From: a virus
Length of the DNA: 52,768 nt
Virus record (IMG/VR): IMGVR_UViG_3300045988_047893
Reading direction: 5' to 3' (one strand)
Shown here: positions 1 to 52,768 of the stretch, piece after piece
Layout of the letters: each line of letters opens with the position of its first letter
Position numbering within the stretch: position 1 is the first letter of the stretch
The notes under the pieces: generated by a model
Told to the model about the DNA's origin: nothing
Databases searched by the model: none
What the model saw: the letters and a program-made list of their open reading frames with translations, nothing else
Translations under genes and position numbers: made by a program

Positions 1-55
1 TATGGGGCGGGGCCGCTTTGTTTGAGCGGTGCGACCCTGCCAGGGCATCCGCTTG
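1..55. repeat. Terminal overlap, identical to 52714-52768 (circular assembly junction)
   Basis: Read directly: TATGGGGCGGGGCCGCTTTGTTTGAGCGGTGCGACCCTGCCAGGGCATCCGCTTG at both ends of the window. Confidence 0.95.
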
Positions 56-118
56 ACTTTACCGCCTTTCGGTGGTAAACTGGCTTACAAGATGCGTTGT
101 GGAAAATTCATCTTGCAA

Positions 119-154
119 GCCTGTCACCTGCTTTAGTGGGTGGCGGGCTTTTTT
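119..154 (+). terminator. Hairpin plus T-run; intrinsic-terminator-like on the + strand
   Basis: GCCTGTCACC (119-128) pairs with GGTGGCGGGC (139-148) using two G.T wobbles on the + strand. These are C.A mismatches on the - strand. Followed by TTTTTT (149-154). Confidence 0.45.
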
Positions 155-243
155 GCTGCCTGCTTCTTTTTCCACTCTGCCAGGTAGGCGGCCCAGATCG
201 CTTTTTTCAAAGCGGCGGGGAGCTTGAAAAATTCAATGCTCAT
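133..243 (-). CDS. Small 36-aa ORF, first cistron downstream of the leftward promoter
   Basis: ATG at 243 preceded by GAGGTGA; MSIEFFKLPAALKKAIWAAYLAEWKKKQAAKKPATH; below the ORF-track length cutoff; no recognisable family. Confidence 0.3.
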   Translation of the reverse strand: MSIEFFKLPAALKKAIWAAYLAEWKKKQAAKKPATH

Positions 244-296
244 GCTGTTCACCTCACTTCCTGCCCCAGACCGGGGCGGCTATGTTACCAGCTTGA

Positions 297-427
297 CACG
301 TTGCGGTGTCGTTCGCTGTGGCTGCATTGTAGCACCGCAACGTGTCGCCTGTCAAGCACGTTGCGGTGTTTTCGGCGGTCTGCACAAAAAACACGGTGCG
401 GTGCTGTGAAAATTGCACGTTGCGGTG
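297..427. promoter_or_regulatory. Operator array: four exact copies and one 11/12 copy of the 12-mer CACGTTGCGGTG
   Basis: Direct copies at 297-308, 357-368 and 416-427 (spacing 60 and 59 bp). Exact inverted copy at 333-344. One-mismatch copy at 392-403. All lie between divergent genes. Confidence 0.7.
326..355 (-). promoter_or_regulatory. Leftward sigma-70-type promoter
   Basis: On the - strand: TTGACA (355..350), 18-nt spacer, TACAAT (331..326). The spacer contains the inverted operator copy. Confidence 0.6.
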
Positions 428-448
428 TCGGCGGAACTGTGCTATATT
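420..448 (+). promoter_or_regulatory. Rightward extended -10 promoter
   Basis: TGcTATATT (440-448) with a weak -35 TTGCGG (420-425) and a 17-nt spacer. The -35 overlaps the operator at 416-427. It shares GTGCTAYA with the promoters at 326-334 and 1950-1958. Confidence 0.5.
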
Positions 449-479
449 ATATTTATAAAAATAAGCAAGGGGTAATAAT

Positions 480-710
480 ATGCCAGTTTCGGAAACAAAA
501 AGACGAAATAACGACAAATACAACGCAAAATGCGACCGCATAACCGTTTGGCCCATAAAAGCAAAAGGCGCAGCAATCCGCGCCGCGGCAAAAGAAAACG
601 GGGAAAGCCTGCAAGGGTATATTTTGGCGGCGGTATATGCCAGAATGGAGCGGGAAGGGAAGCCGCTAGAGATCGACCCGGCGGAATCCGGGGAAGAAGG
701 GGGACTATAG
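480..710 (+). CDS. Ribbon-helix-helix (Arc/CopG-like) DNA-binding protein
   Basis: ITVWPIKAKGAAIRAAAKENGESLQGYILAAVYARME fits a beta-strand/helix/helix RHH layout. First gene after the rightward promoter. Confidence 0.5.
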   Translation: MPVSETKRRNNDKYNAKCDRITVWPIKAKGAAIRAAAKENGESLQGYILAAVYARMEREGKPLEIDPAESGEEGGL

Positions 711-775
711 GGGGTTACTGGGGGAGAGTTCTAGCTTGCTAGGTTAAAGCCCTACACCTGCTTCTCACTCCCGTT

Positions 776-1419
776 AGGTGGAGAATCTGACCCCTCCGGC
801 AAATGTCCAAAACCGGCCCGGATGGAGCACCGCCAGCGCCAGCCGTGACGCTGGAACGCCGACAGCGGGAACGGTGCCAGCGCTGACCATGCCCACCGGC
901 ACCGCCAGCAGATCAGCCCCACCACCGGCACCGGGACGCACCCCGCCGGAACCATTGCCGCCAGTGCAGACCAAAGGCCAGAGCAGCAGCGCACGCCGCG
1001 CCGTCTGCCCTGGCCTTTTTCTTTTGCCCATCTTCCCGCCGCTGGCCCTGCTGCCTGCCCGCTGCACCGGATCGCCTGCCGGATCGGTGCGGATCAGTGA
1101 CGGCCCGGCCCGGTCGATGACCCCGCCGGCACCCCGCCGCCGTAGCAGATCACCCCGCCCACCCGCACCGCCAGCCAGAAGCAGACCGACACCAACAGCA
1201 CCGCCAGCGCCGCACCGATGACCCCGCAGCCCACAAGCTGCACAGCCTGCACAGCCTGCACACCCTGCCAGACCTCACAGCAGCCAGCAGCCCACCGCCA
1301 GCACCTACCGACACCGCACCCCCGCCAGCCCTGCCGCCACCTGCCGCAGCAGATCACCCCGCCAACAGCCAAAAACCACTCACCGCAGCCCGCCGCCGGA
1401 GGGGTCAGATTCTTTACCT
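776..1419. repeat. GC-rich, strand-asymmetric 0.64-kb segment bounded by a 25-bp inverted repeat
   Basis: AGGTGGAGAATCTGACCCCTCCGGC (776-800) against its reverse complement at 1395-1419 (19 bp perfect, 23/25 overall). The + strand is C/A-rich and T-poor. It has three diverged repeats containing CAGATCA(C/G)CCC near 908, 1145 and 1349. Confidence 0.6.
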
Positions 1420-1762
1420 GACCGGCATATGGCCTTTGCAGTATAGCCAATAGCTAGGCTATAGCCGCCTTATCTAACCCCCTGCCCCCTTCCTTCTCCG
1501 CCTCGACGGCCTGCCGTTGCCCTGGGCACCGCCCACCGGCGGCCCGGCACCGGCCCGGCCTGCCGTCGCCCCGTCCGGCCCCGCCGCCGGAAAGGTACTG
1601 CCCCCCGCCGGCGGGCGCGGTGCGGGTTCCGAAGCCCCAAAATTTTTCTAGGTTCCAAATTTTTTGAAGGGCTTCCGCGTTTTTGACCCACGAAAAGGGG
1701 GTACGGGTCAAAAAATGTAAGTCTGGGGCGAACATGGCGGTAATGTCACCGGGATGGTGGAC

Positions 1763-1779
1763 GCTTACAATTTGTAAGC
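1763..1779. promoter_or_regulatory. 17-bp palindrome GCTTACAA-T-TTGTAAGC (copy 1)
   Basis: Perfect 8-bp arms. A second copy lies at 2026-2042. The region is upstream of the packaging genes and is a plausible cos or regulator site. Confidence 0.5.
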
Positions 1780-1929
1780 AACTCACGTTTTGCCGGTGCC
1801 AACAAATCATCCCGGTGTGATCTTGTTGAGGTCAACAAAATCGGGATAGACCATCTTGCCGGGGCTGGCAAAATGGTGGCTATGTCATAAAGTGTTTACA
1901 TTTGAAAGCCCCAACCGGCAAAAGATAAG

Positions 1930-1958
1930 ACGTTATAAGACGGTTTTGGTGCTATACT
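1930..1958 (+). promoter_or_regulatory. Extended -10 promoter upstream of the late operon
   Basis: TGcTATACT at 1950-1958. Same GTGCTATA core as the promoter at 440-448. Weak -35. Confidence 0.45.
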
Positions 1959-1981
1959 TAGTACAGTGGAATTATGGAGAG

Positions 1982-2015
1982 AGGCCCCACGGCGGCGAAC
2001 CGAGGGGCCTTTTTC
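1982..2015 (+). terminator. Intrinsic terminator in the late-operon leader
   Basis: AGGCCCC (1982-1988) pairs with GGGGCCT (2004-2010), followed by TTTTT. It lies about 20 nt after the predicted start site and 120 nt before the terS-like ATG. Confidence 0.55.
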
Positions 2016-2025
2016 ATACACTGTT

Positions 2026-2042
2026 GCTTACAAGTTGTAAGC
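2026..2042. promoter_or_regulatory. 17-bp palindrome GCTTACAA-G-TTGTAAGC (copy 2)
   Basis: Same 8-bp arms as 1763-1779. Lies just downstream of the leader terminator. Confidence 0.5.
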
Positions 2043-2135
2043 GACCCGAAGAAATGCCGCAGGACCGGCGGCGAAACTGAATGCTCTGCCTGGATGATTT
2101 GCCAGACGGGGCGTTTTTTATTGGAGGAAAACCAA

Positions 2136-2870
2136 ATGGCAAGGCGAAGCGATGAGCGCGATGCCGCCCGCGCTGAGTACATTGCCCGGATGGAGAAGGA
2201 CGGAGAAGTGAATCTTCGACAGCTGGCGGACGATCTCCATCTTAAATATGATACGGTCCGCCGCTGGAAGGCAAAGGACGGGTGGGGCCCGCCCGCACCC
2301 AGGAAGCCCGGCGGACAGCCGGGAAACAAAAACGCCGCGGGCAACCCCGGCGGCGGGGCACCTGTCGGGAATGAGAATGCAATGAAGGATGGAGCCTATG
2401 CAACCATCTTCTTTGACAAGCTCACCCCGGAAGAAAAACAGATCGTAGAGAATGCGCCCCGGAACAGCACCGAGCTGACTTCCCACGAAATCGGTGTACT
2501 GCTGCTCCGGGAAAAGTACATTCTGGACAAGATCAAAGAGTATCAGGCTTTACCGCCTGACCAGATGATTACATCCAGCGTCATGGATATGCGAGTACCC
2601 GGCGGACGTGGCAAGCGGAAGCGGGACGGCGCAAACCAGCAGATCGGTATGTATCAGAAGGAGACCCCGGCACAGCGTATCTTGCAGCTGCAGGAAGCCT
2701 TGAACAAAATTCATGGCCGCATCCTGTCTGCGGCGGCCCAGATGCAGAAAAACGAAATGGACAAGCTGCACCTGGAAACCGAACAGCAGCGGCTTGAACT
2801 GCTGCGCATCCGGGCGACCGGCGAGATCGGAGAACCGGGGGACGGTGACAAAGATGCTGTACACGAGTAA
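2136..2870 (+). CDS. Terminase small-subunit-like DNA-binding protein
   Basis: ATG 2136 with GGAGGA upstream, inside ORF 1974-2870. HTH-like LRQLADDLHLKYDTVRRWK. Gly/Asn motif GGQPGNKNAAGNPGGGAPVGNENAMKDGAY as in Firmicutes-phage TerS proteins. Confidence 0.6.
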   Translation: MARRSDERDAARAEYIARMEKDGEVNLRQLADDLHLKYDTVRRWKAKDGWGPPAPRKPGGQPGNKNAAGNPGGGAPVGNENAMKDGAYATIFFDKLTPEEKQIVENAPRNSTELTSHEIGVLLLREKYILDKIKEYQALPPDQMITSSVMDMRVPGGRGKRKRDGANQQIGMYQKETPAQRILQLQEALNKIHGRILSAAAQMQKNEMDKLHLETEQQRLELLRIRATGEIGEPGDGDKDAVHE

Positions 2871-3342
2871 GGCCGTTGGCGAATGGCTGGGCATCACTGA
2901 CCGTCAGGTGCGGAACCTGCGGGATCAGGGCGTGCTGTCCGAAGTCCGGCCCGGTGTCTTTGACATGAAGGTCTGCGTCCGGCAATACCTGAACTTCAAG
3001 ATCGGCAACAAAGACGATCAAGCCCGTCTTGTTGCTGCCCGTGCCGAGCGGGAGGAAACCCGCGGCAAGATCGAGAAAATGCGGATGGAGGAAGCCCAAG
3101 GCGACCTGCACCGCACCGAGGACGTAGAACGCGCCCTGAAAACCATCTTTGCAAATTTCAAGAACCGGCTGGAAACCATCCCGACTAAGTACGCAAGTAC
3201 CATGGCCCAGCTGACCGACCCGGCGGAAGCCCACGATATTCTGCAAAAAGCAGTGCAGGAAGCACTTGTGGAATTGAGTGACCCCGAAATTGCGCTGGCA
3301 GCACCAGCGGGGGAGGAACCCGAAGATGAGCAGGAAGAATAA
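2854..3342 (+). CDS. Nu1-like HTH packaging protein
   Basis: MLYTSKAVGEWLGITDRQVRNLRDQGVL (MerR/Nu1-type HTH) followed by a coiled coil. Directly upstream of the GpA-type TerL. Confidence 0.5.
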   Translation: MLYTSKAVGEWLGITDRQVRNLRDQGVLSEVRPGVFDMKVCVRQYLNFKIGNKDDQARLVAARAEREETRGKIEKMRMEEAQGDLHRTEDVERALKTIFANFKNRLETIPTKYASTMAQLTDPAEAHDILQKAVQEALVELSDPEIALAAPAGEEPEDEQEE

Positions 3343-3431
3343 ATGCCGGGGTTGTGTCTGGGGAACCCGGCTGAATGAGATCCAGCAGTTCTGCCCGTTC
3401 GGCAGCTGTGTCATGAAAGGCGGCGGCAACA

Positions 3432-5270
3432 ATGGCAATGATCCACCTGGAACCGCAGACTGCACAGATGTTCAGCCGGGCACTGGGTGCGCTGAAGCCG
3501 CCCCCGAACCTGACCCTTAGTCAGTGGGCAGATAACTACCGCCGCTTGTCGGCGGAAGCATCCGCAGCACAAGGCCGTTGGAATACGGACAACGCACCTT
3601 TCCAGCGGGAGATCATGGATGCCATCGGGGATGTCCATATCCGCAAGGTGGTAGCCATGATGTGCGCCCAGTCCGGCAAGACGGACGGCCTGATCCTGAA
3701 CACCATCGGGTACTACATGAGTTACTACCCGGCCCCTATCATGATCGTGCAGCCTACGGTGAACCTGGGCGAGAGCTTCAGCAAAGACCGTCTGGCTACC
3801 ATGATCCGGGACACTCCGGTGCTTCGGGGCCTTGTGGATAACAAGAGCCGCTACTCCGGCAACACGATCATGAAAAAGAACTTCGCCGGTGGTCAACTGA
3901 CCATCGTTGGCGCAAACGCCCCGACCGATCTGCGCGGCCGCCCCATCAAGGTACTGCTGGCGGACGAGGTGGACGCTTACAAAGCCAGCGCCGGCAAAGA
4001 AGGCGACCCGGTCATGTTGGCCGAACAGCGTCAAACGACCTACTGGGATTACAAGACGGTGCTGGTGTCTACCCCCACTGACAAAAACAACAGCCGCATT
4101 TTGGACGAGTTCAACACATCCACCCAAGAGGAATGGACGGTGCCTTGCCCGAACTGCGGCTTTTATCAGCCCTTTGTTTGGGACAACATGGTGTTCGACA
4201 AGGAAAAGTGGCCGGAAGGCGGCGTGCAATACCGCTGCGCCGAGTGTGGCTGCCTTGACAACGAATACCGCTGGAAGAAAAACAGCCTGCAAGGAAAGTG
4301 GCACGCAGAACACCCGGAACGGTCTGTGCGGGGCTTCCACATGAACAAGATCGGCTCCACCCTCTGCGGGTGGGACAAGATCGTGGAGGACTTCATTGCT
4401 GCTGATTTGGATGCACAGCGCGGAGACTACGAGAAGATGCAGGTCTTTGTGAACACTGACCTGGGCTTGCCGTGGGAAGAACCGGGCGAAGCGGTGGAGG
4501 CAAACAACCTGCTGGACCGCCGCGAGTTCTACGAGGCGGAAGTACCGGACGGCGTGGTGTACCTGACAGCCGGTGTCGATACGCAGGACAACCGCTTTGA
4601 GGCGGAAGTCGTGGGCTGGGGCATCGGCAAGGAAAGCTGGGGCATCCGGTATCAGCGCATCTACGGCGACCTGAAACGTGGGCAGGTCTGGGCAGATCTG
4701 GACGATTTCCTATCAAAGACTTGGAAAAAGAAGGACGGCACGGAACTGTCCCTGCGGTGTGTCTGCATGGACAGCGGCGGCCACTTCCCGGATCAGGTCA
4801 TACGGTTCTGCAAAGAGCGCGAGGAACGGCACATCTGGCCCATCAAAGGCCGTGGCGGTATGGACGTACCATACCTGCGCAACCCAACAAAGAACAACCG
4901 CGTAGGCGGCGAGCTGTTTACGCTGGGCGTTGATACCGGCAAGAACCATGTCCTTGCCCGGTTGAAGGTGCTTATCAAAGGCCCGAACTACTGCCACTTC
5001 CCGGCGGCAGAGGATGCCGGGTATGACGAAAACTATTTCAAGATGCTTACTGCGGAGCACAAGGTCACACGCTGGAAGTCTGGCCGCAAGGTGGAGCGGT
5101 GGGAGCTGAAAGACCCGGCACAGAAACGTAACGAAGCGTTTGACGTTCGGAACTACGCAACGGCGGCGCTGGAAATCAGCAATCCCCCCGGTTTGGAGAT
5201 CCCCGGAGAGGAAGCACCACGCCAGACCGCACCGCGCCAGTACCGCAGAAGAAGATCAGGAGGTATCTAA
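3432..5270 (+). CDS. terL: Terminase large subunit, lambda GpA family
   Basis: 612 aa. Walker A-like CAQSGKTDG, LLADEVD, zinc-ribbon CPNCG..CAECG. N-terminal WADNYRRLS..APFQREIMD is typical of GpA. Confidence 0.9.
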   Translation: MAMIHLEPQTAQMFSRALGALKPPPNLTLSQWADNYRRLSAEASAAQGRWNTDNAPFQREIMDAIGDVHIRKVVAMMCAQSGKTDGLILNTIGYYMSYYPAPIMIVQPTVNLGESFSKDRLATMIRDTPVLRGLVDNKSRYSGNTIMKKNFAGGQLTIVGANAPTDLRGRPIKVLLADEVDAYKASAGKEGDPVMLAEQRQTTYWDYKTVLVSTPTDKNNSRILDEFNTSTQEEWTVPCPNCGFYQPFVWDNMVFDKEKWPEGGVQYRCAECGCLDNEYRWKKNSLQGKWHAEHPERSVRGFHMNKIGSTLCGWDKIVEDFIAADLDAQRGDYEKMQVFVNTDLGLPWEEPGEAVEANNLLDRREFYEAEVPDGVVYLTAGVDTQDNRFEAEVVGWGIGKESWGIRYQRIYGDLKRGQVWADLDDFLSKTWKKKDGTELSLRCVCMDSGGHFPDQVIRFCKEREERHIWPIKGRGGMDVPYLRNPTKNNRVGGELFTLGVDTGKNHVLARLKVLIKGPNYCHFPAAEDAGYDENYFKMLTAEHKVTRWKSGRKVERWELKDPAQKRNEAFDVRNYATAALEISNPPGLEIPGEEAPRQTAPRQYRRRRSGGI

Positions 5271-5273
5271 ACA

Positions 5274-5510
5274 ATGCCGATCATCTCAAAAGAAGCCGCG
5301 CAGCGGCATCTTGATATGTGGATGGAAGCAGAAGCTGCTGTTTCGACAGGGCAAAGCTACCAGATCGAACAGATGATGCTGACCCGTGCCAGTTTGAAAC
5401 AGATTCGGGAGAGCATTATCTTCTGGGAAAAGAAAGTAGCCGAAGCGGAAGCAGAAGAAAAAGGCCGGGGCAGAAACCGAATCTACCACTTCTCGCCGCA
5501 TGATGTGTAA
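5274..5510 (+). CDS. Head-tail joining protein, lambda gpW-like
   Basis: 78 aa between TerL and portal. AQRHLDMWMEAEAAVSTGQSYQI pattern as in gpW. Confidence 0.6.
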   Translation: MPIISKEAAQRHLDMWMEAEAAVSTGQSYQIEQMMLTRASLKQIRESIIFWEKKVAEAEAEEKGRGRNRIYHFSPHDV

Positions 5511-5524
5511 GGACGGTGGACTAC

Positions 5525-7123
5525 ATGGCAAATATTCTGGATAAAGCCATTGCGGCAATCAGCCCTGAAAAAGGGTATCGCCGCGCTGTGGCACGCGCCG
5601 CACTGTCCGTCATGAACAACGGCACCGGCTACGGAAACTACGGAGCAAGCCGCATTTCCCGCGCTATGCGAAGCTGGCACGTTGGCGGCGGCAGCGCAAA
5701 AGAGGATATCGAAGATAATCTTGATATTCTGCGCAAACGGAGCCGGGATGCTTATATGGGCATCCCTCTGGCAACGGGTGCCATCAAGACCCTGCGCACC
5801 AACGTGGTGGGCAGCGGCCTTGTGCCGACCCCGCAGGTGGATGCGGACTATCTGCACTTGAACGAGGAACAGGCAGACAGATTGCAGGCGCAGATCTCCC
5901 GCGAATTTGAACTTTGGGCGGACAGCACCCTTTGCGATGCTGCTGGCATGGATAACTTCTGGCGGTTGCAGACGCTGGCGTTCACCAGTTTCCTGATGAA
6001 CGGCGATGTGTTTGCGGTGGTGCAGTTCGACGAACATCCGCACTGGCCGTATGCTCTGCGGCTGCGCCTGATCGAGGCTGATCTGATTTGCAGCCCTGAC
6101 CGCACGGACATAATGGCACCCTGCACGATAGACAAGCATGACGTGTTCCAGATCGTGCAGGGCGTGGAAACGAACCGGGACGGCGCGGTGGTGGCGTACT
6201 GGATAGCAAGTCGGCATCCGCTGGCTTACGACAGCACGGTGCCGCTGACATGGACGCGGGTAGAAGCCCGCGACCCCGAAACGGGAGAGCCGAACATTCT
6301 GTGCGTCACACAGAGGGAGCGTGCCGGGCAGCGGCGCGGCGTGCCCTTGCTGGCTCCGGTGCTGCCCACGCTGAAACAGATGGGCAGATACACAGAAGCA
6401 GAGCTGGCGGCGGCTATCGTGGCATCGTCCATCACGCTGTTTATCAAGCATGAAAACCCGACCAGTCAGGCACCGTTCGGCGAGGAACCGGCGGATAAGG
6501 CGGAGGACCCGAACACCCCGCCCGATGAACTGGGCATCGACCTTGCACCGAGCGCGGTGTTCGACCTTGCACCGGGAGAGAGCACGGATACGTTCGACCC
6601 GAAGCATCCGACCACGACCTTTGACGGCTTCATGTCGGCCATGTCCAATCAGGTAGCGACCGGCGTAGAGATCCCAAGTGAGGTGCTTTACAAGAAATTC
6701 AGTTCCAACTATTCCGCAAGCCGCGGCGCACTGAACGAGTTTTGGCGAACCTGCGGTGTGCTGCGGGATAGCTTTGCAGCGGACTTCTGCCAGCCGGCCT
6801 ACGAAAAATGGTTTGCCGAGGCAGTAGCCCGTGGGCGCATCAATGCGCCCGGCTTCTTTGACGACCAGGCTGTGGCGAAAGCCTACATGGGCTGCACATG
6901 GAACGGTCCTGCACGCACCAATCTGGATGCCAAGAAAGAAATCGAGGCGGCGATTCTGCGTGTTCAGCAGGGCATCAGCACAAATGAGCAGGAAACTGCA
7001 CAGATGACCGGTGGAAACTGGCGGGCAAACATGAGGCAGCGCAAGAGCGAAATGGAAAAAATGAAGGAGGTAGGGCTAAATGAGCAAACCCAATTCCCGG
7101 ACGAACCAGAAGATGACAAATGA
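5525..7123 (+). CDS. Portal protein, lambda family
   Basis: About 530 aa after gpW. The ORF opens at GTG 5516, but ATG 5525 has better spacing to AAGGA. Position and length match lambda gpB. Confidence 0.85.
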   Translation: MANILDKAIAAISPEKGYRRAVARAALSVMNNGTGYGNYGASRISRAMRSWHVGGGSAKEDIEDNLDILRKRSRDAYMGIPLATGAIKTLRTNVVGSGLVPTPQVDADYLHLNEEQADRLQAQISREFELWADSTLCDAAGMDNFWRLQTLAFTSFLMNGDVFAVVQFDEHPHWPYALRLRLIEADLICSPDRTDIMAPCTIDKHDVFQIVQGVETNRDGAVVAYWIASRHPLAYDSTVPLTWTRVEARDPETGEPNILCVTQRERAGQRRGVPLLAPVLPTLKQMGRYTEAELAAAIVASSITLFIKHENPTSQAPFGEEPADKAEDPNTPPDELGIDLAPSAVFDLAPGESTDTFDPKHPTTTFDGFMSAMSNQVATGVEIPSEVLYKKFSSNYSASRGALNEFWRTCGVLRDSFAADFCQPAYEKWFAEAVARGRINAPGFFDDQAVAKAYMGCTWNGPARTNLDAKKEIEAAILRVQQGISTNEQETAQMTGGNWRANMRQRKSEMEKMKEVGLNEQTQFPDEPEDDK

Positions 7124-8246
7124 TAAGTTTTGGCAGTTCCGCAATCTGGCCGGTGATGACCAGAAGGCGGAACTTCTGCTTTACGGCGATATTTCCGAGC
7201 GCAGCTGGTGGGAAGATGCCGCGACCCCGAAACGGTTTGCGGATGACCTTGCCGCCCTGGGCGATGTGAAAGAAATCACCGTGTACATCAACTCCGGTGG
7301 AGGTGATGTGTTTGCAGCACAGGCCATTGGCAATATGCTGGAACGCAACGCGGCCACCGTGACCGCCCACATCGACGGCCTGTGTGCCAGTGCAGCAACC
7401 ATTGTTGCCTGCCATGCAGACAAGGTGGTGGCGGCGGCAGACAGCAGCTACATGGTGCATCCGGTCAGTATGGGTGTCTGCGATTACCTGACAGCAGAGG
7501 ATCTCAACAACTGCCTGAAAGCACTGGAAACCATCCGCAGCAGCATCGTCACCCTGTACGCCAAGAAGTCCGGCAAGACCGAGGACGAATGCGCCAAGTG
7601 GATGGATGAAACGAACTGGTGGACGGCAACGGAAGCCAAGGAGAAGGGCTTTGTGGACGAGGTGGACGACGAAGCGGACGATTCTGTTGTGGAGAACCGC
7701 AACGGCATCCTGTTCGTCAACAGCATCAGTATGAACACCCCGTTCAACAAAGCACCGAACTTTGTCAGAAGCCGGGTGGTGGATAAGACCACGGCCCAGC
7801 CTGAAAATACACCCCAGGCGGATCAGCCGGGGAACAAAACCCATGGGGAGGTAACAGACATGGACATTAAGGACATCAAGACCGTGGACGATCTCCGCAA
7901 GGCGTGCCCGGATATGGTAGCCAAGATCGAGACCGAGGCTATCAATGCCGAGCGCACCCGCATTCAGGAGATCGAAAACGCCACTCTGCCCGGCGCGGAG
8001 GATGAAGCGAATGAGGCGAAGTTTGTGAAGCCCATTGATTCCGCATCCTTTGCGAAGGCCGTCATTGCCAGCATGAAGGCAAAGCAGCAGAAGCAGAGCA
8101 AGGATTATCTGGACAAGGCAAAGGCCAACGCCCAGACTTCCGGCGCGAACAACATCACCAATCCGCCGCCCGCTGACCCGGATCCGAAGGACGCGGAAGC
8201 AAACGTTTTCCTGGCCGCGATCCGCAAGGCAAACGGTGTGAAGTAA
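7080..8246 (+). CDS. ClpP/S49-like head maturation protease fused to a scaffold region
   Basis: GAAGGAGG RBS. ITVYINSGGGDVFAAQAI and GLCASAATIVACHAD serine-protease motifs. Acidic, coiled C-terminal half. Confidence 0.85.
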   Translation: MSKPNSRTNQKMTNDKFWQFRNLAGDDQKAELLLYGDISERSWWEDAATPKRFADDLAALGDVKEITVYINSGGGDVFAAQAIGNMLERNAATVTAHIDGLCASAATIVACHADKVVAAADSSYMVHPVSMGVCDYLTAEDLNNCLKALETIRSSIVTLYAKKSGKTEDECAKWMDETNWWTATEAKEKGFVDEVDDEADDSVVENRNGILFVNSISMNTPFNKAPNFVRSRVVDKTTAQPENTPQADQPGNKTHGEVTDMDIKDIKTVDDLRKACPDMVAKIETEAINAERTRIQEIENATLPGAEDEANEAKFVKPIDSASFAKAVIASMKAKQQKQSKDYLDKAKANAQTSGANNITNPPPADPDPKDAEANVFLAAIRKANGVK

Positions 8247-8259
8247 GGAGGAAAGAACC

Positions 8260-8610
8260 ATGAGCATGGATCTTGCAAGAAAAGATTTCAGCACCGCGCC
8301 GAAGTATTTCATTGCTGGCGTGGACATTGGTATCGCAAAGGCAACCAAGACCGCAAGCGAAGCTGTGGAGGCACACGCCCCCGTGCTGATTGCAGACGGC
8401 AAGGTGAAGCCTATTGCGGCACCGGCAAGCGCAGGCACGGCAGTCCTGACCGGCCTGTACGGCATTACTGCTGACAGCGCAGACGCAAACAAGGAAGTGC
8501 CGGTCTATCTGACCGGCGAGTTCTTTGCTGACGGCCTGGTGCTGCCCAATAACGTGAGCGTGGACGACGTTGAAGTTCCTCTGCGCAATCTGGGCATTTT
8601 CCTGAAGTGA
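8260..8610 (+). CDS. Head decoration protein (gpD-like)
   Basis: 116 aa between protease and capsid. VPVYLTGEFFADGLV C-terminal pattern. Confidence 0.6.
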   Translation: MSMDLARKDFSTAPKYFIAGVDIGIAKATKTASEAVEAHAPVLIADGKVKPIAAPASAGTAVLTGLYGITADSADANKEVPVYLTGEFFADGLVLPNNVSVDDVEVPLRNLGIFLK

Positions 8611-8625
8611 TAGGAGGAAACAAAA

Positions 8626-9663
8626 ATGGCAAACGAAATCAACATTTATGAGCCGCGGTATCTGGCCGAGGCTGTGCGCACCGCACCCCCGATCTGCACT
8701 TTCCTGCGCGATCGTTTCTTCTCCAAGGTTAAGACGTTCCCCACTAAGAACGTTGACATTGATATCGTCAAGGGCAACCGCAAGATGGCAGCTTTCGTCC
8801 ATCCCATGGTCGGTGGCGAGATCGTGCAGAACGAGGGCTACGAGACCAAGTCCTATGCACCGCCGCTTATCAACCCGGCAACTGTCACCACCGCAGATAT
8901 GTTCCTGCAGCGCCTGCCCGGTGAGGATATCTACTCCGGCCGCACCCCTGCTGACCGTGCAGCAGAAAAGCTGACCGAGGAATACAACAAGCTGAACGAC
9001 ATGACCACTCGACGCGAAGAGTGGATGGCAGCCCAGGTACTTACCACCGGTCAGCTGAAGGTGAAGGGCAAGGGCGTGGATGAAGTCATCGACTTTGGCT
9101 TCACCAACAAGATCAATCTGAAGGACACGGAGCAGTGGGGTAAGTCTGCTGCCGATACCATGGGCAACCTGCGCGAATGGAAGCGGCAGGTGAGCCGCAA
9201 CGGCTTTGCAAATGCAAACATGGTGATTATGGGCAAGCTGGCCGCAAACCACTTTATGAGCGACAGCAATGTTCTGGATCTGATGGACAAGCGCCGGTTC
9301 GACATTGGTGCTATGGCACCCAAGGAGCTGGAAGGCGGTCTGAACTACTACGGCCACCTGAATCTGCCCGGCGTGGACATCTACGGCTATGACGAAGTGT
9401 ATCTGGATGAGGAAACCGGAGAGACAAAGCCTCTGATCCCGGATAATATGGTGCTGATGATCCCCAGCAACGCAAACTTCATGCGCGCATACGGTCTGTG
9501 CACCTATCTGGACGATGACAAGGTGTGGCACACTGCAGAGACCACCCGCCTGCTGCGTTCTTATGTGGAACACCGTCCTGACCGCCGCTTCCTGGAACTG
9601 CAGACCCACCCGCTGCTGATCCCCGACAAGGTGGATAGCTGGCTGGTTGCTACCGTCTGCTGA
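8626..9663 (+). CDS. Major capsid protein, lambda gpE family
   Basis: 345 aa. N-terminus IYEPRYLAEAVRTAPPICTFLRDRFF resembles the phage capsid E family. Confidence 0.85.
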   Translation: MANEINIYEPRYLAEAVRTAPPICTFLRDRFFSKVKTFPTKNVDIDIVKGNRKMAAFVHPMVGGEIVQNEGYETKSYAPPLINPATVTTADMFLQRLPGEDIYSGRTPADRAAEKLTEEYNKLNDMTTRREEWMAAQVLTTGQLKVKGKGVDEVIDFGFTNKINLKDTEQWGKSAADTMGNLREWKRQVSRNGFANANMVIMGKLAANHFMSDSNVLDLMDKRRFDIGAMAPKELEGGLNYYGHLNLPGVDIYGYDEVYLDEETGETKPLIPDNMVLMIPSNANFMRAYGLCTYLDDDKVWHTAETTRLLRSYVEHRPDRRFLELQTHPLLIPDKVDSWLVATVC

Positions 9664-9682
9664 TACGGGAAGGAGCGCGGAT

Positions 9683-10072
9683 ATGCTGGATGTTGACCAG
9701 AACTACGGCACACCGGAAACTCCGAAACCGTTCCCTACGTTCAAAGAATGCGTTGCGCAGGATGTGCAGAACGTGATCTTCAACTCAAACGAGTTTGCGG
9801 AAGAACGGTACATAGATGATAAGCTGATGCTCTGTATCACGCAGCACCCCGGCGTACTTGAACGTCCGGCGCACTGGGAGGGCGGAGCAAAGCAATCCTT
9901 TGACCAGGGTATGTACAAGGCCGACCTGCTGCTTTTTGTGAAGCAGAAGGACTACGGCCCTATGCCGAAGAGTGGCAAGCAGATCACCTTGGACAAGAAA
10001 CGGATCTACAACATCAAATCATGCTCCCTGAAAGCGGGTATGTATCGCATGGAACTGGAAAGGGTGAGGTAA
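9683..10072 (+). CDS. Head-tail connector or head completion protein (hypothetical)
   Basis: ATG 9683 after GGAAGGAG. The call rests only on position after the capsid gene. Confidence 0.4.
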   Translation: MLDVDQNYGTPETPKPFPTFKECVAQDVQNVIFNSNEFAEERYIDDKLMLCITQHPGVLERPAHWEGGAKQSFDQGMYKADLLLFVKQKDYGPMPKSGKQITLDKKRIYNIKSCSLKAGMYRMELERVR

Positions 10073-10073
10073 G

Positions 10074-10778
10074 TTGGCATACTTCCATACCAACTATGAC
10101 GCTTCCAACCTGATGGTCTCCGTTGATGACGCGGAAGTGACCCGCGCTCTTGGCGTACTGGGAAACAAAACCCCGGCGGCGTTGAAGGTGGCCGTAAACA
10201 CAACGGCCCGGCAGACGCGCAAGCTGATGCTGACCGAAGTGAAGAAACGTTACGACCTGAACGCGGCAGGCAGACGCATGATCGAAGATCTGCGCCAGCG
10301 CCAGAAGGCCACCAACCGGCGGCCTACCGCTATCCTTGCTATTATGAAGAACGACCCCGGTGCATTCCGGGCAGACCTGGGCTATTTCAGAACCAGCCCC
10401 ACAAAGCCCTTCATGGGTCCGTCTGTTCGCAATGCGCCGCCCGTTTTTCGGGCGCGTGTCCTGAAAGACAGTCCAATGATCGCTCTGGGCGGAACAAGCG
10501 ATAAGAGCAAGGGCTTCTTGGTACAGTTCAAGTCGAAGCATATCGGCATGGTACAGCGTCAGCTCGGAATACCTGCGGATAAGGACTACACGGAGAGCGG
10601 AAAGAAACGTTGGAAACCGAACGAGAAGCTGGCAACACTGTCCAGCCCTTCCGGCTCTGCGATGCACCATACCGTGTGGGAGATGCAGGAGCAGACGGTG
10701 GAGCAGATGCTGCAGCAGAACACGGAACGGCGCGTCCGGCAACTGATCGCCAATGCAAAACGAAAGGGTGTGATCTGA
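10074..10778 (+). CDS. Tail completion protein, gpZ-like
   Basis: TTG start after GGTGAGG. ALKVAVNTTARQTRKLMLTEVKKRYDL and overall layout resemble lambda minor tail protein Z. Confidence 0.45.
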   Translation: MAYFHTNYDASNLMVSVDDAEVTRALGVLGNKTPAALKVAVNTTARQTRKLMLTEVKKRYDLNAAGRRMIEDLRQRQKATNRRPTAILAIMKNDPGAFRADLGYFRTSPTKPFMGPSVRNAPPVFRARVLKDSPMIALGGTSDKSKGFLVQFKSKHIGMVQRQLGIPADKDYTESGKKRWKPNEKLATLSSPSGSAMHHTVWEMQEQTVEQMLQQNTERRVRQLIANAKRKGVI

Positions 10779-10779
10779 T

Positions 10780-11286
10780 ATGGCTGAAAAAATCACCGGC
10801 TATACCAGCGAAATGTGCCAGCAGGCCATGATTGACGAGTTGAAGGAACTGTTCCGGGATATGAAGTTCACGGGGCAGGAAGGCGAAAAACAGCTGAAGA
10901 TCTTCAAGCAGTTTATCCCGTCCCCGACCGATGATGACGACGATGTGGATACCAATAGATCCAACTTCCCGTGCATCATCGTATCAAGAACGAGTGGCGA
11001 GGTGGTGAACGAAAAGGATCCGCAATTGGTCCTTTTGCAGCTTATCATCTGCTGTTATGACCCGAAAACAGACCGGCAGGGATATGAGGACACCGGAAAC
11101 ATCATCGAAGCCATCATGCAGCACTTCAAGCGGAAGCCTGTGTTTGGCGAGGCTTTCAAAGTGGGATATCCACGCAAATGGGATCTTTCGGATGATGACA
11201 TGGACTTCTACTACTGGGGCATTGTCAACCTGATCTGCGAAACGCCCAACACCCTGAAAAACGAAGAAGTGGAGGCTTTGATATGA
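10780..11286 (+). CDS. Tail terminator or sheath-stabiliser-like structural protein
   Basis: 168 aa. The call rests only on position upstream of the sheath gene. Confidence 0.35.
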   Translation: MAEKITGYTSEMCQQAMIDELKELFRDMKFTGQEGEKQLKIFKQFIPSPTDDDDDVDTNRSNFPCIIVSRTSGEVVNEKDPQLVLLQLIICCYDPKTDRQGYEDTGNIIEAIMQHFKRKPVFGEAFKVGYPRKWDLSDDDMDFYYWGIVNLICETPNTLKNEEVEALI

Positions 11287-11576
11287 GCATCGAAAAGACC
11301 GAAAAGAAAACCGAGGCTGTGAAAGAAGCACAGCCTGTGACGGAAACCACCGGCGCTGCGGCGTACTGCGGGCCGACCGTCAAGGGCATTGCCCCGCAGT
11401 ACACCGTATTCGTGGATGGCCTGCCCGAAAAGCTGAAAGAAAAAGTGGAGCAGGTGCCGTTCCTGAAGGCGCTGATCGTTCCGCTGGACAAGCTCGCAGA
11501 AATGCGCGTGAAGATCGAACAGGACGGCACCAGAGAGAACATTCTCTACAAGAAGGCCACCGACCTGATGAAGTAA
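11283..11576 (+). CDS. Hypothetical structural protein
   Basis: 97-aa ORF, translationally coupled, lying between tail genes. Confidence 0.4.
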   Translation: MSIEKTEKKTEAVKEAQPVTETTGAAAYCGPTVKGIAPQYTVFVDGLPEKLKEKVEQVPFLKALIVPLDKLAEMRVKIEQDGTRENILYKKATDLMK

Positions 11577-11590
11577 GGAGGATATGACAA

Positions 11591-13048
11591 ATGGCTATTT
11601 CTCATGGCTTTAACAAGACCGAAGCAGCGACCAGCGTCACCGCTCCGGTAACGGTCAACTCCGGCCTGCAGATCGTTGTGGGTACGGCCCCCGTTAATAT
11701 GCTGGATGACCCGGAAGCAGCGGTGAATACGCCGATGCTGGTGAATACCTTCAAAGAAGCTGCCGCCGCAGTGGGCTATTCCGACGATTTTGCAAAGTAT
11801 ACCCTGTGTGAGGCGGTGAGCGCCAGTTTTCAGGTGATGGGCATTTCCCCCATCGTCGTGGTCAACGTCCTGGATCCTGCGAATGCAAAGCACATCACTG
11901 AACTGTCCAACAAGACCGTTCAGGTGAATGACGGCATTGCAGAGATCGACGAGACCGGCATCCTGCTGAAAAAGCTGGTCGTGAAGAAGGAGCAGACCGT
12001 GCTCACGGCGGACGAGGACTATTCGGCCAGCTTCAATGATGATGGCACTGTGAGCATCGCCCTGGTCAACGGCGGCAAAGGCGACGGCGCAACGGCCCTG
12101 ACCGTTTCCGGTTCCATTCTTGACCCGACCAAAATCACCGCTGCCGACATCGTGGGCGGCGTGAATGCGGCCACCGGCGCAGAGACCGGACTGGAAGTGG
12201 TAAGACAGGTGTTCCCCAAGCTGGGCATGGTTCCCGGCATTCTGCTGGCACCCCGCTTCTCCAAGGATCCCATGGTGTGCGCAGCGCTCCAGGCAAAGTG
12301 CCGCAAGATCAATGGCGTTTTCGATGCAGTGTGCTTTGTTGACATCGACAGTTCCGCTTCCGGTGCACGCAAGTACACCGACGTGGCAAACCAGAAGGTC
12401 AAGCAGGGCGCAACTTCTCGTGAAGCATATGGCCTGTGGCTGTACGGCAAGATCGGCAGCACCATCTACAGCGGTAGCTCTCTGGCCGCTGCTGCGGCAG
12501 TCTACAACGACAGCCTGTACAACGACACGCCTAATGCCAGCCCGTCCAATGTCAGCGTACCCATTTCCTCCGCCTGCCTGGAAGATGGCACCGAAGTCCT
12601 GATGGATCAGGAGCAGGGCAATGTGCTGAATGAGCAGGGCGTGGCGACCTTCATCCGCTCCGGCGACTTTGTTGTGTGGGGCAATGAGACCTGCTGCTAC
12701 CCGAAAAACACCGACCCGAAGGACGCTTTCCTTTGTGTCCGCCGCTTCTTCAACCACTCCTGGACCAGCTTTGTTCTGGACAACATGAGCAAGCTGGATA
12801 AGCCCATGAACAAGAAGCGCCTTCAGTCCATCATCGACAGCGAGAACATGAAGGGCAGCGTCTATGTCTCTACCGAGGTATGCGCCAGCTACAGCATGAA
12901 GGCAGACCCCGACCGCAACACGACCGCTGAACTGGTTGCAGGACACTACTCCTTCTATCAGTTCTGCACGCCGTTCCCGCCTTTTAAGCAGATCAACAAC
13001 ACCATGGAGTATGAGGCCGGCGCACTGACCTCGGCTCTGTCTCTGTAA
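11591..13048 (+). CDS. Contractile tail sheath protein
   Basis: 485 aa. N-terminus SGLQIVVGTAPVN..VNTPMLVNTF is typical of the P2 FI / Mu L sheath family. Followed by the tube gene. Confidence 0.85.
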   Translation: MAISHGFNKTEAATSVTAPVTVNSGLQIVVGTAPVNMLDDPEAAVNTPMLVNTFKEAAAAVGYSDDFAKYTLCEAVSASFQVMGISPIVVVNVLDPANAKHITELSNKTVQVNDGIAEIDETGILLKKLVVKKEQTVLTADEDYSASFNDDGTVSIALVNGGKGDGATALTVSGSILDPTKITAADIVGGVNAATGAETGLEVVRQVFPKLGMVPGILLAPRFSKDPMVCAALQAKCRKINGVFDAVCFVDIDSSASGARKYTDVANQKVKQGATSREAYGLWLYGKIGSTIYSGSSLAAAAAVYNDSLYNDTPNASPSNVSVPISSACLEDGTEVLMDQEQGNVLNEQGVATFIRSGDFVVWGNETCCYPKNTDPKDAFLCVRRFFNHSWTSFVLDNMSKLDKPMNKKRLQSIIDSENMKGSVYVSTEVCASYSMKADPDRNTTAELVAGHYSFYQFCTPFPPFKQINNTMEYEAGALTSALSL

Positions 13049-13064
13049 GCAGGAGGAATGACCT

Positions 13065-13598
13065 ATGGCTCTGAATATTTCCAGTGACCTGGTTCCCCAG
13101 GTCATCAATGACTACAATGCGTACACGGAAGATGACCTGCTCATTGGTCTGGCAGATGAAGTCACCCTGCCCAAGATCAAGAACAAGACCACCTCCGTGT
13201 CCGGCATGGGCATTGCAGGCGAAGTCGATTCTCCCGTGCCCGGTCAGTTTGAATCCATGGAGGCAACGCTGAACTGGAACACCATGTACAGCTACGCCAC
13301 CAAGATGATGAACCCCAACAAGAACATCCAGATTACCCTGCGTGCTGCCATGCAGAACGACAACAAGAACGGCGGCTACACCTACAAGGGCCTGCGCGTC
13401 GTCCTGGGTGGTCGTCCCAAGGAACTGGATCCCGGCAAGCTGAAGCGTGCCGACACCATGGGCAGCACCACCACGCTGGAAGTCACCCGTTACCTGATGG
13501 AGGTTGACGGCACTACTGTTATCGACATCGACAAGTTTGCGGGCCGCTACTATGTCGATGGCGAGGATATGCGTGCCGAGATCAACGCTCTTATCTAA
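13065..13598 (+). CDS. Tail tube protein (P2 FII-like)
   Basis: 177 aa. NDYNAYTEDD..VTLPKIKNKTTSVSGMGIAGEVDSPVPGQFESMEATLNWN matches the FII-type tube pattern. Confidence 0.8.
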   Translation: MALNISSDLVPQVINDYNAYTEDDLLIGLADEVTLPKIKNKTTSVSGMGIAGEVDSPVPGQFESMEATLNWNTMYSYATKMMNPNKNIQITLRAAMQNDNKNGGYTYKGLRVVLGGRPKELDPGKLKRADTMGSTTTLEVTRYLMEVDGTTVIDIDKFAGRYYVDGEDMRAEINALI

Positions 13599-13616
13599 AC
13601 CCGATACATGAAGAAG

Positions 13617-13650
13617 TCAGCCGTCCCGGCGTGGGGCGGCTGATTGTCTT
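13617..13650 (+). terminator. Hairpin after the tube gene (partial terminator or attenuator)
   Basis: CAGCCGTCCC pairs with GGGGCGGCTG (one G.T), then ATTGTCTTTT. Confidence 0.4.
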
Positions 13651-13667
13651 TTGGAAAGGAAACAGCA

Positions 13668-14291
13668 ATGGACAATATCGTGAAGTTCGACAAGCCCTAT
13701 AAGTTCGAGGGCAAGGAGTACGACAGCCTGGATCTGTCCGGTATGGAGAAGATGACCGTGCAGGACTTGATCGACATTCAGAAAAGCATCGGCAACGAGA
13801 CGGCGGCCATGTACGCGATGGAAATGACCACTTCCTTTGCACAGGAAATGGCTGTTAAGGCTACTGGAAAGCCGGTGGAGTTCTTCAAGCTCATGCCCCG
13901 CGGCAAGATCAAGAAAGTGCAGGCGGCGGTTATCAAGGGCATGGATAACAGCGAGAACGCCGATGAAGTGAAAAAGCAGCTGGAATCTCACACCCTGAAG
14001 TTTGCAGCGCCCTACACCTACGAGGGCAGCGAAAAGGCGGAACTGAAGGGCAAGACCTTTGACGGCATCGACCTGTCCGGCGTGGGCGAACTGAACACTA
14101 TGAGCGAATCCATGGCAGAAAACCGTATGGCTGCGGGCGGATTTGCACCGGTGAATACGCATCGCAACTACCTGTACTGCTGCATCATCGCCAGCATGGG
14201 CACCGGCTACCCGGTGGACTTCTTTGCTGGTCTGCCGCTGTGCGAGGCGGTTAAGTTGCGTGATGCTGTAAACTCTGATTTTTTCGAGTAA
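13668..14291 (+). CDS. Tail assembly chaperone (P2 gpE-like), short form
   Basis: ATG 13668 after GGAAAGGAA. Two internal repeats (VKFDKPYKFEGKEYDSLDLSGME and LKFAAPYTYEG..FDGIDLSGVGE). Immediately upstream of the tape measure. Confidence 0.75.
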   Translation: MDNIVKFDKPYKFEGKEYDSLDLSGMEKMTVQDLIDIQKSIGNETAAMYAMEMTTSFAQEMAVKATGKPVEFFKLMPRGKIKKVQAAVIKGMDNSENADEVKKQLESHTLKFAAPYTYEGSEKAELKGKTFDGIDLSGVGELNTMSESMAENRMAAGGFAPVNTHRNYLYCCIIASMGTGYPVDFFAGLPLCEAVKLRDAVNSDFFE

Positions 14292-14440
14292 AAGGCGGGG
14301 CAAAAGGACTTCGGAAAGCGGCTATCCAGCTATCCATTGCCACGCATTCCAACATGACAGATCTGCTGCACCTGCCCCGGCGGGAGCTGGTGGATCTGTG
14401 TAACGAGGTGGCAGACGTATGGCGGGAAATGGAGCACTAG
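13668..14440 (+). CDS. Tail assembly chaperone, -1 frameshift-extended form (E+E'-like)
   Basis: Slippery T_TTT_TTC at 14279-14285, 4 nt before the zero-frame stop. The -1 frame stays open to TAG 14438-14440 and encodes ..SIATHSNMTDLLHLPRRELVDLCNEVADVWREMEH. Confidence 0.7.
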
Positions 14441-17400
14441 ACCTCAGCATCCGCATCATGGGCAAGGTGGACCCGTCCCTTGTAACTGCAATAAAGCAGA
14501 CGAAGGGGCTGACCGGTGATCTGGCAAACGCATTGACGGGAACCAAGTCACTGGGCAGCACGGTAGCAAACACTCTGGGCGTAATCGGAAAGACTGGGCT
14601 TGGAATCATGGCGACGCTGACAACTGTGTCCGCTGTCATGATTAAAAAGACAACCTCCATGGCAGAGGAATACCAAGCCCAGGCGGCAGATGCAGTCAAG
14701 TATGTTGGCGGCATCATGAACGATGACGGCAGCATTGACCCGGAAAAGCGTGCCACCATGGAGGACGCGATCCTCAAGATGACCACGCAGGTCCCAATCA
14801 AACGGGACGAGATGGCGCAGATCGCCGCATCGCTGGGACAGTCCGGTAAGAGCTATGAGCAAATCTTTCTGGATAACCAGCAAACCGGAGAAAAAAGCTA
14901 CCTGTACGATACGGCCCGGCTAGCTGCCGCGTGGGACATTGATGCAAAGTCTGCGGCCGATTATATGGCAAAGTGGGAAACCGCTTTTGGTAAGACCCAC
15001 AACCAGATTATCGACATTGCAGATTCCATCAACTATCTGGGCGGCCACATGGCTACCACGGCGGCGGAAATCGCCAGCGTGGTGAATACGTCCGGCGGTG
15101 TCGGCCAGACAGCCGGCGTTGACCTGCACACGACCTCTGCGCTGGCAGCCACCATGCTGGCTATGGGCGTTAATGAGGGAAAGGCTGGAACAAGCCTGAA
15201 CCGTGTGTTTACAAACATCACCCTTGGCAACAGTGCAACGGATGCGCAGGTGGGCGCATGGAACAAACTCGGTTTTGATCCTGTGCAGATTGCAAAGGAT
15301 ATGCAGTCCACCGGGCCGAACGGAGAAGATGGTGCGGCAAGCACTCTGTACAAAGTCTTTGAGGCGATCTCGAAACAGGACAAGTACCAGCAGACTGCGA
15401 CCATCAAGACACTGTTTGGACAGTGGGCCATTGAGGGCGTTTCAAAAATTGTGGGCAACTTGCCTGCGTTCCAGAATGCCTTGCTTATGGCTGGTGATAC
15501 CAGCGCATACAGCGGCAGCATGGAGAAAGAATTGCTTGTTCGTCTGGACACCAGCGAAGCGGTAAGCCAGATGGCAAGTAATGCGACAGACCGCCTGCTT
15601 ATCAAGATGGGCAATCAGTTCCTTCCGGCAAAGAAAGAACTGACATCCATGTGGATCGACATAGCAAACGGTATCACCGAGAGCTTGCCAGATCTGTCCA
15701 ACATCGTCAATGGCATTCTGCCGATGTTGCGCTCCGCGCTGCTTGGAATTGGCAATGCGGCGCAGGCGGCATTGCCGTGGATCCAGAAGGGCATCGACTA
15801 CACTGCAGAGCATGGGCCGGAAGTGGCAGGGGCCATTGCTGCCATAGTCGCGGCGTTCGGAGCTATGAGCTTTGCACCGACGGCTTATAGCACAGGATCC
15901 TCGCTGCTGAACACCATCGGGAACATTGCAATCGGCGGAAAACCGAGCGGTGCCCCAGGCGGAACATTCGGAGGCATCACTGTCCGAAATCTGATGGGCG
16001 CACTGACACCCACAAACCTGATCCAACGGGCAGTTGGTGGCGCATCCTTTGTAAAATCGAATGCCGGAATGTTTGCTGAAAATGCAAAGTACGGCGTTCA
16101 GATGGCCGGTGCCGGAGCGCAGCAGCCCACAACGCGCCTTGGAAAAATTGGGCAGACGTTGGACGGCGCTGGTGTCGGCATCTGGGCAACACTGAAAAAT
16201 TTCAAGGGCCTGCGAAGCGGAACCAAGAAAGGAAACACCGGTTTTGTAAATGATGTGCTGGAAGCTAGCACGAACGGTGGCCTGCTGGGCGTGCTGAAAA
16301 ACTCCGGCTCCGGTAGGTATGTTTCCAATGTCGGGCAATCGCTGGGCGGCCTGAAAAATGCTCTGGTGGGGTTCGGAAGCGGCAATCCGGTTGGACGATT
16401 TATCGCCAAGACCGGCGGTGTTGCGGGACAGATTCTTTCCGGCATTGCAGGACCGAACGGTCTTGACCTTGGAGGTATGGCCGGTGGAGTGAAAAATTTC
16501 CTCGGTGCAGGAAAGACGGTCATTGGAAATGGGCTGTCCAATGCATGGCAGACCGTCAGCCAGTCCAAAGTGGGTTCTACCGTCCTCGGTGTCGGCAGCA
16601 AGGTGGCGGGTGCAGCATCCAAAATCGGCGGCGGCGCTTTGAGCACGGTGAAGGGAGCTTTGAATGTCGGCGGCGCAGGGCTGAACGTACTGGGTACGAC
16701 GGTAGGCCCAGTGGCCGCAAAACTGGGCGGCGGTTTTATGTCGCTGCTTGGCACATTCGGCCCCGTTATTACCGGTATCGGTACGATCATTGCGGCGGTT
16801 TCACTGCTGGGAGATCACTTCGAGGACATCCGCAACATCGTCGGAACAGTATTTGGCGAAGGCGGGCTTGCCGTCTTTGACAAATTCACCGGAAAGATAG
16901 CGGGTATCGGCGACACCGTGAAGCAGGTGTTCGGGCAACTCACCACCCCGGAGGGCTTGCAGAGCATCCAGGAAAAGCTATCCGGCTTCAGTATCGGAGG
17001 GCTAAATCTGGGTGACGTGTTCGGAGCTATGACCCCTGCCATCCAGACGGTTATGCCGTTGATTGAATCGTTCGCCGGTGTGTTCTCTCAGATTGTAGAT
17101 CTGGGAGTAAACCACATCAAGCCGGTGCTGACTGAGATCTTCGGCTTTATCGTGAATGAAGGCATTCCGGCGGTCATGCCGCTGCTGTCTACGGTGGTAA
17201 GCCTGGTAGGCACCACACTGGTCAACGCCATCAAGGTGGCGGTGGATCTGGTGGGTAAGGTGCTTCCTGTGGTAGAGCCTGTGATTCTGGGCATCATCGG
17301 CTTCCTGAAGCAGGTTGCAACCATCGGCGTGAAAGCGGTCAACTTCATCATTGGGGCGCTGAACAAAATTCAGCTCACAATACCGGAAACGCTGTTCGGC

Positions 17401-18411
17401 ATTCCGGTTCCGGTGATCGGCGGTAAGTCGTTCGGATTCAACCTGTCACCCGTGTCCGTCCCGGCATTTGCCAACGGCGGCATGACGCAGGGACCGTCTA
17501 TTGCTGGTGAGGCTGGCCCGGAAGCCGTTATCAGCTTCCGGCGCGGCGTTCGTGAAAAGAACATTGATACCTGGCTGACCGCTGGTAAGCTGCTGGGCGT
17601 TGGTCTGGGTGATCTGCTGGGGTTGCCCGGCAGAAAGCCGAAGATGTTCGCGGACGGTGGTTTTACAGAAGAAGATTCTAACCTGATCGACTTCAACAGA
17701 GCACGTCGCCAGCAGTATTACAACCAGGTGGCTCAAAGTTTTGACACTATGGTTCAGCCTGTTGCAGCGGCATTGGTACTGGGGTCCGACGCTGGTGTGG
17801 CGTTCAGCCGTATCACGGAGATCGCCAACTATGCAGTAGATGGGCTGGAAACTCTGGCGGCAATGCCGACACCTACCGTGTCGGATGACCAGGGCAAAGC
17901 CCAACAGCTGCTGAACACCGGAATCGGGAAAGTGATTGCTGGTGCCAAGTCTGTTCTTGCAAACGAAAATACTCAGAAGGCAATCCGGTTTATCCGGGGA
18001 GCAGATGCGGAAAAGGCAAAGCTGGAATACGCTGCAAACCCGGACAACTACGACCTGAGCAATGTAAACTTCTTCCCGACGGCTGGAAACAGTGAACTGA
18101 CAAGGCAAAATCTGTCGATGCTGGCAGACCTTCAGAACTACCAGCAGGAAGTAGAGCTGAAGCCCATCGGCGGGAGCGAAGATGCTTCTGGTGGCAGCAC
18201 CGGGAACCAGCGCGGTGGATTGAGCAACAGCTACCAGCGTACCTATACGAGTTCCAGCGGAAACACATATGTTTATGCACCAAACTTCACCATCTACGGC
18301 AGCATGAATGCCGAAGATCTACGTTCCATTATGGACGAAGGTTACGAGAAGTTCTGCGAGTATGTGGAACGGTACGAACGCGAAAAGAGGCGCACGCAGT
18401 ATGGCACTTGA
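14419..18411 (+). CDS. Tail tape measure protein
   Basis: 1330 aa. Follows the chaperone pair. Long Gly/Ala-rich helical and repeat regions. Confidence 0.9.
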   Translation: MAGNGALDLSIRIMGKVDPSLVTAIKQTKGLTGDLANALTGTKSLGSTVANTLGVIGKTGLGIMATLTTVSAVMIKKTTSMAEEYQAQAADAVKYVGGIMNDDGSIDPEKRATMEDAILKMTTQVPIKRDEMAQIAASLGQSGKSYEQIFLDNQQTGEKSYLYDTARLAAAWDIDAKSAADYMAKWETAFGKTHNQIIDIADSINYLGGHMATTAAEIASVVNTSGGVGQTAGVDLHTTSALAATMLAMGVNEGKAGTSLNRVFTNITLGNSATDAQVGAWNKLGFDPVQIAKDMQSTGPNGEDGAASTLYKVFEAISKQDKYQQTATIKTLFGQWAIEGVSKIVGNLPAFQNALLMAGDTSAYSGSMEKELLVRLDTSEAVSQMASNATDRLLIKMGNQFLPAKKELTSMWIDIANGITESLPDLSNIVNGILPMLRSALLGIGNAAQAALPWIQKGIDYTAEHGPEVAGAIAAIVAAFGAMSFAPTAYSTGSSLLNTIGNIAIGGKPSGAPGGTFGGITVRNLMGALTPTNLIQRAVGGASFVKSNAGMFAENAKYGVQMAGAGAQQPTTRLGKIGQTLDGAGVGIWATLKNFKGLRSGTKKGNTGFVNDVLEASTNGGLLGVLKNSGSGRYVSNVGQSLGGLKNALVGFGSGNPVGRFIAKTGGVAGQILSGIAGPNGLDLGGMAGGVKNFLGAGKTVIGNGLSNAWQTVSQSKVGSTVLGVGSKVAGAASKIGGGALSTVKGALNVGGAGLNVLGTTVGPVAAKLGGGFMSLLGTFGPVITGIGTIIAAVSLLGDHFEDIRNIVGTVFGEGGLAVFDKFTGKIAGIGDTVKQVFGQLTTPEGLQSIQEKLSGFSIGGLNLGDVFGAMTPAIQTVMPLIESFAGVFSQIVDLGVNHIKPVLTEIFGFIVNEGIPAVMPLLSTVVSLVGTTLVNAIKVAVDLVGKVLPVVEPVILGIIGFLKQVATIGVKAVNFIIGALNKIQLTIPETLFGIPVPVIGGKSFGFNLSPVSVPAFANGGMTQGPSIAGEAGPEAVISFRRGVREKNIDTWLTAGKLLGVGLGDLLGLPGRKPKMFADGGFTEEDSNLIDFNRARRQQYYNQVAQSFDTMVQPVAAALVLGSDAGVAFSRITEIANYAVDGLETLAAMPTPTVSDDQGKAQQLLNTGIGKVIAGAKSVLANENTQKAIRFIRGADAEKAKLEYAANPDNYDLSNVNFFPTAGNSELTRQNLSMLADLQNYQQEVELKPIGGSEDASGGSTGNQRGGLSNSYQRTYTSSSGNTYVYAPNFTIYGSMNAEDLRSIMDEGYEKFCEYVERYEREKRRTQYGT

Positions 18412-18610
18412 TTACACCACAAAGTCCGGTGACACCTGGGATCTGATTGCCCTGAACGTGTACGGAAGCGAGCTGAAAGCCGATTGGCTGATGCAGAACA
18501 ACCCCAGATATATCCATATCGTCCGGTTCGATTCCGGCACGGTGCTGTCAACACCAGCTCTGCCGGCTGAAAAGAGCGGAGACCTTCCGCCCTGGAAGGC
18601 AGGTGCATGA
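18401..18610 (+). CDS. LysM-like tail protein X
   Basis: MALDYTTKSGDTWDLIALNVYG..; a small protein between the tape measure and the gpD-like gene, as in P2. Confidence 0.7.
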   Translation: MALDYTTKSGDTWDLIALNVYGSELKADWLMQNNPRYIHIVRFDSGTVLSTPALPAEKSGDLPPWKAGA

Positions 18611-19680
18611 TGGTACTGACAGCAGCGAGACCCAAAGGAAGGCAGGCTGCGGTTCTTCTGACCTACGAGAAAACCGATATTTCGGAAGAAATCGCACCTG
18701 ATCTGGAAAGTTTCAAGTACACGGATGTGGCTGAATCCAAAAGCGACAGTGTGAGCATTACAGTCAATGCCAAAGCTGCCAAATGGAAAAATGACTGGAT
18801 GCCGGAAAAGGGCGTGAAGCTCTACCCGGCTATTGTTGTAAAGGACTGGAATATCGGGGGCATTGAGAGCGGCTACAGAGATTACAGCGCCGAGTGCGGG
18901 GCATTCGTGCTGGATGATCTTAGTTTTGCCGGTGCACCTGATTCGCTGACGATGGGCGGCGTGGCAAAGCCGAACGACACCAGCTTCAGCGAGAGAAACC
19001 GGACCTTTACATGGAAGAACACCAGCGTAAAGAAAATCGCTGAAACCATTGCAGGCCGTTACAAATTGGAGCTGAAGTTTGAGGGAGACGACCACGGCAT
19101 TGATGCAAAGGAACAGGACGGAACAGATAGTGCCTTTCTGCAAGATCTGTGCAGCACCTATGCACTGGTTATCAAAGTCTACACTTCAAAGCTCTGGGTG
19201 TACGACCGGGAAAAGTACAAGGCGAAAGATCCTGTATGGACGGTATATGAGAGCCGGCCCGTTGGAAATCCGACGGCCCTGTGCGTAGAGCCGGGAAGTT
19301 TCAAGTGGAACACAAAGCTGACTGGAACATACACGGGCGGCCTTTATACCTACACCAACAAACAGAAAAAAATCAATATCAACGTCAAGGTGGGCACGGA
19401 CGAACGCCAGCTTAAACTTACTGGAAAGGTAAGCAGCGAGGCAGACGCAAAAGCCCGCCTGATAGCGGCCATCAAGAATGCCAACCACGGAGCAACCCAG
19501 ATCAGTTTTACGATGTTGGGCTATCCGGCCGGCGCTTCAGCGCAGTGCTTTAACCTAGTTGGCTATGGAAAGATGGACGGAAAGTATTTCGTTGATCAGA
19601 TGGAACACAGCATATCTCCATCCAGCGGCTACAAAACACAGGTCAAGGCCAGCAAAGTGGAAAAGGAGGATTTCGCATGA
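18607..19680 (+). CDS. Tail/baseplate hub protein (P2 gpD / Mu gpP-like)
   Basis: 357 aa. The call rests on position and size. Translationally coupled to its neighbours. Confidence 0.7.
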   Translation: MMVLTAARPKGRQAAVLLTYEKTDISEEIAPDLESFKYTDVAESKSDSVSITVNAKAAKWKNDWMPEKGVKLYPAIVVKDWNIGGIESGYRDYSAECGAFVLDDLSFAGAPDSLTMGGVAKPNDTSFSERNRTFTWKNTSVKKIAETIAGRYKLELKFEGDDHGIDAKEQDGTDSAFLQDLCSTYALVIKVYTSKLWVYDREKYKAKDPVWTVYESRPVGNPTALCVEPGSFKWNTKLTGTYTGGLYTYTNKQKKININVKVGTDERQLKLTGKVSSEADAKARLIAAIKNANHGATQISFTMLGYPAGASAQCFNLVGYGKMDGKYFVDQMEHSISPSSGYKTQVKASKVEKEDFA

Positions 19681-20285
19681 GCAGTGAAGTGAGATTCGGC
19701 AATGTGAGTTCTATCGACTATGAGGCTGGAAAGTGCGAAGTTACTTACCCAGACAGGGACGACACCGTTACGGAAATGGTGCCGTTTCTGTCCAATGGCG
19801 AGTACCAGACACCGGAAGTTGATGATCTTGTGCTTGTCCTGCATCCAGGAGAAAGCCCGGAGGATGCTGTTGTGGTGGGCACCGTCTGGAATGAAAAGAA
19901 CAAACCGCCTGAAGGAAAAGAAAAAGTCTACCGAAAGGATTATGCCAACTCACGAGGAAAGGCATATCGGAAGTTTGATGCAAATGCAAAAGAACTGACC
20001 GACTATGTGGACGGAAAGAAAATCCTGAAGGCAAAAAGTCTTGAGATCCAGGTAGGCGGTGCAACCGTGACCATCAGCGAGGGCGGAGAAATCAAGGTGA
20101 CATCCCCGGCGGGGATCACGCTTGCAGCATCCGGCGAATTGAAAATGACGGCATCGACCATCAATGCGACCGCTGGAACAGTGAACATCCAGGGCGGAGG
20201 TGGCGATGTTGTTGTGTCCGGAAAATCGCTGGTATCGCATACGCACACCGGAAACCTTGGCAAGAAAACATCCGCACCCCTGTAA
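19677..20285 (+). CDS. Baseplate assembly protein V (spike/hub)
   Basis: RFGNVSSIDYEAGKCEVTYPDRDD..LVLVLHPGE is an OB-fold gpV-like N-terminus. Confidence 0.7.
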   Translation: MSSEVRFGNVSSIDYEAGKCEVTYPDRDDTVTEMVPFLSNGEYQTPEVDDLVLVLHPGESPEDAVVVGTVWNEKNKPPEGKEKVYRKDYANSRGKAYRKFDANAKELTDYVDGKKILKAKSLEIQVGGATVTISEGGEIKVTSPAGITLAASGELKMTASTINATAGTVNIQGGGGDVVVSGKSLVSHTHTGNLGKKTSAPL

Positions 20286-20297
20286 GGAGGTTTTGGA

Positions 20298-20690
20298 ATG
20301 TATGTTGGAATTTTCGGCGATGTGATTTTCTCCGTGGGACACCTGCGTGTGCTCACCCCGTCAAACTTCAAGGGAACGACCGGCGCAAACTGGGCGGAAC
20401 ATGAAGTTCTGGGAGGGAAAGCACGGGCAGAGTATTTATCACCGAAACTGAGAGAGTACACCTTTGATATTCTTCTGGATGCAGCACTCGGCGTGAATCC
20501 TCGCAAGATGCTGAACCGTCTGACAGAAATGTCAGAGAATGGAGAGATTCATTACCTGATTATCGGGTTTGCACCGGTATCGCAAAACAAGTTTCGGGTC
20601 ACTGAAATAAGCGACAGCTGGGATTCGGTGATAAAACACGGGCTTTTGATGCAGTGCAAGGTGAGCCTGACCATAAAGGAGTACATATGA
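20298..20690 (+). CDS. Tail protein, P2 GpU-like
   Basis: 130 aa. FKGTTGANWAEHEVLGGKARAEYLSPKLREYTFDILLD pattern. Confidence 0.5.
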   Translation: MYVGIFGDVIFSVGHLRVLTPSNFKGTTGANWAEHEVLGGKARAEYLSPKLREYTFDILLDAALGVNPRKMLNRLTEMSENGEIHYLIIGFAPVSQNKFRVTEISDSWDSVIKHGLLMQCKVSLTIKEYI

Positions 20691-21004
20691 TCGACTTCAG
20701 CAGCACGGTGGTTGAGCTGTCCGGTGACAGCGAAAAACAAAAAGAAGTGCAGGACATTGCAAAGTGCCTTCGCACACTGTATTCCACACCAATCGGGAGC
20801 CAAGAGGGCGACAGAGAACTCGGAATCAATCCAAACATATTTGTCGATAAGCCACTTCCGGTGGCAAAGGGATTATATGTGGCTGAGGTAACAGAGAAAA
20901 CCGCATCGTTTGAGCCGCGGGCAAGAGTGGTGCGGGTGGACTGGCTGGACAGTGATGTGCTGCATGGCGTTGTAATTCCAAAGGTGGTGTACGAGCTTGT
21001 CTAA
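20687..21004 (+). CDS. Baseplate wedge protein W (gp25-like)
   Basis: ATGA overlap with the upstream stop. About 105 aa. LRTLYSTPIGSQEGDRELGIN pattern of GPW/gp25. Confidence 0.65.
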   Translation: MIDFSSTVVELSGDSEKQKEVQDIAKCLRTLYSTPIGSQEGDRELGINPNIFVDKPLPVAKGLYVAEVTEKTASFEPRARVVRVDWLDSDVLHGVVIPKVVYELV

Positions 21005-22142
21005 AATAAAAGAGTTTGAGAACATCCCGGACATCGACATTGAAGGCGAAGAAACGCTGGAAGAAGCTGTGGCCGATTGCAAGGCACTGTTTGGCAAGTA
21101 CAACAAAGAACTTTTCAACGGTGAGGTATCGTTGGAACGGTGTTCTGAAGCACGGCTTGTCCTTTTGACACTGGCACATCGTTCGCATCACAACATGGAG
21201 TACAGCACGGCGTGTCTGAAAGCGGAACTGCTGCCTACGAGCACGGGGCCAAATTTGGACAACCTTGCTCCGCTTGTTGGAGTGGAACGCCTGGAAGCCG
21301 GAAAAGCCACGGCGGTTATTCGATTCACACTGTCTGCGCCGAGAACGAGTGCAACCGGAATCCCGGAAGGAACACAGGTGAGAACGGCAGACAAACGGTA
21401 TTTCAAAACCGAAAAGTATGCGGAGATCTTACCCGGCGAACTGACCGTGGACGTAGTTGCCGTGGCGGATGAGGCAGGAAGCAACAGCGATGGGATTGCC
21501 GAAGGCGAAATCAATGTGCTGGTGGATCCTATCCCGTATGTGTCCGGGGCAAAAAGTGTTTCGGCAAGCACGGGCGGTACGGATACGGAAGGTGACGATT
21601 CATTTACCAGACGTATCAACTATGCACCTTCGATTTTCTCCGTGGCCGGTCCGGTGGATGCCTATGAATACTTTGCATCGAGCTGGCGGTCCGATGTGGC
21701 AGATACGAAGATCGTTTGCAAGGAAGGATACACGATCCACGTTTACTTTCTGATGGCCGGAGGCAGAGTTCCGACAAGGGAAGAATGTACCGGAATGCAG
21801 GAATATTTCGACACGGTAAAGCGCCCGATGGGTGATCTGGTTCTTTGCCATGCGCCGGAAGAAATCCCGTATGACATCGAGCTTACTTACCATATTGCCT
21901 TGAGCAATGTCAAGAATGCATCGACGATTCAGGAAAATGTGGAAGCAGCTGTGAAGGAGTATGAAACCTGGCAGAGAAAAATCGGCCGGGACATCGAACC
22001 GGCGGAGCTGATTATGCGTGTACGGGAAGCTGGTGCGAAACGCCCACGTCTGTTGACACCGGTCGAAACAACCGTCTCCGAAATTCAGGTGGCAAAGCTC
22101 CGAAGCTGCAAGGTGACATACGGAGGAATCGAAGATGATTGA
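20997..22142 (+). CDS. Baseplate J-like protein
   Basis: 381 aa with a TTG start. Follows the W-like gene and precedes the I-like gene. Confidence 0.75.
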   Translation: MSKIKEFENIPDIDIEGEETLEEAVADCKALFGKYNKELFNGEVSLERCSEARLVLLTLAHRSHHNMEYSTACLKAELLPTSTGPNLDNLAPLVGVERLEAGKATAVIRFTLSAPRTSATGIPEGTQVRTADKRYFKTEKYAEILPGELTVDVVAVADEAGSNSDGIAEGEINVLVDPIPYVSGAKSVSASTGGTDTEGDDSFTRRINYAPSIFSVAGPVDAYEYFASSWRSDVADTKIVCKEGYTIHVYFLMAGGRVPTREECTGMQEYFDTVKRPMGDLVLCHAPEEIPYDIELTYHIALSNVKNASTIQENVEAAVKEYETWQRKIGRDIEPAELIMRVREAGAKRPRLLTPVETTVSEIQVAKLRSCKVTYGGIEDD

Positions 22143-22902
22143 ACTCCACGAAGTCGGCCTAGTCGAAGGGCTACCGCCTGATGTTGCCAAAGAGCCATGG
22201 GTACAGATCCTTGATGCAGTTTTCAGGGAGCGGCGCAAGAAGGAACTGGAAGCTGCCGAACGCTTGAAAATCTACACGGATATTGACCGTGCAGATGAGG
22301 CGGTTCTGGATATTCTTGCGGTTCAGTTCCGCGTTGACTGGTACGACACCAGCTATCCGATTGAAACAAAGCGCAGGATCATCAAAACTGCGCTGGAAGT
22401 CCGTCGGTACTGCGGAACGGAGTGGGCAGTCCAAAAGGCGCTGTCCTCGATTTATCCGAATGTGAAGATAAGTGAATGGTATGACTACGGAGGAAGGCCG
22501 GGCTACTGGCGAATGAACGTAGACATTACCGATGATGGTGTCATTTACTACACACCGGAAGAAATTGAAAAGCGCCTTGGTTATGCCCGGCGCTGTACCG
22601 CTCACCTTGAGCACATCATCTACATCGTCGAACCGCATGAACGGTCGCCCGCTTATATCGCCGCCGCACCCTGCGGCATGGCGACATCCTGCACCGTAAA
22701 GGTCCCCGGTAGGATCAAGCCGCGGGAAATCGGCGCAAAGGCGTATGTTGCCGGTGCGGTCGGAAGATCGAAAATGCAGGTTGCCGTGGCGCTGCCCGGT
22801 GCCGTTGAAGCAAAGGCAGTGAAAGCACGAGCCTTTACGGCGGGCACCGTTGAACGGTCGCACACGGCGATAAACATTGTTATTGGAGGACAGACAACGT
22901 GA
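22135..22902 (+). CDS. Tail protein I (baseplate)
   Basis: AVLDILAVQFRVDWYDTSYPIETKRRIIKTALEVRRYCGTEWAV matches the P2 gpI pattern. Confidence 0.75.
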   Translation: MIELHEVGLVEGLPPDVAKEPWVQILDAVFRERRKKELEAAERLKIYTDIDRADEAVLDILAVQFRVDWYDTSYPIETKRRIIKTALEVRRYCGTEWAVQKALSSIYPNVKISEWYDYGGRPGYWRMNVDITDDGVIYYTPEEIEKRLGYARRCTAHLEHIIYIVEPHERSPAYIAAAPCGMATSCTVKVPGRIKPREIGAKAYVAGAVGRSKMQVAVALPGAVEAKAVKARAFTAGTVERSHTAINIVIGGQTT

Positions 22903-24023
22903 GTTGGGAAAAATCTAGCTACACCGCCGCCGGTGCCGCCCTGCTGTCGGAATCTCTCTCCGGTGGTGCGCTGGTAATCACCCGCGCTGTGAGCGGCACC
23001 GGTACGGCTGACGCAGACCTTTCGGGGGAAACCGGGGTAAGCGGCGAAACACATGACCTGAAATTGCTGGACATCGAAACCGTTGAAAGCGGCGGTGAGA
23101 CGGCTCGGCGGGTAAAAATCCAGATCACCGGTGCGGATGAAACGTACATCATGCATCAGGTGGGCGTTTACGGCAGGCTGAACGACGATGCCGAAACACT
23201 CCTGTTTATTATGCAGGATGCACGCGGAGTGGAGGTCCCGTCCACGAAAGTGAACGGCGATTTTGAGATTGAGCTGTCGGCGCTGCTTGCTGTGTCGAAC
23301 AAGGCCAATATCAGCATTACCGTTGACCCGCAGATGCAGGCTCTCGCAAAGATGGTCAAGGCCGAGATCGAGAAGCACAACGCCGCCGCTGATGCCCATG
23401 CAGCGACCATCACGGCAGCGGTCAGCGCAGCCGTGAAGAACCTGTCTGAATCCGGGGAAATCCTGAACGAAGAACAGGTAAAGGCTCTTATCAAGGAACA
23501 GGTGGACGGCGGAACAGGCGGCTACTATGGCTCCTACGAACTCACCCTTGCGGCTGACGGGTGGAAGCCCGCCCGCAGCGAGGATGATTACAAAAACGCT
23601 GGCGGTATGGATTACTACCAGTGCATTTATGACGCAGAACTGTCGGACAGCACCAGCGAGCTTGTACCAGTTGGCGTTGTATCTCCTGGCAGCTTCTATA
23701 CTACGACCAAAGCGGGCGTCCTGAACGGGTGCGAAACGCATGATGGTTTCATCAGATTTTTCGCTCAGCGCATCCCGGAAGCAGATATTCAGGCGACCGT
23801 AACCCTGTTCGGGAAAGGAGGTGGTTCGGGTGAAAACGGTAGCGTAAGCATCGGTCGGGGCTTGAAGCGCGACGCAAGCGGCGCTATTGCCGTCCGCATC
23901 GGCGAAGGCCTTGACTTCGACAGCGCAAACGCGCTGACTGTCCGCAAAGAAACCGTTATGACGAGTGAAGGCCTGCTCGACGAGGAAGAAACGCAGCAGG
24001 AAATCGTTGATATGCTGAAATAA
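22899..24023 (+). CDS. Tail fibre protein (tail-collar N-terminus)
   Basis: GTG start. YTAAGAALLSESLSGGALVITRAVSGTG..HQVGVYGRLNDD resembles the P2 gpH-type N-terminal domain. Confidence 0.65.
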   Translation: MSWEKSSYTAAGAALLSESLSGGALVITRAVSGTGTADADLSGETGVSGETHDLKLLDIETVESGGETARRVKIQITGADETYIMHQVGVYGRLNDDAETLLFIMQDARGVEVPSTKVNGDFEIELSALLAVSNKANISITVDPQMQALAKMVKAEIEKHNAAADAHAATITAAVSAAVKNLSESGEILNEEQVKALIKEQVDGGTGGYYGSYELTLAADGWKPARSEDDYKNAGGMDYYQCIYDAELSDSTSELVPVGVVSPGSFYTTTKAGVLNGCETHDGFIRFFAQRIPEADIQATVTLFGKGGGSGENGSVSIGRGLKRDASGAIAVRIGEGLDFDSANALTVRKETVMTSEGLLDEEETQQEIVDMLK

Positions 24024-24041
24024 TTTTAGGAGGACACTACT

Positions 24042-24917
24042 ATGTCTAAGCGGATTTCTACCAAGACCACCATCCGCAACCTGACCGCCGAGATCAAGAA
24101 GACCTTCGTCAAGAAGGACGCTTTCACCCCGGTCGAGACCGCTGCCAACGCCGCCATTAAGGCCGTGAAGGTGACCGGTAACACCGTCAACTTCTACACC
24201 AACACCGGCATGACCGGCGCAGCTGCTTTCTCCATGGACTTCCCGACCGAGATGTTCCTCGACCAGACCAAGACCGCGTTCGTCGGCAAGTTCAAGTTCT
24301 CCGACACCACCTATCCCGGCGCCACCGACCCCAAGCTGGACGGCAAGCCGGTCATGGTTCTGGCCGTCAAGGGTGAGAACCCCGACAGCTGCACCTACTC
24401 TTTCCTGAACATGGCTGCTCTGGTCGATACCTACGCCGCAAAGACCACCGGCAAGGATGCATCCACCACCGTTACCATCGCTGGTTATGAGGTGGATGTC
24501 AAGGTCAATGTTTCCGCTGCTGTCGGCAACGCCCTGATTCTGAAGGATGATGGTCTGTATGTTCCCACCCCTAAGGAAGTGGACATCTCCGGCAAGGCCG
24601 ATAAGGTCACCGGTGCCACCACCGGCAACTTTGCTGCGCTGGATGGCGAGGGCAATCTGACCGACAGCGGCAAGAAGCCTGCGGACTTCGTGGGCGCCGA
24701 GGCTGGCAAGCGCCTGATGAGCGATGCCGAGGGCGAAAAGCTGGCCGGTGTCTCTGAGGGCGCAACCAAGACTGCCGCCAGCTCCACCAACGGCAATGTG
24801 AACATCGACGGCAAGGAAGTCGTCGTGTACACCGAGCCGGAGAATGTTCTGCACGACGAGGACGTGGAGGACTTCTCCGCAGAGGAGATCGCCGCTCTGC
24901 TGGCTGACGCTGACTAA
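24042..24917 (+). CDS. Tail fibre or receptor-binding associated protein
   Basis: 291 aa. GNFAALDGEGNLTDSGKKPADF and KRLMSDAEGEKLAGV are fibre-type repeats. Confidence 0.5.
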   Translation: MSKRISTKTTIRNLTAEIKKTFVKKDAFTPVETAANAAIKAVKVTGNTVNFYTNTGMTGAAAFSMDFPTEMFLDQTKTAFVGKFKFSDTTYPGATDPKLDGKPVMVLAVKGENPDSCTYSFLNMAALVDTYAAKTTGKDASTTVTIAGYEVDVKVNVSAAVGNALILKDDGLYVPTPKEVDISGKADKVTGATTGNFAALDGEGNLTDSGKKPADFVGAEAGKRLMSDAEGEKLAGVSEGATKTAASSTNGNVNIDGKEVVVYTEPENVLHDEDVEDFSAEEIAALLADAD

Positions 24918-24937
24918 GACATGAGGAGGTAAGCTCT

Positions 24938-25408
24938 ATGGCAAAAGCGAAGGTCAAAACGCTTTTGGGCACAGGGCTTGCCGCGCTTTGCAGCCACATC
25001 AAGCAGTGCAACACCGCACTCGGAGACCTTTCCGAAGCAACGGCAAACGGATTCGAGGAAACCGATGACATCCTGCACGAAAAGCAGGACGTCACGGCTG
25101 CGGTGTCTTTTACGATTCCGGTCGATGGCTGGGGCGAGGATGATTCCTCCCCCGGCTATTTTTATTGTGACATCCCCATTGCGGGCCTGTTGGCTACCGA
25201 CATTGTGGATGTTACGGTACTGCCGGAATTTTACGATGTGGCGGGTGCGGTGGGCTTTATTGCGACCGAAAGCCTCGAAGGAAAGCTGCGGCTGAGGGCC
25301 GCCAAAGCTCCGACCGAGAAAATTTCTGCACAGTATCACATTACAAGCACCGTGAAATACACGGCTGCACAGGAAGGGGGGAACCTAAATGGCATACGGT
25401 TCTTTTAA
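24938..25408 (+). CDS. Hypothetical protein in the fibre module
   Basis: 156-aa ORF with an AGGAGG RBS. No family recognised. Confidence 0.45.
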   Translation: MAKAKVKTLLGTGLAALCSHIKQCNTALGDLSEATANGFEETDDILHEKQDVTAAVSFTIPVDGWGEDDSSPGYFYCDIPIAGLLATDIVDVTVLPEFYDVAGAVGFIATESLEGKLRLRAAKAPTEKISAQYHITSTVKYTAAQEGGNLNGIRFF

Positions 25409-25775
25409 CGCAGGCCCCGGCAAGGCGCCGGATGAAGATGTTGTCCGCACTAACCAGATCGGCGTGCCGGGCGGCATTGCCACGCTGGATGCTGACGGCC
25501 ATTTGACCGAATCGCAGCGTCCGGCGGTGGACGCATACACCAAGGCTGAAACCGACCAGCGCATCAGCGCGGCCGTTGACAACCACAACGGTGCGGAGAA
25601 CACCCACAGCGACATCCGTGCCAGTGTGGCAGCTATGAACGCCAGCATCAAGGCCATTGAGCTGAAGTTCGGCACAAACGTGACGAAAAATCCTTTTTCC
25701 GCCACGTTCAGCAGCCTTGACGGCCTGACCGTCACCGGCGTGTGGAACGCAGAACAGGCGAGGGTGGAGTTCTGA
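25389..25775 (+). CDS. Fibre-like protein
   Basis: GVPGGIATLDADGHLTESQRP is a motif common in phage fibre proteins. Confidence 0.5.
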   Translation: MAYGSFNAGPGKAPDEDVVRTNQIGVPGGIATLDADGHLTESQRPAVDAYTKAETDQRISAAVDNHNGAENTHSDIRASVAAMNASIKAIELKFGTNVTKNPFSATFSSLDGLTVTGVWNAEQARVEF

Positions 25776-26350
25776 TGGCTGAAACATTCAAGGTCGGCGC
25801 GAATGCGCGGGAGCTGCTGCGGTACACCCAGAGGGCAACCCGCATTGTCACCGACGACATCAGCCGGAGCGATGCCCGGAAGATCATCCAGAAAGTCGCG
25901 GCGCTCGAAGATGTGCGCGACATCCAGAAGGTGTGCGGCACTGCCGTCCATGCACTCGACACACGGGACAGGGAGGGCTTTTCCAAAAGCACTTTCCGTC
26001 TGTACGGTGAGGGCATCCGGCTGACTGCCCGGCAAATCCTGCTGGATGCACATGCGGCGAACAACGTCAATTTCCAGACCGACTACGACAAGCGCGTTGA
26101 GAAGATCGGCGCGGTCGTGGACGGCTGCTCTCTGCTGCTGGAATACCTGACCATCTGCACGGAGGAAGGTATCATCAGTGCGAAGAAAGCCGGTATCTGG
26201 ACAAAGAAGGTCACGGACGTAAAATACCCGGCGATGAAGTGGCTCACGTCGGAACGCGGACGTGCCGAAAAACTCCGGGCAGAAGCGGAACGGAAACGGC
26301 TGACCGAACAGGCTGCCGCCCTGAAAGCCGTCCTTTACCCGGAACCGTAA
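25775..26350 (+). CDS. avd: DGR accessory variability determinant (Avd-like four-helix bundle)
   Basis: ATGA-coupled start at 25775. Basic helical protein (ARELLRYTQRATRIV.., RLYGEGIRLTARQILLDAHAAN.., LLEYLTICTEEGIISAKK). Lies immediately upstream of the TR and RT. Confidence 0.55.
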   Translation: MAETFKVGANARELLRYTQRATRIVTDDISRSDARKIIQKVAALEDVRDIQKVCGTAVHALDTRDREGFSKSTFRLYGEGIRLTARQILLDAHAANNVNFQTDYDKRVEKIGAVVDGCSLLLEYLTICTEEGIISAKKAGIWTKKVTDVKYPAMKWLTSERGRAEKLRAEAERKRLTEQAAALKAVLYPEP

Positions 26351-26410
26351 ACGCACAGCGGGCAACCGCTTTGCATAAAGGGTGCGGTTTGTTTGTCTGA
26401 CGCTGCCATT

Positions 26411-26520
26411 TGGTGGCTGCGCTCTCCGAACACCAACAATAACAACAACGTCTGGAACGTCAACACCGATGGCTCCAACAACAACAACTGGTACTACAAC
26501 TCCTATGGTGTTCGCCCCGC
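26411..26520 (+). repeat. DGR template repeat (TR)
   Basis: 110 nt. Read in the VR frame it has 12 AAC/AAT codons. It aligns to 28441-28550 and 39811-39909, with differences almost only at TR adenines. Confidence 0.85.
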
Positions 26521-26691
26521 TCTGATGGAACCGTGTGACGAGTAGGCATAAGCTGAAAGCAGTGCGCCCATCAAAGGAAACCGCATCCTGTCGCTTGCCG
26601 ATGCAGGCAAGTGATAAATACATCCCGCTGAGGTGGGCCATCCCTGCCGGATGCAGCCCACTACCGTAACGCGAACCAGCGGAGGGTCATT

Positions 26692-27922
26692 TTGACATAC
26701 GAAGAACTGTGCAGCTTTGAGGTACTTTACAAAGCCTACCTTGAAGCCCGGAAGGGAAAGCGCAGTAAAAGCAAAACAATCGAGTACGAGGCGCAGGCGC
26801 TGGCCTGCACGGAAAAGCTCTCCCGTAAGCTGGCTGTCTGCAATGTGCGGCAGCCAGACGGGAGCATTCGGCAGCAGATACGCTATGTGCCAAGTAAGTT
26901 TGAGGTCTTTGCCGTCTACGAGCCGAAGCGCCGCATGGTACACGCCCCCGCATTTGTGGACAAGGTGGTGCTGCACGCTCTGGTCGATAACATCCTGTAT
27001 GATGCCCTGACAAAGAGCTTTATCCGGGACAGCCACGCCAGCCAGACCGGAAAAAGGCACAGACGACGGCCTGATGCGCCTGAAAACCCACATGGTGGAC
27101 TATTACCGCCGTGAGGGCCACGGCGCGGACGGCTGGGTGCTGAAAGGCGACGTGCGGCATTTCTTCGCCAGCATCGACCACCGGAAGTTAAAACGCAAGC
27201 TCAAGGCCGTGCTGGACAAGCGCGGCGTTGACCCGCGTGTCTATGAGCTGCTTTGCATCTACATCGACGTGATGGAGGACGGCTTGCCGCTGGGCTACCA
27301 GACGAGCCAGCTCTTTGCGCTGATGTTTTTGGATGAGTTCGACCACATCATCAAAGAAAAGTACCGCATCAAATACTATGGCCGATACATGGATGATTTC
27401 TATATCATCTGTTCGGACAAGAAGAAATTGCAGTGCATTCTCCGGGATGTTCGGGCGCTCATGGACAGTTACGGCCTTGAGCTGAACCAGAAAACCGCCA
27501 TCTTCCCGCTGCGGAACGGTATTGATTTTCTGGGATTCCATAGCTACCTGAACAACACCGGCGCGGTCATCCAAAAGCTGCGCCGGGATAGCTCCAAGCG
27601 GATGAAGAACAAAATCAGATATTGGGAGACGGCATACCCCGCAGGCGAAGTGACCAAGCAGGAAATCCTGCGGAGCTTTGATGCGTGGGATGCCCATGCC
27701 GCCCATGGTGATACTTACTCTTTACGCCGCAAGTACGCTGACCGGCTCGAAAAATTGCTTGACTGTAAAATCCCTATCCATCGAAAAATCAACTCGAACA
27801 AACTCGCGCGTGACAGACGACGGGCGAGGCAATGCCGCTGCATCTACAAGAAGCAGCACAAAGCCCTGTCCCTCTCTGTATCGCAGAACACGCGGCCTGC
27901 GGAGATCATGCCGTGGGTCTGA
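26692..27922 (+). CDS. DGR reverse transcriptase, with the reading frame broken at an A5 run
   Basis: ORF 26692-27114 (TTG start, GGAGGG RBS) and ORF 27074-27922 are joined if A5 (27051-27055) is read as A4: ..DSHASQTGKGTDDGLMRLK... LPLGYQTSQ (IGxxxSQ-type) and RYMDDFYII (YxDD) motifs. Confidence 0.8.
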
Positions 27923-27942
27923 ACGAAAACAAGGAGGTAACA

Positions 27943-29202
27943 ATGGCAAACGTAAAACTGGGCACAAAATCCGTTGGCAGCATTGTCAAAATCAAGGTCA
28001 ACGGCGCGTCCAAAGATTTTATTGTCGTGCAGCAGGGCAACCCGAATACCGGCACCTATGATTCGAGTTGCGCCGGAACGTGGCTGCTGATGAAGGACAT
28101 CTACACAACGTCCACGTTCGGCAACAATAACTCCTACAAGGATTCCAGCATCCACACATACCTGAACGGAACATTCTACAACCTCATCGACAGCAACATC
28201 CGGGCGGCTATTAAGCAGGTGAAAATCCCGTACCAGAACGGCACTGGTTCCGGCGGCAGCCTTGCCACCGGCTCCAACGGCCTGAGCACCAAAGTGTTCC
28301 TGCTGTCTGGTTATGAGGTTGGTTGGACGACCAGCGACAACGGCTATTTCCCAAAGGATGGTGTTCGGCTGGCGTACTTTGGCAACAGCTCTGGCGGCAA
28401 CAGCAAGCGTGTCGCCTACAACGGCAGCTCCGCTGCCCGTTGGTGGCTGCGCTCTCCGTACACCAGCGATGGCAGCGTCGTCTGGCGCGTCTTCACCGAT
28501 GGCTCCAACGGCAACGGCTGGTACGGCAACTCCTATGGTGTTCGCCCCGCTTTCATTCTTCCCTCTACACTCGTGGTCTCTGACGATGGCACGGTCAGTG
28601 TCAACACTGCACCTACCGTCAGCACGGACGGCGCAGCTCTGGGGCAGAAGAACGCGGCCTTTGCGTGGAAGTACACCGTCAGGGATGCCGACGGCGACAC
28701 CTTGACCGTCACCGAAAAGCTGGACGGAAAGACCGCCAAGACCCGCACCGGCGTTGCCAGCGGCACGGCCCTGACTTTTGAGCAGACGGCCAGCGCTGCC
28801 GGATTCCAGAAAATCCTGAACGGCAACCACACCATCACCGTTGAGGTGAGCGACGGCAAGGAAACCGTCAGCACGTCCGCGACCTTTACCAAGGCCGTCC
28901 ACGCCGCAAGCGTGACGCTGGCTGAACCGTTGGCCGTTGAGGGCGACATTACCGTTGCCGTGCTTCAGGTGACCGGCTCCATCCCCGATGATGCGAAGTT
29001 CAAAGCCGAAGTGACCAACAACGCCAAGGACGCGGCCCCGGTGTGGCAGGATGTCACCACCGAGGTGCGGAAAGGCGTGAACATCGTCTTTGAGAACAAG
29101 ACCGCCACGGCGGGCGCGGCATTCAATTTCCGCGTCAGCGTCAGCCGCGGTGCATCCGGCGATGGCGGCTACATCGAAGCCGTCTCCGGCGCATTCCAGT
29201 AA
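27943..29202 (+). CDS. DGR target protein 1 (VR-containing ligand-binding domain plus C-terminal beta-rich region)
   Basis: ATG 27943 after AAGGAGG. WWLRSPYTSDGSVVWRVFTDGSNGNGWYGNSYGVRPAF is encoded by VR1. The C-terminal half looks like Ig-type repeats. Confidence 0.75.
   Translation: MANVKLGTKSVGSIVKIKVNGASKDFIVVQQGNPNTGTYDSSCAGTWLLMKDIYTTSTFGNNNSYKDSSIHTYLNGTFYNLIDSNIRAAIKQVKIPYQNGTGSGGSLATGSNGLSTKVFLLSGYEVGWTTSDNGYFPKDGVRLAYFGNSSGGNSKRVAYNGSSAARWWLRSPYTSDGSVVWRVFTDGSNGNGWYGNSYGVRPAFILPSTLVVSDDGTVSVNTAPTVSTDGAALGQKNAAFAWKYTVRDADGDTLTVTEKLDGKTAKTRTGVASGTALTFEQTASAAGFQKILNGNHTITVEVSDGKETVSTSATFTKAVHAASVTLAEPLAVEGDITVAVLQVTGSIPDDAKFKAEVTNNAKDAAPVWQDVTTEVRKGVNIVFENKTATAGAAFNFRVSVSRGASGDGGYIEAVSGAFQ
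28441..28550 (+). repeat. DGR variable repeat 1 (VR1)
   Basis: 18 differences from the TR: 17 at TR adenines and one T-to-G (TR tac, VR1 ggc). Confidence 0.85.
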
Positions 29203-29216
29203 GGAGGACAGTCACC

Positions 29217-29420
29217 ATGATTCAGTGGAAAAAGGACAATCTGCCCACCCGGCAGGAGAAGGAAGCCGCAGCCAAGAAGCAGCAGGAGCACGAACAGTTG
29301 CCCGACCGTGTGGCTGAAATGGAAGATGCCCTGTGCGAACAGGACGCGGCCAACGAGAAGCGCTTGACCGACATCGAAACCGCGCTGTGTGAGCTGGACG
29401 CAGCGCTGAACAAGGAATAA
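29217..29420 (+). CDS. Small coiled-coil protein
   Basis: 67 aa with an AAGGAGG RBS. No family recognised. Confidence 0.45.
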   Translation: MIQWKKDNLPTRQEKEAAAKKQQEHEQLPDRVAEMEDALCEQDAANEKRLTDIETALCELDAALNKE

Positions 29421-29432
29421 GGAGGTATCACC

Positions 29433-29603
29433 ATGAACATTATCTGGGCAAACCGCCTGATTGCAGGCACTAAGACTTGGGCAGAGATGCCCGCATCCCG
29501 CCGCGTTGGCGTGAAGAAAGTTCTGGCCGAGCGCGTAAACAAGGGCGAGATCACCGCCGAGGATTACAAGCGCATCACCGGTGACGACTATGACGTGGCC
29601 TGA
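29433..29603 (+). CDS. XkdX-like small protein
   Basis: 56 aa, not in the ORF track. MNIIWANRLIAGTKTWAEMP..VNKGEITAEDYKRITGDDYDVA matches the XkdX pattern (GxIT.E.Y..ITG). AGGAGG RBS. Confidence 0.6.
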   Translation: MNIIWANRLIAGTKTWAEMPASRRVGVKKVLAERVNKGEITAEDYKRITGDDYDVA

Positions 29604-29754
29604 GCTGTGTGAGAAGCTGTTGACCCGGCTTGAAGCGCAGGGCGAGAACATGAGCACCGAGCGTGCAGAGTTCGGGGTGCTCATGGTGGACTGTGCCATG
29701 CGCGGGTGCGGGGCTGATCCGGGCATGAAGGGAGATGGTAGCAATGGCGATTAA
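29590..29754 (+). CDS. Small hypothetical ORF (54 aa)
   Basis: Overlaps neighbours at both ends. MTWPELCEKLLTRLEAQGEN... Found by hand translation only. Confidence 0.3.
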   Translation: MTWPELCEKLLTRLEAQGENMSTERAEFGVLMVDCAMRGCGADPGMKGDGSNGD

Positions 29755-30157
29755 AGCCTATTCGTATGCGAAGGACGGGAACAGAAAGCTCTCCGCAAAT
29801 TTTGCGGTGAAGGAGTTCCGCTGCAAGGATGGGAGTGACCCGATCTTTATTGACGATGAGCTTGTGACCCTGCTGCAGAAAATCCGGGATCATTTCGGGA
29901 AGTCTGTGACGATCACGAGTGCATACCGTACCGCCGCCCACAACAAGGCGGTGAAGGGGGCGACCTACAGCCAGCATTGTTACGGCAAGGCTGCGGACAT
30001 CCGGGTGCAGGGCGTGGGTGTTGAAGCTGTGGCTGCCTATGCCGAGACCCTACTGCCGAATCGTGGCGGCATCGGGCGCTATCCTGTAAAGGCGGGCCGC
30101 CCTGCTGGTTGGGTACATATCGACACCCGCGCGGCAAAGAGCCGGTGGGTAAGCTGA
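29744..30157 (+). CDS. Peptidase M15 family endolysin
   Basis: FAVKEFRCKDGS..VTITSAYRTAAHNKAVKGATYSQHCYGKAADIRV (SxHxxGxAxD zinc-peptidase motif). Confidence 0.8.
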   Translation: MAIKAYSYAKDGNRKLSANFAVKEFRCKDGSDPIFIDDELVTLLQKIRDHFGKSVTITSAYRTAAHNKAVKGATYSQHCYGKAADIRVQGVGVEAVAAYAETLLPNRGGIGRYPVKAGRPAGWVHIDTRAAKSRWVS

Positions 30158-30175
30158 AAGTAGGAGGAAAACAGT

Positions 30176-30571
30176 ATGGAGAACATTCTGAAAGTTTTTC
30201 TGATGGCATTCCCTGAATGGCTGGCCTGCATCTTCATGGTGGTCGGCCTTGTGGTCACGGCGCTGGCGGCGGTACGTCTGGGTTACGGCCTTGTGGTCGC
30301 AAAGACCGTGTACAAGTGGATCGTCAACGCGGAAGAAAAGTTCGGCGCGGGTGCAGGCGCAGAGAAGAAAGCGCACGTTATCGCGGTGCTGCGCGGCTAC
30401 ACCCCGGACTGGCTGGACTGGGCAATCAATGAGCGGACGCTGGATTGGATCGTACAGCTTGTGTTCGACTTTACCAAGAAGAAGCTCGAAGATTACATGG
30501 CAAAGAAATCCGCGGAAACCACCACTGTGGCCCGTTTCGGTAAGGCGGGGGAGGACAAGCGTAATGACTGA
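30176..30571 (+). CDS. Holin (LL-H-like)
   Basis: N-terminal TM segment WLACIFMVVGLVVTALAAV. Position after the endolysin. Confidence 0.5.
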   Translation: MENILKVFLMAFPEWLACIFMVVGLVVTALAAVRLGYGLVVAKTVYKWIVNAEEKFGAGAGAEKKAHVIAVLRGYTPDWLDWAINERTLDWIVQLVFDFTKKKLEDYMAKKSAETTTVARFGKAGEDKRND

Positions 30572-30881
30572 CGAGGAACTGGAACATCGCCTGACAGCGG
30601 TCGAAAACCGTGCACAGAGCAACACCCACCGGCTGGACGAGCTGGGGAAGCTGACCGATGCAGTAAACGGCATGAACACCAATATCAAGTTGACCATCCA
30701 GCAACTCGAAAACACAAACAAGAGCCTTGAAATTGTAACGGCTCAAAACAAAAAGCAGGAGGACCGCCTGACCGCGCTGGAAAAAGCCCCCGGAACATTT
30801 GGGAACAAACTTTGGTGGGCTGTGATTGCGGCGTTGGTTTCCGGCCTTGTGGCATATGAACTGACGATGCTTCTGCACTGA
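30564..30881 (+). CDS. XhlA-like lysis-associated membrane protein
   Basis: Coiled coil (LEHRLTAVENRAQSN..) plus a C-terminal TM segment LWWAVIAALVSGLVAYELTMLL. Confidence 0.55.
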   Translation: MTDEELEHRLTAVENRAQSNTHRLDELGKLTDAVNGMNTNIKLTIQQLENTNKSLEIVTAQNKKQEDRLTALEKAPGTFGNKLWWAVIAALVSGLVAYELTMLLH

Positions 30882-30888
30882 AATGAAA

Positions 30889-30933
30889 ATCCCCCGCTGG
30901 CATCCTGATGGATTGCTGGCGGGGGATTTTTTG
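30889..30933 (+). terminator. Intrinsic terminator ending the late/lysis operon
   Basis: ATCCCCCGC pairs with GCGGGGGAT, followed by TTTTTTG. Confidence 0.75.
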
Positions 30934-30980
30934 TTTGTCTGGAAGTTTTGCACAAAGGAAATGTGCAAAGTGTGGAAAAA

Positions 30981-31010
30981 TTGCGAATTGACAACGGTAT
31001 ACCGTATAAT
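30981..31010 (+). promoter_or_regulatory. Promoter of the transposase gene
   Basis: TTGCGA, 18 nt, TATAAT. The spacer contains the perfect palindrome CGGTATACCG. Confidence 0.5.
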
Positions 31011-31059
31011 TTACGCTTAAAACGAAAATAAACGCCATAGTCGAAAGGAGGAAAACGGC

Positions 31060-32118
31060 GTGCGAGTGTTCAAACAGCTTACGCTTACAGACCGAATCCG
31101 TATTGAAAAGTGGTTGAAAGATGGGCTGAGAGTAAAGGAAATCGCAGACAGGTTGCGGGTTGACCCGTCCACGGTGTACCGGGAACTGAAACGCGGCAGC
31201 TACGACAAGTTGGACGGTAAGACGTGGAAGCTGATTCCTACATATAGCCCGGATATTGCAGAACAAAGGTATCAGGCACATCTTCGGGAGAAGGGACCAA
31301 ACATTAAGATTGGCAAGGATCATGAGCTTGCAAGCTATATCGAGCAGACCATTATAGATAAGGATTGTTCACCGGCTGCTGTGTACGGTTATGCCCTGGA
31401 AGAAGGACGGACATTCAAAACGCATATATCGGTGCCTACCATATACAGCTACATCAAAAAGGGCGTGTTCCTGAACTTGACGCAAAAGGCTCTGCCCAGA
31501 CATGGAGTGCATAAGGGCGACTATAAAAAGGTGAAAACAAAGGATCCTGCTCGTGCGCCTGCCGGTGAGAGCATCGAAAAACGCCCGGCGGAAGTAAAAG
31601 ACCGTGAAGAATTTGGACACTGGGAAATGGACACGGTGTATTCTGGCAAGAAGAAAAGCACGGTTGCGCTGCTGGTGCTGACTGAGCGCAAGACCCGGAA
31701 CGAAAATATTATAGTGGTGCCAGATCGCCGCGCAGAGACGACCGTGCGGGCAATCAATGCACTGGAACGGAAGTTAGGTGCAGAGAAGTTTGGCATTATC
31801 TATAAGAGCATCACAGTGGACAACGGCAGTGAGTTTGCATTGGCCGACCAGCTGGAACAGTCCTGCATCACCGGAGATAAGCGGACGAAGGTGTACTATT
31901 GTCATCCGTATTCTTCTTGGGAACGCGGGAGCAATGAGAATGTGAACGGCATGATTCGCCGCAGGCACCCGAAAGGCACAGACTTCTCAAAGGTCACGGC
32001 AGAGGAAATCGCGGCTACGGAGAACTGGATCAACAGCTATCCCAGAAAAATTTTCGGCTATAAGAGCGCCGGCACAATGTTCCGCGAATGCCTACGGGAG
32101 CTTGGTCTGACAGCATAA
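31060..32118 (+). CDS. IS30-family DDE transposase
   Basis: 352 aa. N-terminal HTH RIRIEKWLKDGLRVKEIADRLRVDPSTVYRELKRG. HWEMDTV.. and ITVDNGSEF.. DDE core. YYCHPYSSWERGSNENVNGMIRR is typical of IS30. Confidence 0.9.
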   Translation: MRVFKQLTLTDRIRIEKWLKDGLRVKEIADRLRVDPSTVYRELKRGSYDKLDGKTWKLIPTYSPDIAEQRYQAHLREKGPNIKIGKDHELASYIEQTIIDKDCSPAAVYGYALEEGRTFKTHISVPTIYSYIKKGVFLNLTQKALPRHGVHKGDYKKVKTKDPARAPAGESIEKRPAEVKDREEFGHWEMDTVYSGKKKSTVALLVLTERKTRNENIIVVPDRRAETTVRAINALERKLGAEKFGIIYKSITVDNGSEFALADQLEQSCITGDKRTKVYYCHPYSSWERGSNENVNGMIRRRHPKGTDFSKVTAEEIAATENWINSYPRKIFGYKSAGTMFRECLRELGLTA

Positions 32119-32293
32119 GCGACACGAAAACAGAAAACCGTTGGTAAAATCGAACAATAGAGGGCGGCTGCAAGCGGAGAAAACTTGACGGCCTGTCTGC
32201 TTTACGCTAAAATCCACAAAAATAAGGCCGAAAATTTGTTGCATTTAATGCTTTACTTTTCAAAGCTGAATTTGTAAAATAAACGCAAGAGAA

Positions 32294-32336
32294 AACGCAA
32301 GAGAAATCTTAGCGGATTCTCTTGCGTTATTTTTTT
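32294..32336 (+). terminator. Strong intrinsic terminator
   Basis: 12-bp perfect stem AACGCAAGAGAA / TTCTCTTGCGTT followed by ATTTTTTT. The 5' arm is the second unit of a tandem AACGCAAGAGAAA repeat. Confidence 0.8.
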
Positions 32337-32367
32337 GCGCATTTTTCAGGAAAGCGAGGGAACAGGA

Positions 32368-32616
32368 ATGGCAAAACACATGACGCAGGATGACCGCAAG
32401 GTGCTGGAAGCCCGGTACAATGCCGGACAGAGTGTTGCCGGAATCGCCAGGGCGATGAGCTTCAACTATTCCACCATCTATAAGGAACTGAAGCGCGGTG
32501 ACACTGGAAAGATGGATGCCAATGGTCGCGCAGGATATAGTGCAGAGCTTGGGCAGCAGCGATTATACAACGCAAAGCAGCGGTTCAGGTATCGGGCGGA
32601 TTGCCCGGCGGAGTAA
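32368..32616 (+). CDS. Stand-alone HTH protein homologous to the IS30 transposase N-terminus
   Basis: DRKVLEARYNAGQSVAGIARAMSFNYSTIYKELKRG aligns with residues 11-46 of the 31060 transposase. No DDE domain. Confidence 0.6.
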   Translation: MAKHMTQDDRKVLEARYNAGQSVAGIARAMSFNYSTIYKELKRGDTGKMDANGRAGYSAELGQQRLYNAKQRFRYRADCPAE

Positions 32617-32619
32617 GGC

Positions 32620-33333
32620 ATGGGAGAAGTGTTTAAGCTGAACCATTGCTATAACATGGACTGCCTGCCGGCAATGGAACTGTTCCCGGATAATTATTTT
32701 GATCTGGCGGTTGTGGATCCGCCGTATTTCTCTGGTCCGGAACGCAGAGGCTTTTACGGATCCAAAGTCAGCAAAATAGGCGTACACCGTGACTACCCCG
32801 TCTCTCCTGCTTGGAGTAAACCAGAGCCGGAGTATTTCAGGGAGCTGTTTCGAGTGTGCCGCCACTATATTGTATGGGGCTGCAACTATTTTGACTACCA
32901 GTTTGCTACCGGACGGATCGTGTGGGACAAGTGCAATGGAAATTCTAGCTTTTCAGATTGCGAGATTGCGGCGACAAATTTGTTTTCCTCAGTGAGAATG
33001 TTCCGGTATATGTGGTCCGGCATGATGCAGGGAAAAAGCATCACAGAAGGCGACACCATGCAGGGAAACAAGAGCTTGAACGAAAAGCGAATCCACCCAA
33101 CGCAGAAGCCGGTTGCTCTTTATGACTGGATTTTCAAAAACTATGCAGAGCCAGGGCAGAAGATCCTTGACACCCACCTCGGAAGCGGAAGCAGCCGCAT
33201 AGCAGCATATGAGGCGGGGCTTGGCTTTATCGGATTTGAAATTGATCCGTTCTATTTCCAGTTGGAAGAAGAACGGTTTTCTGAGTACACAAGTCAAACA
33301 AGCCTGTTTCACATGGAGGGAAAGAAAAAATGA
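32620..33333 (+). CDS. DNA methyltransferase, beta-class (N6-adenine or N4-cytosine)
   Basis: DLAVVDPPYF (DPPY), HPTQKP, and ILDTHLGSGSS (FxGxG-like) C-terminal to the catalytic motif. Confidence 0.85.
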   Translation: MGEVFKLNHCYNMDCLPAMELFPDNYFDLAVVDPPYFSGPERRGFYGSKVSKIGVHRDYPVSPAWSKPEPEYFRELFRVCRHYIVWGCNYFDYQFATGRIVWDKCNGNSSFSDCEIAATNLFSSVRMFRYMWSGMMQGKSITEGDTMQGNKSLNEKRIHPTQKPVALYDWIFKNYAEPGQKILDTHLGSGSSRIAAYEAGLGFIGFEIDPFYFQLEEERFSEYTSQTSLFHMEGKKK

Positions 33334-33605
33334 TTCTTGAAAAACTTCACAGAGCAATCAACAACTTCAACAAGACATTCAACTGGCGGCGCTTCCGCCG
33401 CGATGCGCTGCACCTGGGAGAAAGCCTGCTGGTGTTCGGCGTGCTGTATGGCATTTTTTCAACCCTGATCTGGGGTGTCTGCTGGCTGTTCAAAATCAAT
33501 TACAACCCAGATCTCATTGCCGTTGCATGGGCAGTGCCGGTGTTGCTGGACACTTTGGTCAACAAGGCTTATGACTGGAACAATGAAGTCCGGGACTGGG
33601 ATTGA
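33330..33605 (+). CDS. Small membrane protein
   Basis: Two hydrophobic segments (LLVFGVLYGIFSTLIWGVCWLF and LIAVAWAVPVLL). Confidence 0.45.
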   Translation: MILEKLHRAINNFNKTFNWRRFRRDALHLGESLLVFGVLYGIFSTLIWGVCWLFKINYNPDLIAVAWAVPVLLDTLVNKAYDWNNEVRDWD

Positions 33606-33621
33606 AAGGTGGGAACGACCT

Positions 33622-34176
33622 ATGGATGAAGCAACAAGAATCTCGCTGAAAGACCAGTTCAACAGCCTTTTGGTACAGGCTATTGAGGGTAGGCGCGGCG
33701 GTATGGCACTGATGCGGGTGCTGGAAGAACTGGACTTTTACAATTCCCCGGCCAGCGCGAAGCATCACCTGAATGTCCCCGGCGGTCTGGTGCTGCATTC
33801 TCTCAATGTGGCAAGAGCTGCCCTGGAATTGTGCGACAAGATGCCGCAGTTTGCAAAATGCAATAAGGGCGCAGTCTTGACCGCCGCGTTACTCCATGAC
33901 GTTTGCAAGGCTGGGCAGTACATCAAAAAGCCGGATGGCAGTTACCGTTATGAAGATAGTCACTTGATGGGACACGGTGAAGCATCCGTCAGCATTATCA
34001 AAGACTGGATTTTCTTGACCGACACGGAAGCCCTAGCAATCAGGTGGCACATGGGAGCATATAGCGGAGAGCAGGACTGGGGAACGCTCAGCAAAGTATA
34101 CGACCGCTGCCCGGAAGCCCTGTGCCTGCACATGGCTGACATGATCGCAACGCACATCATGGAGGTAGAAGAGTGA
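33622..34176 (+). CDS. HD-domain phosphohydrolase
   Basis: SAKHHLNVPGGLVLHSLNV.. and AALLHDVCK (H..HD metal-binding motifs). Confidence 0.7.
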   Translation: MDEATRISLKDQFNSLLVQAIEGRRGGMALMRVLEELDFYNSPASAKHHLNVPGGLVLHSLNVARAALELCDKMPQFAKCNKGAVLTAALLHDVCKAGQYIKKPDGSYRYEDSHLMGHGEASVSIIKDWIFLTDTEALAIRWHMGAYSGEQDWGTLSKVYDRCPEALCLHMADMIATHIMEVEE

Positions 34177-34682
34177 GCAGAGGCACCGCCTACTATGATC
34201 TTCCGAATGGTGAGCGAATAGAACTGCCGACAACCATGCCGGATGTTGAGGAAGTGCCGGGACCCCTATGTGATGGAAAATTTGAATTGCCAGAAGCCGT
34301 AAAAGAAATGTTCAAGTGGATGGATGAAACATTCGGAACATGGGAAAGCGACTTCAGCAGTTTCAAAATCTGGATGAAATTGCGGAAAAACTTCAATCCA
34401 CCGGTGCGCTGGGAAGCGATGCAGGACAAGCGTCGAAACCCAAAGCCTTTGGGCCGAAACACCTATTTATATAAAGCAAGGAAGATCAAGAGCTTGGCAA
34501 GAAGTACACATACCAGAGCATCCCTGCACAAGGGAAAACAAAAGGACACTGAAGAACAGTGCAAGCACACATTCAAGATAACCGCAGCCCGGTGCGCGCC
34601 TTGCAGTGGTTACAACGTGGAGTGCGAGCACTACGAGAAAAACAGTGCCGCTGATACAAAGCATGGTTCTTCTCGAACGTGA
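34173..34682 (+). CDS. Hypothetical protein
   Basis: 169-aa ORF coupled to the HD gene. No family recognised. Confidence 0.45.
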   Translation: MSRGTAYYDLPNGERIELPTTMPDVEEVPGPLCDGKFELPEAVKEMFKWMDETFGTWESDFSSFKIWMKLRKNFNPPVRWEAMQDKRRNPKPLGRNTYLYKARKIKSLARSTHTRASLHKGKQKDTEEQCKHTFKITAARCAPCSGYNVECEHYEKNSAADTKHGSSRT

Positions 34683-34687
34683 AATAA

Positions 34688-34721
34688 GCAGCCCTGCACC
34701 GCAGAAGCGGGGCTGCTTTTA
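34688..34721 (+). terminator. Intrinsic terminator
   Basis: GCAGCCC pairs with GGGCTGC, followed by TTTT. Confidence 0.6.
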
Positions 34722-34739
34722 TATGGCGCATGGCGCTTT

Positions 34740-35150
34740 TTCTAGGCATTGAGCGCTGCAAGCAGGGCCGGACCCTGTATGTGCCGAGTTGAGTTTTCCA
34801 TGGAAGCCGGTACGGTCAGGAAATCAGCCGACCGACATAGCGGAATGGTGCTGTACAGCAGCGTCCTCCTTTCCGTTAAAGCCCGGTGCAAAACCGGGCT
34901 GCCATTTCCGCAAAAGCCGCACCCGCATGGAATCGACGGGAACGGGTGCGCCGCAGCATGAGCGTAGAAATGCCCTGTTCAATCCGCCCAGGAACAAAAG
35001 CGGTAGGCCATTGCCGTGGCCGCCCCGTCCGGTGCTCTCTTTGCCGGACGGGTATGATATGCGGACGCATAGAGGATGACCCTGCTTCTGACTATCCCCC
35101 ATGAGCAGGTGAGCCGGTTCGATACCGACCGTCCGTGCAAGAAAAGAAAT
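34740..35150 (+). ncRNA. Candidate structured non-coding RNA (class unknown)
   Basis: About 410 nt with no credible ORF, lying between a terminator and the next RBS. Perfect helices: 34880-87/34893-900 (GCAAA loop), 34918-25/34943-50, 35006-10/35017-21, 35024-32/35044-52, 35081-86/35104-09. Confidence 0.35.
35061..35139 (+). ncRNA. tRNA-like module (acceptor stem plus T-arm) at the 3' end of the structured region
   Basis: GCGGACG (35061-67) pairs with CGTCCGT (35130-36). T-arm is GCCGG-TTCGATA-CCGAC with one mismatch. There is no canonical D-arm, the central hairpin has a 17-nt loop, and no CCA is encoded. Confidence 0.3.
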
Positions 35151-35161
35151 GAGGAAAATGA

Positions 35162-35320
35162 ATGGAACTGGAATGCTTAACGCCGGAGTTTCCACAAGGA
35201 GCGAGAATTTACAGCGTGGACGGGGTGGCACCGTCGCTGCTCAATAGCGCTTCGGCCATGAGATCGCAAGGCTTTTTGGTCTGCGGGGGGGGGGGGCAGC
35301 ATGAAAATATGCGAAAGTAA
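35162..35320 (+). CDS. 52-aa ORF encoding a C5-MTase TRD-like fragment, ending just after the G12 tract
   Basis: GAGGAAAA RBS. MELECLTPEFPQGARIYSVDGVAPSLLNSASAMRSQGFLVCGGGG... A G11 tract would fuse it in frame to ORF 35301. Confidence 0.4.
   Translation: MELECLTPEFPQGARIYSVDGVAPSLLNSASAMRSQGFLVCGGGGQHENMRK
35285..35296 (+). repeat. Poly-G tract (G12) followed by CAGCATG
   Basis: Counted directly. Confidence 0.95.
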
Positions 35321-36854
35321 GCCGGTGATTTGCAGAGCGTCAGGGCAGGCATCGGCTGATACGCTGGATAACACCTGCCCTTGTCTGACGTGTGACCATG
35401 AAGCACCTATTGTTGCCGGATCATACTGCTTGGCGGGGAATATGATAGACCGCAACACCGGGATGAACGGCACGGGAGTAGACGAGAATGTGACATTCAC
35501 GCTGAACACCGTTGACCGTCACGCGGTAGCCTATGACGCAAGGCACCATTGCCTGAACGGCAATGTGAGCGGAACATTGCAGGCTAAAGGGGAAGGCGGA
35601 TGGAGCCTGAACTACATAAATCCGGTAATTCAACCGTTGCCGGAAGCAACCGGAGCGGATACCTATAATGGAACTGTTACCGGAGAGGTGGCGGCAACGC
35701 TTACAAAAGTGAACGGCGTAGCAACGAGTGGACCAAAAGTGATTCAAGCCGGCGAAAAGGGTTCACCGGACTGGATTGTCCGCCGTCTTATCCCATTGGA
35801 ATGCGGCCGATTGCAGGGCTTCCCTGATGGGTGGGCAGAAATCGCACCGCTGACCTCTCCACAAGAGTTTCCATTCTGGCGTGAAGTATATGCCAGAGAT
35901 TGCGAAATCAAAGGGAAAAGACCGAGCAGAAAAATTGTGCAGGGTGGCAGCACTGAAAGCGACAAGGCATTGATGCGCTGGCATGACGGCCTGCATAGCA
36001 TGGCAGCAGAGTATGCCATGTGGGGCAATGGTATGGCGTTGCCGAACGCACTGTTCTTTGTCAAAAATGCTTTCCGGGAACTGGGCAAACCAGCCGAGGA
36101 CGTGAAGTTGGGAAGCCTGTTTGACGGCAGCGGAACGATGCCGCTGTGCGCGGTAATGTGCGGCGGACGGGCAGTATGGGCAAGTGAGGTGGAGCCGTAC
36201 CCTATTGCCGTCACGAGAACGCACCTGCCGCATATGAAGCACCTAGGAAGCGTGAAGGATGTCCGGGGAGACAAAATCGAGCCAGTAGATATTATTACGT
36301 TCGGATCTCCTTGCCAGGACTTGAGCATTGCTGGAAAACGCGCCGGCCTGGGTGGCGGAAGATCTGGGCTATTCTGGGAAGCAATCAGAATCATCATAGA
36401 AATGCTGGTTGCAACAAATGGCAAATATCCGCGCTTTGTGATCTGGGAAAATGTGCCCGGTGCACTTTCGTCAAATGGAGGGAAGGATTTTGAAACGGTC
36501 CTCAATGAACTACTTCGTATCAGAGGATTTGCCGGAGGTAGAGCAGATAAGCCTATTCTCCAACATGGCAAGTGGGGGGGCTTCGCAAACTACGGAGCTG
36601 TTGCCTATCGAATCGTCAATGCTCAATACTGGGGAATCCCCCAGCGCAGGCGCAGAGTATATGCTGCCTGCGATACTCGTAGAGAATCCGCCGGAGTGGT
36701 CGCTTTTGAGCGAAAAGGCACTCAATGGGATTTTAACCCGTGCATCCCGAAGGGGGAAGAAATTGCCGGACTTACTGCTGACTGCTATTCATGGCATGAT
36801 CGAATGGTGGCATCGAGGCCAGCGGGGGGGGGCAGCATGGAGCCTACACCGTGA
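35301..36854 (+). CDS. DNA (cytosine-5) methyltransferase with permuted motif order (IX-X-I-IV-VI-VIII)
   Basis: RRLIPLECGRLQGFPDGW (aa 160-178) and MWGNGMALPNALFF (aa 240-253) precede SLFDGSGT (aa 272), FGSPCQDLSIAGKR (aa 334), VIWENVPG (aa 380) and NAQYWGIPQRRRR (aa 440). Confidence 0.7.
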   Translation: MKICESKPVICRASGQASADTLDNTCPCLTCDHEAPIVAGSYCLAGNMIDRNTGMNGTGVDENVTFTLNTVDRHAVAYDARHHCLNGNVSGTLQAKGEGGWSLNYINPVIQPLPEATGADTYNGTVTGEVAATLTKVNGVATSGPKVIQAGEKGSPDWIVRRLIPLECGRLQGFPDGWAEIAPLTSPQEFPFWREVYARDCEIKGKRPSRKIVQGGSTESDKALMRWHDGLHSMAAEYAMWGNGMALPNALFFVKNAFRELGKPAEDVKLGSLFDGSGTMPLCAVMCGGRAVWASEVEPYPIAVTRTHLPHMKHLGSVKDVRGDKIEPVDIITFGSPCQDLSIAGKRAGLGGGRSGLFWEAIRIIIEMLVATNGKYPRFVIWENVPGALSSNGGKDFETVLNELLRIRGFAGGRADKPILQHGKWGGFANYGAVAYRIVNAQYWGIPQRRRRVYAACDTRRESAGVVAFERKGTQWDFNPCIPKGEEIAGLTADCYSWHDRMVASRPAGGGSMEPTP

Positions 36855-37090
36855 AGATCCGGTCAGGGTGTGAGGGTGGCGGAAAAGGAGCACTTGTTCA
36901 GAAAGAACTTTCTGCAACACTGGCGACACATCAGGATCAAACGCTTTTTGAGCTGAGAAATATGGTACTGAATGACCAAGGCGGAGGAAGAATGAGCGTC
37001 ACGCAGGGAACGTCCGGGACGCTCAGAGCGCAGGAGCATGGGCATCCGCCAATTACTTTTGACAAGATGGGAGGAACGGAAAAAACATGA
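36640..37090 (+). pseudogene. C5-MTase downstream segments lying in two other frames
   Basis: Frame of ORF 36451-36873 encodes LSEKALNGILTRASRRGKKLPDLL. Frame of ORF 36851-37090 encodes KIRSGCEGGGKGALVQKELSATL..LNDQGGGRMSVTQGTSGTLRAQEHGH. From memory, both are segment types seen in long Firmicutes C5-MTases. Confidence 0.45.
36824..36832 (+). repeat. Poly-G tract (G9) followed by CAGCATG
   Basis: Counted directly. Starts 1539 nt (3 x 513) after the start of the G12 tract. Confidence 0.95.
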
Positions 37091-37623
37091 AAGTGGACAT
37101 ATCAAAAATTGCCTTGGTAGTAGTCATGATTGCTGGCATACAGACCAGTGTACTTTATCACCGGGTCAATGACCTGGAATGCCAGCGGGATATTTACAAG
37201 TCAAGGTATGAGGACTGGGAGGGCGTGTCGAAAGAGATTGCAGAGTACGCCGATACCCTGCGGGATTCTCTGAAAGCACGGGACCGGCTGGATGGGAAGC
37301 TGCTGGTTGAAGATGCTGGAGATTTTCTCTGTACAGCCTATTGCACCGAAAAGCGAGAGCACATCTGCGGAACAGGAACCGGGATCACAGCCAGCGGTGC
37401 CCCCGTGGAAGCTGATGTGACGGTGGCGGCAGACCCGGACGTGTTCCCGTTTGGGACTGTCCTCTATATCGAGGATATAGGAGTGCGGATCGTTCAGGAC
37501 AAAGGAGCGGGAATCCAGGGAAAACACTTGGACATAGCCGTTTCTGGAAGCCACGAAGATGCACTGAGCTGGCAAGGCTATGGAACGCACCGGGTCTGGA
37601 TCATCCAGGAGGCAGCGAAGTGA
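37087..37623 (+). CDS. Membrane-anchored 3D-domain (MltA/RlpA-like) cell-wall hydrolase
   Basis: N-terminal TM segment IALVVVMIAGIQ. CTAYC..GTGITASGAPV..VAADPDVFPFGTVLYIEDIGVRIVQDKGAGIQGKHLDI. Confidence 0.75.
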   Translation: MKVDISKIALVVVMIAGIQTSVLYHRVNDLECQRDIYKSRYEDWEGVSKEIAEYADTLRDSLKARDRLDGKLLVEDAGDFLCTAYCTEKREHICGTGTGITASGAPVEADVTVAADPDVFPFGTVLYIEDIGVRIVQDKGAGIQGKHLDIAVSGSHEDALSWQGYGTHRVWIIQEAAK

Positions 37624-37976
37624 TGTGGGGCAAGCTCCAAACGCACGGAGACAAGAAAAATGACGCAGAAGTTTTGGCTATTGCTGCTGCGGGTGCCCCG
37701 TTGGATGTCATGGCTATGTTTTTTGAATCACACATTGAGGAGTTGCCTGACTTGTGCGTTGAAAAACTTGCAGAAGCAGTTGATAAACGCGCCAGCGATA
37801 CTCCATGTCACCGGGAATCTGAAAACTGGAAAGACCTTGCAGCTTGGGCAAGAATTGAACTTAAAAGGAGAAAAAGCAATGGACGGATTTGTGAAAACAC
37901 TGGGTGTTCTGATGGTTTTGGCGGCTGTGGCACTGTGGGCGGCACTGATTTTCTTTGTGCCTGCCGCACTGATTAA
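37620..37976 (+). CDS. Hypothetical protein (C-terminal extent uncertain)
   Basis: 118-aa ORF. The last 30 codons or so overlap a better-supported small membrane ORF in another frame. Confidence 0.35.
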   Translation: MMWGKLQTHGDKKNDAEVLAIAAAGAPLDVMAMFFESHIEELPDLCVEKLAEAVDKRASDTPCHRESENWKDLAAWARIELKRRKSNGRICENTGCSDGFGGCGTVGGTDFLCACRTD

Positions 37977-38004
37977 GTTCCTTTGGCTTTATCTGGTGGC
38001 ATGA
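37879..38004 (+). CDS. 41-aa single-pass membrane peptide
   Basis: AAAAGGAG RBS. MDGFVKTLGVLMVLAAVALWAALIFFVPAALIKFLWLYLVA. Confidence 0.45.
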   Translation: MDGFVKTLGVLMVLAAVALWAALIFFVPAALIKFLWLYLVA

Positions 38005-38204
38005 TGGACAATGAAACGCTGACACGGATTCTGTCCGCACGATTTATAACGTGTAATGAGCAGGCCCGAAAAGGCAGTAAGGGATGCACGAAAGAGTGCA
38101 AACTCTATGAGCTGCAAGAACCGGGTATGACCTGCCGGGACAGCGTCCTTCTCCACGCAGAGGAAGCAAAGAAAATTTTGAAAATAAGGTCGCACAACTC
38201 CTGA
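38001..38204 (+). CDS. Hypothetical Cys-containing small protein
   Basis: ATGA overlap with the upstream stop. 67 aa. Confidence 0.4.
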   Translation: MMDNETLTRILSARFITCNEQARKGSKGCTKECKLYELQEPGMTCRDSVLLHAEEAKKILKIRSHNS

Positions 38205-38207
38205 CAC

Positions 38208-38236
38208 AGGCCGCCCGCTGCGGCGGCCTTTTTTGT
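38208..38236 (+). terminator. Intrinsic terminator
   Basis: AGGCCGCC pairs with GGCGGCCT, followed by TTTTTTG. Confidence 0.75.
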
Positions 38237-38303
38237 GAGCATGGGAACAGGCCCGGCCCGGTTCAACTCCGGGATTGCCCAAAACTGAAAGGAGAACACA
38301 CCG

Positions 38304-38492
38304 ATGCAGAGGTACTACATTTTGCTGAAAGCGACCGGTGCTGGTGGGTGGCCGGGTTGGCTGCCGTACCGGCTGGATGCGGACAGCGCCGAACAGGCTG
38401 TTGAAAAAGCCAAGGAGCAGGCCGAGAATCATTACCCGGAGTACGAAAAGTTTGAAGTTCAGGCTATCGAAATTGAAAGGAGAAGCAAATGA
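38304..38492 (+). CDS. Hypothetical protein
   Basis: 62 aa with a GGAGAA RBS. Confidence 0.45.
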   Translation: MQRYYILLKATGAGGWPGWLPYRLDADSAEQAVEKAKEQAENHYPEYEKFEVQAIEIERRSK

Positions 38493-39118
38493 AGCTGGCA
38501 GCAATCGCAAAGCTCATTAAGGCAGATGGGTACTGTAAACTCTACAAAGTGTTCTATGACGATTGCAGAACCTATGATTTGTACATTGGAACCAAAACGG
38601 CAATCTTCCCGCTGACCGGATTTCCGAAGGCACAAAATGAAAGTGAGTTGGCAACCCTCCTGGGCATCAGCAAAAAGGAATGGGCAGACATCGAGTTTGA
38701 TAATGACTGCCCGGATGATCTCCATCACATCGAAGGGATGGATTTGGACGACACGGCAGACGGAGAAATGGACTGCGTGACCGGAAGAATCGGTATCCGG
38801 TACTGCGGGTGTGAACTGGTTCCAATGATCGAGCCCGTTTCGGGAACGGTCGGTTTTGTGGATGCGAAGCAGATCATGCCAGTAGCAGATGAAATCCGCA
38901 AGAGCGGATATTTCAAATACTGCGCCAGGAAGATGGCGAGCGGCGGACGCTACTATGTTATCAAGGACGGAATGGTGGTGCGCGGCGCGGTGCTTCCTGT
39001 AAAGCTGGAACCTCTGGCAAAGTCTGGACTGCGTGAGCTTGCCGACATGGTGAAAAAGACTAGGGATGTTGCCGATGTGGAGGACTTGAGCGAACAGGAG
39101 GACAAAAACGATGCGTAA
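38489..39118 (+). CDS. Hypothetical protein
   Basis: 209 aa, coupled to its neighbours. No family recognised. Confidence 0.5.
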   Translation: MKLAAIAKLIKADGYCKLYKVFYDDCRTYDLYIGTKTAIFPLTGFPKAQNESELATLLGISKKEWADIEFDNDCPDDLHHIEGMDLDDTADGEMDCVTGRIGIRYCGCELVPMIEPVSGTVGFVDAKQIMPVADEIRKSGYFKYCARKMASGGRYYVIKDGMVVRGAVLPVKLEPLAKSGLRELADMVKKTRDVADVEDLSEQEDKNDA

Positions 39119-39380
39119 GGCTGTGAAACTGCTGGCTTTGACCACCTTGACTGCTGCACTGTGCGCTACACTGACCGGGTGCGAAGCTGTCAAGGATGCA
39201 ACAATCGGCGAAAATCCGGTCAAGACGGTATATGTTTATCTGCCGGATGGCACTTTGCTGGACAAAGGAAGGGCAGACAAGGTAAGTTCATTTGTACACA
39301 ATGATCGTATCGTGAAAGTCACGATTGACGGGAAAACATACGAAACCAGCTGGGCCAATGTGGTTTTAGTGGAGGAATAA
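39111..39380 (+). CDS. Lipoprotein (paralog of 40837-41079)
   Basis: Signal peptide with lipobox LTGC. The C-terminus PDGTLLDKGRADK..VKVTIDGKTYETSWANVVL aligns with the 40837 protein. Confidence 0.65.
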   Translation: MRKAVKLLALTTLTAALCATLTGCEAVKDATIGENPVKTVYVYLPDGTLLDKGRADKVSSFVHNDRIVKVTIDGKTYETSWANVVLVEE

Positions 39381-39382
39381 CG

Positions 39383-40030
39383 ATGAGTAAGATTTTGAAA
39401 AGCGTAACTCTGGGCGACGTGAAAATTGGCGGCATCTTCAGGGCGCTGGGCAAGGAGTTTGTGAAGCTGGATGCAGACGAACACGGCTGTCTGGTACTGG
39501 CAAAGGACATTTGGACGAGAATGCCGTTCCGCGACGGCGACGACCCGGAATACCCCAACGATCTGCGCCGGAGCGAGATTATGCCATATCTGGGTAACTG
39601 CCTGGCAGAGTTTACAAAGAACGGCACTCCGCTGAGTACATTCATTCCGCTCAGAATCGACCTTCAGGACACGACCGGCCAGAACGAATACGGAATCTTT
39701 GAAGTGAGGATTGGCCTGTTGACCCTGCGCGGGTACGGAAAATATTGGCGGCTGATCCCGAAGGTAGATGCGCCGTGGTGGTTGGCAACGCCTTACGGTA
39801 CGCCGAATTGCTCTCCGCGCACCAGCGATAACAACAACGTCTGGCGCGTCCACACCGATGGCTCCGGCAGCCACTACTGGTACTACTACTCCTATGGTGT
39901 TCGCCCCGTTTTGTGCTTTTCCTCTGCACTCTTGGTCTCTGTCGAGGACGAAAGAGAGGCCGGGTTTTCGCTTTCCGATGTTCCGCTGGATGACCTGCTG
40001 GCCGAAATCAAGAGCCGGACGGAGGGCTAA
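39383..40030 (+). CDS. DGR target protein 2 (remote, non-structural context)
   Basis: 215 aa with no signal peptide. VR2 encodes ..SPRTSDNNNVWRVHTDGSGSHYWYYYSYGVRPV. The N-terminal region resembles target 1 (VKIGGIF.., WWLATP). Confidence 0.75.
   Translation: MSKILKSVTLGDVKIGGIFRALGKEFVKLDADEHGCLVLAKDIWTRMPFRDGDDPEYPNDLRRSEIMPYLGNCLAEFTKNGTPLSTFIPLRIDLQDTTGQNEYGIFEVRIGLLTLRGYGKYWRLIPKVDAPWWLATPYGTPNCSPRTSDNNNVWRVHTDGSGSHYWYYYSYGVRPVLCFSSALLVSVEDEREAGFSLSDVPLDDLLAEIKSRTEG
39811..39909 (+). repeat. DGR variable repeat 2 (VR2)
   Basis: Aligns to TR 26422-26520. The first 98 positions have 13 differences, all at TR adenines. The last position (39909 t, TR c) marks the end of homology. Confidence 0.85.
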
Positions 40031-40032
40031 TC

Positions 40033-40377
40033 ATGGATGCGGTAAAAAATGACGTGAAGCGGCTGGTCAAAATTGAGCTGGCCGCTGCAAACAAGAAGTT
40101 TCGGATGTTTGCAGGGCCGCATGAGGGCGCGGGAATCATCCAAGAAGAAGTCGTGGAAGCTGCGCGGGAGATGAACGGTCTGCGCCGGGAACTTAACGCT
40201 ATGTGGATAGGTGTTTACTCCAACAATCCGCAGATCTCCACGAAAGGCGTATACGACCGGGCTGTTGCCCTGGCCGTGGAAGCTATTCAGACAGCAGCGA
40301 TGGCCCGGAAGTTTGAGCGCAGCCAGCGCCGTCACTGGCCGGGGGCAAAGGATCCGCACTATGGTGAAGAAGAATGA
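40033..40377 (+). CDS. Hypothetical protein
   Basis: 114-aa helical protein. Confidence 0.45.
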   Translation: MDAVKNDVKRLVKIELAAANKKFRMFAGPHEGAGIIQEEVVEAAREMNGLRRELNAMWIGVYSNNPQISTKGVYDRAVALAVEAIQTAAMARKFERSQRRHWPGAKDPHYGEEE

Positions 40378-40840
40378 CGCACCTACCGAAATCGAGACCA
40401 TCACGCTGACCATGAGCCGCCCGGTGGCCGAGGCTGTGCAAGCGGCCTGCGAGTGGTACTTGCGCTTACATATGGGCCAGTTCTGGGATGTAGCCGATGA
40501 TCTGTGCATGGCAAAGTTCTATTCCGATGCCAAACATAATGAGTTCAAGACAAAGGAACAGCGGGACAACGCTTTCACGGTTTCAATCCACCGCCGGAAC
40601 GATATGCAGGATGGACTGGATAACCTATATCGCCGGTACGTTCTCCCTGCCCCAATCTCCGACCTGATGGAGATTCCGTACCGGGCAGAACAGGTATGGC
40701 TTGTCATTCGCCACGCCTTGGCATGGCATGACAAGCCGGAGGGCGATCCATGGAATGTGTGCTTTGATAAGCCGCTGAACCGCAGCGACCAGCCGCAGCC
40801 GGTAGTAAAACTCAATGAAAAGCAGGAGGCAAAGAAATGA
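40361..40840 (+). CDS. Hypothetical protein
   Basis: ATG 40361 inside ORF 40211-40840. 159 aa. Confidence 0.45.
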   Translation: MVKKNDAPTEIETITLTMSRPVAEAVQAACEWYLRLHMGQFWDVADDLCMAKFYSDAKHNEFKTKEQRDNAFTVSIHRRNDMQDGLDNLYRRYVLPAPISDLMEIPYRAEQVWLVIRHALAWHDKPEGDPWNVCFDKPLNRSDQPQPVVKLNEKQEAKK

Positions 40841-41079
40841 GAAAGATTTTTATGGTGGGAGCATCTGCGGTGGCAAGCGTTTTGCTGATGACGGGATGCA
40901 ACAAGCAGGTAATTGATTTGACCTACGAATATTCGCAGGCACAGATTAAAATGCCGGATGGAACCGTAATTGAGGGCAAGGTGGATAGCTGGAACGATTA
41001 TGAAGGCGACCAGTTACAGGTCAAAATTAACGGAACAACATATCTGGCCCATTCGTCAAACGTGGTCCTCTGGCACTGA
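40837..41079 (+). CDS. Lipoprotein (paralog of 39111-39380)
   Basis: Signal peptide with lipobox MTGC. PDGTVIEGKVDS..VKINGTTYLAHSSNVVL. Confidence 0.65.
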   Translation: MRKIFMVGASAVASVLLMTGCNKQVIDLTYEYSQAQIKMPDGTVIEGKVDSWNDYEGDQLQVKINGTTYLAHSSNVVLWH

Positions 41080-41162
41080 GCAAGGGCAAAGTTCGGGATC
41101 GAGAGGAAGAAGTTGCACACGAATCTTGAAGATTTTGAGGTTATGAAGTTGGAGAAAGTGCA

Positions 41163-41378
41163 ATGAGACAGAACGGAGCAATGTTTATCTGCAACCGTTG
41201 CCGGAAGCAGGTATTTGCAGAACGGTTTGATGATGGCCGGTTTGACCAGAAGGCACTGGATGGGTGGGCGCTTGAAACGAGGGACTTCTTTGGAGTTGGC
41301 GACTTGTGCCCGGAGTGCTTCAAGGTGTACCGCGAAACGATGGATCGTTTTTATGAAGGTGGCCGACATGGAGGATAA
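41163..41378 (+). CDS. Zinc-ribbon-like small protein
   Basis: CNRC...CPEC pairs. Confidence 0.45.
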   Translation: MRQNGAMFICNRCRKQVFAERFDDGRFDQKALDGWALETRDFFGVGDLCPECFKVYRETMDRFYEGGRHGG

Positions 41379-41634
41379 GACAGATAACTCCCAGAAAAAG
41401 GAAGAACACGATTCTTTGAAACCTGCAAGGGATGCCATTGCAACTGCTATGCGGGCCGCCCAATTTGCGAAAGCGACCGGCACCCCACTGCCGAAACCAC
41501 TTAAATGGCAGCGTGAATTCTATGACGCTACCGGTGTGTTTCCATACGGCTGGTATGAGTGCCCGGTATGCGGGTACAGGACAGATTGGGAACCGCACGC
41601 CTGTCCGATTTGCCACACACTGCTAGAACCGTGA
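41368..41634 (+). CDS. Zinc-ribbon-like small protein
   Basis: GAAGGTGG RBS. CPVCG...CPIC pairs. Confidence 0.45.
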   Translation: MEDKTDNSQKKEEHDSLKPARDAIATAMRAAQFAKATGTPLPKPLKWQREFYDATGVFPYGWYECPVCGYRTDWEPHACPICHTLLEP

Positions 41635-41649
41635 CGAAAGGAATACAGG

Positions 41650-41823
41650 ATGATGGAACCTGAAAGAACCTGCTGCACCTGCCGCTGGCATGAGGGCTAC
41701 ACCTGGGTATGCTTCAACGGCAATTCTCCGAACCGTGCCGACTTCACTGACCCGGAGGACACCTGCGAGTGCTGGGAAGTCAGAACGGAAGAAAACAGCA
41801 TCGGTGACTACGAAGTAAACTAA
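41650..41823 (+). CDS. Cys-rich 57-aa ORF
   Basis: Hand-translated: MMEPERTCCTCRWHEGYTWVCFNGNSPNRADFTDPEDTCECWEV... Confidence 0.3.
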   Translation: MMEPERTCCTCRWHEGYTWVCFNGNSPNRADFTDPEDTCECWEVRTEENSIGDYEVN

Positions 41824-42107
41824 TCAAGCTCTAATCAAGAATTAAGCAAGCCCGTCGTTAAATTGCCGCCCTGACGAGGCGGCAAGGGGCTTGTATGTGT
41901 AACTTAATCTAGCGACCACGGAAGAACACGCCGGGGAAAGCGGGGGTCAAGGGGGAGAAAACGAGGGCGGGTCTGTAGGGCTTGACGGAATGGGAAACTT
42001 AGAAAGACCTGCCCGGCGTTGTGTCCCCCTTGACCTGCGAAGCCGTGTGTGTTTGGTCCACAGAAAAGAAAATCCCAGTAGAACTTTGCGGAAGGAGGAA
42101 GTGAACG
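41824..42107. other. Candidate replication origin or Rep-binding region
   Basis: TAATCAAG direct repeats at 41821-41838. TTGCCGCC/GGCGGCAA hairpin. 12-bp inverted repeat GGTCAAGGGGGA (about 41946) / TCCCCCTTGACC (about 42024). Immediately upstream of the Rep-like gene. Confidence 0.35.
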
Positions 42108-42935
42108 GTGCGGGCATGGTACATTCGGGAGCAGAGACACATTCTTGGAACGTCCGATTATGCAGAAGTGGATCTCTTTGAAACAACGGACAAAGAGCAT
42201 ACCGCATCCGCTCGCCGCAAAAGAGAGCTGGCAACCTCCATTGCGCAGCAGAAGTATAACGACATGATAGCAAGGCGGTATTTCTGCCAGCTGGCCTATA
42301 CGAATTTCGGGGAAAGCGACTGGGCAGTCACGTTTACATACGACCACGACCACCAGCCAGCACCCGGAGATTTTAACCAAGTAGACCGGGACTGGACGAA
42401 TTTTACCCGCCGCTTGAAGCGCTTCTGCAAAAAGATGGGTCGAGAAGCATCCAAGTGGATGCAGGTTGCAGAGTACAGCGTGATGGACGAGGACGGGAAA
42501 GTTACCGGCAGACACCACCATCATGCGATCCTGCAAGGCAATCTGACATGGCAGGAGATCAAGGACTTGTGGCGGGACAGCACCGGGCGGCCGATGGGGC
42601 TTGTGAAAGTTGAACCTATCGACCTGACCTGTTCCAGCTTTGAACGCCTGACAACCTACATGACGAAAGCCCGCGCCCGTATCCGGCGCTGGCGACAGAG
42701 CCAAGGGCTGCAAAAGCCGAAAACCCCGCGCCCGAACGACACCAGATGGAGCCGCAAGCGCTTTGACGAAGCGTTTGCTTTGCCGGATGATCGTGAATAT
42801 TGGGAGAAAAAATACCCCGGTTATACCCTGCGTGAGTGTGAGCAGCATATCACCGGCAATAACACCAAGCACCTGATCGTGAAACTGAAAAAGAAGCCGG
42901 ACACACGGCGGAAGAACAGGAGGAACCAGCCATGA
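42108..42935 (+). CDS. HUH-type rolling-circle Rep-like initiator
   Basis: GTG start after GGAAGGAGGAAG. AVTFTYDHD.., RHHHHAIL (HUH) and LTTYMTK (catalytic Tyr motif) in the usual order. Confidence 0.55.
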   Translation: MRAWYIREQRHILGTSDYAEVDLFETTDKEHTASARRKRELATSIAQQKYNDMIARRYFCQLAYTNFGESDWAVTFTYDHDHQPAPGDFNQVDRDWTNFTRRLKRFCKKMGREASKWMQVAEYSVMDEDGKVTGRHHHHAILQGNLTWQEIKDLWRDSTGRPMGLVKVEPIDLTCSSFERLTTYMTKARARIRRWRQSQGLQKPKTPRPNDTRWSRKRFDEAFALPDDREYWEKKYPGYTLRECEQHITGNNTKHLIVKLKKKPDTRRKNRRNQP

Positions 42936-43516
42936 GCGCCAGACTGGAACTGGACGATCTGCCGCCGCGCTACCGTGCGCAGGCGGAGGCTCAAATAGCA
43001 GCCAGACAACGGGGAAAGTGTACCCATACGCAGCCAATGGCGGAGGCCGCAAGCGCTGCTGGGCGGTTGAACAAAACTTTTGATTCCTACGGAGAGTATG
43101 TGTATTACATCGGCACGATCTTGCCCGGCATTCAGTCCGGCAAGATCGTGTCAGCAGAACCGCACCCGAAGTGGACGCTGCTGCAAGAGGAAGAATACTG
43201 TGCAGTGAAACTCCCGGCGGCGCATTACACGGCAGACTATAAGCTCACCTATGCAGACGGACGGGTGGATGTGGTCGAGATCAAGTCGAAGTTTACCCGG
43301 AAAGCACAGCGGGATTATATCTATCGCCGTAGGCTTTTTATCGACCTCATAGCCAAACCGCAAGGATGGGGATTTGTTGAAATCATTACACCGGACACGA
43401 AAGCAGAAACGAAAGAGTGGAAGCGCCTGGCTGAACAGGCGGGAAAGGAACAATTATGGGCAAAAGCAGAGCAAGGCTGCCGGCATTTTACCGGCAGAGC
43501 ATCCAGAACGCGGTGA
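42932..43516 (+). CDS. DUF1064-like (restriction-endonuclease-fold) protein
   Basis: FDSYGEYVYY..YTADYKLTYADGRVDVVEIKSKFT pattern. Confidence 0.4.
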   Translation: MSARLELDDLPPRYRAQAEAQIAARQRGKCTHTQPMAEAASAAGRLNKTFDSYGEYVYYIGTILPGIQSGKIVSAEPHPKWTLLQEEEYCAVKLPAAHYTADYKLTYADGRVDVVEIKSKFTRKAQRDYIYRRRLFIDLIAKPQGWGFVEIITPDTKAETKEWKRLAEQAGKEQLWAKAEQGCRHFTGRASRTR

Positions 43517-44097
43517 ACCAGCAGATCAACATCAGCAAGTCGAAGCACCGCACCATGCTGAACCGTGAAGCAATCGGGCAGGTCGTTTCGTACTGCGCTG
43601 TTGCTGCGGCGCATGATCTCTGGGACTGGGGCGAGAAAGAATCTACGCTTCTGACCCTGAAAATGAACAATGCTGCATCCCGGTACATTCTGGATCATGA
43701 CAAGTATGGTGCACCGGAAGCAAAAAAGCGACTGGAAGCGCGCACTGCCCACCTGATGCCGGAAGAATTTTGGCTTCCGGTGGGTGGTCTGGTAGGCTCT
43801 GAAAAAAAGCTGCGTGTTCTGGCTGAACGCCGGGACGCTGCAAAGATGATCGTTCGTTTCTTTGTGGAATCGCTGGAAGAAATGGAGTACACCCCTGAAC
43901 AGATCGAGGTCGTGAAGGAAGAAATCAAGAAAAATTACCAGCAGTTCCTCGACTGGGTGGACGATGGCGGAGAAGAAGTTGCCTATGATCGTCTGCGCCG
44001 GGTCATTGAGGACATTTACGGCGTGGGTGCCATGGTGGAGCGCGTCAAGGGTGAAGAGCCCGTTTTCGGAGAACCCCTTTTCAAGAAAGATTTTTGA
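43456..44097 (+). CDS. Hypothetical protein
   Basis: 213 aa with a GGAAAGGAA RBS. Confidence 0.45.
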   Translation: MGKSRARLPAFYRQSIQNAVNQQINISKSKHRTMLNREAIGQVVSYCAVAAAHDLWDWGEKESTLLTLKMNNAASRYILDHDKYGAPEAKKRLEARTAHLMPEEFWLPVGGLVGSEKKLRVLAERRDAAKMIVRFFVESLEEMEYTPEQIEVVKEEIKKNYQQFLDWVDDGGEEVAYDRLRRVIEDIYGVGAMVERVKGEEPVFGEPLFKKDF

Positions 44098-44117
44098 TTT
44101 TTTGGGAGGACTGAGCA

Positions 44118-44645
44118 GTGAAAGTACACGAGGCGGAGGCAATCTTGAAATATTATGCGGACATCCCGCAGCGGATAGAGATCATCCGCCGTCAGTGTAC
44201 CGCGCTGAGCGACGAAGTGGACCCTATGCGGGGAATGGGCACCGATGGAATGCCCCGTGGTGGAACGCCTGGGGACAGCACGGCGGCGATGGCCTGCCGG
44301 ATGGATGAACTGGGCATTGGAGACAAACTGCGTCAGCTGGAACGGCAGCGGGCTGTGTTGCTGGAAGATCAGAACATTATCCGAGGACAAATGAACCGGA
44401 TGGACAGTGGCCACAATCTGATTTTAACGGAGTTCTACATCAACCACAAAAAATGGCACGAAGTACAGCAGAAAGTTCCATACAGTGTGCAGCACTTGAA
44501 GTACCTGCGAAACGTCGCTCTTGCACAGCTGGGAAGGAACCTGGAACGGCTCCCGGAGTGCGCCGCTTTATTATCGCGTGCGTTAAACACGCGCGAGGAA
44601 CAGCGCCGAGCGGATGCCTGGGCGGAGGGTGACATTCTCTTATAG
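44118..44645 (+). CDS. ArpU/RinA-like (sigma-70 region-4-like) transcriptional regulator
   Basis: GTG start. GMGTDGMPRGGTPGDS.. then LILTEFYINHKKWHEVQQKVPYSVQHLKYLRNVALAQL (HTH). Confidence 0.5.
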   Translation: MKVHEAEAILKYYADIPQRIEIIRRQCTALSDEVDPMRGMGTDGMPRGGTPGDSTAAMACRMDELGIGDKLRQLERQRAVLLEDQNIIRGQMNRMDSGHNLILTEFYINHKKWHEVQQKVPYSVQHLKYLRNVALAQLGRNLERLPECAALLSRALNTREEQRRADAWAEGDILL

Positions 44646-44806
44646 GCAAGGCTGCCTGCGGAACTTCATGTGCAGGCGCTTCCGCAAAATCGTGTCCGAT
44701 GGTCGTAGAAAAACAAACACGACTACCCCAAAAATCTGAAAACAGGCATAGAAATAACCCGGCGGGCAGTTGGCCTACCGGGTTTCGTGCAAAGGAGGAC
44801 AAAGTT

Positions 44807-45130
44807 ATGGGAAAGAAGCATAAAAACAAGGTTCGGGTGCTGCCCGGAAGGATGTATAGGCTGGTGCGGAGTGACAGGAGCGTATACTGTGACGCAGAGA
44901 ACGCGCTCAGAACCTGCTTTATCGAAGAAACCAAAGAGCGGCGGACCGCACGGGAAGAGGGCGAACTGTGCCGGTTCGTGAGGATGGCACCGGATGGTGG
45001 CGTTGAACTGATTTCAAACGCAGGAAACGTAGTCCGTTTCAAAAACGCAGAAGATCTTACGAAAACGCTGCGTTTCGCAAAAGATGTGCTGAGGATTACG
45101 GAGGTCTTGAAAAATGGGAATCAAAATTGA
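44807..45130 (+). CDS. Hypothetical protein (paralog of 45114-45350)
   Basis: AAAGGAGG RBS. GNVVRFKNAEDLTKTLRFAKDVL aligns with SDVIRFKNKEMAEATMDAVMRLF. Confidence 0.5.
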   Translation: MGKKHKNKVRVLPGRMYRLVRSDRSVYCDAENALRTCFIEETKERRTAREEGELCRFVRMAPDGGVELISNAGNVVRFKNAEDLTKTLRFAKDVLRITEVLKNGNQN

Positions 45131-45350
45131 ATTGAAAAAACGCATCGAGAAAACCATCAAAGAAAGAGCAGCCAAGAAATTGAGCAAAGAGGAACGCCGA
45201 AAATGGGATTCCTGCCCGGTAGTTCTGAAAGACGAAAACGGGAACGTGTCTATGTTTGCACTGGGGTCGGATGTTATTCGATTCAAGAACAAAGAAATGG
45301 CAGAAGCGACAATGGACGCTGTTATGCGGTTATTCGATGAAACGGAATGA
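45114..45350 (+). CDS. Hypothetical protein (paralog of 44807-45130)
   Basis: 78-aa basic N-terminus. Shares the RFKN motif. Confidence 0.5.
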   Translation: MGIKIELKKRIEKTIKERAAKKLSKEERRKWDSCPVVLKDENGNVSMFALGSDVIRFKNKEMAEATMDAVMRLFDETE

Positions 45351-45563
45351 TGGAATCTCGATGGTTTCATTCATACGTTTCGGAAATCGTCCACGGTGAT
45401 TCTTTCGCAAATGCTGCTGCACGATGTAGCCAAGTGATTCCATAGACAATTTTTCCGAGGATATAACACGAAGCGCGGAATCTTTGCTGGCTTGAACGGT
45501 ATATTCAATTTTACCTCCAGCAAGATTTTTAGTACTTATTCTAACCTGCTGTCTGTTCTGCAT
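45330..45563 (-). CDS. Hypothetical protein in an AT-rich island
   Basis: ATG 45563 after GAAAGGA. Local GC is clearly lower than in the flanks. Convergent with the 45114 gene. Confidence 0.4.
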   Translation of the reverse strand: MQNRQQVRISTKNLAGGKIEYTVQASKDSALRVISSEKLSMESLGYIVQQHLRKNHRGRFPKRMNETIEIPSFRFIE

Positions 45564-45584
45564 ACAAAGTCCTTTCAACACTTT

Positions 45585-45618
45585 AAGCCCGTCAGGTCAT
45601 CGACCTGGCGGGCTTTTT
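45585..45618. terminator. 14-bp hairpin between the leftward operon end and the AT-rich gene
   Basis: AAGCCCGTCAGGTC pairs with GACCTGGCGGGCTT (one G.T on the + strand), followed by TTT on the + strand. The T-tract orientation favours + strand termination. Confidence 0.45.
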
Positions 45619-45630
45619 GGATTTCGTGAT

Positions 45631-45954
45631 TTACTTTTCGTGTGGCGGCTGGTCATCCGGCGGAGCGTTGCGCTTGAAGATGATCTGCGGTTCGTTCGGA
45701 TCCCGGCCTTCCTCTTTGGCGTTCTGGGCGATTTCGTCCATCAGGCCGACAGGAAAACCGTTTTCGTCGAGCGGCCCATCGTAACCGGTGAAGTCAACGA
45801 CGTTCACGCAGGGCGGTTCGGGGATGGTTTTGTAGTATCTGCCGTCCTCATAGTTCTGATCCGTGACCCGGTTCCAGTAACCAATGTCTCCGTGCTGCTC
45901 CTGGGCGGCTTCCATCGCTTCCCGTGCCTGTTCTTCGGTCAATCCGTCGAACAA
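45631..45954 (-). CDS. Hypothetical acidic protein (5' end probably extends to 46013)
   Basis: ORF as given starts at TTG with no SD. An ATG at 46013 lies downstream of GGAGG and becomes in-frame if the A5 run at 46001-46005 is read as A6. Confidence 0.5.
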   Translation of the reverse strand: MFDGLTEEQAREAMEAAQEQHGDIGYWNRVTDQNYEDGRYYKTIPEPPCVNVVDFTGYDGPLDENGFPVGLMDEIAQNAKEEGRDPNEPQIIFKRNAPPDDQPPHEK

Positions 45955-46132
45955 GAGCCGTGAACCATCGGCAAAGGCCGCAACCAGCCGCCAAGGGGCG
46001 AAAAACTCTGCATCTTTCGTAGAAATGCCTCCTTCTGGGCAGTTAAGCCCCTAAATTGTAGGTTTTGTATCAAAAAGGCGGGTTAAATATGCCGAAATAT
46101 CATCTTTAGCAGAAAAAGATGAAGTTTCGTTG

Positions 46133-47023
46133 TCAGGATTTCGATTTTGTGGGGGTGTACCCATTCAGGCAGCGATTGAAACCGCGTTTCGTGAGGGCAT
46201 CGGTAACTCTGTCCTCTGGGAAGTAGTAAGCAGAACCGTCTGCCGCAGGAACAGCCCCGGCGGGATGCTCTGCGCCGGTGTACCAGTCCGTTTCCGTGTC
46301 GTACTTGCGGTGCAGGTACTTGTAAACGTCGCGCTGGGCTTTGTCGAATACCTCCACGAAAGAGAAGGATGCACAAGGCGGCATCTCTTTTGCCAGCATG
46401 GGTGCGTTCTGCGCCAGCCATGCAGCCATTACGGTTTTGGCTGCATTTCGTTTCGGCTTGCCTTCCCGGTGCACCAGATCCAGCAGCTGCACAACAAAGG
46501 GCTTTGGCAGATCGTTCAGCACTTCTTCCAGCGGGTACGGATTTTCGTGCAGCAGGGGCGACGTGCGCAGCTCCGGCACGAGATCCAGATCGTGACAGGT
46601 TACAGGCTTCTGGCGGTCGTCGATGCGCTCACTGGTGTAATACAGCATATCCTTGATTGCATTCTGTGCCGCGTCGGAAAGCTGCTCCACCAGAGCAACA
46701 CTGTCCGCAAAGCTGATCTGCGCCTCGTTTCGTTCGCCGGTGCTGCGGCCCGTCTTATAGGCCGCATCAATGATACCAAGCTCCATAGCCAGCCGGAAAA
46801 TGTGCTTGCAGGGCTTTTTGCGCTTTACAAAATCGTTGCAGGTGCAGCTTGCAAGGCTGGTCTGGTACGGCTCTTTGCCGGATCCATAGAAAACCCCGGT
46901 TTCGTGTTCCTTGTCCACAGAAAGCGGGCTGGTCTTGCTCTGCTGGGCGCTGGCAAGGCGCTTTTCTTCGTCAGTGTCTGCGGGATGCTCTGTCCAGGGG
47001 CCGAAGGCGGGAATCATAGTCAT
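46133..47023 (-). CDS. SWIM zinc-finger protein
   Basis: CTCNDFVKRKKPCKHIF (CxC..CxH). AAAGGAGG RBS. Confidence 0.6.
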   Translation of the reverse strand: MTMIPAFGPWTEHPADTDEEKRLASAQQSKTSPLSVDKEHETGVFYGSGKEPYQTSLASCTCNDFVKRKKPCKHIFRLAMELGIIDAAYKTGRSTGERNEAQISFADSVALVEQLSDAAQNAIKDMLYYTSERIDDRQKPVTCHDLDLVPELRTSPLLHENPYPLEEVLNDLPKPFVVQLLDLVHREGKPKRNAAKTVMAAWLAQNAPMLAKEMPPCASFSFVEVFDKAQRDVYKYLHRKYDTETDWYTGAEHPAGAVPAADGSAYYFPEDRVTDALTKRGFNRCLNGYTPTKSKS

Positions 47024-47126
47024 AACGGGAAACCTCCTTTTCGTGTTTCGTTACGGTCATGATAGAACAAAACGCAAACAAAAGCAATAAAAGGCAAGAA
47101 GATTTCGTGCAGAGGCACCAGAATGA

Positions 47127-47194
47127 CCCCGGCGGGCTACCGGGAAGATGGGGCGGGGCTGCTTTACGGTGCCTGCCCTGCCAGAACTTCCGGG
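47127..47194. repeat. Intergenic two-hairpin repeat R1 (degenerate)
   Basis: CCCGG..CCGGG, then GGGGCGGGGCTGC-TTTACGGT-GCCTGCCCTGCC. Confidence 0.6.
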
Positions 47195-47369
47195 TCTGCG
47201 CTCAGACGTGGACGGTGGGCGGAGCTACCAGGTCGGCGAGGCGGGGCACGGTCAAGTGGTGACGTTCTGTCACCGGTTCCGGGCACTGGTGCTCTGGTTC
47301 TTCATGGTTGCTGCTCCTTTTCGTGATACTGGATTTCGCGATACTCCCGGCGGCTGCCGGGGCTGGCTG

Positions 47370-47588
47370 TCAGAACGGCAGGCCGGTATAGTTGCGCATG
47401 GGAATGGCATCGGCGGCGGGCACCAGCATATTGAGCAGTTGCCGGTATAAAGCCGGGTTTGCTGCACGCTGGGCACGGAAGTCCTCTAGGAATTGCGCCT
47501 GTGCTGCCAGATCGGCCAAGTTTTCGTCATCCACGTTGTAGCATTGGCATTGATCCGGCCCAGCGGAGTATATCCAACATCGAAACAT
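47370..47588 (-). CDS. Hypothetical protein
   Basis: 72 aa with an AAAGGAGG RBS. Confidence 0.5.
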   Translation of the reverse strand: MFRCWIYSAGPDQCQCYNVDDENLADLAAQAQFLEDFRAQRAANPALYRQLLNMLVPAADAIPMRNYTGLPF

Positions 47589-47616
47589 GAAAATACCTCC
47601 TTTCTGTTTCGTGATG

Positions 47617-47693
47617 TTCCCGACGTAAATGCCGGGAAGATGGGGCGGGGTTGCTTTGTCCGGTGCAGCCCTGCCAAAATATCCGGTTTCGTG
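47617..47693. repeat. Intergenic two-hairpin repeat R2
   Basis: TTCCCG..CGGGAA, then GGGGCGGGGTTGC-TTTGTCCGGT-GCAGCCCTGCC-AAAATATCCGG-TTTCGTG. It abuts the stop codon of the 47694 gene. Confidence 0.8.
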
Positions 47694-49319
47694 TTAAGCG
47701 TTCAGCTGTAAAAACGTGCTCTGCGTGGGGATCAGGTGCCGGGTGAGGGTGTCGGTGTAGCTGGCCTCCCCCTCGTAGCTGTCAACCACCCGGCGGTCTG
47801 CGGCGGCCATATCGTGATAGCTCTTTTTGCCGTAGGTGGGCGGCAGCCAGCCTTTGCGCTGTCCGGCGTAGAGGTTGAAGGACTTCAAAACGTCCGTGTT
47901 CGTAAACTCGATGTGGCAGGTGCCTTTCTTGTAAAACGTGGCGGTGAAATAGTGCAGCTGGATCTTCTGGGTCTGGCCGCTCTTTTCGGCGGCATCCAGG
48001 ACGGCGCGGAGTTCGTCCCCATTGTAGGGCTTGCCGTTCGTGTCCAGGAAGTGCAGCACCCGCTCGATCTGGGCAACATGGCCTGTTGCGTTGTACCGGG
48101 GGCAGAAACGCCCATCGTATGTATCAAAGGCGTTGCAGCGGAAAATCACCTTGCGGTTGATCTTGTACGCGGAGTTCGTGCACCAGCCGTTGTAATAATG
48201 CACGTTCTTGCTGTACTCGTCGTTATAATGCAGGTTCGTCCAGTCGTCGAACAGCTTTATAATTTCGTGGTCGATGCTGGAAAGAAGATTTCGTGAAATT
48301 TCTTCCCGGACGGTCAGAATGTTGTACGCGCTGAAGTCGTAGCCTTCAAGCTCTTTGATTCGCTTCTGGTAATCCTGCTGCATTTCGTAGGTCATCGCAT
48401 CGAACAGCTGCGGCATTTCAAACAGCTGTTTCCAGTACATCCCGCGCAGTTCCCGGATAGCGTCGTTATAAGATTTCGTGAAAGCCATCACGGGGTTTTC
48501 TTTCTTACCAGCGCCGGCAGAGGAAAACAACGACTTGATTCCGTTGTACTCTTCATAGATCCGGCGCACACCCTCAGCCGCGGCGTTATACCGTTCAATG
48601 GCTGCCGTGATGGGGTCGGAAGATACCAGGGCGGCAAACTCCGGGTTTTCTTTCAAACGCTCTGCGGTTTCGTTTTTCAGATCCAGCCGGATCCGGCTCA
48701 CCGGCTCCCGGTCGGGAATGTCCACCGACACAAGCGCCACCTCCACGCGGGCGGCGCGGCGGGCGTTCTTGAACGCATCCGGGATATATTTTACCGTGGC
48801 GTGCAGCTCTTCCAGCTTTGCGGCCAGCTCTTTCCGTTCGTTGGTGCAGGGGTTGCGCAGGGTTTCGGCGTTGAGCAGACAGCGGATTTTGCCGCCGTCC
48901 TGCATGACATCCAGCGCTTTGAGCAGGTGCGCGGCACCGGCGGAGAAAGGCGGATTCATGACGATTGCGGCGTATTTCGTGGTGGGGCGGAAGGTCAGAA
49001 AGTTATCATGCACCACCCGGAAACCGTCTTTCTTCAGCTTTGCGCGGAAGTCGCTGGAAAGTTCGATGCAGTCAAGCTCTGCGCTTCGTGCCTTTCCCTT
49101 GTCGTATTGGTCAACCTCGCCGGTCTTATAGTCGTGGTGGACGTTGAACGCCAGGGCATGGACCTGACGCGCAAGCGCTCCATCACCGGCGGACGGTTCA
49201 AGAATGGGTTTCGGGTAGGTGGTGAACCCGGATTTTACTTCCCGCAGGGAAAAGACCATATCAAAGGCCAGGCTGTCCGGCGTGGGGTAGAAGTCCAGGG
49301 CATCGTTGGGGGTGGTCAT
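47694..49319 (-). CDS. N6-adenine DNA methyltransferase with a DUF4942-like C-terminal domain
   Basis: ILEPSAGDGAL (motif I) and AAIVMNPPFS (NPPF motif IV). 541 aa. From memory, this architecture occurs in orphan MTases of mobile elements. Confidence 0.75.
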   Translation of the reverse strand: MTTPNDALDFYPTPDSLAFDMVFSLREVKSGFTTYPKPILEPSAGDGALARQVHALAFNVHHDYKTGEVDQYDKGKARSAELDCIELSSDFRAKLKKDGFRVVHDNFLTFRPTTKYAAIVMNPPFSAGAAHLLKALDVMQDGGKIRCLLNAETLRNPCTNERKELAAKLEELHATVKYIPDAFKNARRAARVEVALVSVDIPDREPVSRIRLDLKNETAERLKENPEFAALVSSDPITAAIERYNAAAEGVRRIYEEYNGIKSLFSSAGAGKKENPVMAFTKSYNDAIRELRGMYWKQLFEMPQLFDAMTYEMQQDYQKRIKELEGYDFSAYNILTVREEISRNLLSSIDHEIIKLFDDWTNLHYNDEYSKNVHYYNGWCTNSAYKINRKVIFRCNAFDTYDGRFCPRYNATGHVAQIERVLHFLDTNGKPYNGDELRAVLDAAEKSGQTQKIQLHYFTATFYKKGTCHIEFTNTDVLKSFNLYAGQRKGWLPPTYGKKSYHDMAAADRRVVDSYEGEASYTDTLTRHLIPTQSTFLQLNA

Positions 49320-49350
49320 GGTGTAAACCTCTTTTCGTGTTTCGTGATAT

Positions 49351-49424
49351 GCCCGGCGGAATGCTGGGCGGTGGGGCGGGGCCGCTTTGTCCGGTGCGGC
49401 CCTGCCAGGGCATCCGGTTTCGTG
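49351..49424. repeat. Intergenic two-hairpin repeat R3
   Basis: GCCCGGC..GCTGGGC, then GGGGCGGGGCCGC-TTTGTCCGGT-GCGGCCCTGCC-AGGGCATCCGG-TTTCGTG. It abuts the stop codon at 49425. Confidence 0.8.
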
Positions 49425-49604
49425 TCAGGTGTTGAGTTGGTAGCCGCGGCGGGCGCAAATGAGGCGGAGCCGGGCGGCGGCGATCTGCTGGCGGACCGCT
49501 TCGGGCCTGCCGGTGCACTGGGCTTCCCGGCGCAGGTCTTGCAGTGTCCACTGCTGACGGATGATCTCGCGGGCCTGCTCAAAGATGTTGTCAAACTTCT
49601 TCAT
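49425..49604 (-). CDS. Hypothetical 59-aa protein
   Basis: ATG 49604 after AAAGGAG, inside ORF 49425-49646. Confidence 0.45.
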   Translation of the reverse strand: MKKFDNIFEQAREIIRQQWTLQDLRREAQCTGRPEAVRQQIAAARLRLICARRGYQLNT

Positions 49605-49624
49605 GATTTCGTTCTCCTTTCGTA

Positions 49625-50215
49625 TCATGCAAACAGGCGGTTGCATACCTGCTGTATTTCGTCGTTCGCCTTCATCGGGGCAATGAGCACGGAAACGGCG
49701 GCCTTCTTCGGGTCTACGGTGTCCGTTGCCAGGATGGGCGCAAACGGGCTGTTGCTGCTGTGGTAAACAAATTCGTGATGATCCACAAAAGCGTCATACT
49801 CCGAATTTATCATGATGGGCCGGGATCCGTTGCGGAACATTCGGAACGTGCCCCAGACTTTGCCCTTTGCTTCGACTTCCTGCAAGATCGAAGTGCGTTT
49901 GACTTCTTCTTTGCAGGCGCTGAACTTCTGGAACATCTGCGCGGCGGTCAGCTGGTGCGGATCGTTGACCACAAACCCGGCATCACTGGAAACGATGGTC
50001 ACGCCGTCGGCGGGTGCGTCCTGCATGGTCACGGGCTGGATAACATCCCGGTAAAGGATGGCGGGCAGCTTGAACGCTGCATAGCCGGTGATGATGTACA
50101 CGCTGCCGCTCTGGCAGGTGATCCGAACGGCGTTGCGGCTTTTTGCCTGCCCTTTCAAATAGGCGGTGATCTTCTTCACGTTCAGCCCGGCGGGGGTGCT
50201 GGTTGCTCTTTTCAT
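49625..50215 (-). CDS. Hypothetical protein
   Basis: ATG 50215 after AAAGGAG, inside ORF 49625-50341. 196 aa. Confidence 0.5.
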   Translation of the reverse strand: MKRATSTPAGLNVKKITAYLKGQAKSRNAVRITCQSGSVYIITGYAAFKLPAILYRDVIQPVTMQDAPADGVTIVSSDAGFVVNDPHQLTAAQMFQKFSACKEEVKRTSILQEVEAKGKVWGTFRMFRNGSRPIMINSEYDAFVDHHEFVYHSSNSPFAPILATDTVDPKKAAVSVLIAPMKANDEIQQVCNRLFA

Positions 50216-50255
50216 ATTGCAAAAACTCCTTTTCGTTTTCGTTCTGTTTTTCGTG

Positions 50256-50329
50256 CCCGGTGCGCTGCCGGGGTAGTGGGGCGGGGTTGCTTTGCCCGGT
50301 GCAGCCCTGCCAAAATATCCGGTTTCGTG
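50256..50329. repeat. Intergenic two-hairpin repeat R4
   Basis: CCCGG..CCGGG, then GGGGCGGGGTTGC-TTTGCCCGGT-GCAGCCCTGCC-AAAATATCCGG-TTTCGTG. Confidence 0.8.
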
Positions 50330-50337
50330 GTGGTGGG

Positions 50338-51189
50338 TCATGCCAGCAGCCCGGCGGCGATGCTTTCAAAGTCCAGCTGTTTCACGGGTGCTTCATCCGG
50401 CGCGGCTACGGCGGCGGGGGCCTGCTTTGCGTCCTCTACGGCCTTCCGGGTCTTGCGCCAGGCATCCAGCGCGGCGGCCTGACCCTTGCGGTCGGTTTCG
50501 GGAACAGCCAGGAAAGCAGCCTTTGCTTCCCGCTCTGCCTTGCGGAGCACATCCGGGGCGGGCTTTTTCGTGGCGGCGGGCTTGCTGGCCTTTTTCGTGG
50601 GCAGCGGATCGACGTGCACAAGCTCCGGCAATTCGTGGTGTTCTTCGGTGATGATGGGGGCCGGGGTGCTGGCGGTCTGCTCTGCTGCTGCCTTTGCGGC
50701 CTTGCGTTCTGCGGCCAGCTTTTTGTTATACTCCATGATGGCGGCGACAGATCCGAAGCGGCCGGCGGGGGCCTGCTTTGCGTCGTGTACCTGCAAGCAG
50801 CTGAACAGGTGCGATTTCGTGGGGTAGAAATGCGGCGCGGGGGCTGCTTCCTTGCCTTCGGCTTCAGCGGCTTCCCGCTGGGCCTTGCTGGGGCGGGTGG
50901 TGTACTTCCACAGGTAGCATTCAATCAAATGCGTTTCGCCCTTCTTGACGCTCTTGCCTTCTTTCTTCCAGTGATCGAAGGTGTGCAGCTCTGCCGCTGC
51001 AAGGATGATTTCAACGTCTGCGATGGTGGCGGGCTGTTCGTCGCCGTTCTCGTCGGTGGTGACTGCGTTTGCAGCCATTGCGGCGATCTGCTCCGGGGTG
51101 TGGTGCGCGGTGGCGATGGCGTGCAGGGTGACGGGGTCCAGCTTCGCGGCTTCGTTCATGATGATCTGATTGTTGGTCATGCCTTTCAT
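50338..51189 (-). CDS. ArdC-N/DUF1738-like ssDNA-binding-domain protein with an Ala/Lys-rich tail
   Basis: LHTFDHWKKEGKSVKKGETHLIECYLWK resembles the TF.QW..G..V.KGEK core of ArdC N-domains. This is a weak call made by eye. Confidence 0.35.
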   Translation of the reverse strand: MKGMTNNQIIMNEAAKLDPVTLHAIATAHHTPEQIAAMAANAVTTDENGDEQPATIADVEIILAAAELHTFDHWKKEGKSVKKGETHLIECYLWKYTTRPSKAQREAAEAEGKEAAPAPHFYPTKSHLFSCLQVHDAKQAPAGRFGSVAAIMEYNKKLAAERKAAKAAAEQTASTPAPIITEEHHELPELVHVDPLPTKKASKPAATKKPAPDVLRKAEREAKAAFLAVPETDRKGQAAALDAWRKTRKAVEDAKQAPAAVAAPDEAPVKQLDFESIAAGLLA

Positions 51190-51234
51190 GGTTCGTTCTC
51201 CTTTGTTCGTTGTGGTTGATGTTCGGGATGATCT

Positions 51235-51298
51235 CCCGGCGGCTGCCGGGGTAGTGGGGCGGGGCTGCTTTGCGGTGCAACCCTGCTAGAGTGTCCGG
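51235..51298. repeat. Intergenic two-hairpin repeat R5
   Basis: CCCGGC-GGCT-GCCGGG, then GGGGCGGGGCTGC-TTTGCGGT-GCAACCCTGC. Confidence 0.75.
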
Positions 51299-51305
51299 CG
51301 GTGGT

Positions 51306-51704
51306 TCATGCGGTGTACATCTGGCGGAACAGGTCCAGCGCTCCGATCTCTGCGGCCTTGTGCTGTGCTGCCAGCTTTGCGCCGGCGCTGTCGTGGCCGT
51401 TGAAGTGGTACGCTTCGGAGTAGGCGTTGACGATGGACCATTCAAGGCGGCTGCGCTCCTGCTGCGCTTCCCACTCTGCCAGATCGAAAACGTAGATGGT
51501 GCAGGTCCAGGCGTACAGGCTGAACACCTGTTCAACCTTGACCTTCAAGCCCTTGCAGCGGTCAAGCGTGGCTTTGATCCGGTCACGCTCCTGCCGATCC
51601 ATGGGAACGATGGAATAGCAGGGAATGAAACGATCGTGCACCGGGGTGACGTTCCAGCGGTGACGGGCTGCCAGCTGGTTAATCTTCTTGTCAAGTGCTG
51701 TCAT
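51306..51704 (-). CDS. Hypothetical protein
   Basis: ATG 51704 after GAAAGGAG. 132 aa. Confidence 0.5.
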   Translation of the reverse strand: MTALDKKINQLAARHRWNVTPVHDRFIPCYSIVPMDRQERDRIKATLDRCKGLKVKVEQVFSLYAWTCTIYVFDLAEWEAQQERSRLEWSIVNAYSEAYHFNGHDSAGAKLAAQHKAAEIGALDLFRQMYTA

Positions 51705-51718
51705 GTTGTGCGCTCCTT

Positions 51719-51973
51719 TCAGCAATCCAGGCCGCAGGCTGCAAGCGTGCGGGTGATGATGTCAACATCTGTCTGGCTCCACTGGCAAGATTTGAGGTCG
51801 TAGGCCAGGCGGTGCAGGTCAATCCCCTGCACCGGTGCGGGGTTGATGGCTACAACGTCGCCGTTGCCCTGCACATAGTCGGCGGCCTCCTTCTTGCTGG
51901 CGGCGGGAACGGTCACGCGGAAAACGCTTTTCCCGTCGTCTAGATACACGTTGTACACGGTCAGTTTCTTCAT
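51719..51973 (-). CDS. Hypothetical protein
   Basis: ATG 51973 after AAAGGAG. MKKLTVYNVYLDDGKSVFRV... The longer ORF-track version (to 52213) would run through repeat R6. Confidence 0.5.
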   Translation of the reverse strand: MKKLTVYNVYLDDGKSVFRVTVPAASKKEAADYVQGNGDVVAINPAPVQGIDLHRLAYDLKSCQWSQTDVDIITRTLAACGLDC

Positions 51974-52016
51974 GGGGTGTGCTCCTTTGTTCGTGGGTTG
52001 ATGTTCGGGATGATCT

Positions 52017-52082
52017 CCCGGCGGCTGCCGGGGTAGTGGGGCGGGGCCGCTTTGTCCGGTGCGGCTCTGCCAGGGCATCCGG
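52017..52082. repeat. Intergenic two-hairpin repeat R6
   Basis: CCCGGC-GGCT-GCCGGG, then GGGGCGGGGCCGC-TTTGTCCGGT-GCGGCTCTGCC-AGGGCATCCGG. Confidence 0.8.
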
Positions 52083-52089
52083 TGGGCAT

Positions 52090-52302
52090 TCAGCCCAGAA
52101 GCGCGGCCGCGGCATCCTGCCAGGTGGGAAAGCTGTAGAACGTGCGGCGCTCTGCGTTGGTGTTCTCGCCGGTGATTCGTGCGGCGATCCGCTGCCCGGT
52201 GCGGGGGTCCCACCCTTCCAGCCGATACCCGGCGGCCTGAAGGCGGCGGGCTGCGGCGTTCTCCTTGCGGTTCCGTTCGCGGATCTGTTCAAGTGTCATC
52301 AT
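52090..52302 (-). CDS. Hypothetical 70-aa protein
   Basis: ATG 52302 after GAAAGGAG. Confidence 0.45.
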   Translation of the reverse strand: MMTLEQIRERNRKENAAARRLQAAGYRLEGWDPRTGQRIAARITGENTNAERRTFYSFPTWQDAAAALLG

Positions 52303-52316
52303 GGTGCAGGCTCCTT

Positions 52317-52664
52317 TCAATCTTCGGTGCAGCCGTGGCAGTAAAGCGCGTCAATCACTTTGTCATCGCTGAAATCTTCCGGGGTGCCGTTCGCGTCAAC
52401 CACCAGGTCAACGCGGTCATAAATTCGCAGATCGGTTTCTGCATCCACCAGAAAATACCAGTCGTCACCGTCCAGCGCGTCGGTGCACCAGACTTCAACC
52501 GCGCCGTCATCGGTGGCGGTCATGCCCTGCACAATGGCCGGGGCGATGTAGCGGCCAAGGGGGCCGACGGTGTAGGGGCATTGTGCCGCGGCCTTCGGTG
52601 CGGTGCCTGCCAGCAGTGCGGCCGCCAGTGCGGCGGCGGTGGTGATCTTCTTTGCAAGTTTCAT
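52317..52664 (-). CDS. Secreted Cys-containing protein
   Basis: Signal peptide MKLAKKITTAAALAAALLAGTAPKAAA. AAAGGAG RBS. Confidence 0.55.
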   Translation of the reverse strand: MKLAKKITTAAALAAALLAGTAPKAAAQCPYTVGPLGRYIAPAIVQGMTATDDGAVEVWCTDALDGDDWYFLVDAETDLRIYDRVDLVVDANGTPEDFSDDKVIDALYCHGCTED

Positions 52665-52693
52665 GTTCTTTGCTCCTTTGCTTTTCAGGTTTG

Positions 52694-52768
52694 CCCCGGC
52701 GGGCTGCCGGGGTTATGGGGCGGGGCCGCTTTGTTTGAGCGGTGCGACCCTGCCAGGGCATCCGCTTG
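52694..52768. repeat. Intergenic two-hairpin repeat R7 (continues across the junction; same bases as 1-55)
   Basis: CCCCGGC-GGGCT-GCCGGGG, then GGGGCGGGGCCGC-TTTGTTTGAGCGGT-GCGACCCTGCC-AGGGCATCCGC. Confidence 0.8.
52714..52768. repeat. Terminal overlap, identical to 1-55
   Basis: Exact 55-nt identity with the window start. Confidence 0.95.

Follow-up and report, generated by a model that had tools for sequence, protein, structure and literature searches.

The window analysed here, the whole 52,768-nt stretch of viral DNA in IMG/VR record IMGVR_UViG_3300045988_047893, contains a cytosine-5 methyltransferase (C5-MTase) gene whose motifs are out of the usual order and which is interrupted by runs of guanines. 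The question raised by this locus is whether it encodes a single enzyme, a set of variable ones or the remains of a rearrangement. It is, in our judgement, probably a phase-variable, permuted orphan C5-MTase of a temperate Toutatis-like Faecalibacterium phage, in which slippage at poly-G tracts switches modules of the protein. The parts of the gene are the following:

35301–36854, + strand: main ORF, 517 aa, with its stop 7 codons past the tract T3 (see below)
35162–35284, + strand: segment x, the true N-terminus of the full-length protein, MELECLTPEFPQGARIYSVDGVAPSLLNSASAMRSQGFLVC, TRD-like, with the RBS GAGGAAAA upstream
35781–35834, + strand: motif IX, RRLIPLECGRLQGFPDGW, ORF residues 161–178
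36018–36059, + strand: motif X, MWGNGMALP, ORF residues 240–253
36108–36137, + strand: motif I, LFDGSGT
36300–36320, + strand: motif IV, GSPCQD
36444–36461, + strand: motif VI, WENVPG
36624–36656, + strand: motif VIII, QRRRR
36833–37090, + strand: segment y, C-terminal TRD-like modules QHGAYTVKIRSGCEGGGKGALVQ...ITFDKMGGTEKT, stop at 37088–37090

The order of the main ORF, with motifs IX and X ahead of I, IV, VI and VIII, had been recognized in the preliminary description and was confirmed by reading the sequence. Motifs I (FxGxG), IV (PCQ, with the catalytic Cys), VI (ENV) and VIII (QxRxR) share one frame, and motifs IX and X have the patterns expected of a C5-MTase (RxLTxxExxRLQGFP and GNxxxxP, respectively). 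Pfam PF00145 matches ORF residues 269–456 with profile positions 2–159 (E = 2.6e-33) and also gives a second matched stretch. Four TRD-like modules precede motif IX, and motif X is followed by motif I within the same ORF after a 16-aa linker, an arrangement kept in relatives. In the full-length protein (~642 aa), the order is x, the four TRD-like modules, IX, X, I, II, III, IV, VI, VIII and y. In the window, x is out of frame with the body and y is read in frame +2 with respect to the main ORF; x is kept in all clades together with its ATG and RBS. The term TRD-like is applied to x and y by pattern and position alone, and x gave no match against PDB profiles. Repeated "...G..s.TL..." modules can be seen by reading, their internal similarity being weak. 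AlphaFold2 modelling of the 642-aa form with a 20-sequence alignment yielded a mean pLDDT of 29.5, too low for the model to be informative.

How these parts are read depends on three poly-G tracts, and a portion of the gene is also open in a second frame:

35285–35296, + strand: tract T1, G12 in the window, joining x to the body at a total length of 11 or 14
36574–36580, + strand: tract T2, G7 (in frame), between motifs VI and VIII
36824–36832, + strand: tract T3, G9 in the window
36451–36873, + strand: embedded +1 ORF, 140 aa in the window
36654–36823, + strand: dual-coded segment past motif VIII, the last ~57 codons of the +1 ORF, AEYMLPAILVENPPEWSLLSEKALNGILTRASRRGKKLPDLLLTAIHGMIEWW

The three tracts are the only G/C runs of at least 7 nt in the window; all lie within the 1.9-kb locus, with the G on the coding strand. 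The G12 and G9 runs, the CAGCATG after each and the distance of 1539 nt between their starts were found as first reported. That earlier two-tract picture is right for T1 and T3, which are real, but it missed T2, which is length-variable in relatives. The 513-codon spacing on which it drew is present in the window, but is set by the current tract lengths and is not constant among relatives, being 1538 and 1540 nt at near-identical loci and 1531 and 1430 nt in other clades. The frame relations predicted at G12 and G9 hold, and every predicted fusion was found among relatives. At T2, G8 leads to a truncated protein, and G6 or G9 leads into the +1 frame with loss of motif VIII. At T3, the motif-VIII frame continues into y with G10 or G7, the +1 block continues into y with G8, and neither does with G9. 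The window, with T1 out (G12), T2 in (G7) and T3 out (G9), encodes a 517-aa core devoid of x and y. Translation confirmed these consequences, as did database proteins of 642 aa with both x and y fused (P0002), of 596 aa with y fused (P0001) and of 517 aa as in the window (P0066); the x-fused forms in public data are P0002 and P0005, and protein clusters of 505–517, 593–597 and 635–644 aa match the frame joins. Since a start codon in the body frame (ATG or GTG) is located 4–8 nt past T1 in all clades, the G run of T1 may double as a Shine-Dalgarno site.

The positions of the tracts are fixed in relatives, and their lengths vary from G6 to G15, also between near-identical genomes and between cultured isolates. 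T1 ranges from G6 to G15, sometimes as Gn followed by A1–A6, and joins x to the body frame in 22 of 57 loci, no more than chance would give, so that x may be dispensable or rarely needed. T2 is found as G6, G7 or G8; at this position the phages Toutatis and Lelie, isolates that are 97.9% identical, carry G9 and G14, respectively, the prophage of F. prausnitzii APC923/61-1 is OFF, and in a 66%-identity clade the second tract is found instead 80 nt before T3. T3 ranges from G6 to G11. After it, the motif-VIII frame is joined to y in 29 of 56 loci (~19 expected by chance), the +1 block in 12 and neither in 15. Genotypes with all junctions in frame are rare (2 of ~30). Among seven sequences 96.7–99.4% identical over 4 kb, T1 and T3 have at least four length alleles each and T2 has two, with three indels in total outside the tracts. 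The locus thus has two of the marks of SSR phase-variable MTase genes, a frame-setting homopolymer in the coding sequence and a tract length that is polymorphic among near-identical genomes. Some of the differences between assemblies could be homopolymer miscalls, especially the GnAm forms at T1. The slipped-strand variation of the termini suggested by the preliminary description is borne out by these polymorphic lengths and by the fused forms in relatives. A second MTase gene of the relatives, MT-A70-like with a DPPW motif, also contains a tract, of G8–G10.

Substitutions at codon positions 1/2/3 amount to 6/1/19 in x (compared with the 81% identical relative), 51/31/147 in the part from the TRD-like modules to motif X, 21/18/72 in the part from motif I to motif VIII, and 11/9/43 in y. 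By this measure x, the body, the catalytic half and y are each under purifying selection in their own frame, and the strong third-position excess in every segment rules against the decaying mosaic that had been put forward as one reading of the locus.

Given this anatomy, the polymorphism of the tracts at kept positions and the selection on all segments, we propose that T1, T2 and T3, placed at the junctions between parts, would change in length by slipped-strand mispairing during replication, so that each genome would hold one of many frame combinations. T2, inside the catalytic half, would work as an ON/OFF switch of the catalytic core. T1 and T3 would determine whether the terminal modules x and y are part of the protein, and the start codon past T1 would permit translation of the body without x. 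The permutation sets variable-region modules at both ends of the protein, so frameshifts there would trim modules with motifs IX and X retained. The result would be isoform or specificity switching and not mere inactivation, the likely benefit being that variable methylation of the phage DNA is a form of bet-hedging against restriction systems of the host and methylation-dependent nucleases. The rate of switching, the activity of the enzyme, the effect of x and y on its specificity and the biological benefit are inferred.

Slippage might instead take place during expression, RNA polymerase or the ribosome slipping at the G runs so that one genotype yields several isoforms (with x or lacking it, with y or lacking it, read along path A or path B) in fixed ratios, with the DNA length differences being secondary. 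The tracts are indeed kept at junctions where both frames are open and conserved, and in most genomes the frame is broken by one or more tracts, yet all segments are under purifying selection. This explanation is nevertheless unlikely: DNA lengths differ between near-identical genomes, which is enough by itself to explain the isoforms, and no stimulatory structure or heptamer was identified. Moreover, documented bacterial transcriptional slippage occurs mostly at A/T runs. Programmed RNA or ribosome slippage could coexist with DNA-level phase variation. Less probable again is a single fixed 642-aa ORF in which the G runs are Gly-rich linkers and the length differences are homopolymer errors of sequencing or assembly. 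The relatives are mostly metagenome assemblies, and the GnAm variants, like the G25–G27 runs at contig ends (L015), look technical; nonetheless, the short T2 alleles G6, G7 and G8 vary even though they are within the reliable Illumina range, isolate genomes differ by 5 nt, glycine is coded by GGG alone at the same three sites in clades at 64–100% identity, and a further tract exists in the second MTase gene of relatives. A recent tandem duplication trimmed in this genome, with G12 and G9 as its junction as first suggested, or a pair of adjacent, truncated and decaying pseudogenes, is already largely refuted and hardly credible, since the MTase-like pieces in three frames and the 16–18-nt identity at both tracts (GC-Gn-CAGCATG) are set against T1 and T3 flanks that share nothing else, segments x and y without significant similarity to the neighbouring segments they would copy, a tract spacing that is not conserved, tract contexts that vary by clade (CAGCGGG, CAACGTG, CGA-Gn-CAG), an architecture kept down to 64% identity and a strong signature of purifying selection in every segment.

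The circular permutation itself, as opposed to that scenario for its origin, is upheld by the relatives, in which the order is kept. It is common to 62 viral loci (at 100%, 81% and 64–68% identity) and two Faecalibacterium genomes, and it is found in about a dozen of the best 150 50%-identity clusters, nested among conventional relatives. The permuted order is ancient and not a local duplication scar; it is common to Faecalibacterium gut-phage and prophage relatives down to 64% identity. In conventional relatives, x-like modules are found ~55 aa past motif VIII, and a y-homologous segment comes after motif VIII in both these and Toutatis-type relatives. The break lies within the variable region, matching the natural class of permuted C5-MTases, and an origin of the family by ancient duplication and trimming is still plausible.

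A sister permutation is found in phages Toutatis (MG711466) and Lelie (PP479942), where the slot is as here: an HD-domain gene, a conserved structured RNA, the MTase and a 3D-domain gene, with ~70% nucleotide identity. Their MTase gene is frameshifted by a poly-G run at the T2 position and has been annotated as two separate CDSs. It is permuted elsewhere, beginning with motif III and ending with X-I-II, whereas the window gene breaks in the variable region; the X-to-I junction is the same in both. T1 and T3, present in the window locus, are missing from the Toutatis and Lelie genes. The structured RNA of this slot is represented in the window by the following candidate:

34950–35150, + strand: structured RNA candidate (leader), ending ~12 nt before the RBS/ATG of x

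Its 3' part is tRNA-like, with an 8-bp closing stem and a T-arm-like hairpin, GCCGGTTCGATACCGAC. From 30 relatives, RNAalifold predicted 55 pairs, of which 21 show compensatory double changes; the conserved G-U pairs speak for the + strand. The leader had no match in Rfam, and ARAGORN found no tRNA or tmRNA in it. It is by position only that it may be linked to the MTase.

The dual-coded segment between T2 and T3 varies mostly at third positions of the +1 frame, with half the substitution density of its flanks. The block was found in the +1 frame in all 80 viral loci examined, and the +1 peptide is also present inside the C5-MTase genes of Toutatis, Javan191 (Streptococcus), Vibrio K459 and P1 dmt, so that it extends to unrelated phages such as P1. 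In Javan191, Vibrio K459, P1 dmt and the window, the +1 ORF is open for 135–165 codons, the only long open run of that frame. In 58 of 75 sequences there is an ATG 53 nt before the W codon of WENV, and 58 of 61 Asn/Asp codons end in T. Two other starts were rejected: one right before the block, where the Asp codon that supplies the ATG reads GAT in 28 sequences but GAC in 34, and one inside ENV, where 55 of 79 sequences have AAC for the Asn. Four versions of the block gave no match in Pfam, and a PDB profile search with it gave nothing significant; in PHROGs there was one weak match, to a small "DNA methyltransferase" family. With hhalign, the block aligned to residues 310–337 of E. coli Dcm, where the post-VIII segment is expected, at a value that is not significant (E = 0.11). 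A motif-IX-like role was discarded, as hhalign gave no match with motif IX and the main frame has its own. Swapping the frame-0 segment of a Vibrio MTase for the block left the PF00145 score unchanged.

We give even chances to the proposal that phage C5-MTase genes of this superfamily hide an independently selected +1 frame, with the length of T2 and T3 picking which reading joins the enzyme in a combinatorial isoform or specificity switch and not an ON/OFF one. The hidden frame would comprise ~140–165 codons, from motif V/VI to ~55 codons past motif VIII, would end in L..iLe..vP.rYyLS.KAC.GIL.RA..RGKkLP..L, and would be conserved across phages of Faecalibacterium, Streptococcus and Vibrio as well as in P1 dmt, many lineages having a conserved ATG and a Shine-Dalgarno-like site of their own for it. 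In the Faecalibacterium phage clade, T2 and T3 would have evolved at the borders of the dual-coded segment, their length setting whether the conventional or the hidden reading joins the remaining enzyme; the permutation, by which TRD modules come to lie at the two termini, would contribute to the combinatorial switch.

Several known systems resemble parts of this locus. The C5-MTases of the Bacillus phages SPR, phi3T and rho11s are multispecific orphans whose long variable region contains several TRD-like modules; their order is conventional and they have no G tracts. The window gene is likewise a phage orphan C5-MTase with several TRD-like modules, but is permuted and has G tracts. Natural circularly permuted C5-MTases include M.BssHII, M.Alw26I, M2.Eco31I, M.Esp3I and M2.BsaI, with ~22 entries in REBASE (PMC5944983). 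The M.BssHII class and the window gene are alike in placing IX and X before I–VIII; in contrast to those enzymes, which belong to bacterial restriction-modification, the window enzyme is an orphan of a phage or prophage and has TRD-like modules at both termini, bounded by hypermutable G tracts. Phase-variable DNA methyltransferases with poly-G or other SSRs are known in Campylobacter, Helicobacter and Neisseria (PMC4889913, PMC6321876), and in Helicobacter canadensis SSRs drive a switch of the C-terminus (PMC2823697). There, G tracts in the coding sequence change length and switch expression or swap the C-terminus, as the tracts here, which differ in length between genomes, would do as well. 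The SSR cases are chromosomal restriction-modification genes of host-adapted bacteria, whereas the window locus has three tracts in one phage-borne C5-MTase, at module junctions of a permuted enzyme, in a gut Firmicute host lineage. In M.EcoHK31I, the beta chain is coded in another frame inside the alpha gene (PMC2836561), and here too a second conserved frame is embedded in a C5-MTase gene; that beta chain provides motif IX, whereas the +1 block of the window, a predicted ORF, has no similarity to motif IX. In the incomplete body of literature searched, neither the embedded +1 frame nor phase-variable Faecalibacterium phage MTases were found described.

Permuted C5-MTases are rare and the known cases all belong to bacterial restriction-modification, but here they are common in prophages of a dominant human gut bacterium. 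In a 2018 survey of REBASE (PMC5944983), no natural C5-MTase had its permutation outside the variable region, and the Toutatis-type family is permuted at another site, between motifs II and III. Two permutations with one X-to-I junction offer a natural test of the duplication-and-trimming model. If translated, the +1 block would add an unannotated gene or isoform to a widely studied gene class, P1 dmt included. The three conserved hypermutable tracts, together with the one in the second MTase of relatives, suggest that phage DNA methylation varies stochastically, a plausible counter-move to restriction-modification and methylation-dependent defences.

The open reading frame (ORF) at the center of this cytosine-5 methyltransferase (C5-MTase) locus encodes 517 residues. 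Its translation places a TRD-like stretch, i.e. a target-recognition-type module, ahead of motifs IX (RRLIPLECGRLQGFPDGW), X (MWGNGMALP), I (LFDGSGT), IV (GSPCQD), VI (WENVPG) and VIII (QRRRR), in that order. ORF residues 269–456 align with positions 2–159 of the Pfam family PF00145 (E = 2.6e-33), so what is N-terminal in the Pfam model occupies the C-terminal half of the ORF. The two poly-G tracts of the preliminary description, both followed by CAGCATG, were found again on reading the window, together with a third, overlooked tract that lies between VI and VIII. No other G or C run of at least 7 nt exists in the 52,768-nt window; all three tracts, named T1, T2 and T3, have G on the coding strand. 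The features are:

34950–35150, plus strand: structured RNA candidate
35162–35284: x, the N-terminal TRD-like segment
35285–35296: T1, G12
35301–36854: body, the 517-aa ORF
36451–36873: embedded +1 frame
36574–36580: T2, G7
36654–36823: dual-coded segment, motif VIII to T3
36824–36832: T3, G9
36833–37090: y, the C-terminal TRD-like segment

The closest cultured relative is Faecalibacterium phage FP_Toutatis (~70% nucleotide identity), which shares with the window the order HD-domain gene, conserved non-coding stretch, MTase and 3D-domain gene. Genome matches include a 53-kb Faecalibacterium MAG contig (100% identity clade) and the prophage of F. prausnitzii APC923/61-1 (81% clade), and near-identical proteins from gut metagenomes number in the thousands in the protein database. 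The RNA candidate, of about 200 nt and directly 5′ of the MTase start, has a Toutatis counterpart (L001:3985–4205), 21 covarying pairs in 30 sequences and a tRNA-like 3′ domain; it matched no Rfam family and gave no tRNA or tmRNA call. An additional T at 35040 in this region is absent from the other near-identical sequences (seven compared). Elsewhere, Rfam gave eight minus-strand matches to RF02685 (RAGATH-5, an Rfam-listed ribozyme) between minus-strand ORFs:

47142–47193
47634–47686
49365–49417
50270–50322
51248–51298
52030–52082
52709–52765
1–52

Their presence at either end of the window points to a genome that is circular or terminally redundant.

The permutation is old, and its class is already known. 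The order x, T1, TRD modules, IX, X, I to VIII, T3, y was found in 62/62 viral loci recovered, whose best-segment identities fall at 99–100%, 80–84% and 63–68%, with a few fragments in between. Segment x (MELECLTPEFPQGARIYSVDGVAPSL...) is kept in every clade, including its ribosome-binding site and ATG. When 1.84 billion representative proteins were searched and the 150 best clusters inspected, most were conventional enzymes (motif I at residue 1–10) and about a dozen had the order of the window. In conventional relatives, x-like modules lie ~55 residues past motif VIII, and y (AYTVKIRSGCEGGGKGALVQ...) comes immediately after the post-VIII region, both there and in Toutatis-type relatives. Because both follow motif VIII, the break is placed inside the variable region, as a 2018 survey reported for all natural permuted C5-MTases known by then (M.BssHII, M.Alw26I, M2.Eco31I, M.Esp3I, M2.BsaI and 22 others; PMC5944983). 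A different permutation, broken between motifs II and III, unlike the variable-region breaks of that REBASE survey, is found in phage Toutatis (L001:4423–5834) and at least eight protein clusters (P0149, P0156, P0166, P0169, P0176, P0182, P0217 and P0218). These diverse, intact proteins of 494–698 aa start at motif III (M[KI]HLGD...) and end with X-I-II (...LGSLFDGIGG...WASEIE.FPIAVT), and they share their X-to-I junction with the window gene.

The locus had been proposed to carry the scar of a tandem duplication, marked by an exact 1539-nt tract spacing. This spacing differs with tract length and clade, as do the tract contexts by clade (CAGCGGG, CAACGTG, CGA-Gn-CAG). Beyond GC-Gn-CAGCATG (16–18 nt) the flanks of T1 and T3 are unrelated, and neither x nor y significantly resembles the segment of which it would be a copy. 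An ancient duplication followed by trimming is nevertheless plausible as the origin of the family; the second permutation shares the X-to-I junction of the window gene.

Tract positions are constant across clades and their lengths differ: G6–G15 for T1, at times followed by A1–A6; G6–G8 for T2, with G9 in Toutatis and G14 in Lelie; and G6–G11 for T3. Seven sequences that share 96.7–99.4% identity across 4 kb show four or more length alleles at each of T1 and T3 and two at T2, and only three indels elsewhere. T2 differs by 5 nt between the cultured phages Toutatis and Lelie (97.9% identical), and is OFF in the isolate prophage of APC923/61-1. The predicted frame joins match exactly database proteins of 505–517, 593–597 and 635–644 aa. 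In the 100% clade T1 is often a G run followed by A (G9A4, G9A6, G10A4, G15A; L003:2484, L007:2482, L008:2483, L067:2981); this reflects either a pair of neighbouring homopolymers that both vary, or an error that sequencing introduces past long G runs. In the 66% clade and L052, a G8–G10 tract also lies ~1.6 kb past T3 within another MTase gene (MT-A70-like, DPPW motif), in frame in some relatives and out in others (L036:5501, L046:5908, L052:4868); no tract of this kind occurs in the window.

A decaying mosaic is contradicted by the substitutions against an 81% relative, which, counted at codon positions 1/2/3 in each segment's own frame, show a strong third-position excess throughout: 6/1/19 in x, 51/31/147 from TRD to X, 21/18/72 from I to VIII and 11/9/43 in y. 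This implies translation of every part at a frequency sufficient for its maintenance. The motif-VIII frame runs on into y in 29/56 loci, against ~19 expected by chance; T1 is in frame in 22/57, about chance level. In all clades an ATG or GTG in the body frame lies 4–8 nt past T1, whose G run could act as a Shine–Dalgarno (SD) site, so that the body could be made without x. The tracts are best read as hypermutable sites under selection, not decay. Slipped-strand changes at T2 would turn the catalytic core ON or OFF, and those at T1 and T3 would add or remove x and y; by placing variable-region modules at both ends, the permutation would let terminal frameshifts spare motifs IX and X. The window allele (T1 out, T2 in, T3 out) encodes the core without x or y. 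Of the readings first offered, the sequences support a permuted enzyme with phase-variable termini, and neither the scar nor the mosaic.

The stretch from motif VIII to T3 is open in two frames, frame 0 (...VYAACDTRRESAGVVAFERKG...) and frame +1 (AEYMLPAILVENPPEWSLLSEKALNGILTRASRRGKKLPDLLLTAIHGMIEWW), the latter ending in ...YYLS.KAC.GILRRA..RGKKLP..L. In the clade of the window this segment lies between T2 and T3 and has about half the substitution density of its flanks; the variable position moves from the third of frame 0 (up to VIII) to that of +1, then to that of +2 in y. The +1 block was found by tblastn in 54 phage records, and lies in frame +1 within annotated conventional MTase genes of Toutatis, Streptococcus phage Javan191, Vibrio phage K459 and P1 (dmt). 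In 80/80 further viral loci, from at least 585 matches, it is +1 relative to motif VIII, with a start 67 nt past the Gln codon in 79 loci and 64 nt past it in the other. Beyond the window, the +1 frame was located at L064:1801–1926, L065:2501–2647, L066:1801–1914 and L069–L148. Frame 0 has no stop in 76/76 distinct sequences, and the wobble signature is once more that of frame +1. Four divergent genes have 19–39 +1-frame stops overall, yet one open run of 135–165 codons at the block site. A +1 ATG lies 53 nt 5′ of the W codon of WENV in 58/75 sequences, with an SD-like motif 5′ of it in 43/58; the Asn/Asp codon providing it ends in T in 58/61, versus 28/62 at a control Asp codon. This ATG and SD-like site, ~100 codons upstream, are conserved in many lineages, and the +1 frame looks like an embedded ORF with separate initiation. 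Database proteins P0005 and P0013 join the +1 reading to the N-terminal part and y. In P1 Dmt (L065:808–3849, OP279344) the C5-MTase domain appears to be split inside its PCQ motif (GGTPC, then FTAGHM...VVHN, then CQAFSIAG) by an intein-like insertion.

A precedent for an ORF in a second frame of an MTase gene is M.EcoHK31I, in which the alpha gene also encodes the beta chain in a different frame (PMC2836561), although the phage block bears no likeness to motif IX. We found no description of an embedded +1 frame in C5-MTase genes in the literature searched. As judged from sequence, the locus is a fresh variation on kinds already known, a putative enzyme with a putative switch, and the conserved +1 frame that phage C5-MTase genes contain may be a novelty.

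What the first reader, a model, noticed from the sequence alone, without database searches (positions are those of the whole stretch)
39383..40030. Second DGR target 13 kb from the TR, in a non-structural gene
VR2 (39811-39909) aligns to TR 26422-26520. The first 98 aligned positions have 13 differences, all at TR adenines. The final position (39909 t versus TR c) marks the end of homology. VR2 also differs from VR1, so both loci appear to have been diversified independently from one TR.

The host gene encodes 215 aa with no signal peptide. It lies among small accessory genes, not in the virion module. It is bracketed, at +3 nt and about +0.8 kb, by two paralogous lipoprotein genes.

Phage DGR targets are classically receptor-binding tail proteins. 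A cytoplasmic or otherwise non-virion target in the same phage would suggest diversification of something other than adsorption. Examples are recognition of a host or competitor factor, or superinfection control.
Basis: partly seen in the sequence, partly recalled or inferred. Interest (0 to 1): 0.65.

Follow-up and report, generated by a model that had tools for sequence, protein, structure and literature searches.

The report
Known second DGR target, early operon
A gut Faecalibacterium phage uses one mutagenic retroelement to rewrite the binding surface of two proteins, one of them a small protein encoded 13 kb away among early and replication genes; this is real and active, but it has already been described for this phage group, and what the small protein binds is still unknown.

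Summary
VR2 (39811-39908) matches TR 26422-26519 with 13 differences, all at TR adenines (P = 6.5e-8 for random placement).

VR2 is not a relic:
- In 67 related viral contigs the 32 TR-adenine sites average 1.36 bits of entropy. Non-A VR sites average 0.16 and the rest of the gene 0.21.
- VR2 follows its own TR at 12 of 12 non-adenine differences in genomes with a divergent TR.

The host gene encodes a 215-aa single-domain DUF6273 (C-type-lectin-like) protein plus a C-terminal helix. It is a paralog of the adjacent "tentaclin" target that carries VR1. The gene lies in the early/replication operon of a Toutatis/Lelie-like Faecalibacterium phage.

This architecture is already published for Toutatisvirus, phage Lelie and phages nd4/nd12.

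New here:
- Population proof of VR2 activity in this lineage.
- A second, unreported VR in FP_Brigit gp06.
- The small target sits in non-structural modules in five lineages.
- A shared 3′ element beside VR1 and VR2.

The flanking lipoprotein genes are optional, not partners. Whether the protein is non-virion remains plausible but untested.

In this copy the RT is frameshifted.

The parts
25742..26350 (+). Avd-like accessory protein of the DGR (202 aa)
   Evidence: phrog_3206 'Avd protein of DGR', E 2e-36. No Pfam hit.
26422..26519 (+). Template repeat (TR) core shared with VR2. Homology to VR1 starts about 13 nt earlier, near 26409.
   Evidence: 32 adenines, all in codon positions 1 and 2. 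In the 13 nt immediately 5′ of the core, the TR matches VR1 at 12 of 13 but VR2 at only 4 of 13. Position 26495 is T here but A in relatives' TRs.
26692..27922 (+). DGR reverse transcriptase, split into two ORFs (26692-27114 and 27074-27922) by one extra A in the run at 27051-27055
   Evidence: RVT_1, E 1.6e-16. The window reads GACCGGAAAAAGGCA (15 nt) where 73 of 73 relatives have 14 nt. Relatives' ORF is about 429 codons against 303 here.
27943..29202 (+). Large DGR target ('tentaclin': N-terminal DUF6273 domain plus Ig-like domains) carrying VR1 at 28452-28549
   Evidence: DUF6273 E 1e-36 and Big_9 weak. phrog_10993 'Hoc-like', E 1e-140. 17 A mismatches plus one T>G at the site where relatives' TR has A.
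39383..40030 (+). Small DGR target gene (215 aa): a single DUF6273/C-lec-like domain, a linker and a C-terminal helix
   Evidence: phrog_9958, E 2e-70. 30% identity to the tentaclin domain, E 8e-14. AF2 pLDDT 94.8. pN/pS 0.21 outside the VR.
39811..39908 (+). VR2, the variable repeat (codons 143-176)
   Evidence: 13 of 13 mismatches at TR adenines. Hypervariable at the 32 A sites in 67 relatives. pN/pS about 4 and no stop codons. Follows its own TR at 12 of 12 non-A differences.
39921..39944 (+). 24-nt element 3′ of VR2, shared with the 3′ flank of VR1 (28562-28585) but absent from the TR. Candidate target-recognition (IMH-like) sequence; it also encodes a conserved beta-strand.
   Evidence: VR1-VR2 identity 21 of 24, against about 8 of 24 for the TR. 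Third-codon entropy is 0.13 in 39909-39950 against about 0.40 elsewhere in the gene. The same VR1/VR2 flank similarity is seen in Brigit and nd4.
39111..39380 (+). Optional upstream lipoprotein gene (89 aa, lipobox LTGC)
   Evidence: Present in 39 of 55 related loci and absent in Toutatis. Paralog of 40837-41079.
40837..41079 (+). Optional downstream lipoprotein gene (80 aa, lipobox MTGC)
   Evidence: Present in 25 of 55 related loci.
38489..39118 (+). Conserved upstream neighbour of unknown function (209 aa)
   Evidence: phrog_24518, E 3e-38. Present in 55 of 55 loci.
40033..40840 (+). Conserved downstream neighbours: a 114-aa protein of unknown function (40033-40377) and a transcriptional regulator (about 40361-40840)
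   Evidence: phrog_25385 and phrog_36225. Both present in 55 of 55 loci.
38208..38229 (+). Strong terminator-like hairpin preceding the gene block that holds the target. The next strong one is at 45585-45615, after the replication genes.
   Evidence: consensus scan only.

Best explanation
ORF 39383-40030 is a genuine second target of this phage's diversity-generating retroelement, acted on in trans and active in the population.

How it works:
- The TR (26422-26519) is transcribed.
- The RT, with the Avd-like protein, makes cDNA in which adenines are copied at random. This step is inferred from established DGR biology.
- The cDNA replaces VR2, 13.4 kb away, just as it replaces VR1 in the adjacent tentaclin gene.
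- Targeting of the remote copy probably relies on the GC-rich VR end plus a roughly 24-nt 3′ element shared by VR1 and VR2 but absent from the TR (inferred).

The product is a 215-aa single-domain DUF6273 (C-type-lectin-like) protein. It is a paralog of the tentaclin head domain. Its VR-encoded beta-hairpin and loops form a variable, Tyr/Asn/Ser/Gly-rich binding surface on a conserved scaffold, followed by a linker and a strictly conserved C-terminal helix that probably docks onto a partner.

The gene belongs to the early/replication operon and the protein has no export signal. My functional call, at about 45% probability, is a soluble variable binding protein made in the infected cell with early genes. 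It would act inside the cell or after release at lysis, rather than as a canonical tail-module receptor-binding protein. The ligand is unknown.
For: Shown by tool results:
- A-only TR/VR2 mismatches in this genome (P 6.5e-8) and in 7 other genomes carrying both elements: 11/11, 19/19, 13/13, 17/17, 21/22, 12/12 and 10/11.
- Entropy of 1.36 bits at the 32 TR-A sites, against 0.16 at non-A VR sites and 0.21 in the rest of the gene. 63 of 67 VR2 sequences are distinct. One relative is 99.8% identical outside the VR and 81.6% inside.
- VR2 copies its own TR at 12 of 12 non-A differences in genomes with a divergent TR type.
- pN/pS is 0.21 outside the VR and about 4 inside, with no stop codons.
- Avd, RT and TR are present.
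- The protein is a paralog of the tentaclin.
- The AF2 model has pLDDT 94.8, with one globular domain plus a C-terminal helix.
- Structural matches are the DUF6273 N-terminal domain of the T. ramosa IgA peptidase (9qa6, E 6e-6) and DUF6273 phage proteins.
- The early/replication context holds here and in Toutatis, L164, Brigit, nd4 and nd12.
- Brigit gp06 and nd4 tgt2 are also A-specific remote VRs.
- nd12 tgt2 is fused to DUF3310. That domain is found in SaV, an early lactococcal phage protein (PMC8306868).
- A 3′ element is shared by VR1 and VR2, with low synonymous variation.
Against: - The RT in this copy is frameshifted. This particular genome may be unable to diversify at present, or the assembly has a homopolymer error.
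- No significant hairpin follows VR1 or VR2, unlike the BPP-1 paradigm.
- The 24-nt element also encodes a conserved beta-strand, so DNA-level constraint is not proven (14 synonymous sites only).
- The Pfam DUF6273 score (22.9) is just below the curated cut-off of 23.5.
- For the non-virion sub-claim there are no expression or proteomic data.
- Structural neighbours include DUF6273 domains inside proteins labelled tail or RBP.
- In phages Roos and Pioen a near-identical DUF6273 target occurs with and without a tail-fibre-like N-terminal domain (PMC11792537).
- Published authors favour a receptor-binding role.
Confidence: 0.85

Rival explanations
1. The small target is a virion-associated second receptor-binding or adhesion module. 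It would dock non-covalently through its conserved C-terminal helix onto the tail, baseplate, tentaclin or capsid. Its diversification would serve adsorption to bacteria or mucus, as the published papers suppose.
For: - It is a paralog of the tentaclin C-lec domain.
- BFVD structural neighbours include DUF6273 domains in proteins named tail endopeptidase, receptor binding protein and tail-collar fibre.
- The C-terminal helix, residues 200-215, is strictly conserved.
- The Roos/Pioen pair shows that a single-domain DUF6273 protein can be the sole DGR target, and that the same domain can be fused to a tail-fibre-like domain (PMC11792537).
- Authors propose RBP roles (bioRxiv 10.1101/2024.10.15.618418; PMC10743442).
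Against: - The gene is encoded in the early/replication operon, upstream of the late-activator-like regulator, in five lineages.
- It has no Mtd-like beta-prism or beta-sandwich attachment domains.
- The nd12 ortholog is fused to DUF3310, a domain typical of early phage proteins.
- It is a core gene even in Toutatisviruses that lack the DGR (bioRxiv 10.1101/2024.10.15.618418).
Confidence: 0.4
2. The small target works together with the flanking lipoproteins at the cell envelope of the lysogen or infected cell, for example in superinfection exclusion or receptor masking.
For: - The upstream lipoprotein gene ends 3 nt before the target's start codon, and a paralog lies 0.8 kb downstream.
- Lipoprotein-based superinfection exclusion is well known in phages (general knowledge: T5 Llp, TP-J34 Ltp).
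Against: - The lipoprotein genes are optional: present in 39 of 55 and 25 of 55 related loci, and absent in Toutatis, Brigit and nd4.
- The target has no signal peptide or lipobox.
- VR1 and VR2 are not correlated within genomes (0.474 against 0.443, P 0.23, n = 7, low power), so nothing suggests a ligand shared with the tentaclin. Baykov et al. report the same for nd4/nd12 (PMC10743442).
Confidence: 0.07
3. VR2 is a relic: an old duplication of the VR1 region that once received cDNA but is no longer diversified.
For: The RT of this genome copy is frameshifted, so this individual genome may be frozen.
Against: - 63 of 67 related contigs carry distinct VR2 sequences, varying at all 32 A sites.
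- VR2 tracks its own TR at non-A sites.
- VR2 is mutated as heavily as VR1.
- 73 of 73 relatives have the intact RT reading frame.
Confidence: 0.02

Closest known systems
Second VR gene of Toutatisvirus: FP_Toutatis gp24 (YP_009797461) and the 'small DGR target' of phage Lelie
   Same: - It is the orthologous gene: 80-81% amino-acid identity, 215 aa, DUF6273, with the VR at the C-terminal end of the domain.
- It is remote from the TR (17,480 nt in Toutatis).
- It is a core gene of unknown function, paired with a tentaclin/'Hoc-like' first target next to the RT (bioRxiv 10.1101/2024.10.15.618418; PMC11792537).
- The operon context is the same.
   Different: - This genome is a divergent relative. 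Only the lysis module matches Toutatis/Lelie at or above 85% nucleotide identity within 30-47 kb.
- Two optional lipoprotein genes are inserted around the target.
- An IS30-like transposase sits where Toutatis has its serine integrase.
- The RT is frameshifted.
- For Lelie, no variation at the VRs could be shown. Here, population variation is shown for this lineage.
tgt2 proteins of gut phages nd4 and nd12 (Baykov et al. 2023, PMC10743442)
   Same: - A single DUF6273/C-lec globular domain flanked by short helices.
- The VR lies at the 3′ end and forms a beta-hairpin.
- VR2 is shorter than VR1.
- It is the second target alongside a tentaclin, diversified from one TR.
- nd4 tgt2 is 29.5% identical, lies 11.7 kb from its TR in the replication module, and has A-only mismatches.
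   Different: - Only about 25-30% identity, in a different phage genus.
- nd12 tgt2 carries an extra N-terminal DUF3310 domain.
Mtd of Bordetella phage BPP-1 (the DGR paradigm)
   Same: A C-type-lectin-type scaffold displays a C-terminal VR written from a TR by adenine mutagenesis, with AAY codons avoiding stop codons.
   Different: - Mtd is a 381-aa trimer with N-terminal beta-prism and beta-sandwich domains that attach to tail fibres.
- It is encoded in the cassette next to avd-TR-brt, with a GC-rich IMH plus hairpin.
- The protein here has none of the attachment domains and gives no Mtd hit in Foldseek. It shows no significant hairpin and is encoded 13 kb away in the early operon.
Roseburia phage Shimadzu VR2 in orf43/44 (bioRxiv 10.1101/575076)
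   Same: A temperate gut Firmicutes phage with one TR and two VRs. One VR is in a tail gene by the RT and one is in a remote gene of unknown function. Both were shown experimentally to be rewritten.
   Different: It is a Lagaffe-like phage with Mtd/FGE-type targets. Homology of orf43/44 to the protein here was not tested.
Multi-target and remote-target cellular DGRs (for example Treponema denticola, Legionella, Stenotrophomonas)
   Same: One TR/RT serves several paralogous C-lec targets, some of them distant (stated in PMC10743442, and general knowledge).
   Different: Those targets are mostly exported lipoproteins or surface proteins of cells. Here the target lacks any export signal and is a phage early-region gene.

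Membership tests
DGR variable repeat / target gene | A VR homologous to a TR, with mismatches essentially only at TR adenines | tested here: met
   13 of 13 in the window. A-only or nearly so in 7 other genomes.
DGR variable repeat / target gene | A cognate reverse transcriptase and accessory protein (Avd) adjacent to the TR in the same genome | tested here: met
   RVT_1 E 1.6e-16. Avd phrog_3206 E 2e-36. The RT reading frame is broken here by +1 A but intact in 73 of 73 relatives.
DGR variable repeat / target gene | Ongoing unidirectional TR-to-VR transfer: population hypervariability at A sites and copying of non-A TR changes | tested here: met
   (entropy 1.36 against 0.16). (12 of 12 non-A TR differences mirrored in VR2).
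DGR variable repeat / target gene | TR adenines confined to codon positions 1 and 2 (AAY codons), so that stop codons are avoided | tested here: met
   17 in position 2, 15 in position 1 and none in position 3. No stops in 67 VR2 sequences.
DGR variable repeat / target gene | A 3′ target-recognition element (IMH) present at the VR but different at the TR, plus a downstream hairpin or cruciform as in BPP-1 | tested here: inconclusive
   A 24-nt flank is shared by VR1 and VR2 (21 of 24) and not by the TR, with low synonymous variation. No significant hairpin was found (z = -0.6 and -0.2). Function is not testable in silico.
Pfam DUF6273 (PF19789) | Score at or above the curated gathering threshold (23.5 bits) | tested here: inconclusive
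   The window protein scores 22.9 bits on the C-terminal part only. The Toutatis ortholog scores 24.8 and nd4 tgt2 38.7. Some 90% clusters are pre-annotated PF19789. The protein is 30% identical to the tentaclin DUF6273 domain, E 8e-14. The structural match is to the DUF6273 N-terminal domain of 9qa6 (PMC12402451).
tgt2-type small DGR targets (Baykov et al. 2023) | A single C-lec/DUF6273 globular domain flanked by short helices, with the VR at the 3′ end forming a beta-hairpin. It is the second target beside a tentaclin. | tested here: met
   The AF2 model has a domain at 5-188, hairpin strands at 152-156 and 162-166 within the VR, and a helix at 202-214. The tentaclin is present. Sequence similarity to nd4 tgt2 has E 7e-8.
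Tentaclin (applies to the VR1 target, not to VR2) | [quoted passage not shown] | tested here: met
   For 27943-29202: DUF6273 at residues 45-208, E 1e-36, and Big_9 weak at 221-312. The small target lacks Ig domains, so it is not a tentaclin.
Mtd (BPP-1 major tropism determinant) | N-terminal beta-prism and beta-sandwich attachment domains plus a C-lec domain; a tail-fibre-bound trimer | tested here: not met
   The model has one domain only. There is no Mtd hit among the Foldseek PDB matches. Oligomeric state and virion attachment are not testable here.
Classical C-type lectin fold | Significant structural similarity to solved C-type lectin domains | tested here: inconclusive

The most novel reading that the evidence does not exclude
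Small DUF6273 proteins encoded in phage early/replication operons are intracellular, DGR-diversified, antibody-like binders. They would be made early in infection to recognise variable host or competitor factors, such as defence proteins, rather than to mediate adsorption. The class recurs here and in Toutatis, Brigit, nd4 and nd12. This would extend phage DGR function beyond the virion surface.
Probability: 0.2. Interest if true: 0.8.

Novelty: already known. Interest (0 to 1): 0.3.

Why it matters
Phage DGRs are usually explained as switching of tail-fibre tropism. A hypervariable binding protein that is core to an abundant Faecalibacterium phage lineage, yet encoded with early and replication genes, does not fit that picture. 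Finding its ligand could reveal a second use of targeted hypermutation in gut phages.

The feature itself is already in the literature. The value added here is threefold:
- firm population and concerted-evolution evidence that the remote VR is live;
- evidence that the lipoprotein neighbours are incidental;
- the observation that early-operon placement recurs across several phage lineages, including a previously unreported second target in FP_Brigit.

Tried and rejected
- **AF2 with 34 close homologs (87-96% identity):** unusable model, pLDDT 35. It was replaced by a 64-sequence diverse alignment.
- **Hairpin or cruciform 3′ of VR1, VR2 and the TR:** none better than shuffled sequence.
- **Pfam and NCBIfam scans of the conserved neighbours (38489, 40033) and the lipoproteins:** no informative hits.
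- **Domain fusions in 20 longer family members:** only DUF6273 itself, plus one DUF5983 C-terminal domain of unknown meaning.
- **Context look-ups for five divergent family members:** one informative, on a 105-kb contig (P0125). The others were short or unannotated contigs.
- **Pattern scan of viral contigs to collect more TR/VR1/VR2 triples:** The VR1-VR2 correlation test therefore has only n = 7 and low power.
- **First regex for the RT A-run:** failed and was redone with anchored fuzzy matching.
- **Promoter-like sites:** not enriched over shuffles, so promoter assignment was not attempted.
- **Literature search for virion proteomics of Toutatis/Lelie-type phages:** nothing found.
Full report
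**1. Observation**

The window holds three copies of a roughly 100-nt repeat, all on the + strand: 26422 (TR), 28452 (VR1) and 39811 (VR2).
- TR 26422-26519 against VR2 39811-39908 gives 13 mismatches in 98 positions. All fall on the TR's 32 adenines (A>G 7, A>C 4, A>T 2), and homology stops at 39909.
- If mismatches were placed at random, 13 of 13 on adenines has probability 6.5e-8.
- VR1 has 17 adenine mismatches plus one T>G at TR position 26495.
- VR1 and VR2 differ from each other at 18 positions. They share 8 mutated sites, as expected for independent diversification (7.1 expected).

**2. VR2 is live, not a relic**

The gene has 76 related loci in IMG/VR and more than 800 protein clusters at 90% identity. 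I aligned 67 full-length copies.
- The 32 TR-adenine positions average 1.36 bits of entropy, and all 32 show at least three bases.
- The 66 non-adenine VR positions average 0.16 bits, and the rest of the gene 0.21.
- 63 of 67 VR2 sequences are distinct.
- One relative is 99.8% identical outside the VR and 81.6% identical inside it.
- Outside the VR, pN/pS is 0.21 (purifying selection). Inside it is about 4, with no stop codon in any copy. Tyr, Asn, Ser, Gly and Asp dominate at the AAY codons.

In seven contigs that carry both the RT/TR locus and the VR2 locus, VR2 differs from its own TR at adenines only: 11/11, 19/19, 13/13, 17/17, 21/22, 12/12 and 10/11.

Three of these genomes have a TR type that differs from the common one at 15-16 sites. 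At the 12 sites where their own TR base is not A, VR2 carries the base of its own TR at 12 of 12. This concerted evolution shows directly that sequence flows from the TR to a repeat more than 13 kb away. VR2 is mutated as heavily as VR1.

**3. The cassette**

Gene order is tail fibre (22899-24023), Avd-like protein (25742-26350; phrog_3206, E 2e-36), TR, RT (26692-27922), large target (27943-29202), endolysin.
- The large target has an N-terminal DUF6273 domain (E 1e-36) followed by Ig-like sequence. This is the 'tentaclin' architecture of Baykov et al. (PMC10743442).
- The RT is split in this genome by one extra A in the run at 27051-27055. All 73 relatives examined have 14 nt where the window has 15, and their RT ORF is about 429 codons against 303 here. 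This copy may be unable to diversify at present, or the assembly has a homopolymer error.
- The TR has T at 26495, where relatives have A. That explains the single 'non-adenine' mismatch in VR1.

**4. The protein**

- It matches phrog_9958 (unknown function) end to end (E 2e-70). Pfam DUF6273 matches only at the C-terminal end, at 22.9 bits, just under the 23.5 cut-off.
- It is 30% identical to the tentaclin's DUF6273 domain over its whole length (E 8e-14), so the two are paralogs.
- An exhaustive search of 1.84 billion representatives finds 494 clusters at the 50% level, mostly proteins of 200-250 aa.
- With 64 of these as the alignment, AlphaFold2 gives pLDDT 94.8 and pTM 0.84. The model has one globular alpha/beta domain (residues 5-188), a lower-confidence linker and a C-terminal helix (202-214). 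That helix is invariant among close homologs.
- The VR (codons 143-176) covers a beta-hairpin (strands 152-156 and 162-166) and its adjoining loops and strands.
- The N-terminus is part of the fold, so there is no signal peptide.
- Foldseek finds one significant solved structure, the T. ramosa IgA peptidase 9qa6 (E 6e-6). Its N-terminal domain is annotated DUF6273 (PMC12402451). Classical C-type lectins match only weakly.
- Among predicted viral structures, the matches are DUF6273 proteins of uncultured gut phages. Some are embedded in long proteins labelled tail or receptor-binding.

**5. Genomic context**

After lysis come an IS30-like transposase, DNA methyltransferases, an HD phosphohydrolase and a 3D-domain protein, then a strong terminator-like hairpin (38208-38229). 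The block that follows contains:
- a 209-aa protein of unknown function;
- the first lipoprotein;
- the target;
- a 114-aa protein of unknown function;
- a transcriptional regulator;
- the second lipoprotein;
- the replication initiator (42108);
- a resolvase-like endonuclease;
- a regulator/activator (44118).

The block ends at a second strong terminator (45585-45615).

In FP_Toutatis the ortholog gp24 lies in the rightward operon that starts at the cro-like gene. That operon runs through the methyltransferases to the replication initiator and a gene annotated antiterminator Q.

Across 55 related loci with enough flank, the 209-aa gene, the 114-aa gene and the regulator are always present. 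The upstream lipoprotein is present in 39 and the downstream one in 25. Neither is found in the Toutatis-like subclade. The lipoproteins are therefore optional insertions, not obligate partners.

**6. The pattern is general**

The small target sits in a non-structural module in five lineages:
- **Toutatis/Lelie**.
- **A 56%-identical relative on a 105-kb contig**, with the same layout.
- **FP_Brigit.** gp06 is the third gene of the early operon, before the exonuclease and RecT genes.
- **nd4.** tgt2 lies 11.7 kb from the TR, before the DNA-polymerase-like, SSB and DnaC genes.
- **nd12.** tgt2 lies among small genes of unknown function, away from the virion genes.

Brigit gp06 contains a VR of about 75 nt that matches the Brigit TR roughly 41 kb away on the linear record, with 8 of 8 mismatches at adenines. 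nd4 tgt2 shows 9 of 9. The original description of Brigit mentions only the Hoc-like target (PMC5883640).

nd12 tgt2 carries an N-terminal DUF3310 domain (E 2.5e-16). That domain occurs in SaV, an early, host-toxic lactococcal phage protein (PMC8306868).

In all three phages with aligned triples, the 3′ flanks of VR1 and VR2 resemble each other and not the TR. In the window, nucleotides 13-36 after the VR are 21 of 24 identical between VR1 and VR2, against about 8 of 24 for the TR. Third-codon positions in 39909-39950 vary much less (0.13 bits) than elsewhere in the gene (about 0.40). This fits a cis-acting recognition element, but the stretch also encodes a conserved beta-strand. No significant hairpin follows either VR.

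**7. What is already published**

- Cornuault et al. 2018 found a DGR in Toutatis with a target of unknown function (PMC5883640).
- Baykov et al. 2023 described DGRs with two targets, a tentaclin and a small single-domain DUF6273 'tgt2' (PMC10743442).
- Egorov et al. 2024 analysed 173 Toutatisviruses. They reported a second VR in a gene of unknown function 17,480 nt from the TR. The gene is core (98.8%), carries DUF6273 and is C-lec-like by AF3. They suggested a receptor-binding role (bioRxiv 10.1101/2024.10.15.618418).
- Gulyaeva et al. 2024 reported two VRs, in 'large and small' DUF6273 targets, in phage Lelie. They could not show variation there (PMC11792537).
- In Roseburia phage Shimadzu, a tail-gene VR and a remote VR in a gene of unknown function are both rewritten experimentally (bioRxiv 10.1101/575076).

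The window's protein is 80-81% identical to the Toutatis and Lelie proteins. A 93%-identical copy sits in F. prausnitzii APC923/61-1. The finding is therefore a rediscovery of a described feature in a new relative.

**8. Mechanism and function**

Shown:
- VR2 receives TR-derived sequence with adenine-specific randomisation, independently of VR1.
- The scaffold is under purifying selection.
- The gene lies in a non-structural operon.

Inferred from DGR biology:
- TR RNA is reverse-transcribed by the RT-Avd complex.
- The cDNA homes to any locus carrying the VR 3′ end and its flank, which is why a remote paralog can be served.

The function is open, and I weigh it as follows.
- **Soluble, early-made variable binder, about 45%.** It would act in the infected cell or after lysis. 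Support comes from the recurrent early-operon position, the lack of any attachment domain and the DUF3310 fusion.
- **Virion-associated adhesin docking through its conserved C-terminal helix, about 40%.** Support comes from the paralogy to the tentaclin, the structural neighbours labelled tail or RBP, and the Roos/Pioen example in PMC11792537.
- **Lipoprotein-linked envelope role: unlikely.** The lipoprotein neighbours are optional.

VR1 and VR2 are no more similar within genomes than between genomes (0.474 against 0.443, P = 0.23, n = 7, low power). This gives no support to a shared ligand, in line with Baykov et al.

**9. Verdict**

Novelty is rated 'already known' and interest is modest. 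The residual interest is the unanswered question of what an early-operon, hypervariable lectin-fold protein does. Virion proteomics and expression timing would settle it quickly.

Noticed in passing
window 27051-27055 (RT gene 26692-27922): The DGR reverse transcriptase is split into two ORFs by one extra A in a homopolymer (A5 here). 73 of 73 related loci have one base fewer and an intact ORF of about 429 codons. This is either a real inactivating mutation in this genome or a homopolymer assembly error.
   Followed up: yes
window 26495 (TR), 28525 (VR1), 39884 (VR2): The TR has T where all related TRs examined have A. VR1 has G there, which explains its one 'non-adenine' mismatch. VR2 has T, matching the mutated TR. 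This hints that VR2 was rewritten after the TR mutation and VR1 was not, though T also arises by mutagenesis in about a third of relatives.
   Followed up: partly
L159 (NC_047909 FP_Brigit) 3948-4559, VR at about 4372-4445; TR at record 45410-45483: Brigit gp06 is a small homolog of the target and the third gene of the early operon. It carries a VR of about 75 nt with 8 of 8 mismatches at TR adenines. The original description of Brigit reports only the Hoc-like target.
   Followed up: partly
window 1-55 and 52714-52768: The two ends of the window are an identical 55-nt direct repeat. This fits a circular or terminally redundant complete phage genome assembly.
   Followed up: no
window 47108-47166, 47600-47693, 49361-49424, 50236-50329, 51214-51272, 51996-52089, 52675-52768 (and 1-55): A family of six to seven GC-rich repeats of about 55-65 nt contains GGGGCGGGGCYGCTTTG...GCAGCCCTGCC, an imperfect inverted repeat. 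The repeats are spaced between the minus-strand genes at the right end of the genome. They may be terminators or regulatory hairpins.
   Followed up: no
window 31060-32118 and 32335-32616: An IS30-like DDE transposase (phrog_4646, E 9e-124) and a related HTH fragment sit just after the lysis genes, where FP_Toutatis has its serine integrase and repressor. The same arrangement is seen in a 56%-identical relative (L164), and nd12 also has an IS30-family gene. No serine integrase was found among the ORFs scanned. The 541-aa minus-strand ORF 47694-49319 looks methyltransferase/DUF4942-like.
   Followed up: partly
L162 (OR777946 nd12) 5794-6687: The nd12 small DGR target is a fusion of an N-terminal DUF3310 domain (E 2.5e-16) with the DUF6273 domain. 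DUF3310 occurs in SaV, an early, host-toxic lactococcal phage protein.
   Followed up: partly
window 25742-26350: The Avd-like protein is long (202 aa from a GTG start; the likely start is the Met at residue 12). It is recognised only by PHROGs, not by Pfam or NCBIfam. That may explain why no Avd homolog was reported for Toutatis in 2018.
   Followed up: no
window 39111-39380 and 40837-41079: Two small paralogous lipoprotein genes (29% identity) are present or absent independently among close relatives (39 of 55 and 25 of 55). They behave like moron insertions in the early operon, and their function is unknown.
   Followed up: partly

Follow-up and report, generated by a model that had tools for sequence, protein, structure and literature searches.

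We describe an array of the heptamer CACGAAA (TTTCGTG on the + strand) that is confined to the sense strand of a single leftward, presumably early operon of about 7 kb in the genome of a Faecalibacterium phage, where selection acts on the nucleotide word itself. We tentatively suggest, with less than even confidence, that the heptamer is a single-stranded, probably RNA-level and orientation-specific recognition word, present in many copies and addressed by a putative trans-acting factor.

An array of one polar word in one operon

The window analysed here, the whole stretch of DNA of IMG/VR record IMGVR_UViG_3300045988_047893 (52,768 nt), is a circular contig whose ends overlap by 55 bp, which gives a genome of 52713 bp. 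Its + strand carries TTTCGTG 23 times, with about one copy expected locally, and 22 of these copies fall within one operon, in whose mRNA they read CACGAAA (Table 1; the second copy of the tandem pair starts at 49340). The nine copies on the - strand are dispersed, and a single one, at 46355, lies in the array region. Counted by sense, the operon (7.3 kb) holds 22 copies against 1 antisense copy; the remaining 45 kb holds 8 and 1, approximately the chance level. Both strands together contain 32 copies compared with 8.7 +/- 3.2 in dinucleotide shuffles of the whole window, and none of 100 shuffles reached 32. Markov models predict 0.9 (order-1) or 1.5 (order-2) copies for 44700-50900; at higher orders the expectation is inflated by the heptamer itself. 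All 23 + strand starts listed in a preliminary description of this DNA proved exact, and the whole-window count agrees with its statement that this strand has no further copy. Its expectation of 0.25 copies was of the right order, if somewhat low, and the enrichment and strand bias, for which it had proposed an exact count, hold in these figures.

Counted from the promoter, the array starts after approximately 2 kb and continues up to the final bases before the 3' hairpin; copies are few in the promoter-proximal 0.7-2 kb of the transcript. A G directly follows the heptamer in none of the 22 copies of the window's array, and in 7% of the 332 distinct contexts from the family; otherwise the flanks are of low information. 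The word is best written as MACGAAA followed by any base except G, CACGAAA being the favoured form.

The array recurs in related phages. Homologous operons of the Faecalibacterium phages Lelie and Toutatis contain 14 and 17 copies, respectively, with zero elsewhere on that strand, and 80 IMG/VR loci have 8-32 sense versus 0-5 antisense copies. This comparison, suggested earlier as a check, finds the density of the heptamer conserved while individual sites turn over. The operon encodes anti-restriction-like proteins and, in Toutatis-like Faecalibacterium phages, occupies the end of the DNA that is injected first. In Lelie, which has cos ends and whose record begins at cos, it is situated 0.65-7.4 kb from the right end of packaged DNA; the earlier guess that the array lies near cos and a genome end was reasonable as far as this geometry goes. 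The copy at 44783, outside the operon, has no counterpart in Toutatis or Lelie and is compatible with chance, since it amounts to one + strand copy per ~45 kb. It is probably a chance copy, separate from the array.

Table 1. Heptamer copies, RNA elements and genes discussed in the text (g0 to g11, genes of the leftward operon; SD, Shine-Dalgarno sequence)
Feature	Position	Strand	Basis or remark
Heptamer in 3' UTR, between g11 stop codon and hairpin	45622-45628	-	sequence
Heptamer across final g11 codons (PPHEK and stop), phase 0	45636-45642	-	sequence
Heptamer in g10 coding (LTK), phase 2	46187-46193	-	sequence
Heptamer in g10 coding (HEN), phase 0	46543-46549	-	sequence
Heptamer in g10 coding (HET), phase 0	46900-46906	-	sequence
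Heptamer adjoining g10 SD (CACGAAAAGGAGG)	47039-47045	-	sequence
Intergenic heptamer, 3' of RAGATH-5 copy 47193-47142	47103-47109	-	sequence
Heptamer adjoining SD-like AGGAGC, upstream of 11-codon mini-ORF	47319-47325	-	sequence
Heptamer in g9 5' UTR, immediately 5' of SD	47607-47613	-	sequence
Heptamer right after g8 stop codon, adjoining RAGATH-5 5' end	47687-47693	-	sequence
Heptamer in g8 coding (HEI), phase 0	48263-48269	-	sequence
Heptamer in g8 coding (SRN), phase 1	48289-48295	-	sequence
Heptamer in g8 coding (FTK), phase 2	48474-48480	-	sequence
Heptamer in g8 coding (TTK), phase 2	48975-48981	-	sequence
Tandem pair of heptamers in g8 5' UTR (CACGAAACACGAAAAGAGG)	49333-49346	-	sequence
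Heptamer past g7 stop codon, adjoining RAGATH-5 5' end	49418-49424	-	sequence
Heptamer in g6 5' UTR, then variants AACGAAA and AACGAAAAGGAG	50249-50255	-	sequence
Heptamer 8 nt past g5 stop codon, adjoining RAGATH-5 5' end	50323-50329	-	sequence
Heptamer in g5 coding (ATK), phase 2	50566-50572	-	sequence
Heptamer in g5 coding (PTK), phase 2	50593-50599	-	sequence
Heptamer in g5 coding (PTK), phase 2; closest copy to promoter	50815-50821	-	sequence
Isolated TTTCGTG	44783-44789	+	leader of + strand gene 44807-45130, outside operon
RAGATH-5 (RF02685)	47142-47193	-	53.0 bits
RAGATH-5	47634-47686	-	68 bits
RAGATH-5	49365-49417	-	70.4 bits
RAGATH-5	50270-50322	-	69.5 bits
RAGATH-5, without exact flanking heptamer	51248-51298	-	68.5 bits
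RAGATH-5; variant CACGAAC ahead of next SD	52030-52082	-	68.5 bits
RAGATH-5 in operon leader; same copy as window 1-52 (terminal overlap)	52709-52765	-	profile match
Leftward operon	45631-52768, on across circular junction to promoter at 355-326	-	ORFs, translations
g0	243-136	-	35 aa
g1	52664-52317	-	ORF
g2	52320-52090	-	ORF
g3	51973-51719	-	ORF
g4	51725-51306	-	ORF
g5, ArdC-N-like	51189-50338	-	Pfam/PHROG matches; fold matches ArdC (6i89) and Rad4-BHD
g6	50215-49625	-	ORF
g7	49604-49425	-	ORF
g8, N6-MTase with DUF4942	49319-47694	-	Pfam/PHROG matches
g9	47588-47370	-	ORF
g10, SWIM	47023-46133	-	Pfam/PHROG matches
g11	45954-45631	-	ORF
Operon promoter, sigma-70-like	326-355	-	TTGACA, 18-nt spacer, TG, TACAAT; 11/12 positions match
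Five operator-like 13-mers ACACCGCAACGTG around promoter	297-428		sequence
Strong hairpin between convergent + strand genes and operon 3' end	45585-45615	+	terminator-like for + strand transcription
p43456, 213-aa all-helical protein (phrog_24484)	43456-44097	+	presence tracks array across lineages

Selection inside coding sequence

Eleven heptamers lie within coding sequence, distributed over phases 0/1/2 as 4/1/6 and in the same peptides that had been listed before. Synonymous-codon shuffling yields only 2.2 +/- 1.1 copies (3000 shuffles, maximum 6), and the heptamer occupies 11 of 14 compatible peptide sites. The excess is replicated in Lelie (6 coding copies versus 1.6 in synonymous shuffles, P = 0.003) and in the Toutatis operon (5 versus 2.5, P = 0.03); Toutatis genes beyond the operon, as a null control, have no excess (1 observed versus 1.9 expected). 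In orthologues of the MTase, copies are gained and lost, some via amino-acid changes. Selection acts at the nucleotide level on the heptamer, as was supposed when repeated peptides and codon bias were dismissed as the source of this polar word.

Position and predicted accessibility of the copies

In the 11 operon variants compared, the distance from the end of the heptamer to a start codon is 10-22 nt for about 40% of copies (mode 13 nt), which therefore abut the Shine-Dalgarno sequence; about 10% are found at most 15 nt past a stop codon. Adjacency to both kinds of signal, as claimed earlier, is thereby confirmed. A single 5' UTR contains five heptamers, one of them overlapping the ATG. Heptamers also flank the intergenic RAGATH-5 elements of the operon, which are represented in the window by seven distinct sense-strand copies (eight hits owing to the terminal overlap). 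At two loci (L006 and L044) the slot after the MTase gene is taken by a twister-sister ribozyme, replacing RAGATH-5, with a heptamer on either side; Rfam lists this class as self-cleaving.

According to structure prediction, the heptamers are unusually accessible, and in the sense strand only. In sense RNA, all 7 bases of a heptamer are predicted to be unpaired together with a median probability of 0.27-0.49, compared with 0.11-0.21 for composition-matched 7-mers and 0.02 for all positions, although openness is expected anyway for A-rich words close to ribosome-binding sites. For antisense RNA the predicted values are 0.02-0.04 at heptamer positions versus 0.02-0.03 for composition-matched 7-mers. 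Heptamers deep within coding sequence are likewise predicted to be more open (0.31 versus 0.11; pooled Mann-Whitney P ~1e-4, with homologous copies not independent).

Possible functions

In the model we favour, selection has spread the heptamer over the sense strand of a single operon, flanked by operator-like repeats and punctuated by ribozyme-type elements. On the polycistronic mRNA, each single-stranded copy would be recognised in trans by an RNA-binding protein or an endoribonuclease. Copies located 5' of Shine-Dalgarno sequences, 3' of stop codons and within cistrons might then tune the translation or lifetime of each cistron, possibly in cooperation with the RAGATH-5 and twister-sister elements between the genes, by which this transcript is cut or structured. 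We infer that the relevant molecule is RNA and not non-template DNA, that the heptamer is read by a protein, and that translation or lifetime of cistrons is what its recognition affects. The nearest functional analogy is T4 RegB/RegA acting on early mRNAs. Among the options of the preliminary description, an RNA-level motif gains most support, and an array of binding sites stays on the list. Against recognition in mRNA, the model does not predict the copy-poor stretch nearest the promoter, sister operons with RAGATH-5-like words do with only 0-4 copies, and a pure DNA-level constraint would also yield intergenic enrichment, since sequence between genes can change more freely.

The sense sequence is single-stranded not only in mRNA but equally in a transcription bubble, on the non-template strand of the DNA. 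An elongation factor of host or phage might read CACGAAA there, as RfaH does with ops, Bacillus NusG with TTNTTT and sigma with -10-like elements, and so make RNA polymerase pause, or modify it, on its way along the operon. One purpose would be to link transcription with translation or with the entry of the DNA, and in Lelie the operon does sit at the first-entering DNA end. Strict co-orientation with transcription, confinement to one unit and a short asymmetric word all fit such a signal. We nevertheless consider it unlikely: known elements number one or few per operon, mostly in leaders, whereas the array comprises 20-30 copies, also intragenic; no NusG or RfaH paralogue was found among the scanned proteins; and the close, regular spacing of copies to Shine-Dalgarno sequences and stop codons better suits a role at the mRNA level. 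Quite unlikely, in our opinion, is that a phage protein binds the copies as double-stranded DNA roadblocks, damping operon transcription in the lysogen or late in infection. Asymmetric, one-way, intergenic sites are hallmarks of the stoperators of Cluster A mycobacteriophages (L5, Bxb1). The heptamers are asymmetric, face one direction relative to transcription and stand in many cases in short gaps beside start or stop codons, and the presence of the array tracks the phage gene p43456. However, conservation covers just 7-8 nt and the flanks are uninformative, roughly 40% of copies lie within genes, p43456 is without a recognisable DNA-binding fold, and the operator-like repeats at the promoter are unrelated in sequence to the heptamer, which is absent from the promoter region. 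The highly mosaic operon also brings to mind short shared borders that promote exchange of gene and RNA-element cassettes among related phages, a linker role like that proposed for PeSL cassettes of T4-type phages. After the MTase gene comes RAGATH-5 or twister-sister, followed by differing genes, and the heptamer is the last common sequence at this junction. Of 462 BLAST homology breakpoints, 17% have a heptamer no more than 10 nt away, versus 6% of all positions, an association confounded by the clustering of both breakpoints and heptamers in intergenic DNA. Seven bases offer very little homology, and linkers leave the selected coding copies and the tandem copies in one UTR unexplained, which makes them very unlikely to be the answer.

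The first option named in the preliminary description was a polar, Chi-like protective site. This or another exonuclease-modulating signal would defend against AddAB the DNA end that is injected first, or a rolling-circle tail. From the right end of Lelie, an incoming enzyme would indeed reach the 3' side of 5'-TTTCGTG-3' first. The phage of the window has a gene for a rolling-circle initiator (42108-42935), and no Gam-like inhibitor, such as phage Mushu has, was found in it. Strong over-representation in the host is, to our knowledge, common to all Chi sites characterised so far. Presumed Faecalibacterium DNA from 24 independent prophage flanks (93.6 kb) contains 8 heptamers (5 + 3) versus 12-13 expected (6-7 per strand), and the word ranks 4745th of 8041 7-mers; about 3 copies occur in 28.7 kb of Faecalibacterium genome sequence adjoining a prophage integrase. 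The enrichment in a candidate host that had been proposed as a check is thus absent from the ~122 kb of presumed host DNA in all, which disfavours such a signal. Moreover, the array leaves the outermost ~2 kb at the physical end uncovered, and loss would begin there, with the promoter and first genes. A host Chi site is not supported, given the lack of host enrichment, the bounding of the array by the operon, at whose 3' border it stops exactly, and its absence from sister phages of the same layout; we regard Chi-like shielding as highly improbable. That the heptamer is a polar signal guiding a DNA translocase, or the packaging motor as it nears the terminal cos (compare KOPS/SRS and lambda cosQ), is barely credible. 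The strictly polar 7-mer does fall within the last 4-14% of DNA packaged in Lelie, but a single cosQ-type site suffices in lambda, the array tracks operon borders and not distance from cos, sister phages with related terminase genes lack it, and the placement of copies next to Shine-Dalgarno sequences and stop codons is left unexplained. Hardly tenable, finally, is a target of the operon's DNA methyltransferase or of a host Type III/BREX-like system, with one orientation avoiding cleavage. Type III and BREX targets are typically asymmetric 5-7-bp words with strand bias, and the operon encodes an N6-adenine MTase with DUF4942. Toutatis, however, has its 17 copies without this MTase; strand bias accounts for orientation, not for ~17-fold enrichment; and both orientations occur genome-wide (23 and 9), so head-to-head pairs exist.

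As to the factor that recognition in mRNA would call for, no gene of the operon tracks the presence of the array, and the Pfam, PHROG and PDB matches of the operon proteins include no RNA-binding protein or RNase. The presence of p43456, for which no structural match was found, parallels the array across lineages, and its family is missing alongside sister operons, in which copies are few; we take this as a lead only. The gene adjoins the replication module.

Distribution and polarity of the heptamer

All 23 + strand starts of TTTCGTG listed in the preliminary description proved exact, and the + strand of the window is otherwise free of copies. Nine further copies are scattered over the - strand. 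The 32 copies on both strands compare with 8.7 +/- 3.2 in dinucleotide shuffles of the window, and low-order Markov expectation for the region 44.7-50.9 kb amounts to 0.9-1.5 copies. The whole excess falls within 5.2 kb, over which the copies run through genes with a spacing of 7 to 831 bp; the rest of the window is at chance level. Except for one, all + strand copies (22/23) lie inside the leftward operon, where they read CACGAAA in mRNA sense. With 22 sense versus 1 antisense heptamers in this operon, the strict polarity noticed at first inspection was borne out. The 23rd copy (44783), found in the leader of a gene on the + strand, could have arisen by chance.

Single-substitution variants are enriched as well, and only on the sense strand: AACGAAA (8 copies), GACGAAA (4), TACGAAA (3), CACGAAC (3) and CACGAAT (3). 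The core ACGAA occurs 54 times in sense and once in antisense orientation. The base 3' of the heptamer is G in none of the window copies and in 7% of 332 distinct contexts from the family. Flanks beyond this base carry little information; conservation is confined to 7-8 nt.

The leftward operon and its relatives

The window carries an exact 55-bp terminal overlap (1-55 = 52714-52768), so the contig closes to a circle of 52713 bp. Rightward genes extend from about 0.5 to 45.4 kb, and a single leftward operon on the opposite strand extends from its promoter at 355-326 over the circular junction to 45631. Principal features are collected in the table.

Features of the window that are relevant to the heptamer array
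Feature	Position	Strand	Remarks
Operator-like repeat ACACCGCAACGTG	297-428		five copies, one inverted, around the promoter
Sigma-70-like promoter of the operon	355-326	-	near-consensus: TTGACA, 18 nt, TG, TACAAT
First cistron after the promoter, 35-codon ORF MSIEFFKLPAALKKAIWAAYLAEWKKKQAAKKPATH	136-243	-	kept in most heptamer-rich relatives
RAGATH-5	52709-52765 (= 1-52)	-	
RAGATH-5	52030-52082	-	
RAGATH-5	51248-51298	-	
RAGATH-5	50270-50322	-	
RAGATH-5	49365-49417	-	
RAGATH-5	47634-47686	-	
RAGATH-5	47142-47193	-	
Strong hairpin ending the operon	45585-45615	+	terminator-like; faces convergent + strand genes
Rolling-circle replication initiator	42108-42935	+	Pfam REP_ORF2-G2P, phrog_3584; 2.7 kb upstream of the array
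IS30-family DDE recombinase	31060-32118		HTH_38 and rve; within 30462-32156

The repeats around the promoter look like a set of dedicated putative operators of the leftward operon. They are unrelated to the heptamer, which is absent from the promoter itself, and no internal sigma-70-like promoters are predicted in the operon. A second + strand terminator-like hairpin (117-150) lies on the other side of the operon from the one at its end. The two bracketing hairpins would either block rightward antisense transcription through the operon or stop it afterwards.

Among the operon products, the g5 protein is ArdC-N-like. The Pfam match is weak for g5 itself, ArdcN is matched by 20/36 of its aligned homologues, and the best Foldseek matches of its AlphaFold model (pLDDT 85) are ArdC (6i89) and Rad4/XPC BHD. 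Further products comprise an N6-MTase with DUF4942 (the MTase), a SWIM-finger protein and small proteins of no assigned function.

The closest annotated relatives are the Faecalibacterium phages Lelie and FP_Toutatis. Both possess a homologous leftward operon that has the replication/late-activator module on one side and the terminase genes on the other, and that carries 6-7 RAGATH-5 copies. TTTCGTG occurs 14 times in the operon of Lelie and 17 times in that of Toutatis, always on one and the same strand, and nowhere else on that strand. Gene content of the operon differs much between relatives; Toutatis, for example, lacks the MTase and the SWIM protein. In 80 IMG/VR loci found with the MTase, there are 8-32 sense versus 0-5 antisense heptamers. 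Comparison with orthologous operons, proposed earlier as a check, revealed such an array in Lelie, Toutatis and these loci. Sister operons reached through distant g5 homologues share g1, g11 and flanking genes with the window. They contain 0-4 copies, that is, the array is nearly absent from them, and no alternative polar word was found in its place.

In eleven operon variants, about 40% of heptamers end 10-22 nt 5' of a start codon (mode 13) and hence abut the Shine-Dalgarno sequence. Another ~10% are found at most 15 nt after a stop codon, and ~40% are coding. One variant harbors five heptamers in a single 5' UTR, the last of them overlapping the ATG.

When operon variants from the window, Lelie, Toutatis and 18 IMG/VR loci were compared by BLAST, 17% of homology breakpoints fell at most 10 nt from a heptamer (6% for all positions), an association confounded by the concentration of both breakpoints and heptamers in intergenic DNA.

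Selection on the word

The preliminary description counted 11 coding copies in all three codon phases, and this is correct (phases 0/1/2: 4/1/6). Synonymous-codon shuffling of 11 operon genes, repeated 3000 times, yields 2.2 +/- 1.1 copies and never more than 6. The word is present at 11 of 14 peptide sites able to encode it, and codons such as ACG and AAA used in coding heptamers are minority choices in the operon genes. The excess is reproduced in Lelie (6 versus 1.6 expected, P = 0.003) and in Toutatis (5 versus 2.5, P = 0.03), while 27 Toutatis genes outside the operon show none (1 versus 1.9). Alignment of MTase orthologues (71-99% identity) reveals that heptamer copies are both gained and lost, some of these changes being due to amino-acid replacements (TK/KK, HE/NE, SRN/SAN).

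The synonymous shuffles in all three phages thus support the initial suggestion that the nucleic-acid word is selected as such, and the enrichment reflects selection on this word. In this lineage of Faecalibacterium phages the heptamer is kept at a density of 2-4 per kb, even where this entails the replacement of an amino acid. Taken together, the array is real, statistically extreme, conserved and under nucleotide-level selection.

RAGATH-5 and twister-sister elements

Rfam search with RAGATH-5 (RF02685) gives eight sense-strand matches in the operon leader and intergenic gaps. They correspond to seven distinct copies, because the terminal overlap makes one of them appear at both ends of the window. 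Behind the MTase stop codon, the slot is occupied by RAGATH-5 or, in the relatives L006 and L044, by a twister-sister ribozyme (81.6 bits). Since they occupy the same slot, the two elements look interchangeable. Whichever of them is present there, CACGAAA stands on both sides of it, and heptamers are found on both sides of three RAGATH-5 cassettes.

The covariance model of RAGATH-5 begins directly after a heptamer in three of the seven distinct window copies, and within the family the word adjoins about 20% of 214 distinct instances. As it lies outside the model and is not invariably attached, the heptamer is no part of the RAGATH-5 motif. The same proportion, along with selection on the coding copies, makes target-site duplication of a mobile RAGATH-5 cassette an insufficient explanation. 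A hammerhead core (CUGANGA ... CGAAA) can be dismissed too, an Rfam E-value search of 44000-52768 having returned RAGATH-5 only.

Phage-like operons harbor clusters of self-cleaving ribozymes (twister, twister-sister, hammerhead) and of orphan RAGATH motifs. Ribozyme-associated gene clusters with RAGATH-5 and twister-sister (Rfam RF02685 and RF02681) were reportedly described by Weinberg et al. in 2015, and to our knowledge the logic of such operons has gone without explanation since. The heptamer array sits in exactly such a cluster. It differs in that the word belongs to neither the RAGATH-5 nor the twister-sister model, and sister operons that contain RAGATH-5-like words have few copies of it. 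Among the papers searched, we found no mention of RAGATH-5, or of the CACGAAA word in phage or bacterial DNA.

A signal in DNA or a word in mRNA?

At first, a polar DNA signal was favored, for example a Chi-like site. Like Chi (RecBCD/AddAB), a polar word of 5-8 nt, the heptamer is present on one strand, and the geometry is reasonable. For Lelie, PhageTerm predicted cohesive ends, and the sequence record of this phage was made to begin at the predicted cos (PMC11792537), which places the operon at the right, last-packaged end. The array of Lelie lies 2.2-7.4 kb from this end, on the strand ending 3' there, so that an enzyme entering at the right cos end would meet the word from its 3' side, as Chi requires. 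By analogy with lambda, the operon end would be the first injected. The window has no nucleotide homology to the right end of Lelie, and the Chi-type geometry extends to it by synteny only.

Over-representation in the host, the decisive prediction of the Chi proposal, is not seen in presumed host DNA. A search for such DNA by means of the Toutatis integrase led to four Faecalibacterium-like loci only, and flanks of Mu-type prophages were used in addition. In 24 non-overlapping host flanks of these Mushu-like prophages, taken from gut metagenomes (93.6 kb), we found 5 CACGAAA and 3 TTTCGTG, with 6-7 expected of each (12-13 in total), and the heptamer ranks 4745 of 8041 7-mers. About three more copies occur in 28.7 kb of Faecalibacterium genome sequence beside a Toutatis-like prophage integrase, and phage Mushu has three in 36.6 kb. 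The count in presumed host DNA, suggested with the Chi proposal, thus speaks against it. Further, the array begins about 2 kb inside the DNA end and does not extend past the operon border. It reaches ~4 copies per kb in one operon and is all but missing from sister phages. A Chi-like role is therefore very improbable.

The translocase or packaging guide, also considered initially, is very improbable as well, because there is neither a genome-wide skew (KOPS/SRS) nor a single cosN-adjacent site (cosQ). An iteron or centromere (parS/parC-like) array would form a tight cluster of a few hundred bp, which is not seen, and the spacing is irregular. Stoperators of Cluster A mycobacteriophages (L5, Bxb1) bear more resemblance, being asymmetric, numerous, uniformly oriented and often located in short gaps by start or stop codons. 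However, they measure 13-17 bp, match the operator to which the repressor binds at the early promoter and are distributed, mostly in intergenic positions, over both arms of the genome, whereas the heptamer (7-8 nt) is unrelated to the operator-like 13-mers, is restricted to a single operon and in ~40% of cases falls within a gene. One-way orientation is shared; operator identity, size and spread are not. The array accordingly fails as Chi, stoperators, translocase guides or iterons. PeSL cassettes of T4-type phages are similar in being conserved intergenic cassettes among small early genes of a mosaic region, but they are promoter plus hairpin units, while no internal sigma-70-like promoter is predicted in this operon and heptamers are found inside its genes as well.

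In RNAplfold-type predictions, heptamers of the sense RNA are unpaired with a median probability of 0.27-0.49, compared with 0.11-0.21 for composition-matched 7-mers and 0.02 for all positions. On the antisense RNA they reach 0.02-0.04, near the 0.02-0.03 of composition-matched 7-mers. The difference persists for heptamers at least 30 nt inside genes (0.31 versus 0.11, pooled P ~1e-4). Because of this predicted accessibility, the Shine-Dalgarno and stop codon register, confinement to one transcript and the occurrence of twister-sister in the same slots, an mRNA-level recognition word is the best-supported reading of the heptamer. Two readings at the level of DNA compete with it. Recognition of the non-template strand during elongation is, in our opinion, unlikely. 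Orientation-dependent roadblocks on double-stranded DNA are quite improbable, and the idea is weakened by the lack of any relation between the heptamer and the operon's own operator-like repeats. Pairing in cis and an antisense seed can both be set aside: the sense RNA of the operon contains only one UUUCGUG (46355), and the single + strand copy at 44783 is conserved in neither Lelie nor Toutatis.

The heptamer most resembles a cis-word present in many copies on an early phage transcript, and would work in the manner of the targets of the T4 endoribonuclease RegB (GGAG in early mRNAs) or of the RegA translational operators, which likewise are short sense words at ribosome-binding sites of early transcripts. 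As in the RegB case, enrichment at ribosome-binding sites is observed (10-22 nt, mode 13). RegB recognises the very core of the Shine-Dalgarno sequence, whereas the heptamer stands beside this sequence and is also selected inside genes. No nuclease domain was detected among the proteins scanned, many of them small and uncharacterised. CsrB/RsmZ RNAs, with ~20 GGA heptamers binding CsrA, resemble the operon transcript in offering about 20 accessible 7-nt copies per RNA; they are small non-coding RNAs with sites in hairpin loops, and the carrier here is a 7-kb coding mRNA.

The operon contains a second, independent layer of nucleic-acid-level selection beside the ribozyme/RAGATH elements. We tentatively suggest, while regarding it as rather doubtful, that CACGAAA is the address label of a new sequence-specific RNA-targeting activity of phage or host, which together with self-cleaving ribozymes and RAGATH-5 would form an mRNA-processing and timing programme of a first-injected anti-defence operon in gut phages. 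If this is true, it gives a first handle on why ribozyme-associated clusters exist and what RAGATH-5 does. Should the reader prove to be a nuclease or RNA-binding protein that specifies 7 nt, it would in addition be attractive as a tool. Action on DNA would make the word a new kind of polar signal at the leading end of the phage. Faecalibacterium is a major human gut commensal, and thanks to the cultured members, Lelie and Toutatis, the question is directly testable.

Candidate reader of the word

Presence of the array is not mirrored by any gene of the operon, and this includes g4, the g5 subtype, the MTase and the SWIM protein. A protein encoded outside the operon on the + strand, p43456 (43456-44097, 213 aa, all-helical), occurs in all heptamer-rich lineages, at identities as low as 35%. 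Its profile HMM has no detection (E <= 10) in heptamer-poor loci, and the syntenic slot contains only a ~45-aa basic ORF with a similar N-terminus in the three such loci inspected. The rolling-circle Rep type co-varies with array presence across lineages likewise. The model of p43456 (pLDDT 67) has no significant PDB match, and we treat this protein as a lead, not a finding. CACGAAA also equals the yeast Swi4 box (SCB); the domain of Swi4, in turn, has a relative in phage KilA-N. This lead was dropped, as neither KilA-N nor Bro-N is found in ~40 window proteins scanned.

Additional observations

An IMG/VR scan for triple heptamers returned, among the matches listed, mostly unrelated tandem repeats, some family members and a few unrelated contigs in which CACGAAA is tripled at 9-nt intervals. 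Three unrelated viral contigs, L098 (2024-11107), L122 (2779-4530) and L150 (6330-6502), have such triplets, with a period of 9-11 nt, in more than one intergenic region, in part just 5' of a Shine-Dalgarno sequence and start codon. These contigs have no genes in common with the leftward operon, and the triplets may be coincidence or may indicate wider use of the word.

Inverted repeats of 16 bp (30462-30477 and 32141-32156) border the DDE recombinase gene, which occupies the position of the serine integrase in Lelie and Toutatis. Its homologues in FP_Lagaffe and Clostridium phage Saumur are labelled integrase or transposase; it represents an inserted IS element or else a phage integrase of the DDE type. 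The window also encodes two DUF6273 proteins (27832-29202 and 39383-40030); in Lelie and Toutatis, diversity-generating retroelements have this domain as their target (PMC11792537).

Follow-up and report, generated by a model that had tools for sequence, protein, structure and literature searches.

The RAGATH-5 motif (Rfam RF02685) is a bacterial and phage RNA motif, known since 2015 as a ribozyme candidate. It has the Rfam type entry "Gene; ribozyme". The guilt-by-association screen for ribozyme-associated structures also gave twister-sister, pistol and hatchet, and its non-validated candidates, as a group, "did not cleave in experiments" and have no known function (PMC6765202). Some pseudoknots are RNase P substrates. 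The RNA of bacterial RNase P needs a 3' RCCA trailer to cut an H-type pseudoknot, which it does where loop 1 meets helix 2, and the TYMV and TMV tRNA-like pseudoknots are substrates too (PMC12710915). ACCA also follows the pseudoknot of the T2/T4 gene 32 mRNA (PMC12710915).

The window is the whole stretch of DNA analysed here (52,768 nt). It is the genome of a complete Faecalibacterium phage with a lambda-type terminase, related to phages FP_Toutatis and Lelie. A first-pass annotation had described seven co-oriented copies of a two-hairpin element between leftward genes. It did not recognise the element and proposed an Rfam search. That search (cmscan) returned exactly seven full-length RF02685 matches, all on the minus strand, which is the gene sense. 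They scored 53 to 70 bits, with E-values of 1e-10 to 7e-07 in the 6.3-kb region; the gathering score is 50 bits. No further match was found in the whole 52.8-kb window. A repeat search of the window recovered repeat families at the positions first given. The seven elements are almost certainly copies of RAGATH-5, and the element is not new. The copies are as follows.

52694 to 52765, minus strand: R7. The core is at 52709-52765 and the 3' hairpin (CCCCGGC/GCCGGGG, 7 bp) at 52694-52712. It scored 64.9 bits. It is a long-loop variant with the predicted pseudoknot GCGG/CCGC and a CCA at 52716-52718.

52017 to 52082, minus strand: R6. The core is at 52030-52082 and the 3' hairpin at 52017-52032. 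It scored 68.5 bits. The upstream-gene stop is at 52090-52092, 7 nt before model position 1, and the CCA is at 52037-52039.

51235 to 51298, minus strand: R5. The core is at 51248-51298 and the 3' hairpin at 51235-51250. It scored 68.5 bits. The stop is at 51306-51308, 7 nt upstream, and the sequence class is CUCU/UU/AG.

50256 to 50322, minus strand: R4. The core is at 50270-50322 and the 3' hairpin at 50256-50272. It scored 69.5 bits. The stop is at 50338-50340, 15 nt upstream, and CACGAAA abuts the core.

49351 to 49417, minus strand: R3. The core is at 49365-49417 and the 3' hairpin at 49351-49369. It scored 70.4 bits. The order is stop (49425-49427), CACGAAA, core; the downstream start codon is at 49319.

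47617 to 47686, minus strand: R2. The core is at 47634-47686 and the 3' hairpin (UUCCCGGC/GUCGGGAA) at about 47617-47638. It scored 68.0 bits. The stop is at 47694-47696, 7 nt upstream.

47127 to 47193, minus strand: R1. The core is at 47142-47193 and the 3' hairpin at about 47128-47144. It is the most divergent copy; its upper stem has an additional base, and its 53.0 bits are barely above the gathering score. The next start codon is at 47023, 118 nt away.

The start coordinates first reported mark the left edge of hairpin A, the variable part, located on the 3' side of the Rfam core when read as RNA. The last copy had been placed across the junction of the sequence. The window ends carry an exact 55-nt duplication (1-55 = 52714-52768), so the genome is circularly assembled, R7 is complete and the match at 1-52 is R7 again.

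All seven copies lie between a stop codon and the next Shine-Dalgarno sequence, as first described. The stop is 6 to 8 nt away in six copies and 15 nt in one. The operon has one candidate promoter.

326 to 355, minus strand: likely single promoter of the leftward operon with all seven copies, TTGACA-18-TACAAT with an upstream TG (11 of 12 matches).

Operator-like repeats CACGTTGCGGTGT surround it, at 297-309, 357-369 and 416-428. Between 44000 and 52768, no sigma-70-like site was found on either strand (3.1 expected). No terminator-like site was found at any copy and no T-tract after either hairpin, in line with the first reading of the copies as neither terminators nor promoters. From the one strong promoter and the lack of internal sigma-70-like sites and of terminators at the copies, we infer that all seven are transcribed within one long leftward early mRNA. 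The operon is rich in small proteins without known function.

RAGATH-5 is carried by at least 120 IMG/VR stretches and Faecalibacterium/Oscillospiraceae genomes. Absence from related genomes had been raised as a concern, and the cultured phages FP_Toutatis and Lelie carry 6 to 8 unannotated copies, in gaps of roughly 85 to 120 nt between annotated genes. The comparative set contained 337 copies from about 140 related loci, none of them mixed-strand. A same-strand ORF ended just upstream in 324/331 copies (median 7 nt), and the stop-to-copy spacing was 5 to 8 nt in 204 of those 324. A Shine-Dalgarno sequence and start codon followed in 311/331 (median distance 54 nt). Copy number varies from one in some phages to eight in others. 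Many diverged phages and hosts have kept the motif in orthologous slots.

Proven self-cleaving ribozymes occupy the same intergenic niche. Twister-sister is interleaved with RAGATH-5 on the same strand in loci L005 and L037 and in 12 of 18 further loci. In L005 it starts 1 nt past a stop codon, and some 20 nt separate its end from the following Shine-Dalgarno sequence. Type II hammerheads are interleaved in the same way in L096, L105 and L184.

The two hairpins were accurately described at first pass, but they are unequal. Hairpin B and its conserved single-stranded flanks form the core, and hairpin A is a variable accessory. A pseudoknot, the pyrimidine covariation of loop 1 and the invariant NCCA tail had been missed. 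Judged from covariation in the alignment, the sense RNA of each copy would form a compact pseudoknot of the H type, with hairpin B as stem 2 (positions 13-22 with 33-42) and a stem 1 that pairs 5' xCGG (1-4) with CCGy (24-27) in the hairpin loop. Loop 1 (5-12), rich in pyrimidines, would lie in the deep groove and form triples of the U•A-U / C+•G-C type. Loop 3 has an invariant AAA that is presumably packed on stem 1. Past stem 2 there would be the invariant single-stranded NCCA (43-46) and then, usually, the GC hairpin A.

Covariation extends past the Rfam hairpin and supports both the pseudoknot and the pyrimidine-purine-pyrimidine triples (9•35-20 and 10•36). Pair 20:35 is UA 60 / CG 37. 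It is the hairpin B pair already seen to covary, with C-G in R3, R6 and R7 and U-A in R2, R4 and R5. Pair 1:27 is CG 23 / GC 22 / AU 2, and 2:26 is also G-C, in GGG/CCC variants. For the triples, 9:35 is UA 64 / CG 38 / UG 1 and 10:36 is UA 60 / CG 43. Positions 9, 20 and 35 switch together in intermediate sequence classes. Chance had been named as the check on covariation; 0 of 500 shuffles reached the observed values, and slid controls collapsed. The loop-1 covariation is also compatible with an antiparallel register (10:36 and 11:35, the latter UA 64 / UG 20 / CG 19). Our preference for the parallel triple comes only from steric and topological considerations.

The conserved single-stranded nucleotides are GGAYAC, AAA and CCCA. 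With the 3' half unconstrained, C43 was present in 113/116, C44 in 114/116, and C45 and A46 in 116/116; conservation collapsed beyond. G13 was G in 136/158 sequences. The 3' hairpin is variable in sequence and conserved in structure, with a stem of at least 4 bp in 176/203 distinct downstream sequences. Thermodynamic z-scores of single copies were modest (+1.1 to -2.5). The case for the element, as read from aligned sequences, is built on homology and covariation and not on folding energy. The mixed wobble evidence on the folding strand, reported earlier, is real. Most sequences have A·C at 15:40 in the sense strand, and about half have C·A at 19:36; the antisense would give G·U. Oppositions in the 3' hairpin were 12 G·U versus 26 A·C, many of them spurious. 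Wobble evidence does not prove the strand of action.

Position and neighbouring motifs suggest that RAGATH-5 is an intercistronic processing element acting in the sense RNA, with a probability of roughly 50%. An intercistronic processing or stability signal was the first role listed at first pass. It is the best fit because RAGATH-5 fills the intergenic slots held by self-cleaving ribozymes in sister phages. The copies would split or delimit the polycistronic RNA at cistron boundaries, as punctuation. The cut would more likely be made by a trans-acting nuclease than by the motif itself. We tentatively propose host RNase P as the best candidate, though we consider its involvement rather unlikely. 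It would cut between positions 12 and 13, where loop 1 meets stem 2, and leave a hairpin-capped 5' end on the downstream cistron. The NCCA past stem 2 resembles the 3' RCCA of RNase P pseudoknot substrates. However, the discriminator-equivalent base is C and not a purine, and A, G or U stands at position -1, where U is preferred. A triplex-locked loop 1 could also block access to the cleavage site. If true, RNase P cutting would explain the failed in vitro self-cleavage of such candidates. The tight spacing to the upstream stop, set against the variable downstream distance, could instead mean a 3'-end cap for the upstream cistron.

RAGATH-5 might itself self-cleave, given conditions, flanks (the 5- to 8-nt spacer or 3' hairpin) or a cofactor absent from earlier assays. 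Its Rfam type, the arrays shared with twister-sister and hammerhead, and the combination of highly conserved unpaired nucleotides with a pseudoknot, as in small ribozymes, all favour this, as does its origin in the screen that gave twister-sister, pistol and hatchet (PMC6765202). It is nevertheless doubtful, in view of the failure of the additional candidates, as a group, to cleave (PMC6765202) and of an inferred fold, a simple H-type pseudoknot, that lacks any obvious internal loop or junction resembling those of known classes. An uncut fold is similarly doubtful. The pseudoknot and hairpin would then halt exoribonucleases (RNase J, 3' exonucleases) or shield cistron boundaries, giving each cistron separate stability, or would affect ribosome termination or re-initiation at the stop 5 to 8 nt upstream. 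The compact triplex-containing fold, the very narrow stop spacing and the 3' hairpin kept in structure while its sequence varies are consistent with such a role. At a spacing of roughly 5 to 8 nt, a terminating ribosome would leave the fold intact. The invariant NCCA and the substitution by bona fide cleaving ribozymes would be left unexplained. Recoding and translational coupling, the latter proposed at first pass, gain no support, since the genes flanking the copies have no reading-frame relation. It is improbable that one phage or host protein binds all copies and represses or coordinates early-operon translation or decay, as gp32 binds the T4 gene 32 mRNA pseudoknot. Seven near-identical structured sites in one operon, their conserved unpaired nucleotides, the many small proteins of unknown function and the precedent of a phage mRNA pseudoknot followed by ACCA (PMC12710915) speak for an operator. 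Against it, no protein family is known to co-vary with the motif, which is common to single-copy and eight-copy phages. The copies also do not cover the Shine-Dalgarno sequence, the start codons being about 54 nt downstream, and their interchangeability with ribozymes would be unexplained.

Function in the DNA or the antisense strand, as plus-strand hairpins in single-stranded DNA during replication or packaging or as antisense RNA, is very unlikely. The sense A·C oppositions (15:40, 19:36 and some 1:27) do become G·T/G·U wobbles on the plus strand, and the antisense was more stably folded in 156/195 downstream segments. An A+C-rich sense strand would give better antisense folding from composition alone, and 11:35 has 57 sense-compatible U·G. 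Pair 10:36 covaries directly while 19 stays C, which fits a sense-RNA contact and not a mirror-image purine triple. Orientation always follows the genes, the ribozymes in the same slots are strand-specific RNAs, and no promoter for an antisense transcript was found between 44000 and 52768. Two stem-loops in a nascent phage early transcript superficially resemble HK022 put. A transcription signal, whether intrinsic terminator or attenuator, internal promoter or the put/nut-like antitermination RNA suggested earlier, is highly improbable given the missing T-tracts and sigma-70-like sites, with seven copies scattered along 6 kb, a long way from the one promoter, and no predicted terminators to override. 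Promoter, terminator and recoding roles were rejected on these grounds and on the lack of a frame relation. A neutral duplicated spacer or selfish mobile repeat without phage function would suit multicopy, intergenic elements. It is scarcely credible and is refuted by compensatory and triple covariation and by conservation in orthologous slots across diverged phages and hosts; strict orientation also speaks against it. The copies are only 63 to 98% alike within one genome and are therefore not recent duplications.

Two further features occur in the operon.

47345 to 47362, minus strand: lone 3' hairpin CCCGGCGGCTGCCGGGG without a RAGATH-5 core, read from the sequence.

44783 to 50821, minus strand: cluster of 23 sense-strand CACGAAA heptamers (TTTCGTG on the plus strand).

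The lone hairpin lies directly past the stop of the minus-strand ORF 47370-47588 and had no Rfam or covariance-model match. Some CACGAAA heptamers adjoin RAGATH-5 cores or Shine-Dalgarno sequences, and 11 lie within coding sequence. There were 32 matches versus 8.7 expected, and all plus-strand matches were confined to the cluster. Related loci contained 751 sense matches versus 67 expected.

The seven repeats described in the first-pass annotation are real, and each is a full-length match (model positions 1-53) to the Rfam family RF02685, RAGATH-5. The matches scored 53.0 to 70.4 bits, above the Rfam gathering score of 50 bits. The Rfam covariance models found exactly these seven in the window and no further RAGATH-5 across its 52.8 kb. 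A repeat search of the window recovered the seven elements as three repeat families. The cores, numbered from left to right, are as follows.

47142-47193, minus strand, RAGATH-5 copy R1 core (Rfam RF02685 match)
47634-47686, minus strand, RAGATH-5 copy R2 core (Rfam RF02685 match)
49365-49417, minus strand, RAGATH-5 copy R3 core (Rfam RF02685 match)
50270-50322, minus strand, RAGATH-5 copy R4 core (Rfam RF02685 match)
51248-51298, minus strand, RAGATH-5 copy R5 core (Rfam RF02685 match)
52030-52082, minus strand, RAGATH-5 copy R6 core (Rfam RF02685 match)
52709-52765, minus strand, RAGATH-5 copy R7 core (Rfam RF02685 match)

The conserved stem first named hairpin B is the single stem of the RAGATH-5 model. 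The start coordinates first assigned hold as the left ends of the variable hairpin A, not as starts in RNA sense, where the Rfam core precedes hairpin A. The model alignments and 158 unique relatives contain the single hairpin, the ACCG...AAA loop and the single-stranded flanks CGGAYAC... and ...GCCCCA. The surroundings are those expected of RAGATH-5, phage-like (terminase genes in the window) and accompanied by ribozymes (in related loci). Hairpin, conserved flanks and setting are thus all in common. Model pair 15:40 is mostly A·C in this lineage versus C-G in the RAGATH-5 model, and an accessory 3' hairpin is present, sharing only the final few positions of the model. The seven elements are members of a known Rfam family, with no essential difference, and are not a new class. 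The earlier interpretation, in which the element was not recognized, is supported only in part.

RAGATH-5 has been in Rfam since a 2015 screen and is still an orphan; the finding reveals no new kind of system. Rfam lists its type as "Gene; ribozyme." The screen reportedly sought RNAs linked to genes associated with twister and hammerhead ribozymes. A literature search for "RAGATH-5" by name, which did not cover the 2015 screen paper, found nothing, and other RAGATH papers treat only RAGATH-18.

The window contains an exact 55-nt terminal direct repeat (1-55 is identical to 52714-52768). This marks the window as a complete phage genome, assembled as a circle of 52,713 bp, in which features at the ends wrap round. 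Copy R7, rightly placed at the junction in the first pass, is complete for this reason. The genome encodes small and large (lambda gpA-type) terminase subunits. ARAGORN found no tRNAs in the window, and a tRNA reading of the elements was rejected. The nearest cultured relatives are the Faecalibacterium phages Lelie and FP_Toutatis. The leftward block encodes chiefly small proteins without assigned function. Pfam and PHROGs gave little for the genes flanking the copies beyond the three listed here with the promoter.

46133-47023, leftward, SWIM-finger protein (Pfam/PHROGs)
47694-49319, leftward, DUF4942 methyltransferase (Pfam/PHROGs)
50338-51189, leftward, ArdC-N-like protein, weak match (Pfam/PHROGs)
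355 to 326, minus strand, strong leftward promoter TTGACA-18-TACAAT, just across the junction, among operator-like repeats

Between 44000 and 52768, where 3.1 sigma-70-like sites (-35/-10 with 16-18 nt spacing) were expected, neither strand contained one, and the elements were rejected as promoters of this type. The same region contains 15 terminator-like sites, none of which coincides with a RAGATH-5 copy. No T-run follows either hairpin of the copies on the sense strand, and the intrinsic terminator reading was also rejected. Given one strong promoter and no internal sigma-70-like site or terminator at the copies, the simplest reading is that a single long polycistronic RNA contains all seven copies. 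The gap from the upstream stop codon to the core is 6-8 nt in six copies and 15 nt in one. The model end lies 44-58 nt before the next start codon, except for R1 (118 nt).

The same arrangement was found in relatives. The core pattern matched at least 120 IMG/VR stretches. It also matched genomes of Faecalibacterium, Gemmiger, Oscillibacter and other Oscillospiraceae, in a genome-wide scan that gave many chance matches in GC-rich genomes besides the true Oscillospiraceae ones. A covariance model, a step proposed in the first pass, was built here and gave 239 copies from 100 sources. A search with nhmmer gave 337 copies in 140 loci, and none of these loci carries RAGATH-5 on both strands. A same-strand ORF ends just upstream of 324 of the 331 parsed copies (median gap, 7 nt; 5-8 nt in 204 copies). 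A Shine-Dalgarno (SD) sequence and start codon follow 311 of the 331 at a median of 54 nt. The first pass would have taken absence from related genomes as evidence against the element. FP_Toutatis (L241, MG711466) and Lelie (L242, PP479942) carry 6-8 copies each, above the Rfam gathering score. These lie in gaps of approximately 85-120 nt between annotated "hypothetical protein" genes, and neither GenBank record has an annotated RNA feature. With two cultured phages and a cultivable host, end mapping and deletions are feasible.

Covariation was examined in 103-158 distinct RAGATH-5 sequences. In the upper stem, pair 20:35 covaries (U-A in 60, C-G in 37). The 5' xCGG (positions 1-4) pairs with the loop CCGy (24-27). 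Pair 1:27 is C-G in 23, G-C in 22 and A-U in 2 (long-loop variants), and 2:26 is switched to G-C in GGG/CCC variants. With stem 1 formed by 1-4 and 24-27 and stem 2 by 13-22 and 33-42, the predicted fold is a classic H-type pseudoknot. The pyrimidines of loop 1 (positions 5-12) follow the purines of the stem 3' strand in parallel register: 9:35 is U-A in 64, C-G in 38 and U-G in 1, and 10:36 is U-A in 60 and C-G in 43. The first pass had proposed covariation among homologs as a check, and it exceeds chance: none of 500 shuffles reached the 9:35 and 10:36 values, and the signal collapses in slid controls. Positions 9 and 20 each covary with 35, and the intermediate classes CUUU/CC/AA and CUUU/CC/GA connect the states. 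In these alignments, this is the signature of putative U•A-U / C+•G-C major-groove triples, as expected for loop 1 of an H-type pseudoknot. The letters agree equally well with an antiparallel register (10:36, 11:35), which was set aside solely because it is sterically incompatible with the lower half of the stem. The 11:35 correlation is unexplained within the preferred parallel register.

A single-stranded NCCA (positions 43-46) directly follows the stem. In 116 sequences that were matched on the 5' half only, with the 3' half unconstrained (among the matches listed, and mostly from the same contigs as the earlier scan), C43 is present in 113, C44 in 114, and C45 and A46 in all. Conservation then collapses. 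Most copies then have hairpin A, whose stem reaches 4 bp or more in 176 of 203 sequences. Its sequence takes several unrelated forms (CCCCGGC.../GCCC-AAAA-GGGC/GCC-GCAA-GGC), and some copies lack it. Single copies give weak folding z-scores.

Triplex H-type pseudoknots are known from the SAM-II and preQ1-II riboswitches, the telomerase RNA and luteovirus frameshift signals. As predicted for RAGATH-5, their loop-1 pyrimidines run alongside, in parallel register, the purines on the 3' strand of stem 2, with covariation of the U•A-U / C+•G-C type, and an A-rich loop 3 sits beside stem 1. RAGATH-5 differs in that it sequesters no SD, gives no sign of ligand binding, and has neither a slippery site nor a frame relation of the flanking genes. 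Seven copies per operon also set it apart from known triplex pseudoknots.

The first pass had left the folding strand undecided, and this doubt was justified. In the sense RNA, model pair 15:40 shows mostly A·C, and 19:36 shows C·A in about half of the sequences or more. Neither is a genuine pair. The oppositions may be functional A+·C pairs, may leave sites free for contact with loop 1, or may hint at the other strand, on which they would be G·T wobbles. U19-A36 was never seen, though A36 is common. A functional DNA or antisense strand is very improbable. The copies are always co-oriented with the genes, and strand-specific ribozymes substitute in the same slots. Furthermore, 11:35 has 57 sense-compatible U·G, and 10:36 covaries directly while position 19 stays C, which is awkward for a mirror-image structure. 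Wobble counts in hairpin A are 12 G·U versus 26 A·C, many of them from spurious stem extensions. The comparison of minimum free energies between strands is compositionally biased, the sense strand being A+C-rich.

Other readings were rejected on context. A REP/BIME/MITE-type repeat does not fit elements that keep one orientation in every locus (0 of 140 with both strands; 337 copies). Recoding by read-through or frameshift fusion does not fit a downstream-start frame distribution of 82:77:69 over 228 distinct junctions, despite the recoding-like spacing of 5-8 nt. A neutral spacer, one of the outcomes allowed for in the first pass, is contradicted by the covariation, by conservation across phages and by the 63-98% identity between copies within the one genome. 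In the early genes of phages T7 and SP82, RNase III sites between cistrons yield hairpin-capped, individually stable mRNAs. Those sites are, like RAGATH-5, repeated co-oriented structured elements in one long early transcript. They are irregular hairpins of approximately 20 bp or more, recognized as double-stranded RNA, whereas RAGATH-5 is a pseudoknot whose longest helix is 10 bp with internal mismatches and whose 3' hairpin has 5-8 bp. A T7-type RNase III site was rejected for this reason.

Self-cleaving ribozymes occur in the same arrays on the same strand. Rfam found neither twister-sister nor hammerhead in the window itself, only RAGATH-5. Among related loci with RAGATH-5, twister-sister is present in L005, L037 and 12 of 18 further loci, and type II hammerhead is present in L096, L105 and L184. 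In sister phages these ribozymes are intergenic and use the same slots, beginning right after a stop codon and ending shortly before the next SD, as RAGATH-5 does. The twister-sister copies of L005 start 1 nt past the stop codon, and one ends approximately 20 nt before the next SD. Their sequence and fold are unrelated to RAGATH-5. RAGATH-5 therefore occupies exactly the niche of self-cleaving ribozymes, which is reportedly the route by which it was found in the 2015 screen. An orphan Rfam motif, DUF3800-VIII RNA (RF03075), lies near RAGATH-5 / twister-sister arrays on the opposite strand in two related loci (L045, 5084-5151, plus strand; L133, 7383-7449, plus strand). Self-cleavage is proven for the twister-sister and hammerhead classes and not for RAGATH-5; the additional candidate structures of the screen, as a group, "did not cleave in experiments," and no function is known for them (PMC6765202). 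[quoted passage not shown]

With identity, fold constraints and niche established, RAGATH-5 may mark off cistrons within the early transcript, either by directing cleavage or by being cut itself. The covariation gives a concrete three-dimensional proposal (H-type pseudoknot, loop-1 base triples, invariant NCCA), and this leads to a specific and falsifiable mechanism. RAGATH-5 would be not a ribozyme but a dedicated substrate, at which host RNase P cuts the polycistronic early mRNA. We put the probability of this tentative reading at roughly one in five. Phages would have placed a minimal mimic of the tRNA acceptor arm (triplex pseudoknot plus NCCA) between cistrons. RNase P would cut at the junction of loop 1 and stem 2, between positions 12 and 13. 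The downstream mRNA would then begin within a GC hairpin that hides its 5' end and precedes hairpin A. In a variant, a cut between CCA and hairpin A would give the upstream mRNA a tRNA-like 3' cap. The RNase P reading would explain the niche shared with self-cleaving ribozymes. The failure of such candidates to self-cleave in vitro would be explained as well.

An H-type pseudoknot is cut by bacterial RNase P RNA where loop 1 meets helix 2, but only if it carries a 3' RCCA trailer (Kosek et al., PMC12710915). The pseudoknotted tRNA-like 3' ends of TYMV and TMV are RNase P substrates, as is a biotin-aptamer pseudoknot with a GCCAC trailer for the bacterial enzyme, and ACCA comes next after the pseudoknot of the T2/T4 gene 32 mRNA (PMC12710915). 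RAGATH-5 has the same topology, an H-type fold with stem 2 directly before single-stranded NCCA. Loop 1 meets stem 2 at the would-be site (1:27 and 2:26 covariation), and G13, the first stem-2 position and +1 equivalent, is G in 136 of 158 sequences. C43-C44-C45-A46 is near-invariant and unpaired in the 116 sequences. Against RNase P cleavage, the first of these bases, equivalent to the discriminator, is C and not a purine (R). The -1 base is not U. At 8 nt, loop 1 is also longer, and a triplex apparently holds it. The tight coupling to the upstream stop codon also speaks against it. The CCA of RAGATH-5 is internal, not 3'-terminal, and cleavage is a prediction.

In mitochondrial tRNA punctuation, tRNAs between cistrons recruit the tRNA-processing nuclease and the polycistronic RNA is cut. 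RNase P cleavage of RAGATH-5, if true, would be a bacterial/phage counterpart. The parallel is hypothetical and the two are alike in concept only, since RAGATH-5 is not a tRNA and is at most an acceptor-arm mimic. The mechanism, if true, would point to mRNA punctuation as the task of the ribozymes in these operons. It would also answer the open question of whether RNase P targets mRNA pseudoknots in vivo (PMC12710915).

The heptamer CACGAAA (sense) is also concentrated in the leftward operon. It occurs 23 times as TTTCGTG on the plus strand, all within 44783-50821 (approximately 6 kb), and 11 of the 23 lie within coding sequence. The minus strand has 9 in the rest of the genome, and the expected total for both strands is 8.7. 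Related loci contain 751 on the sense strand versus 67 expected. The heptamer frequently lies immediately 5' of an SD or of a RAGATH-5 core, and could serve, among other roles, as a binding or pause site or a Chi-like signal.

Other features were observed in the window. Operator-like repeats CACGTTGCGGTGT lie at 297-309, 357-369 and 416-428, with an inverted copy at approximately 333-344 and a variant near 390-405. The leftward promoter (355 to 326) is overlapped by these repeats. Facing them is a small rightward ORF (480-710), for which Pfam gave no match. Control of lysis/lysogeny or of early genes is the probable role of the region 297-428. In L005, a similar repeat set comes after a twister-sister ribozyme.

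A GNRA-type hairpin at 61-76 (sense CCACC-GAAA-GGCGG, with an A·C opposition) lies approximately 10 nt 5' of R7 and is kept in the same place in many related phages (TACCACCGAAAGGCGGTAAAGTCAAGCGGAT). A hairpin of the 3' type without a RAGATH-5 core lies at 47345-47362; CACGAAA, an SD and an ATG (47305) come after it. The ORF from this ATG stops after 11 codons, and another frame is open for 55 codons to a TGA at 47202-47204, just before R1. The region 47202-47369 may be a frameshifted or very small gene.

The GC-rich stretch at approximately 750-1900, which separates the early control region from the small terminase gene, contains no convincing gene. It has direct repeats of approximately 25-37 nt in 886-1371 (e.g., CAGCAGATCACCCCGCC at 906, 1143 and 1347). 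These may be cos-proximal or replication-related binding sites. The rightward structural-gene block contains a 136-nt direct repeat in three copies (26421-26556, 28451-28586 and 39810-39945) with 71-79% identity, which may encode a repeated protein domain.
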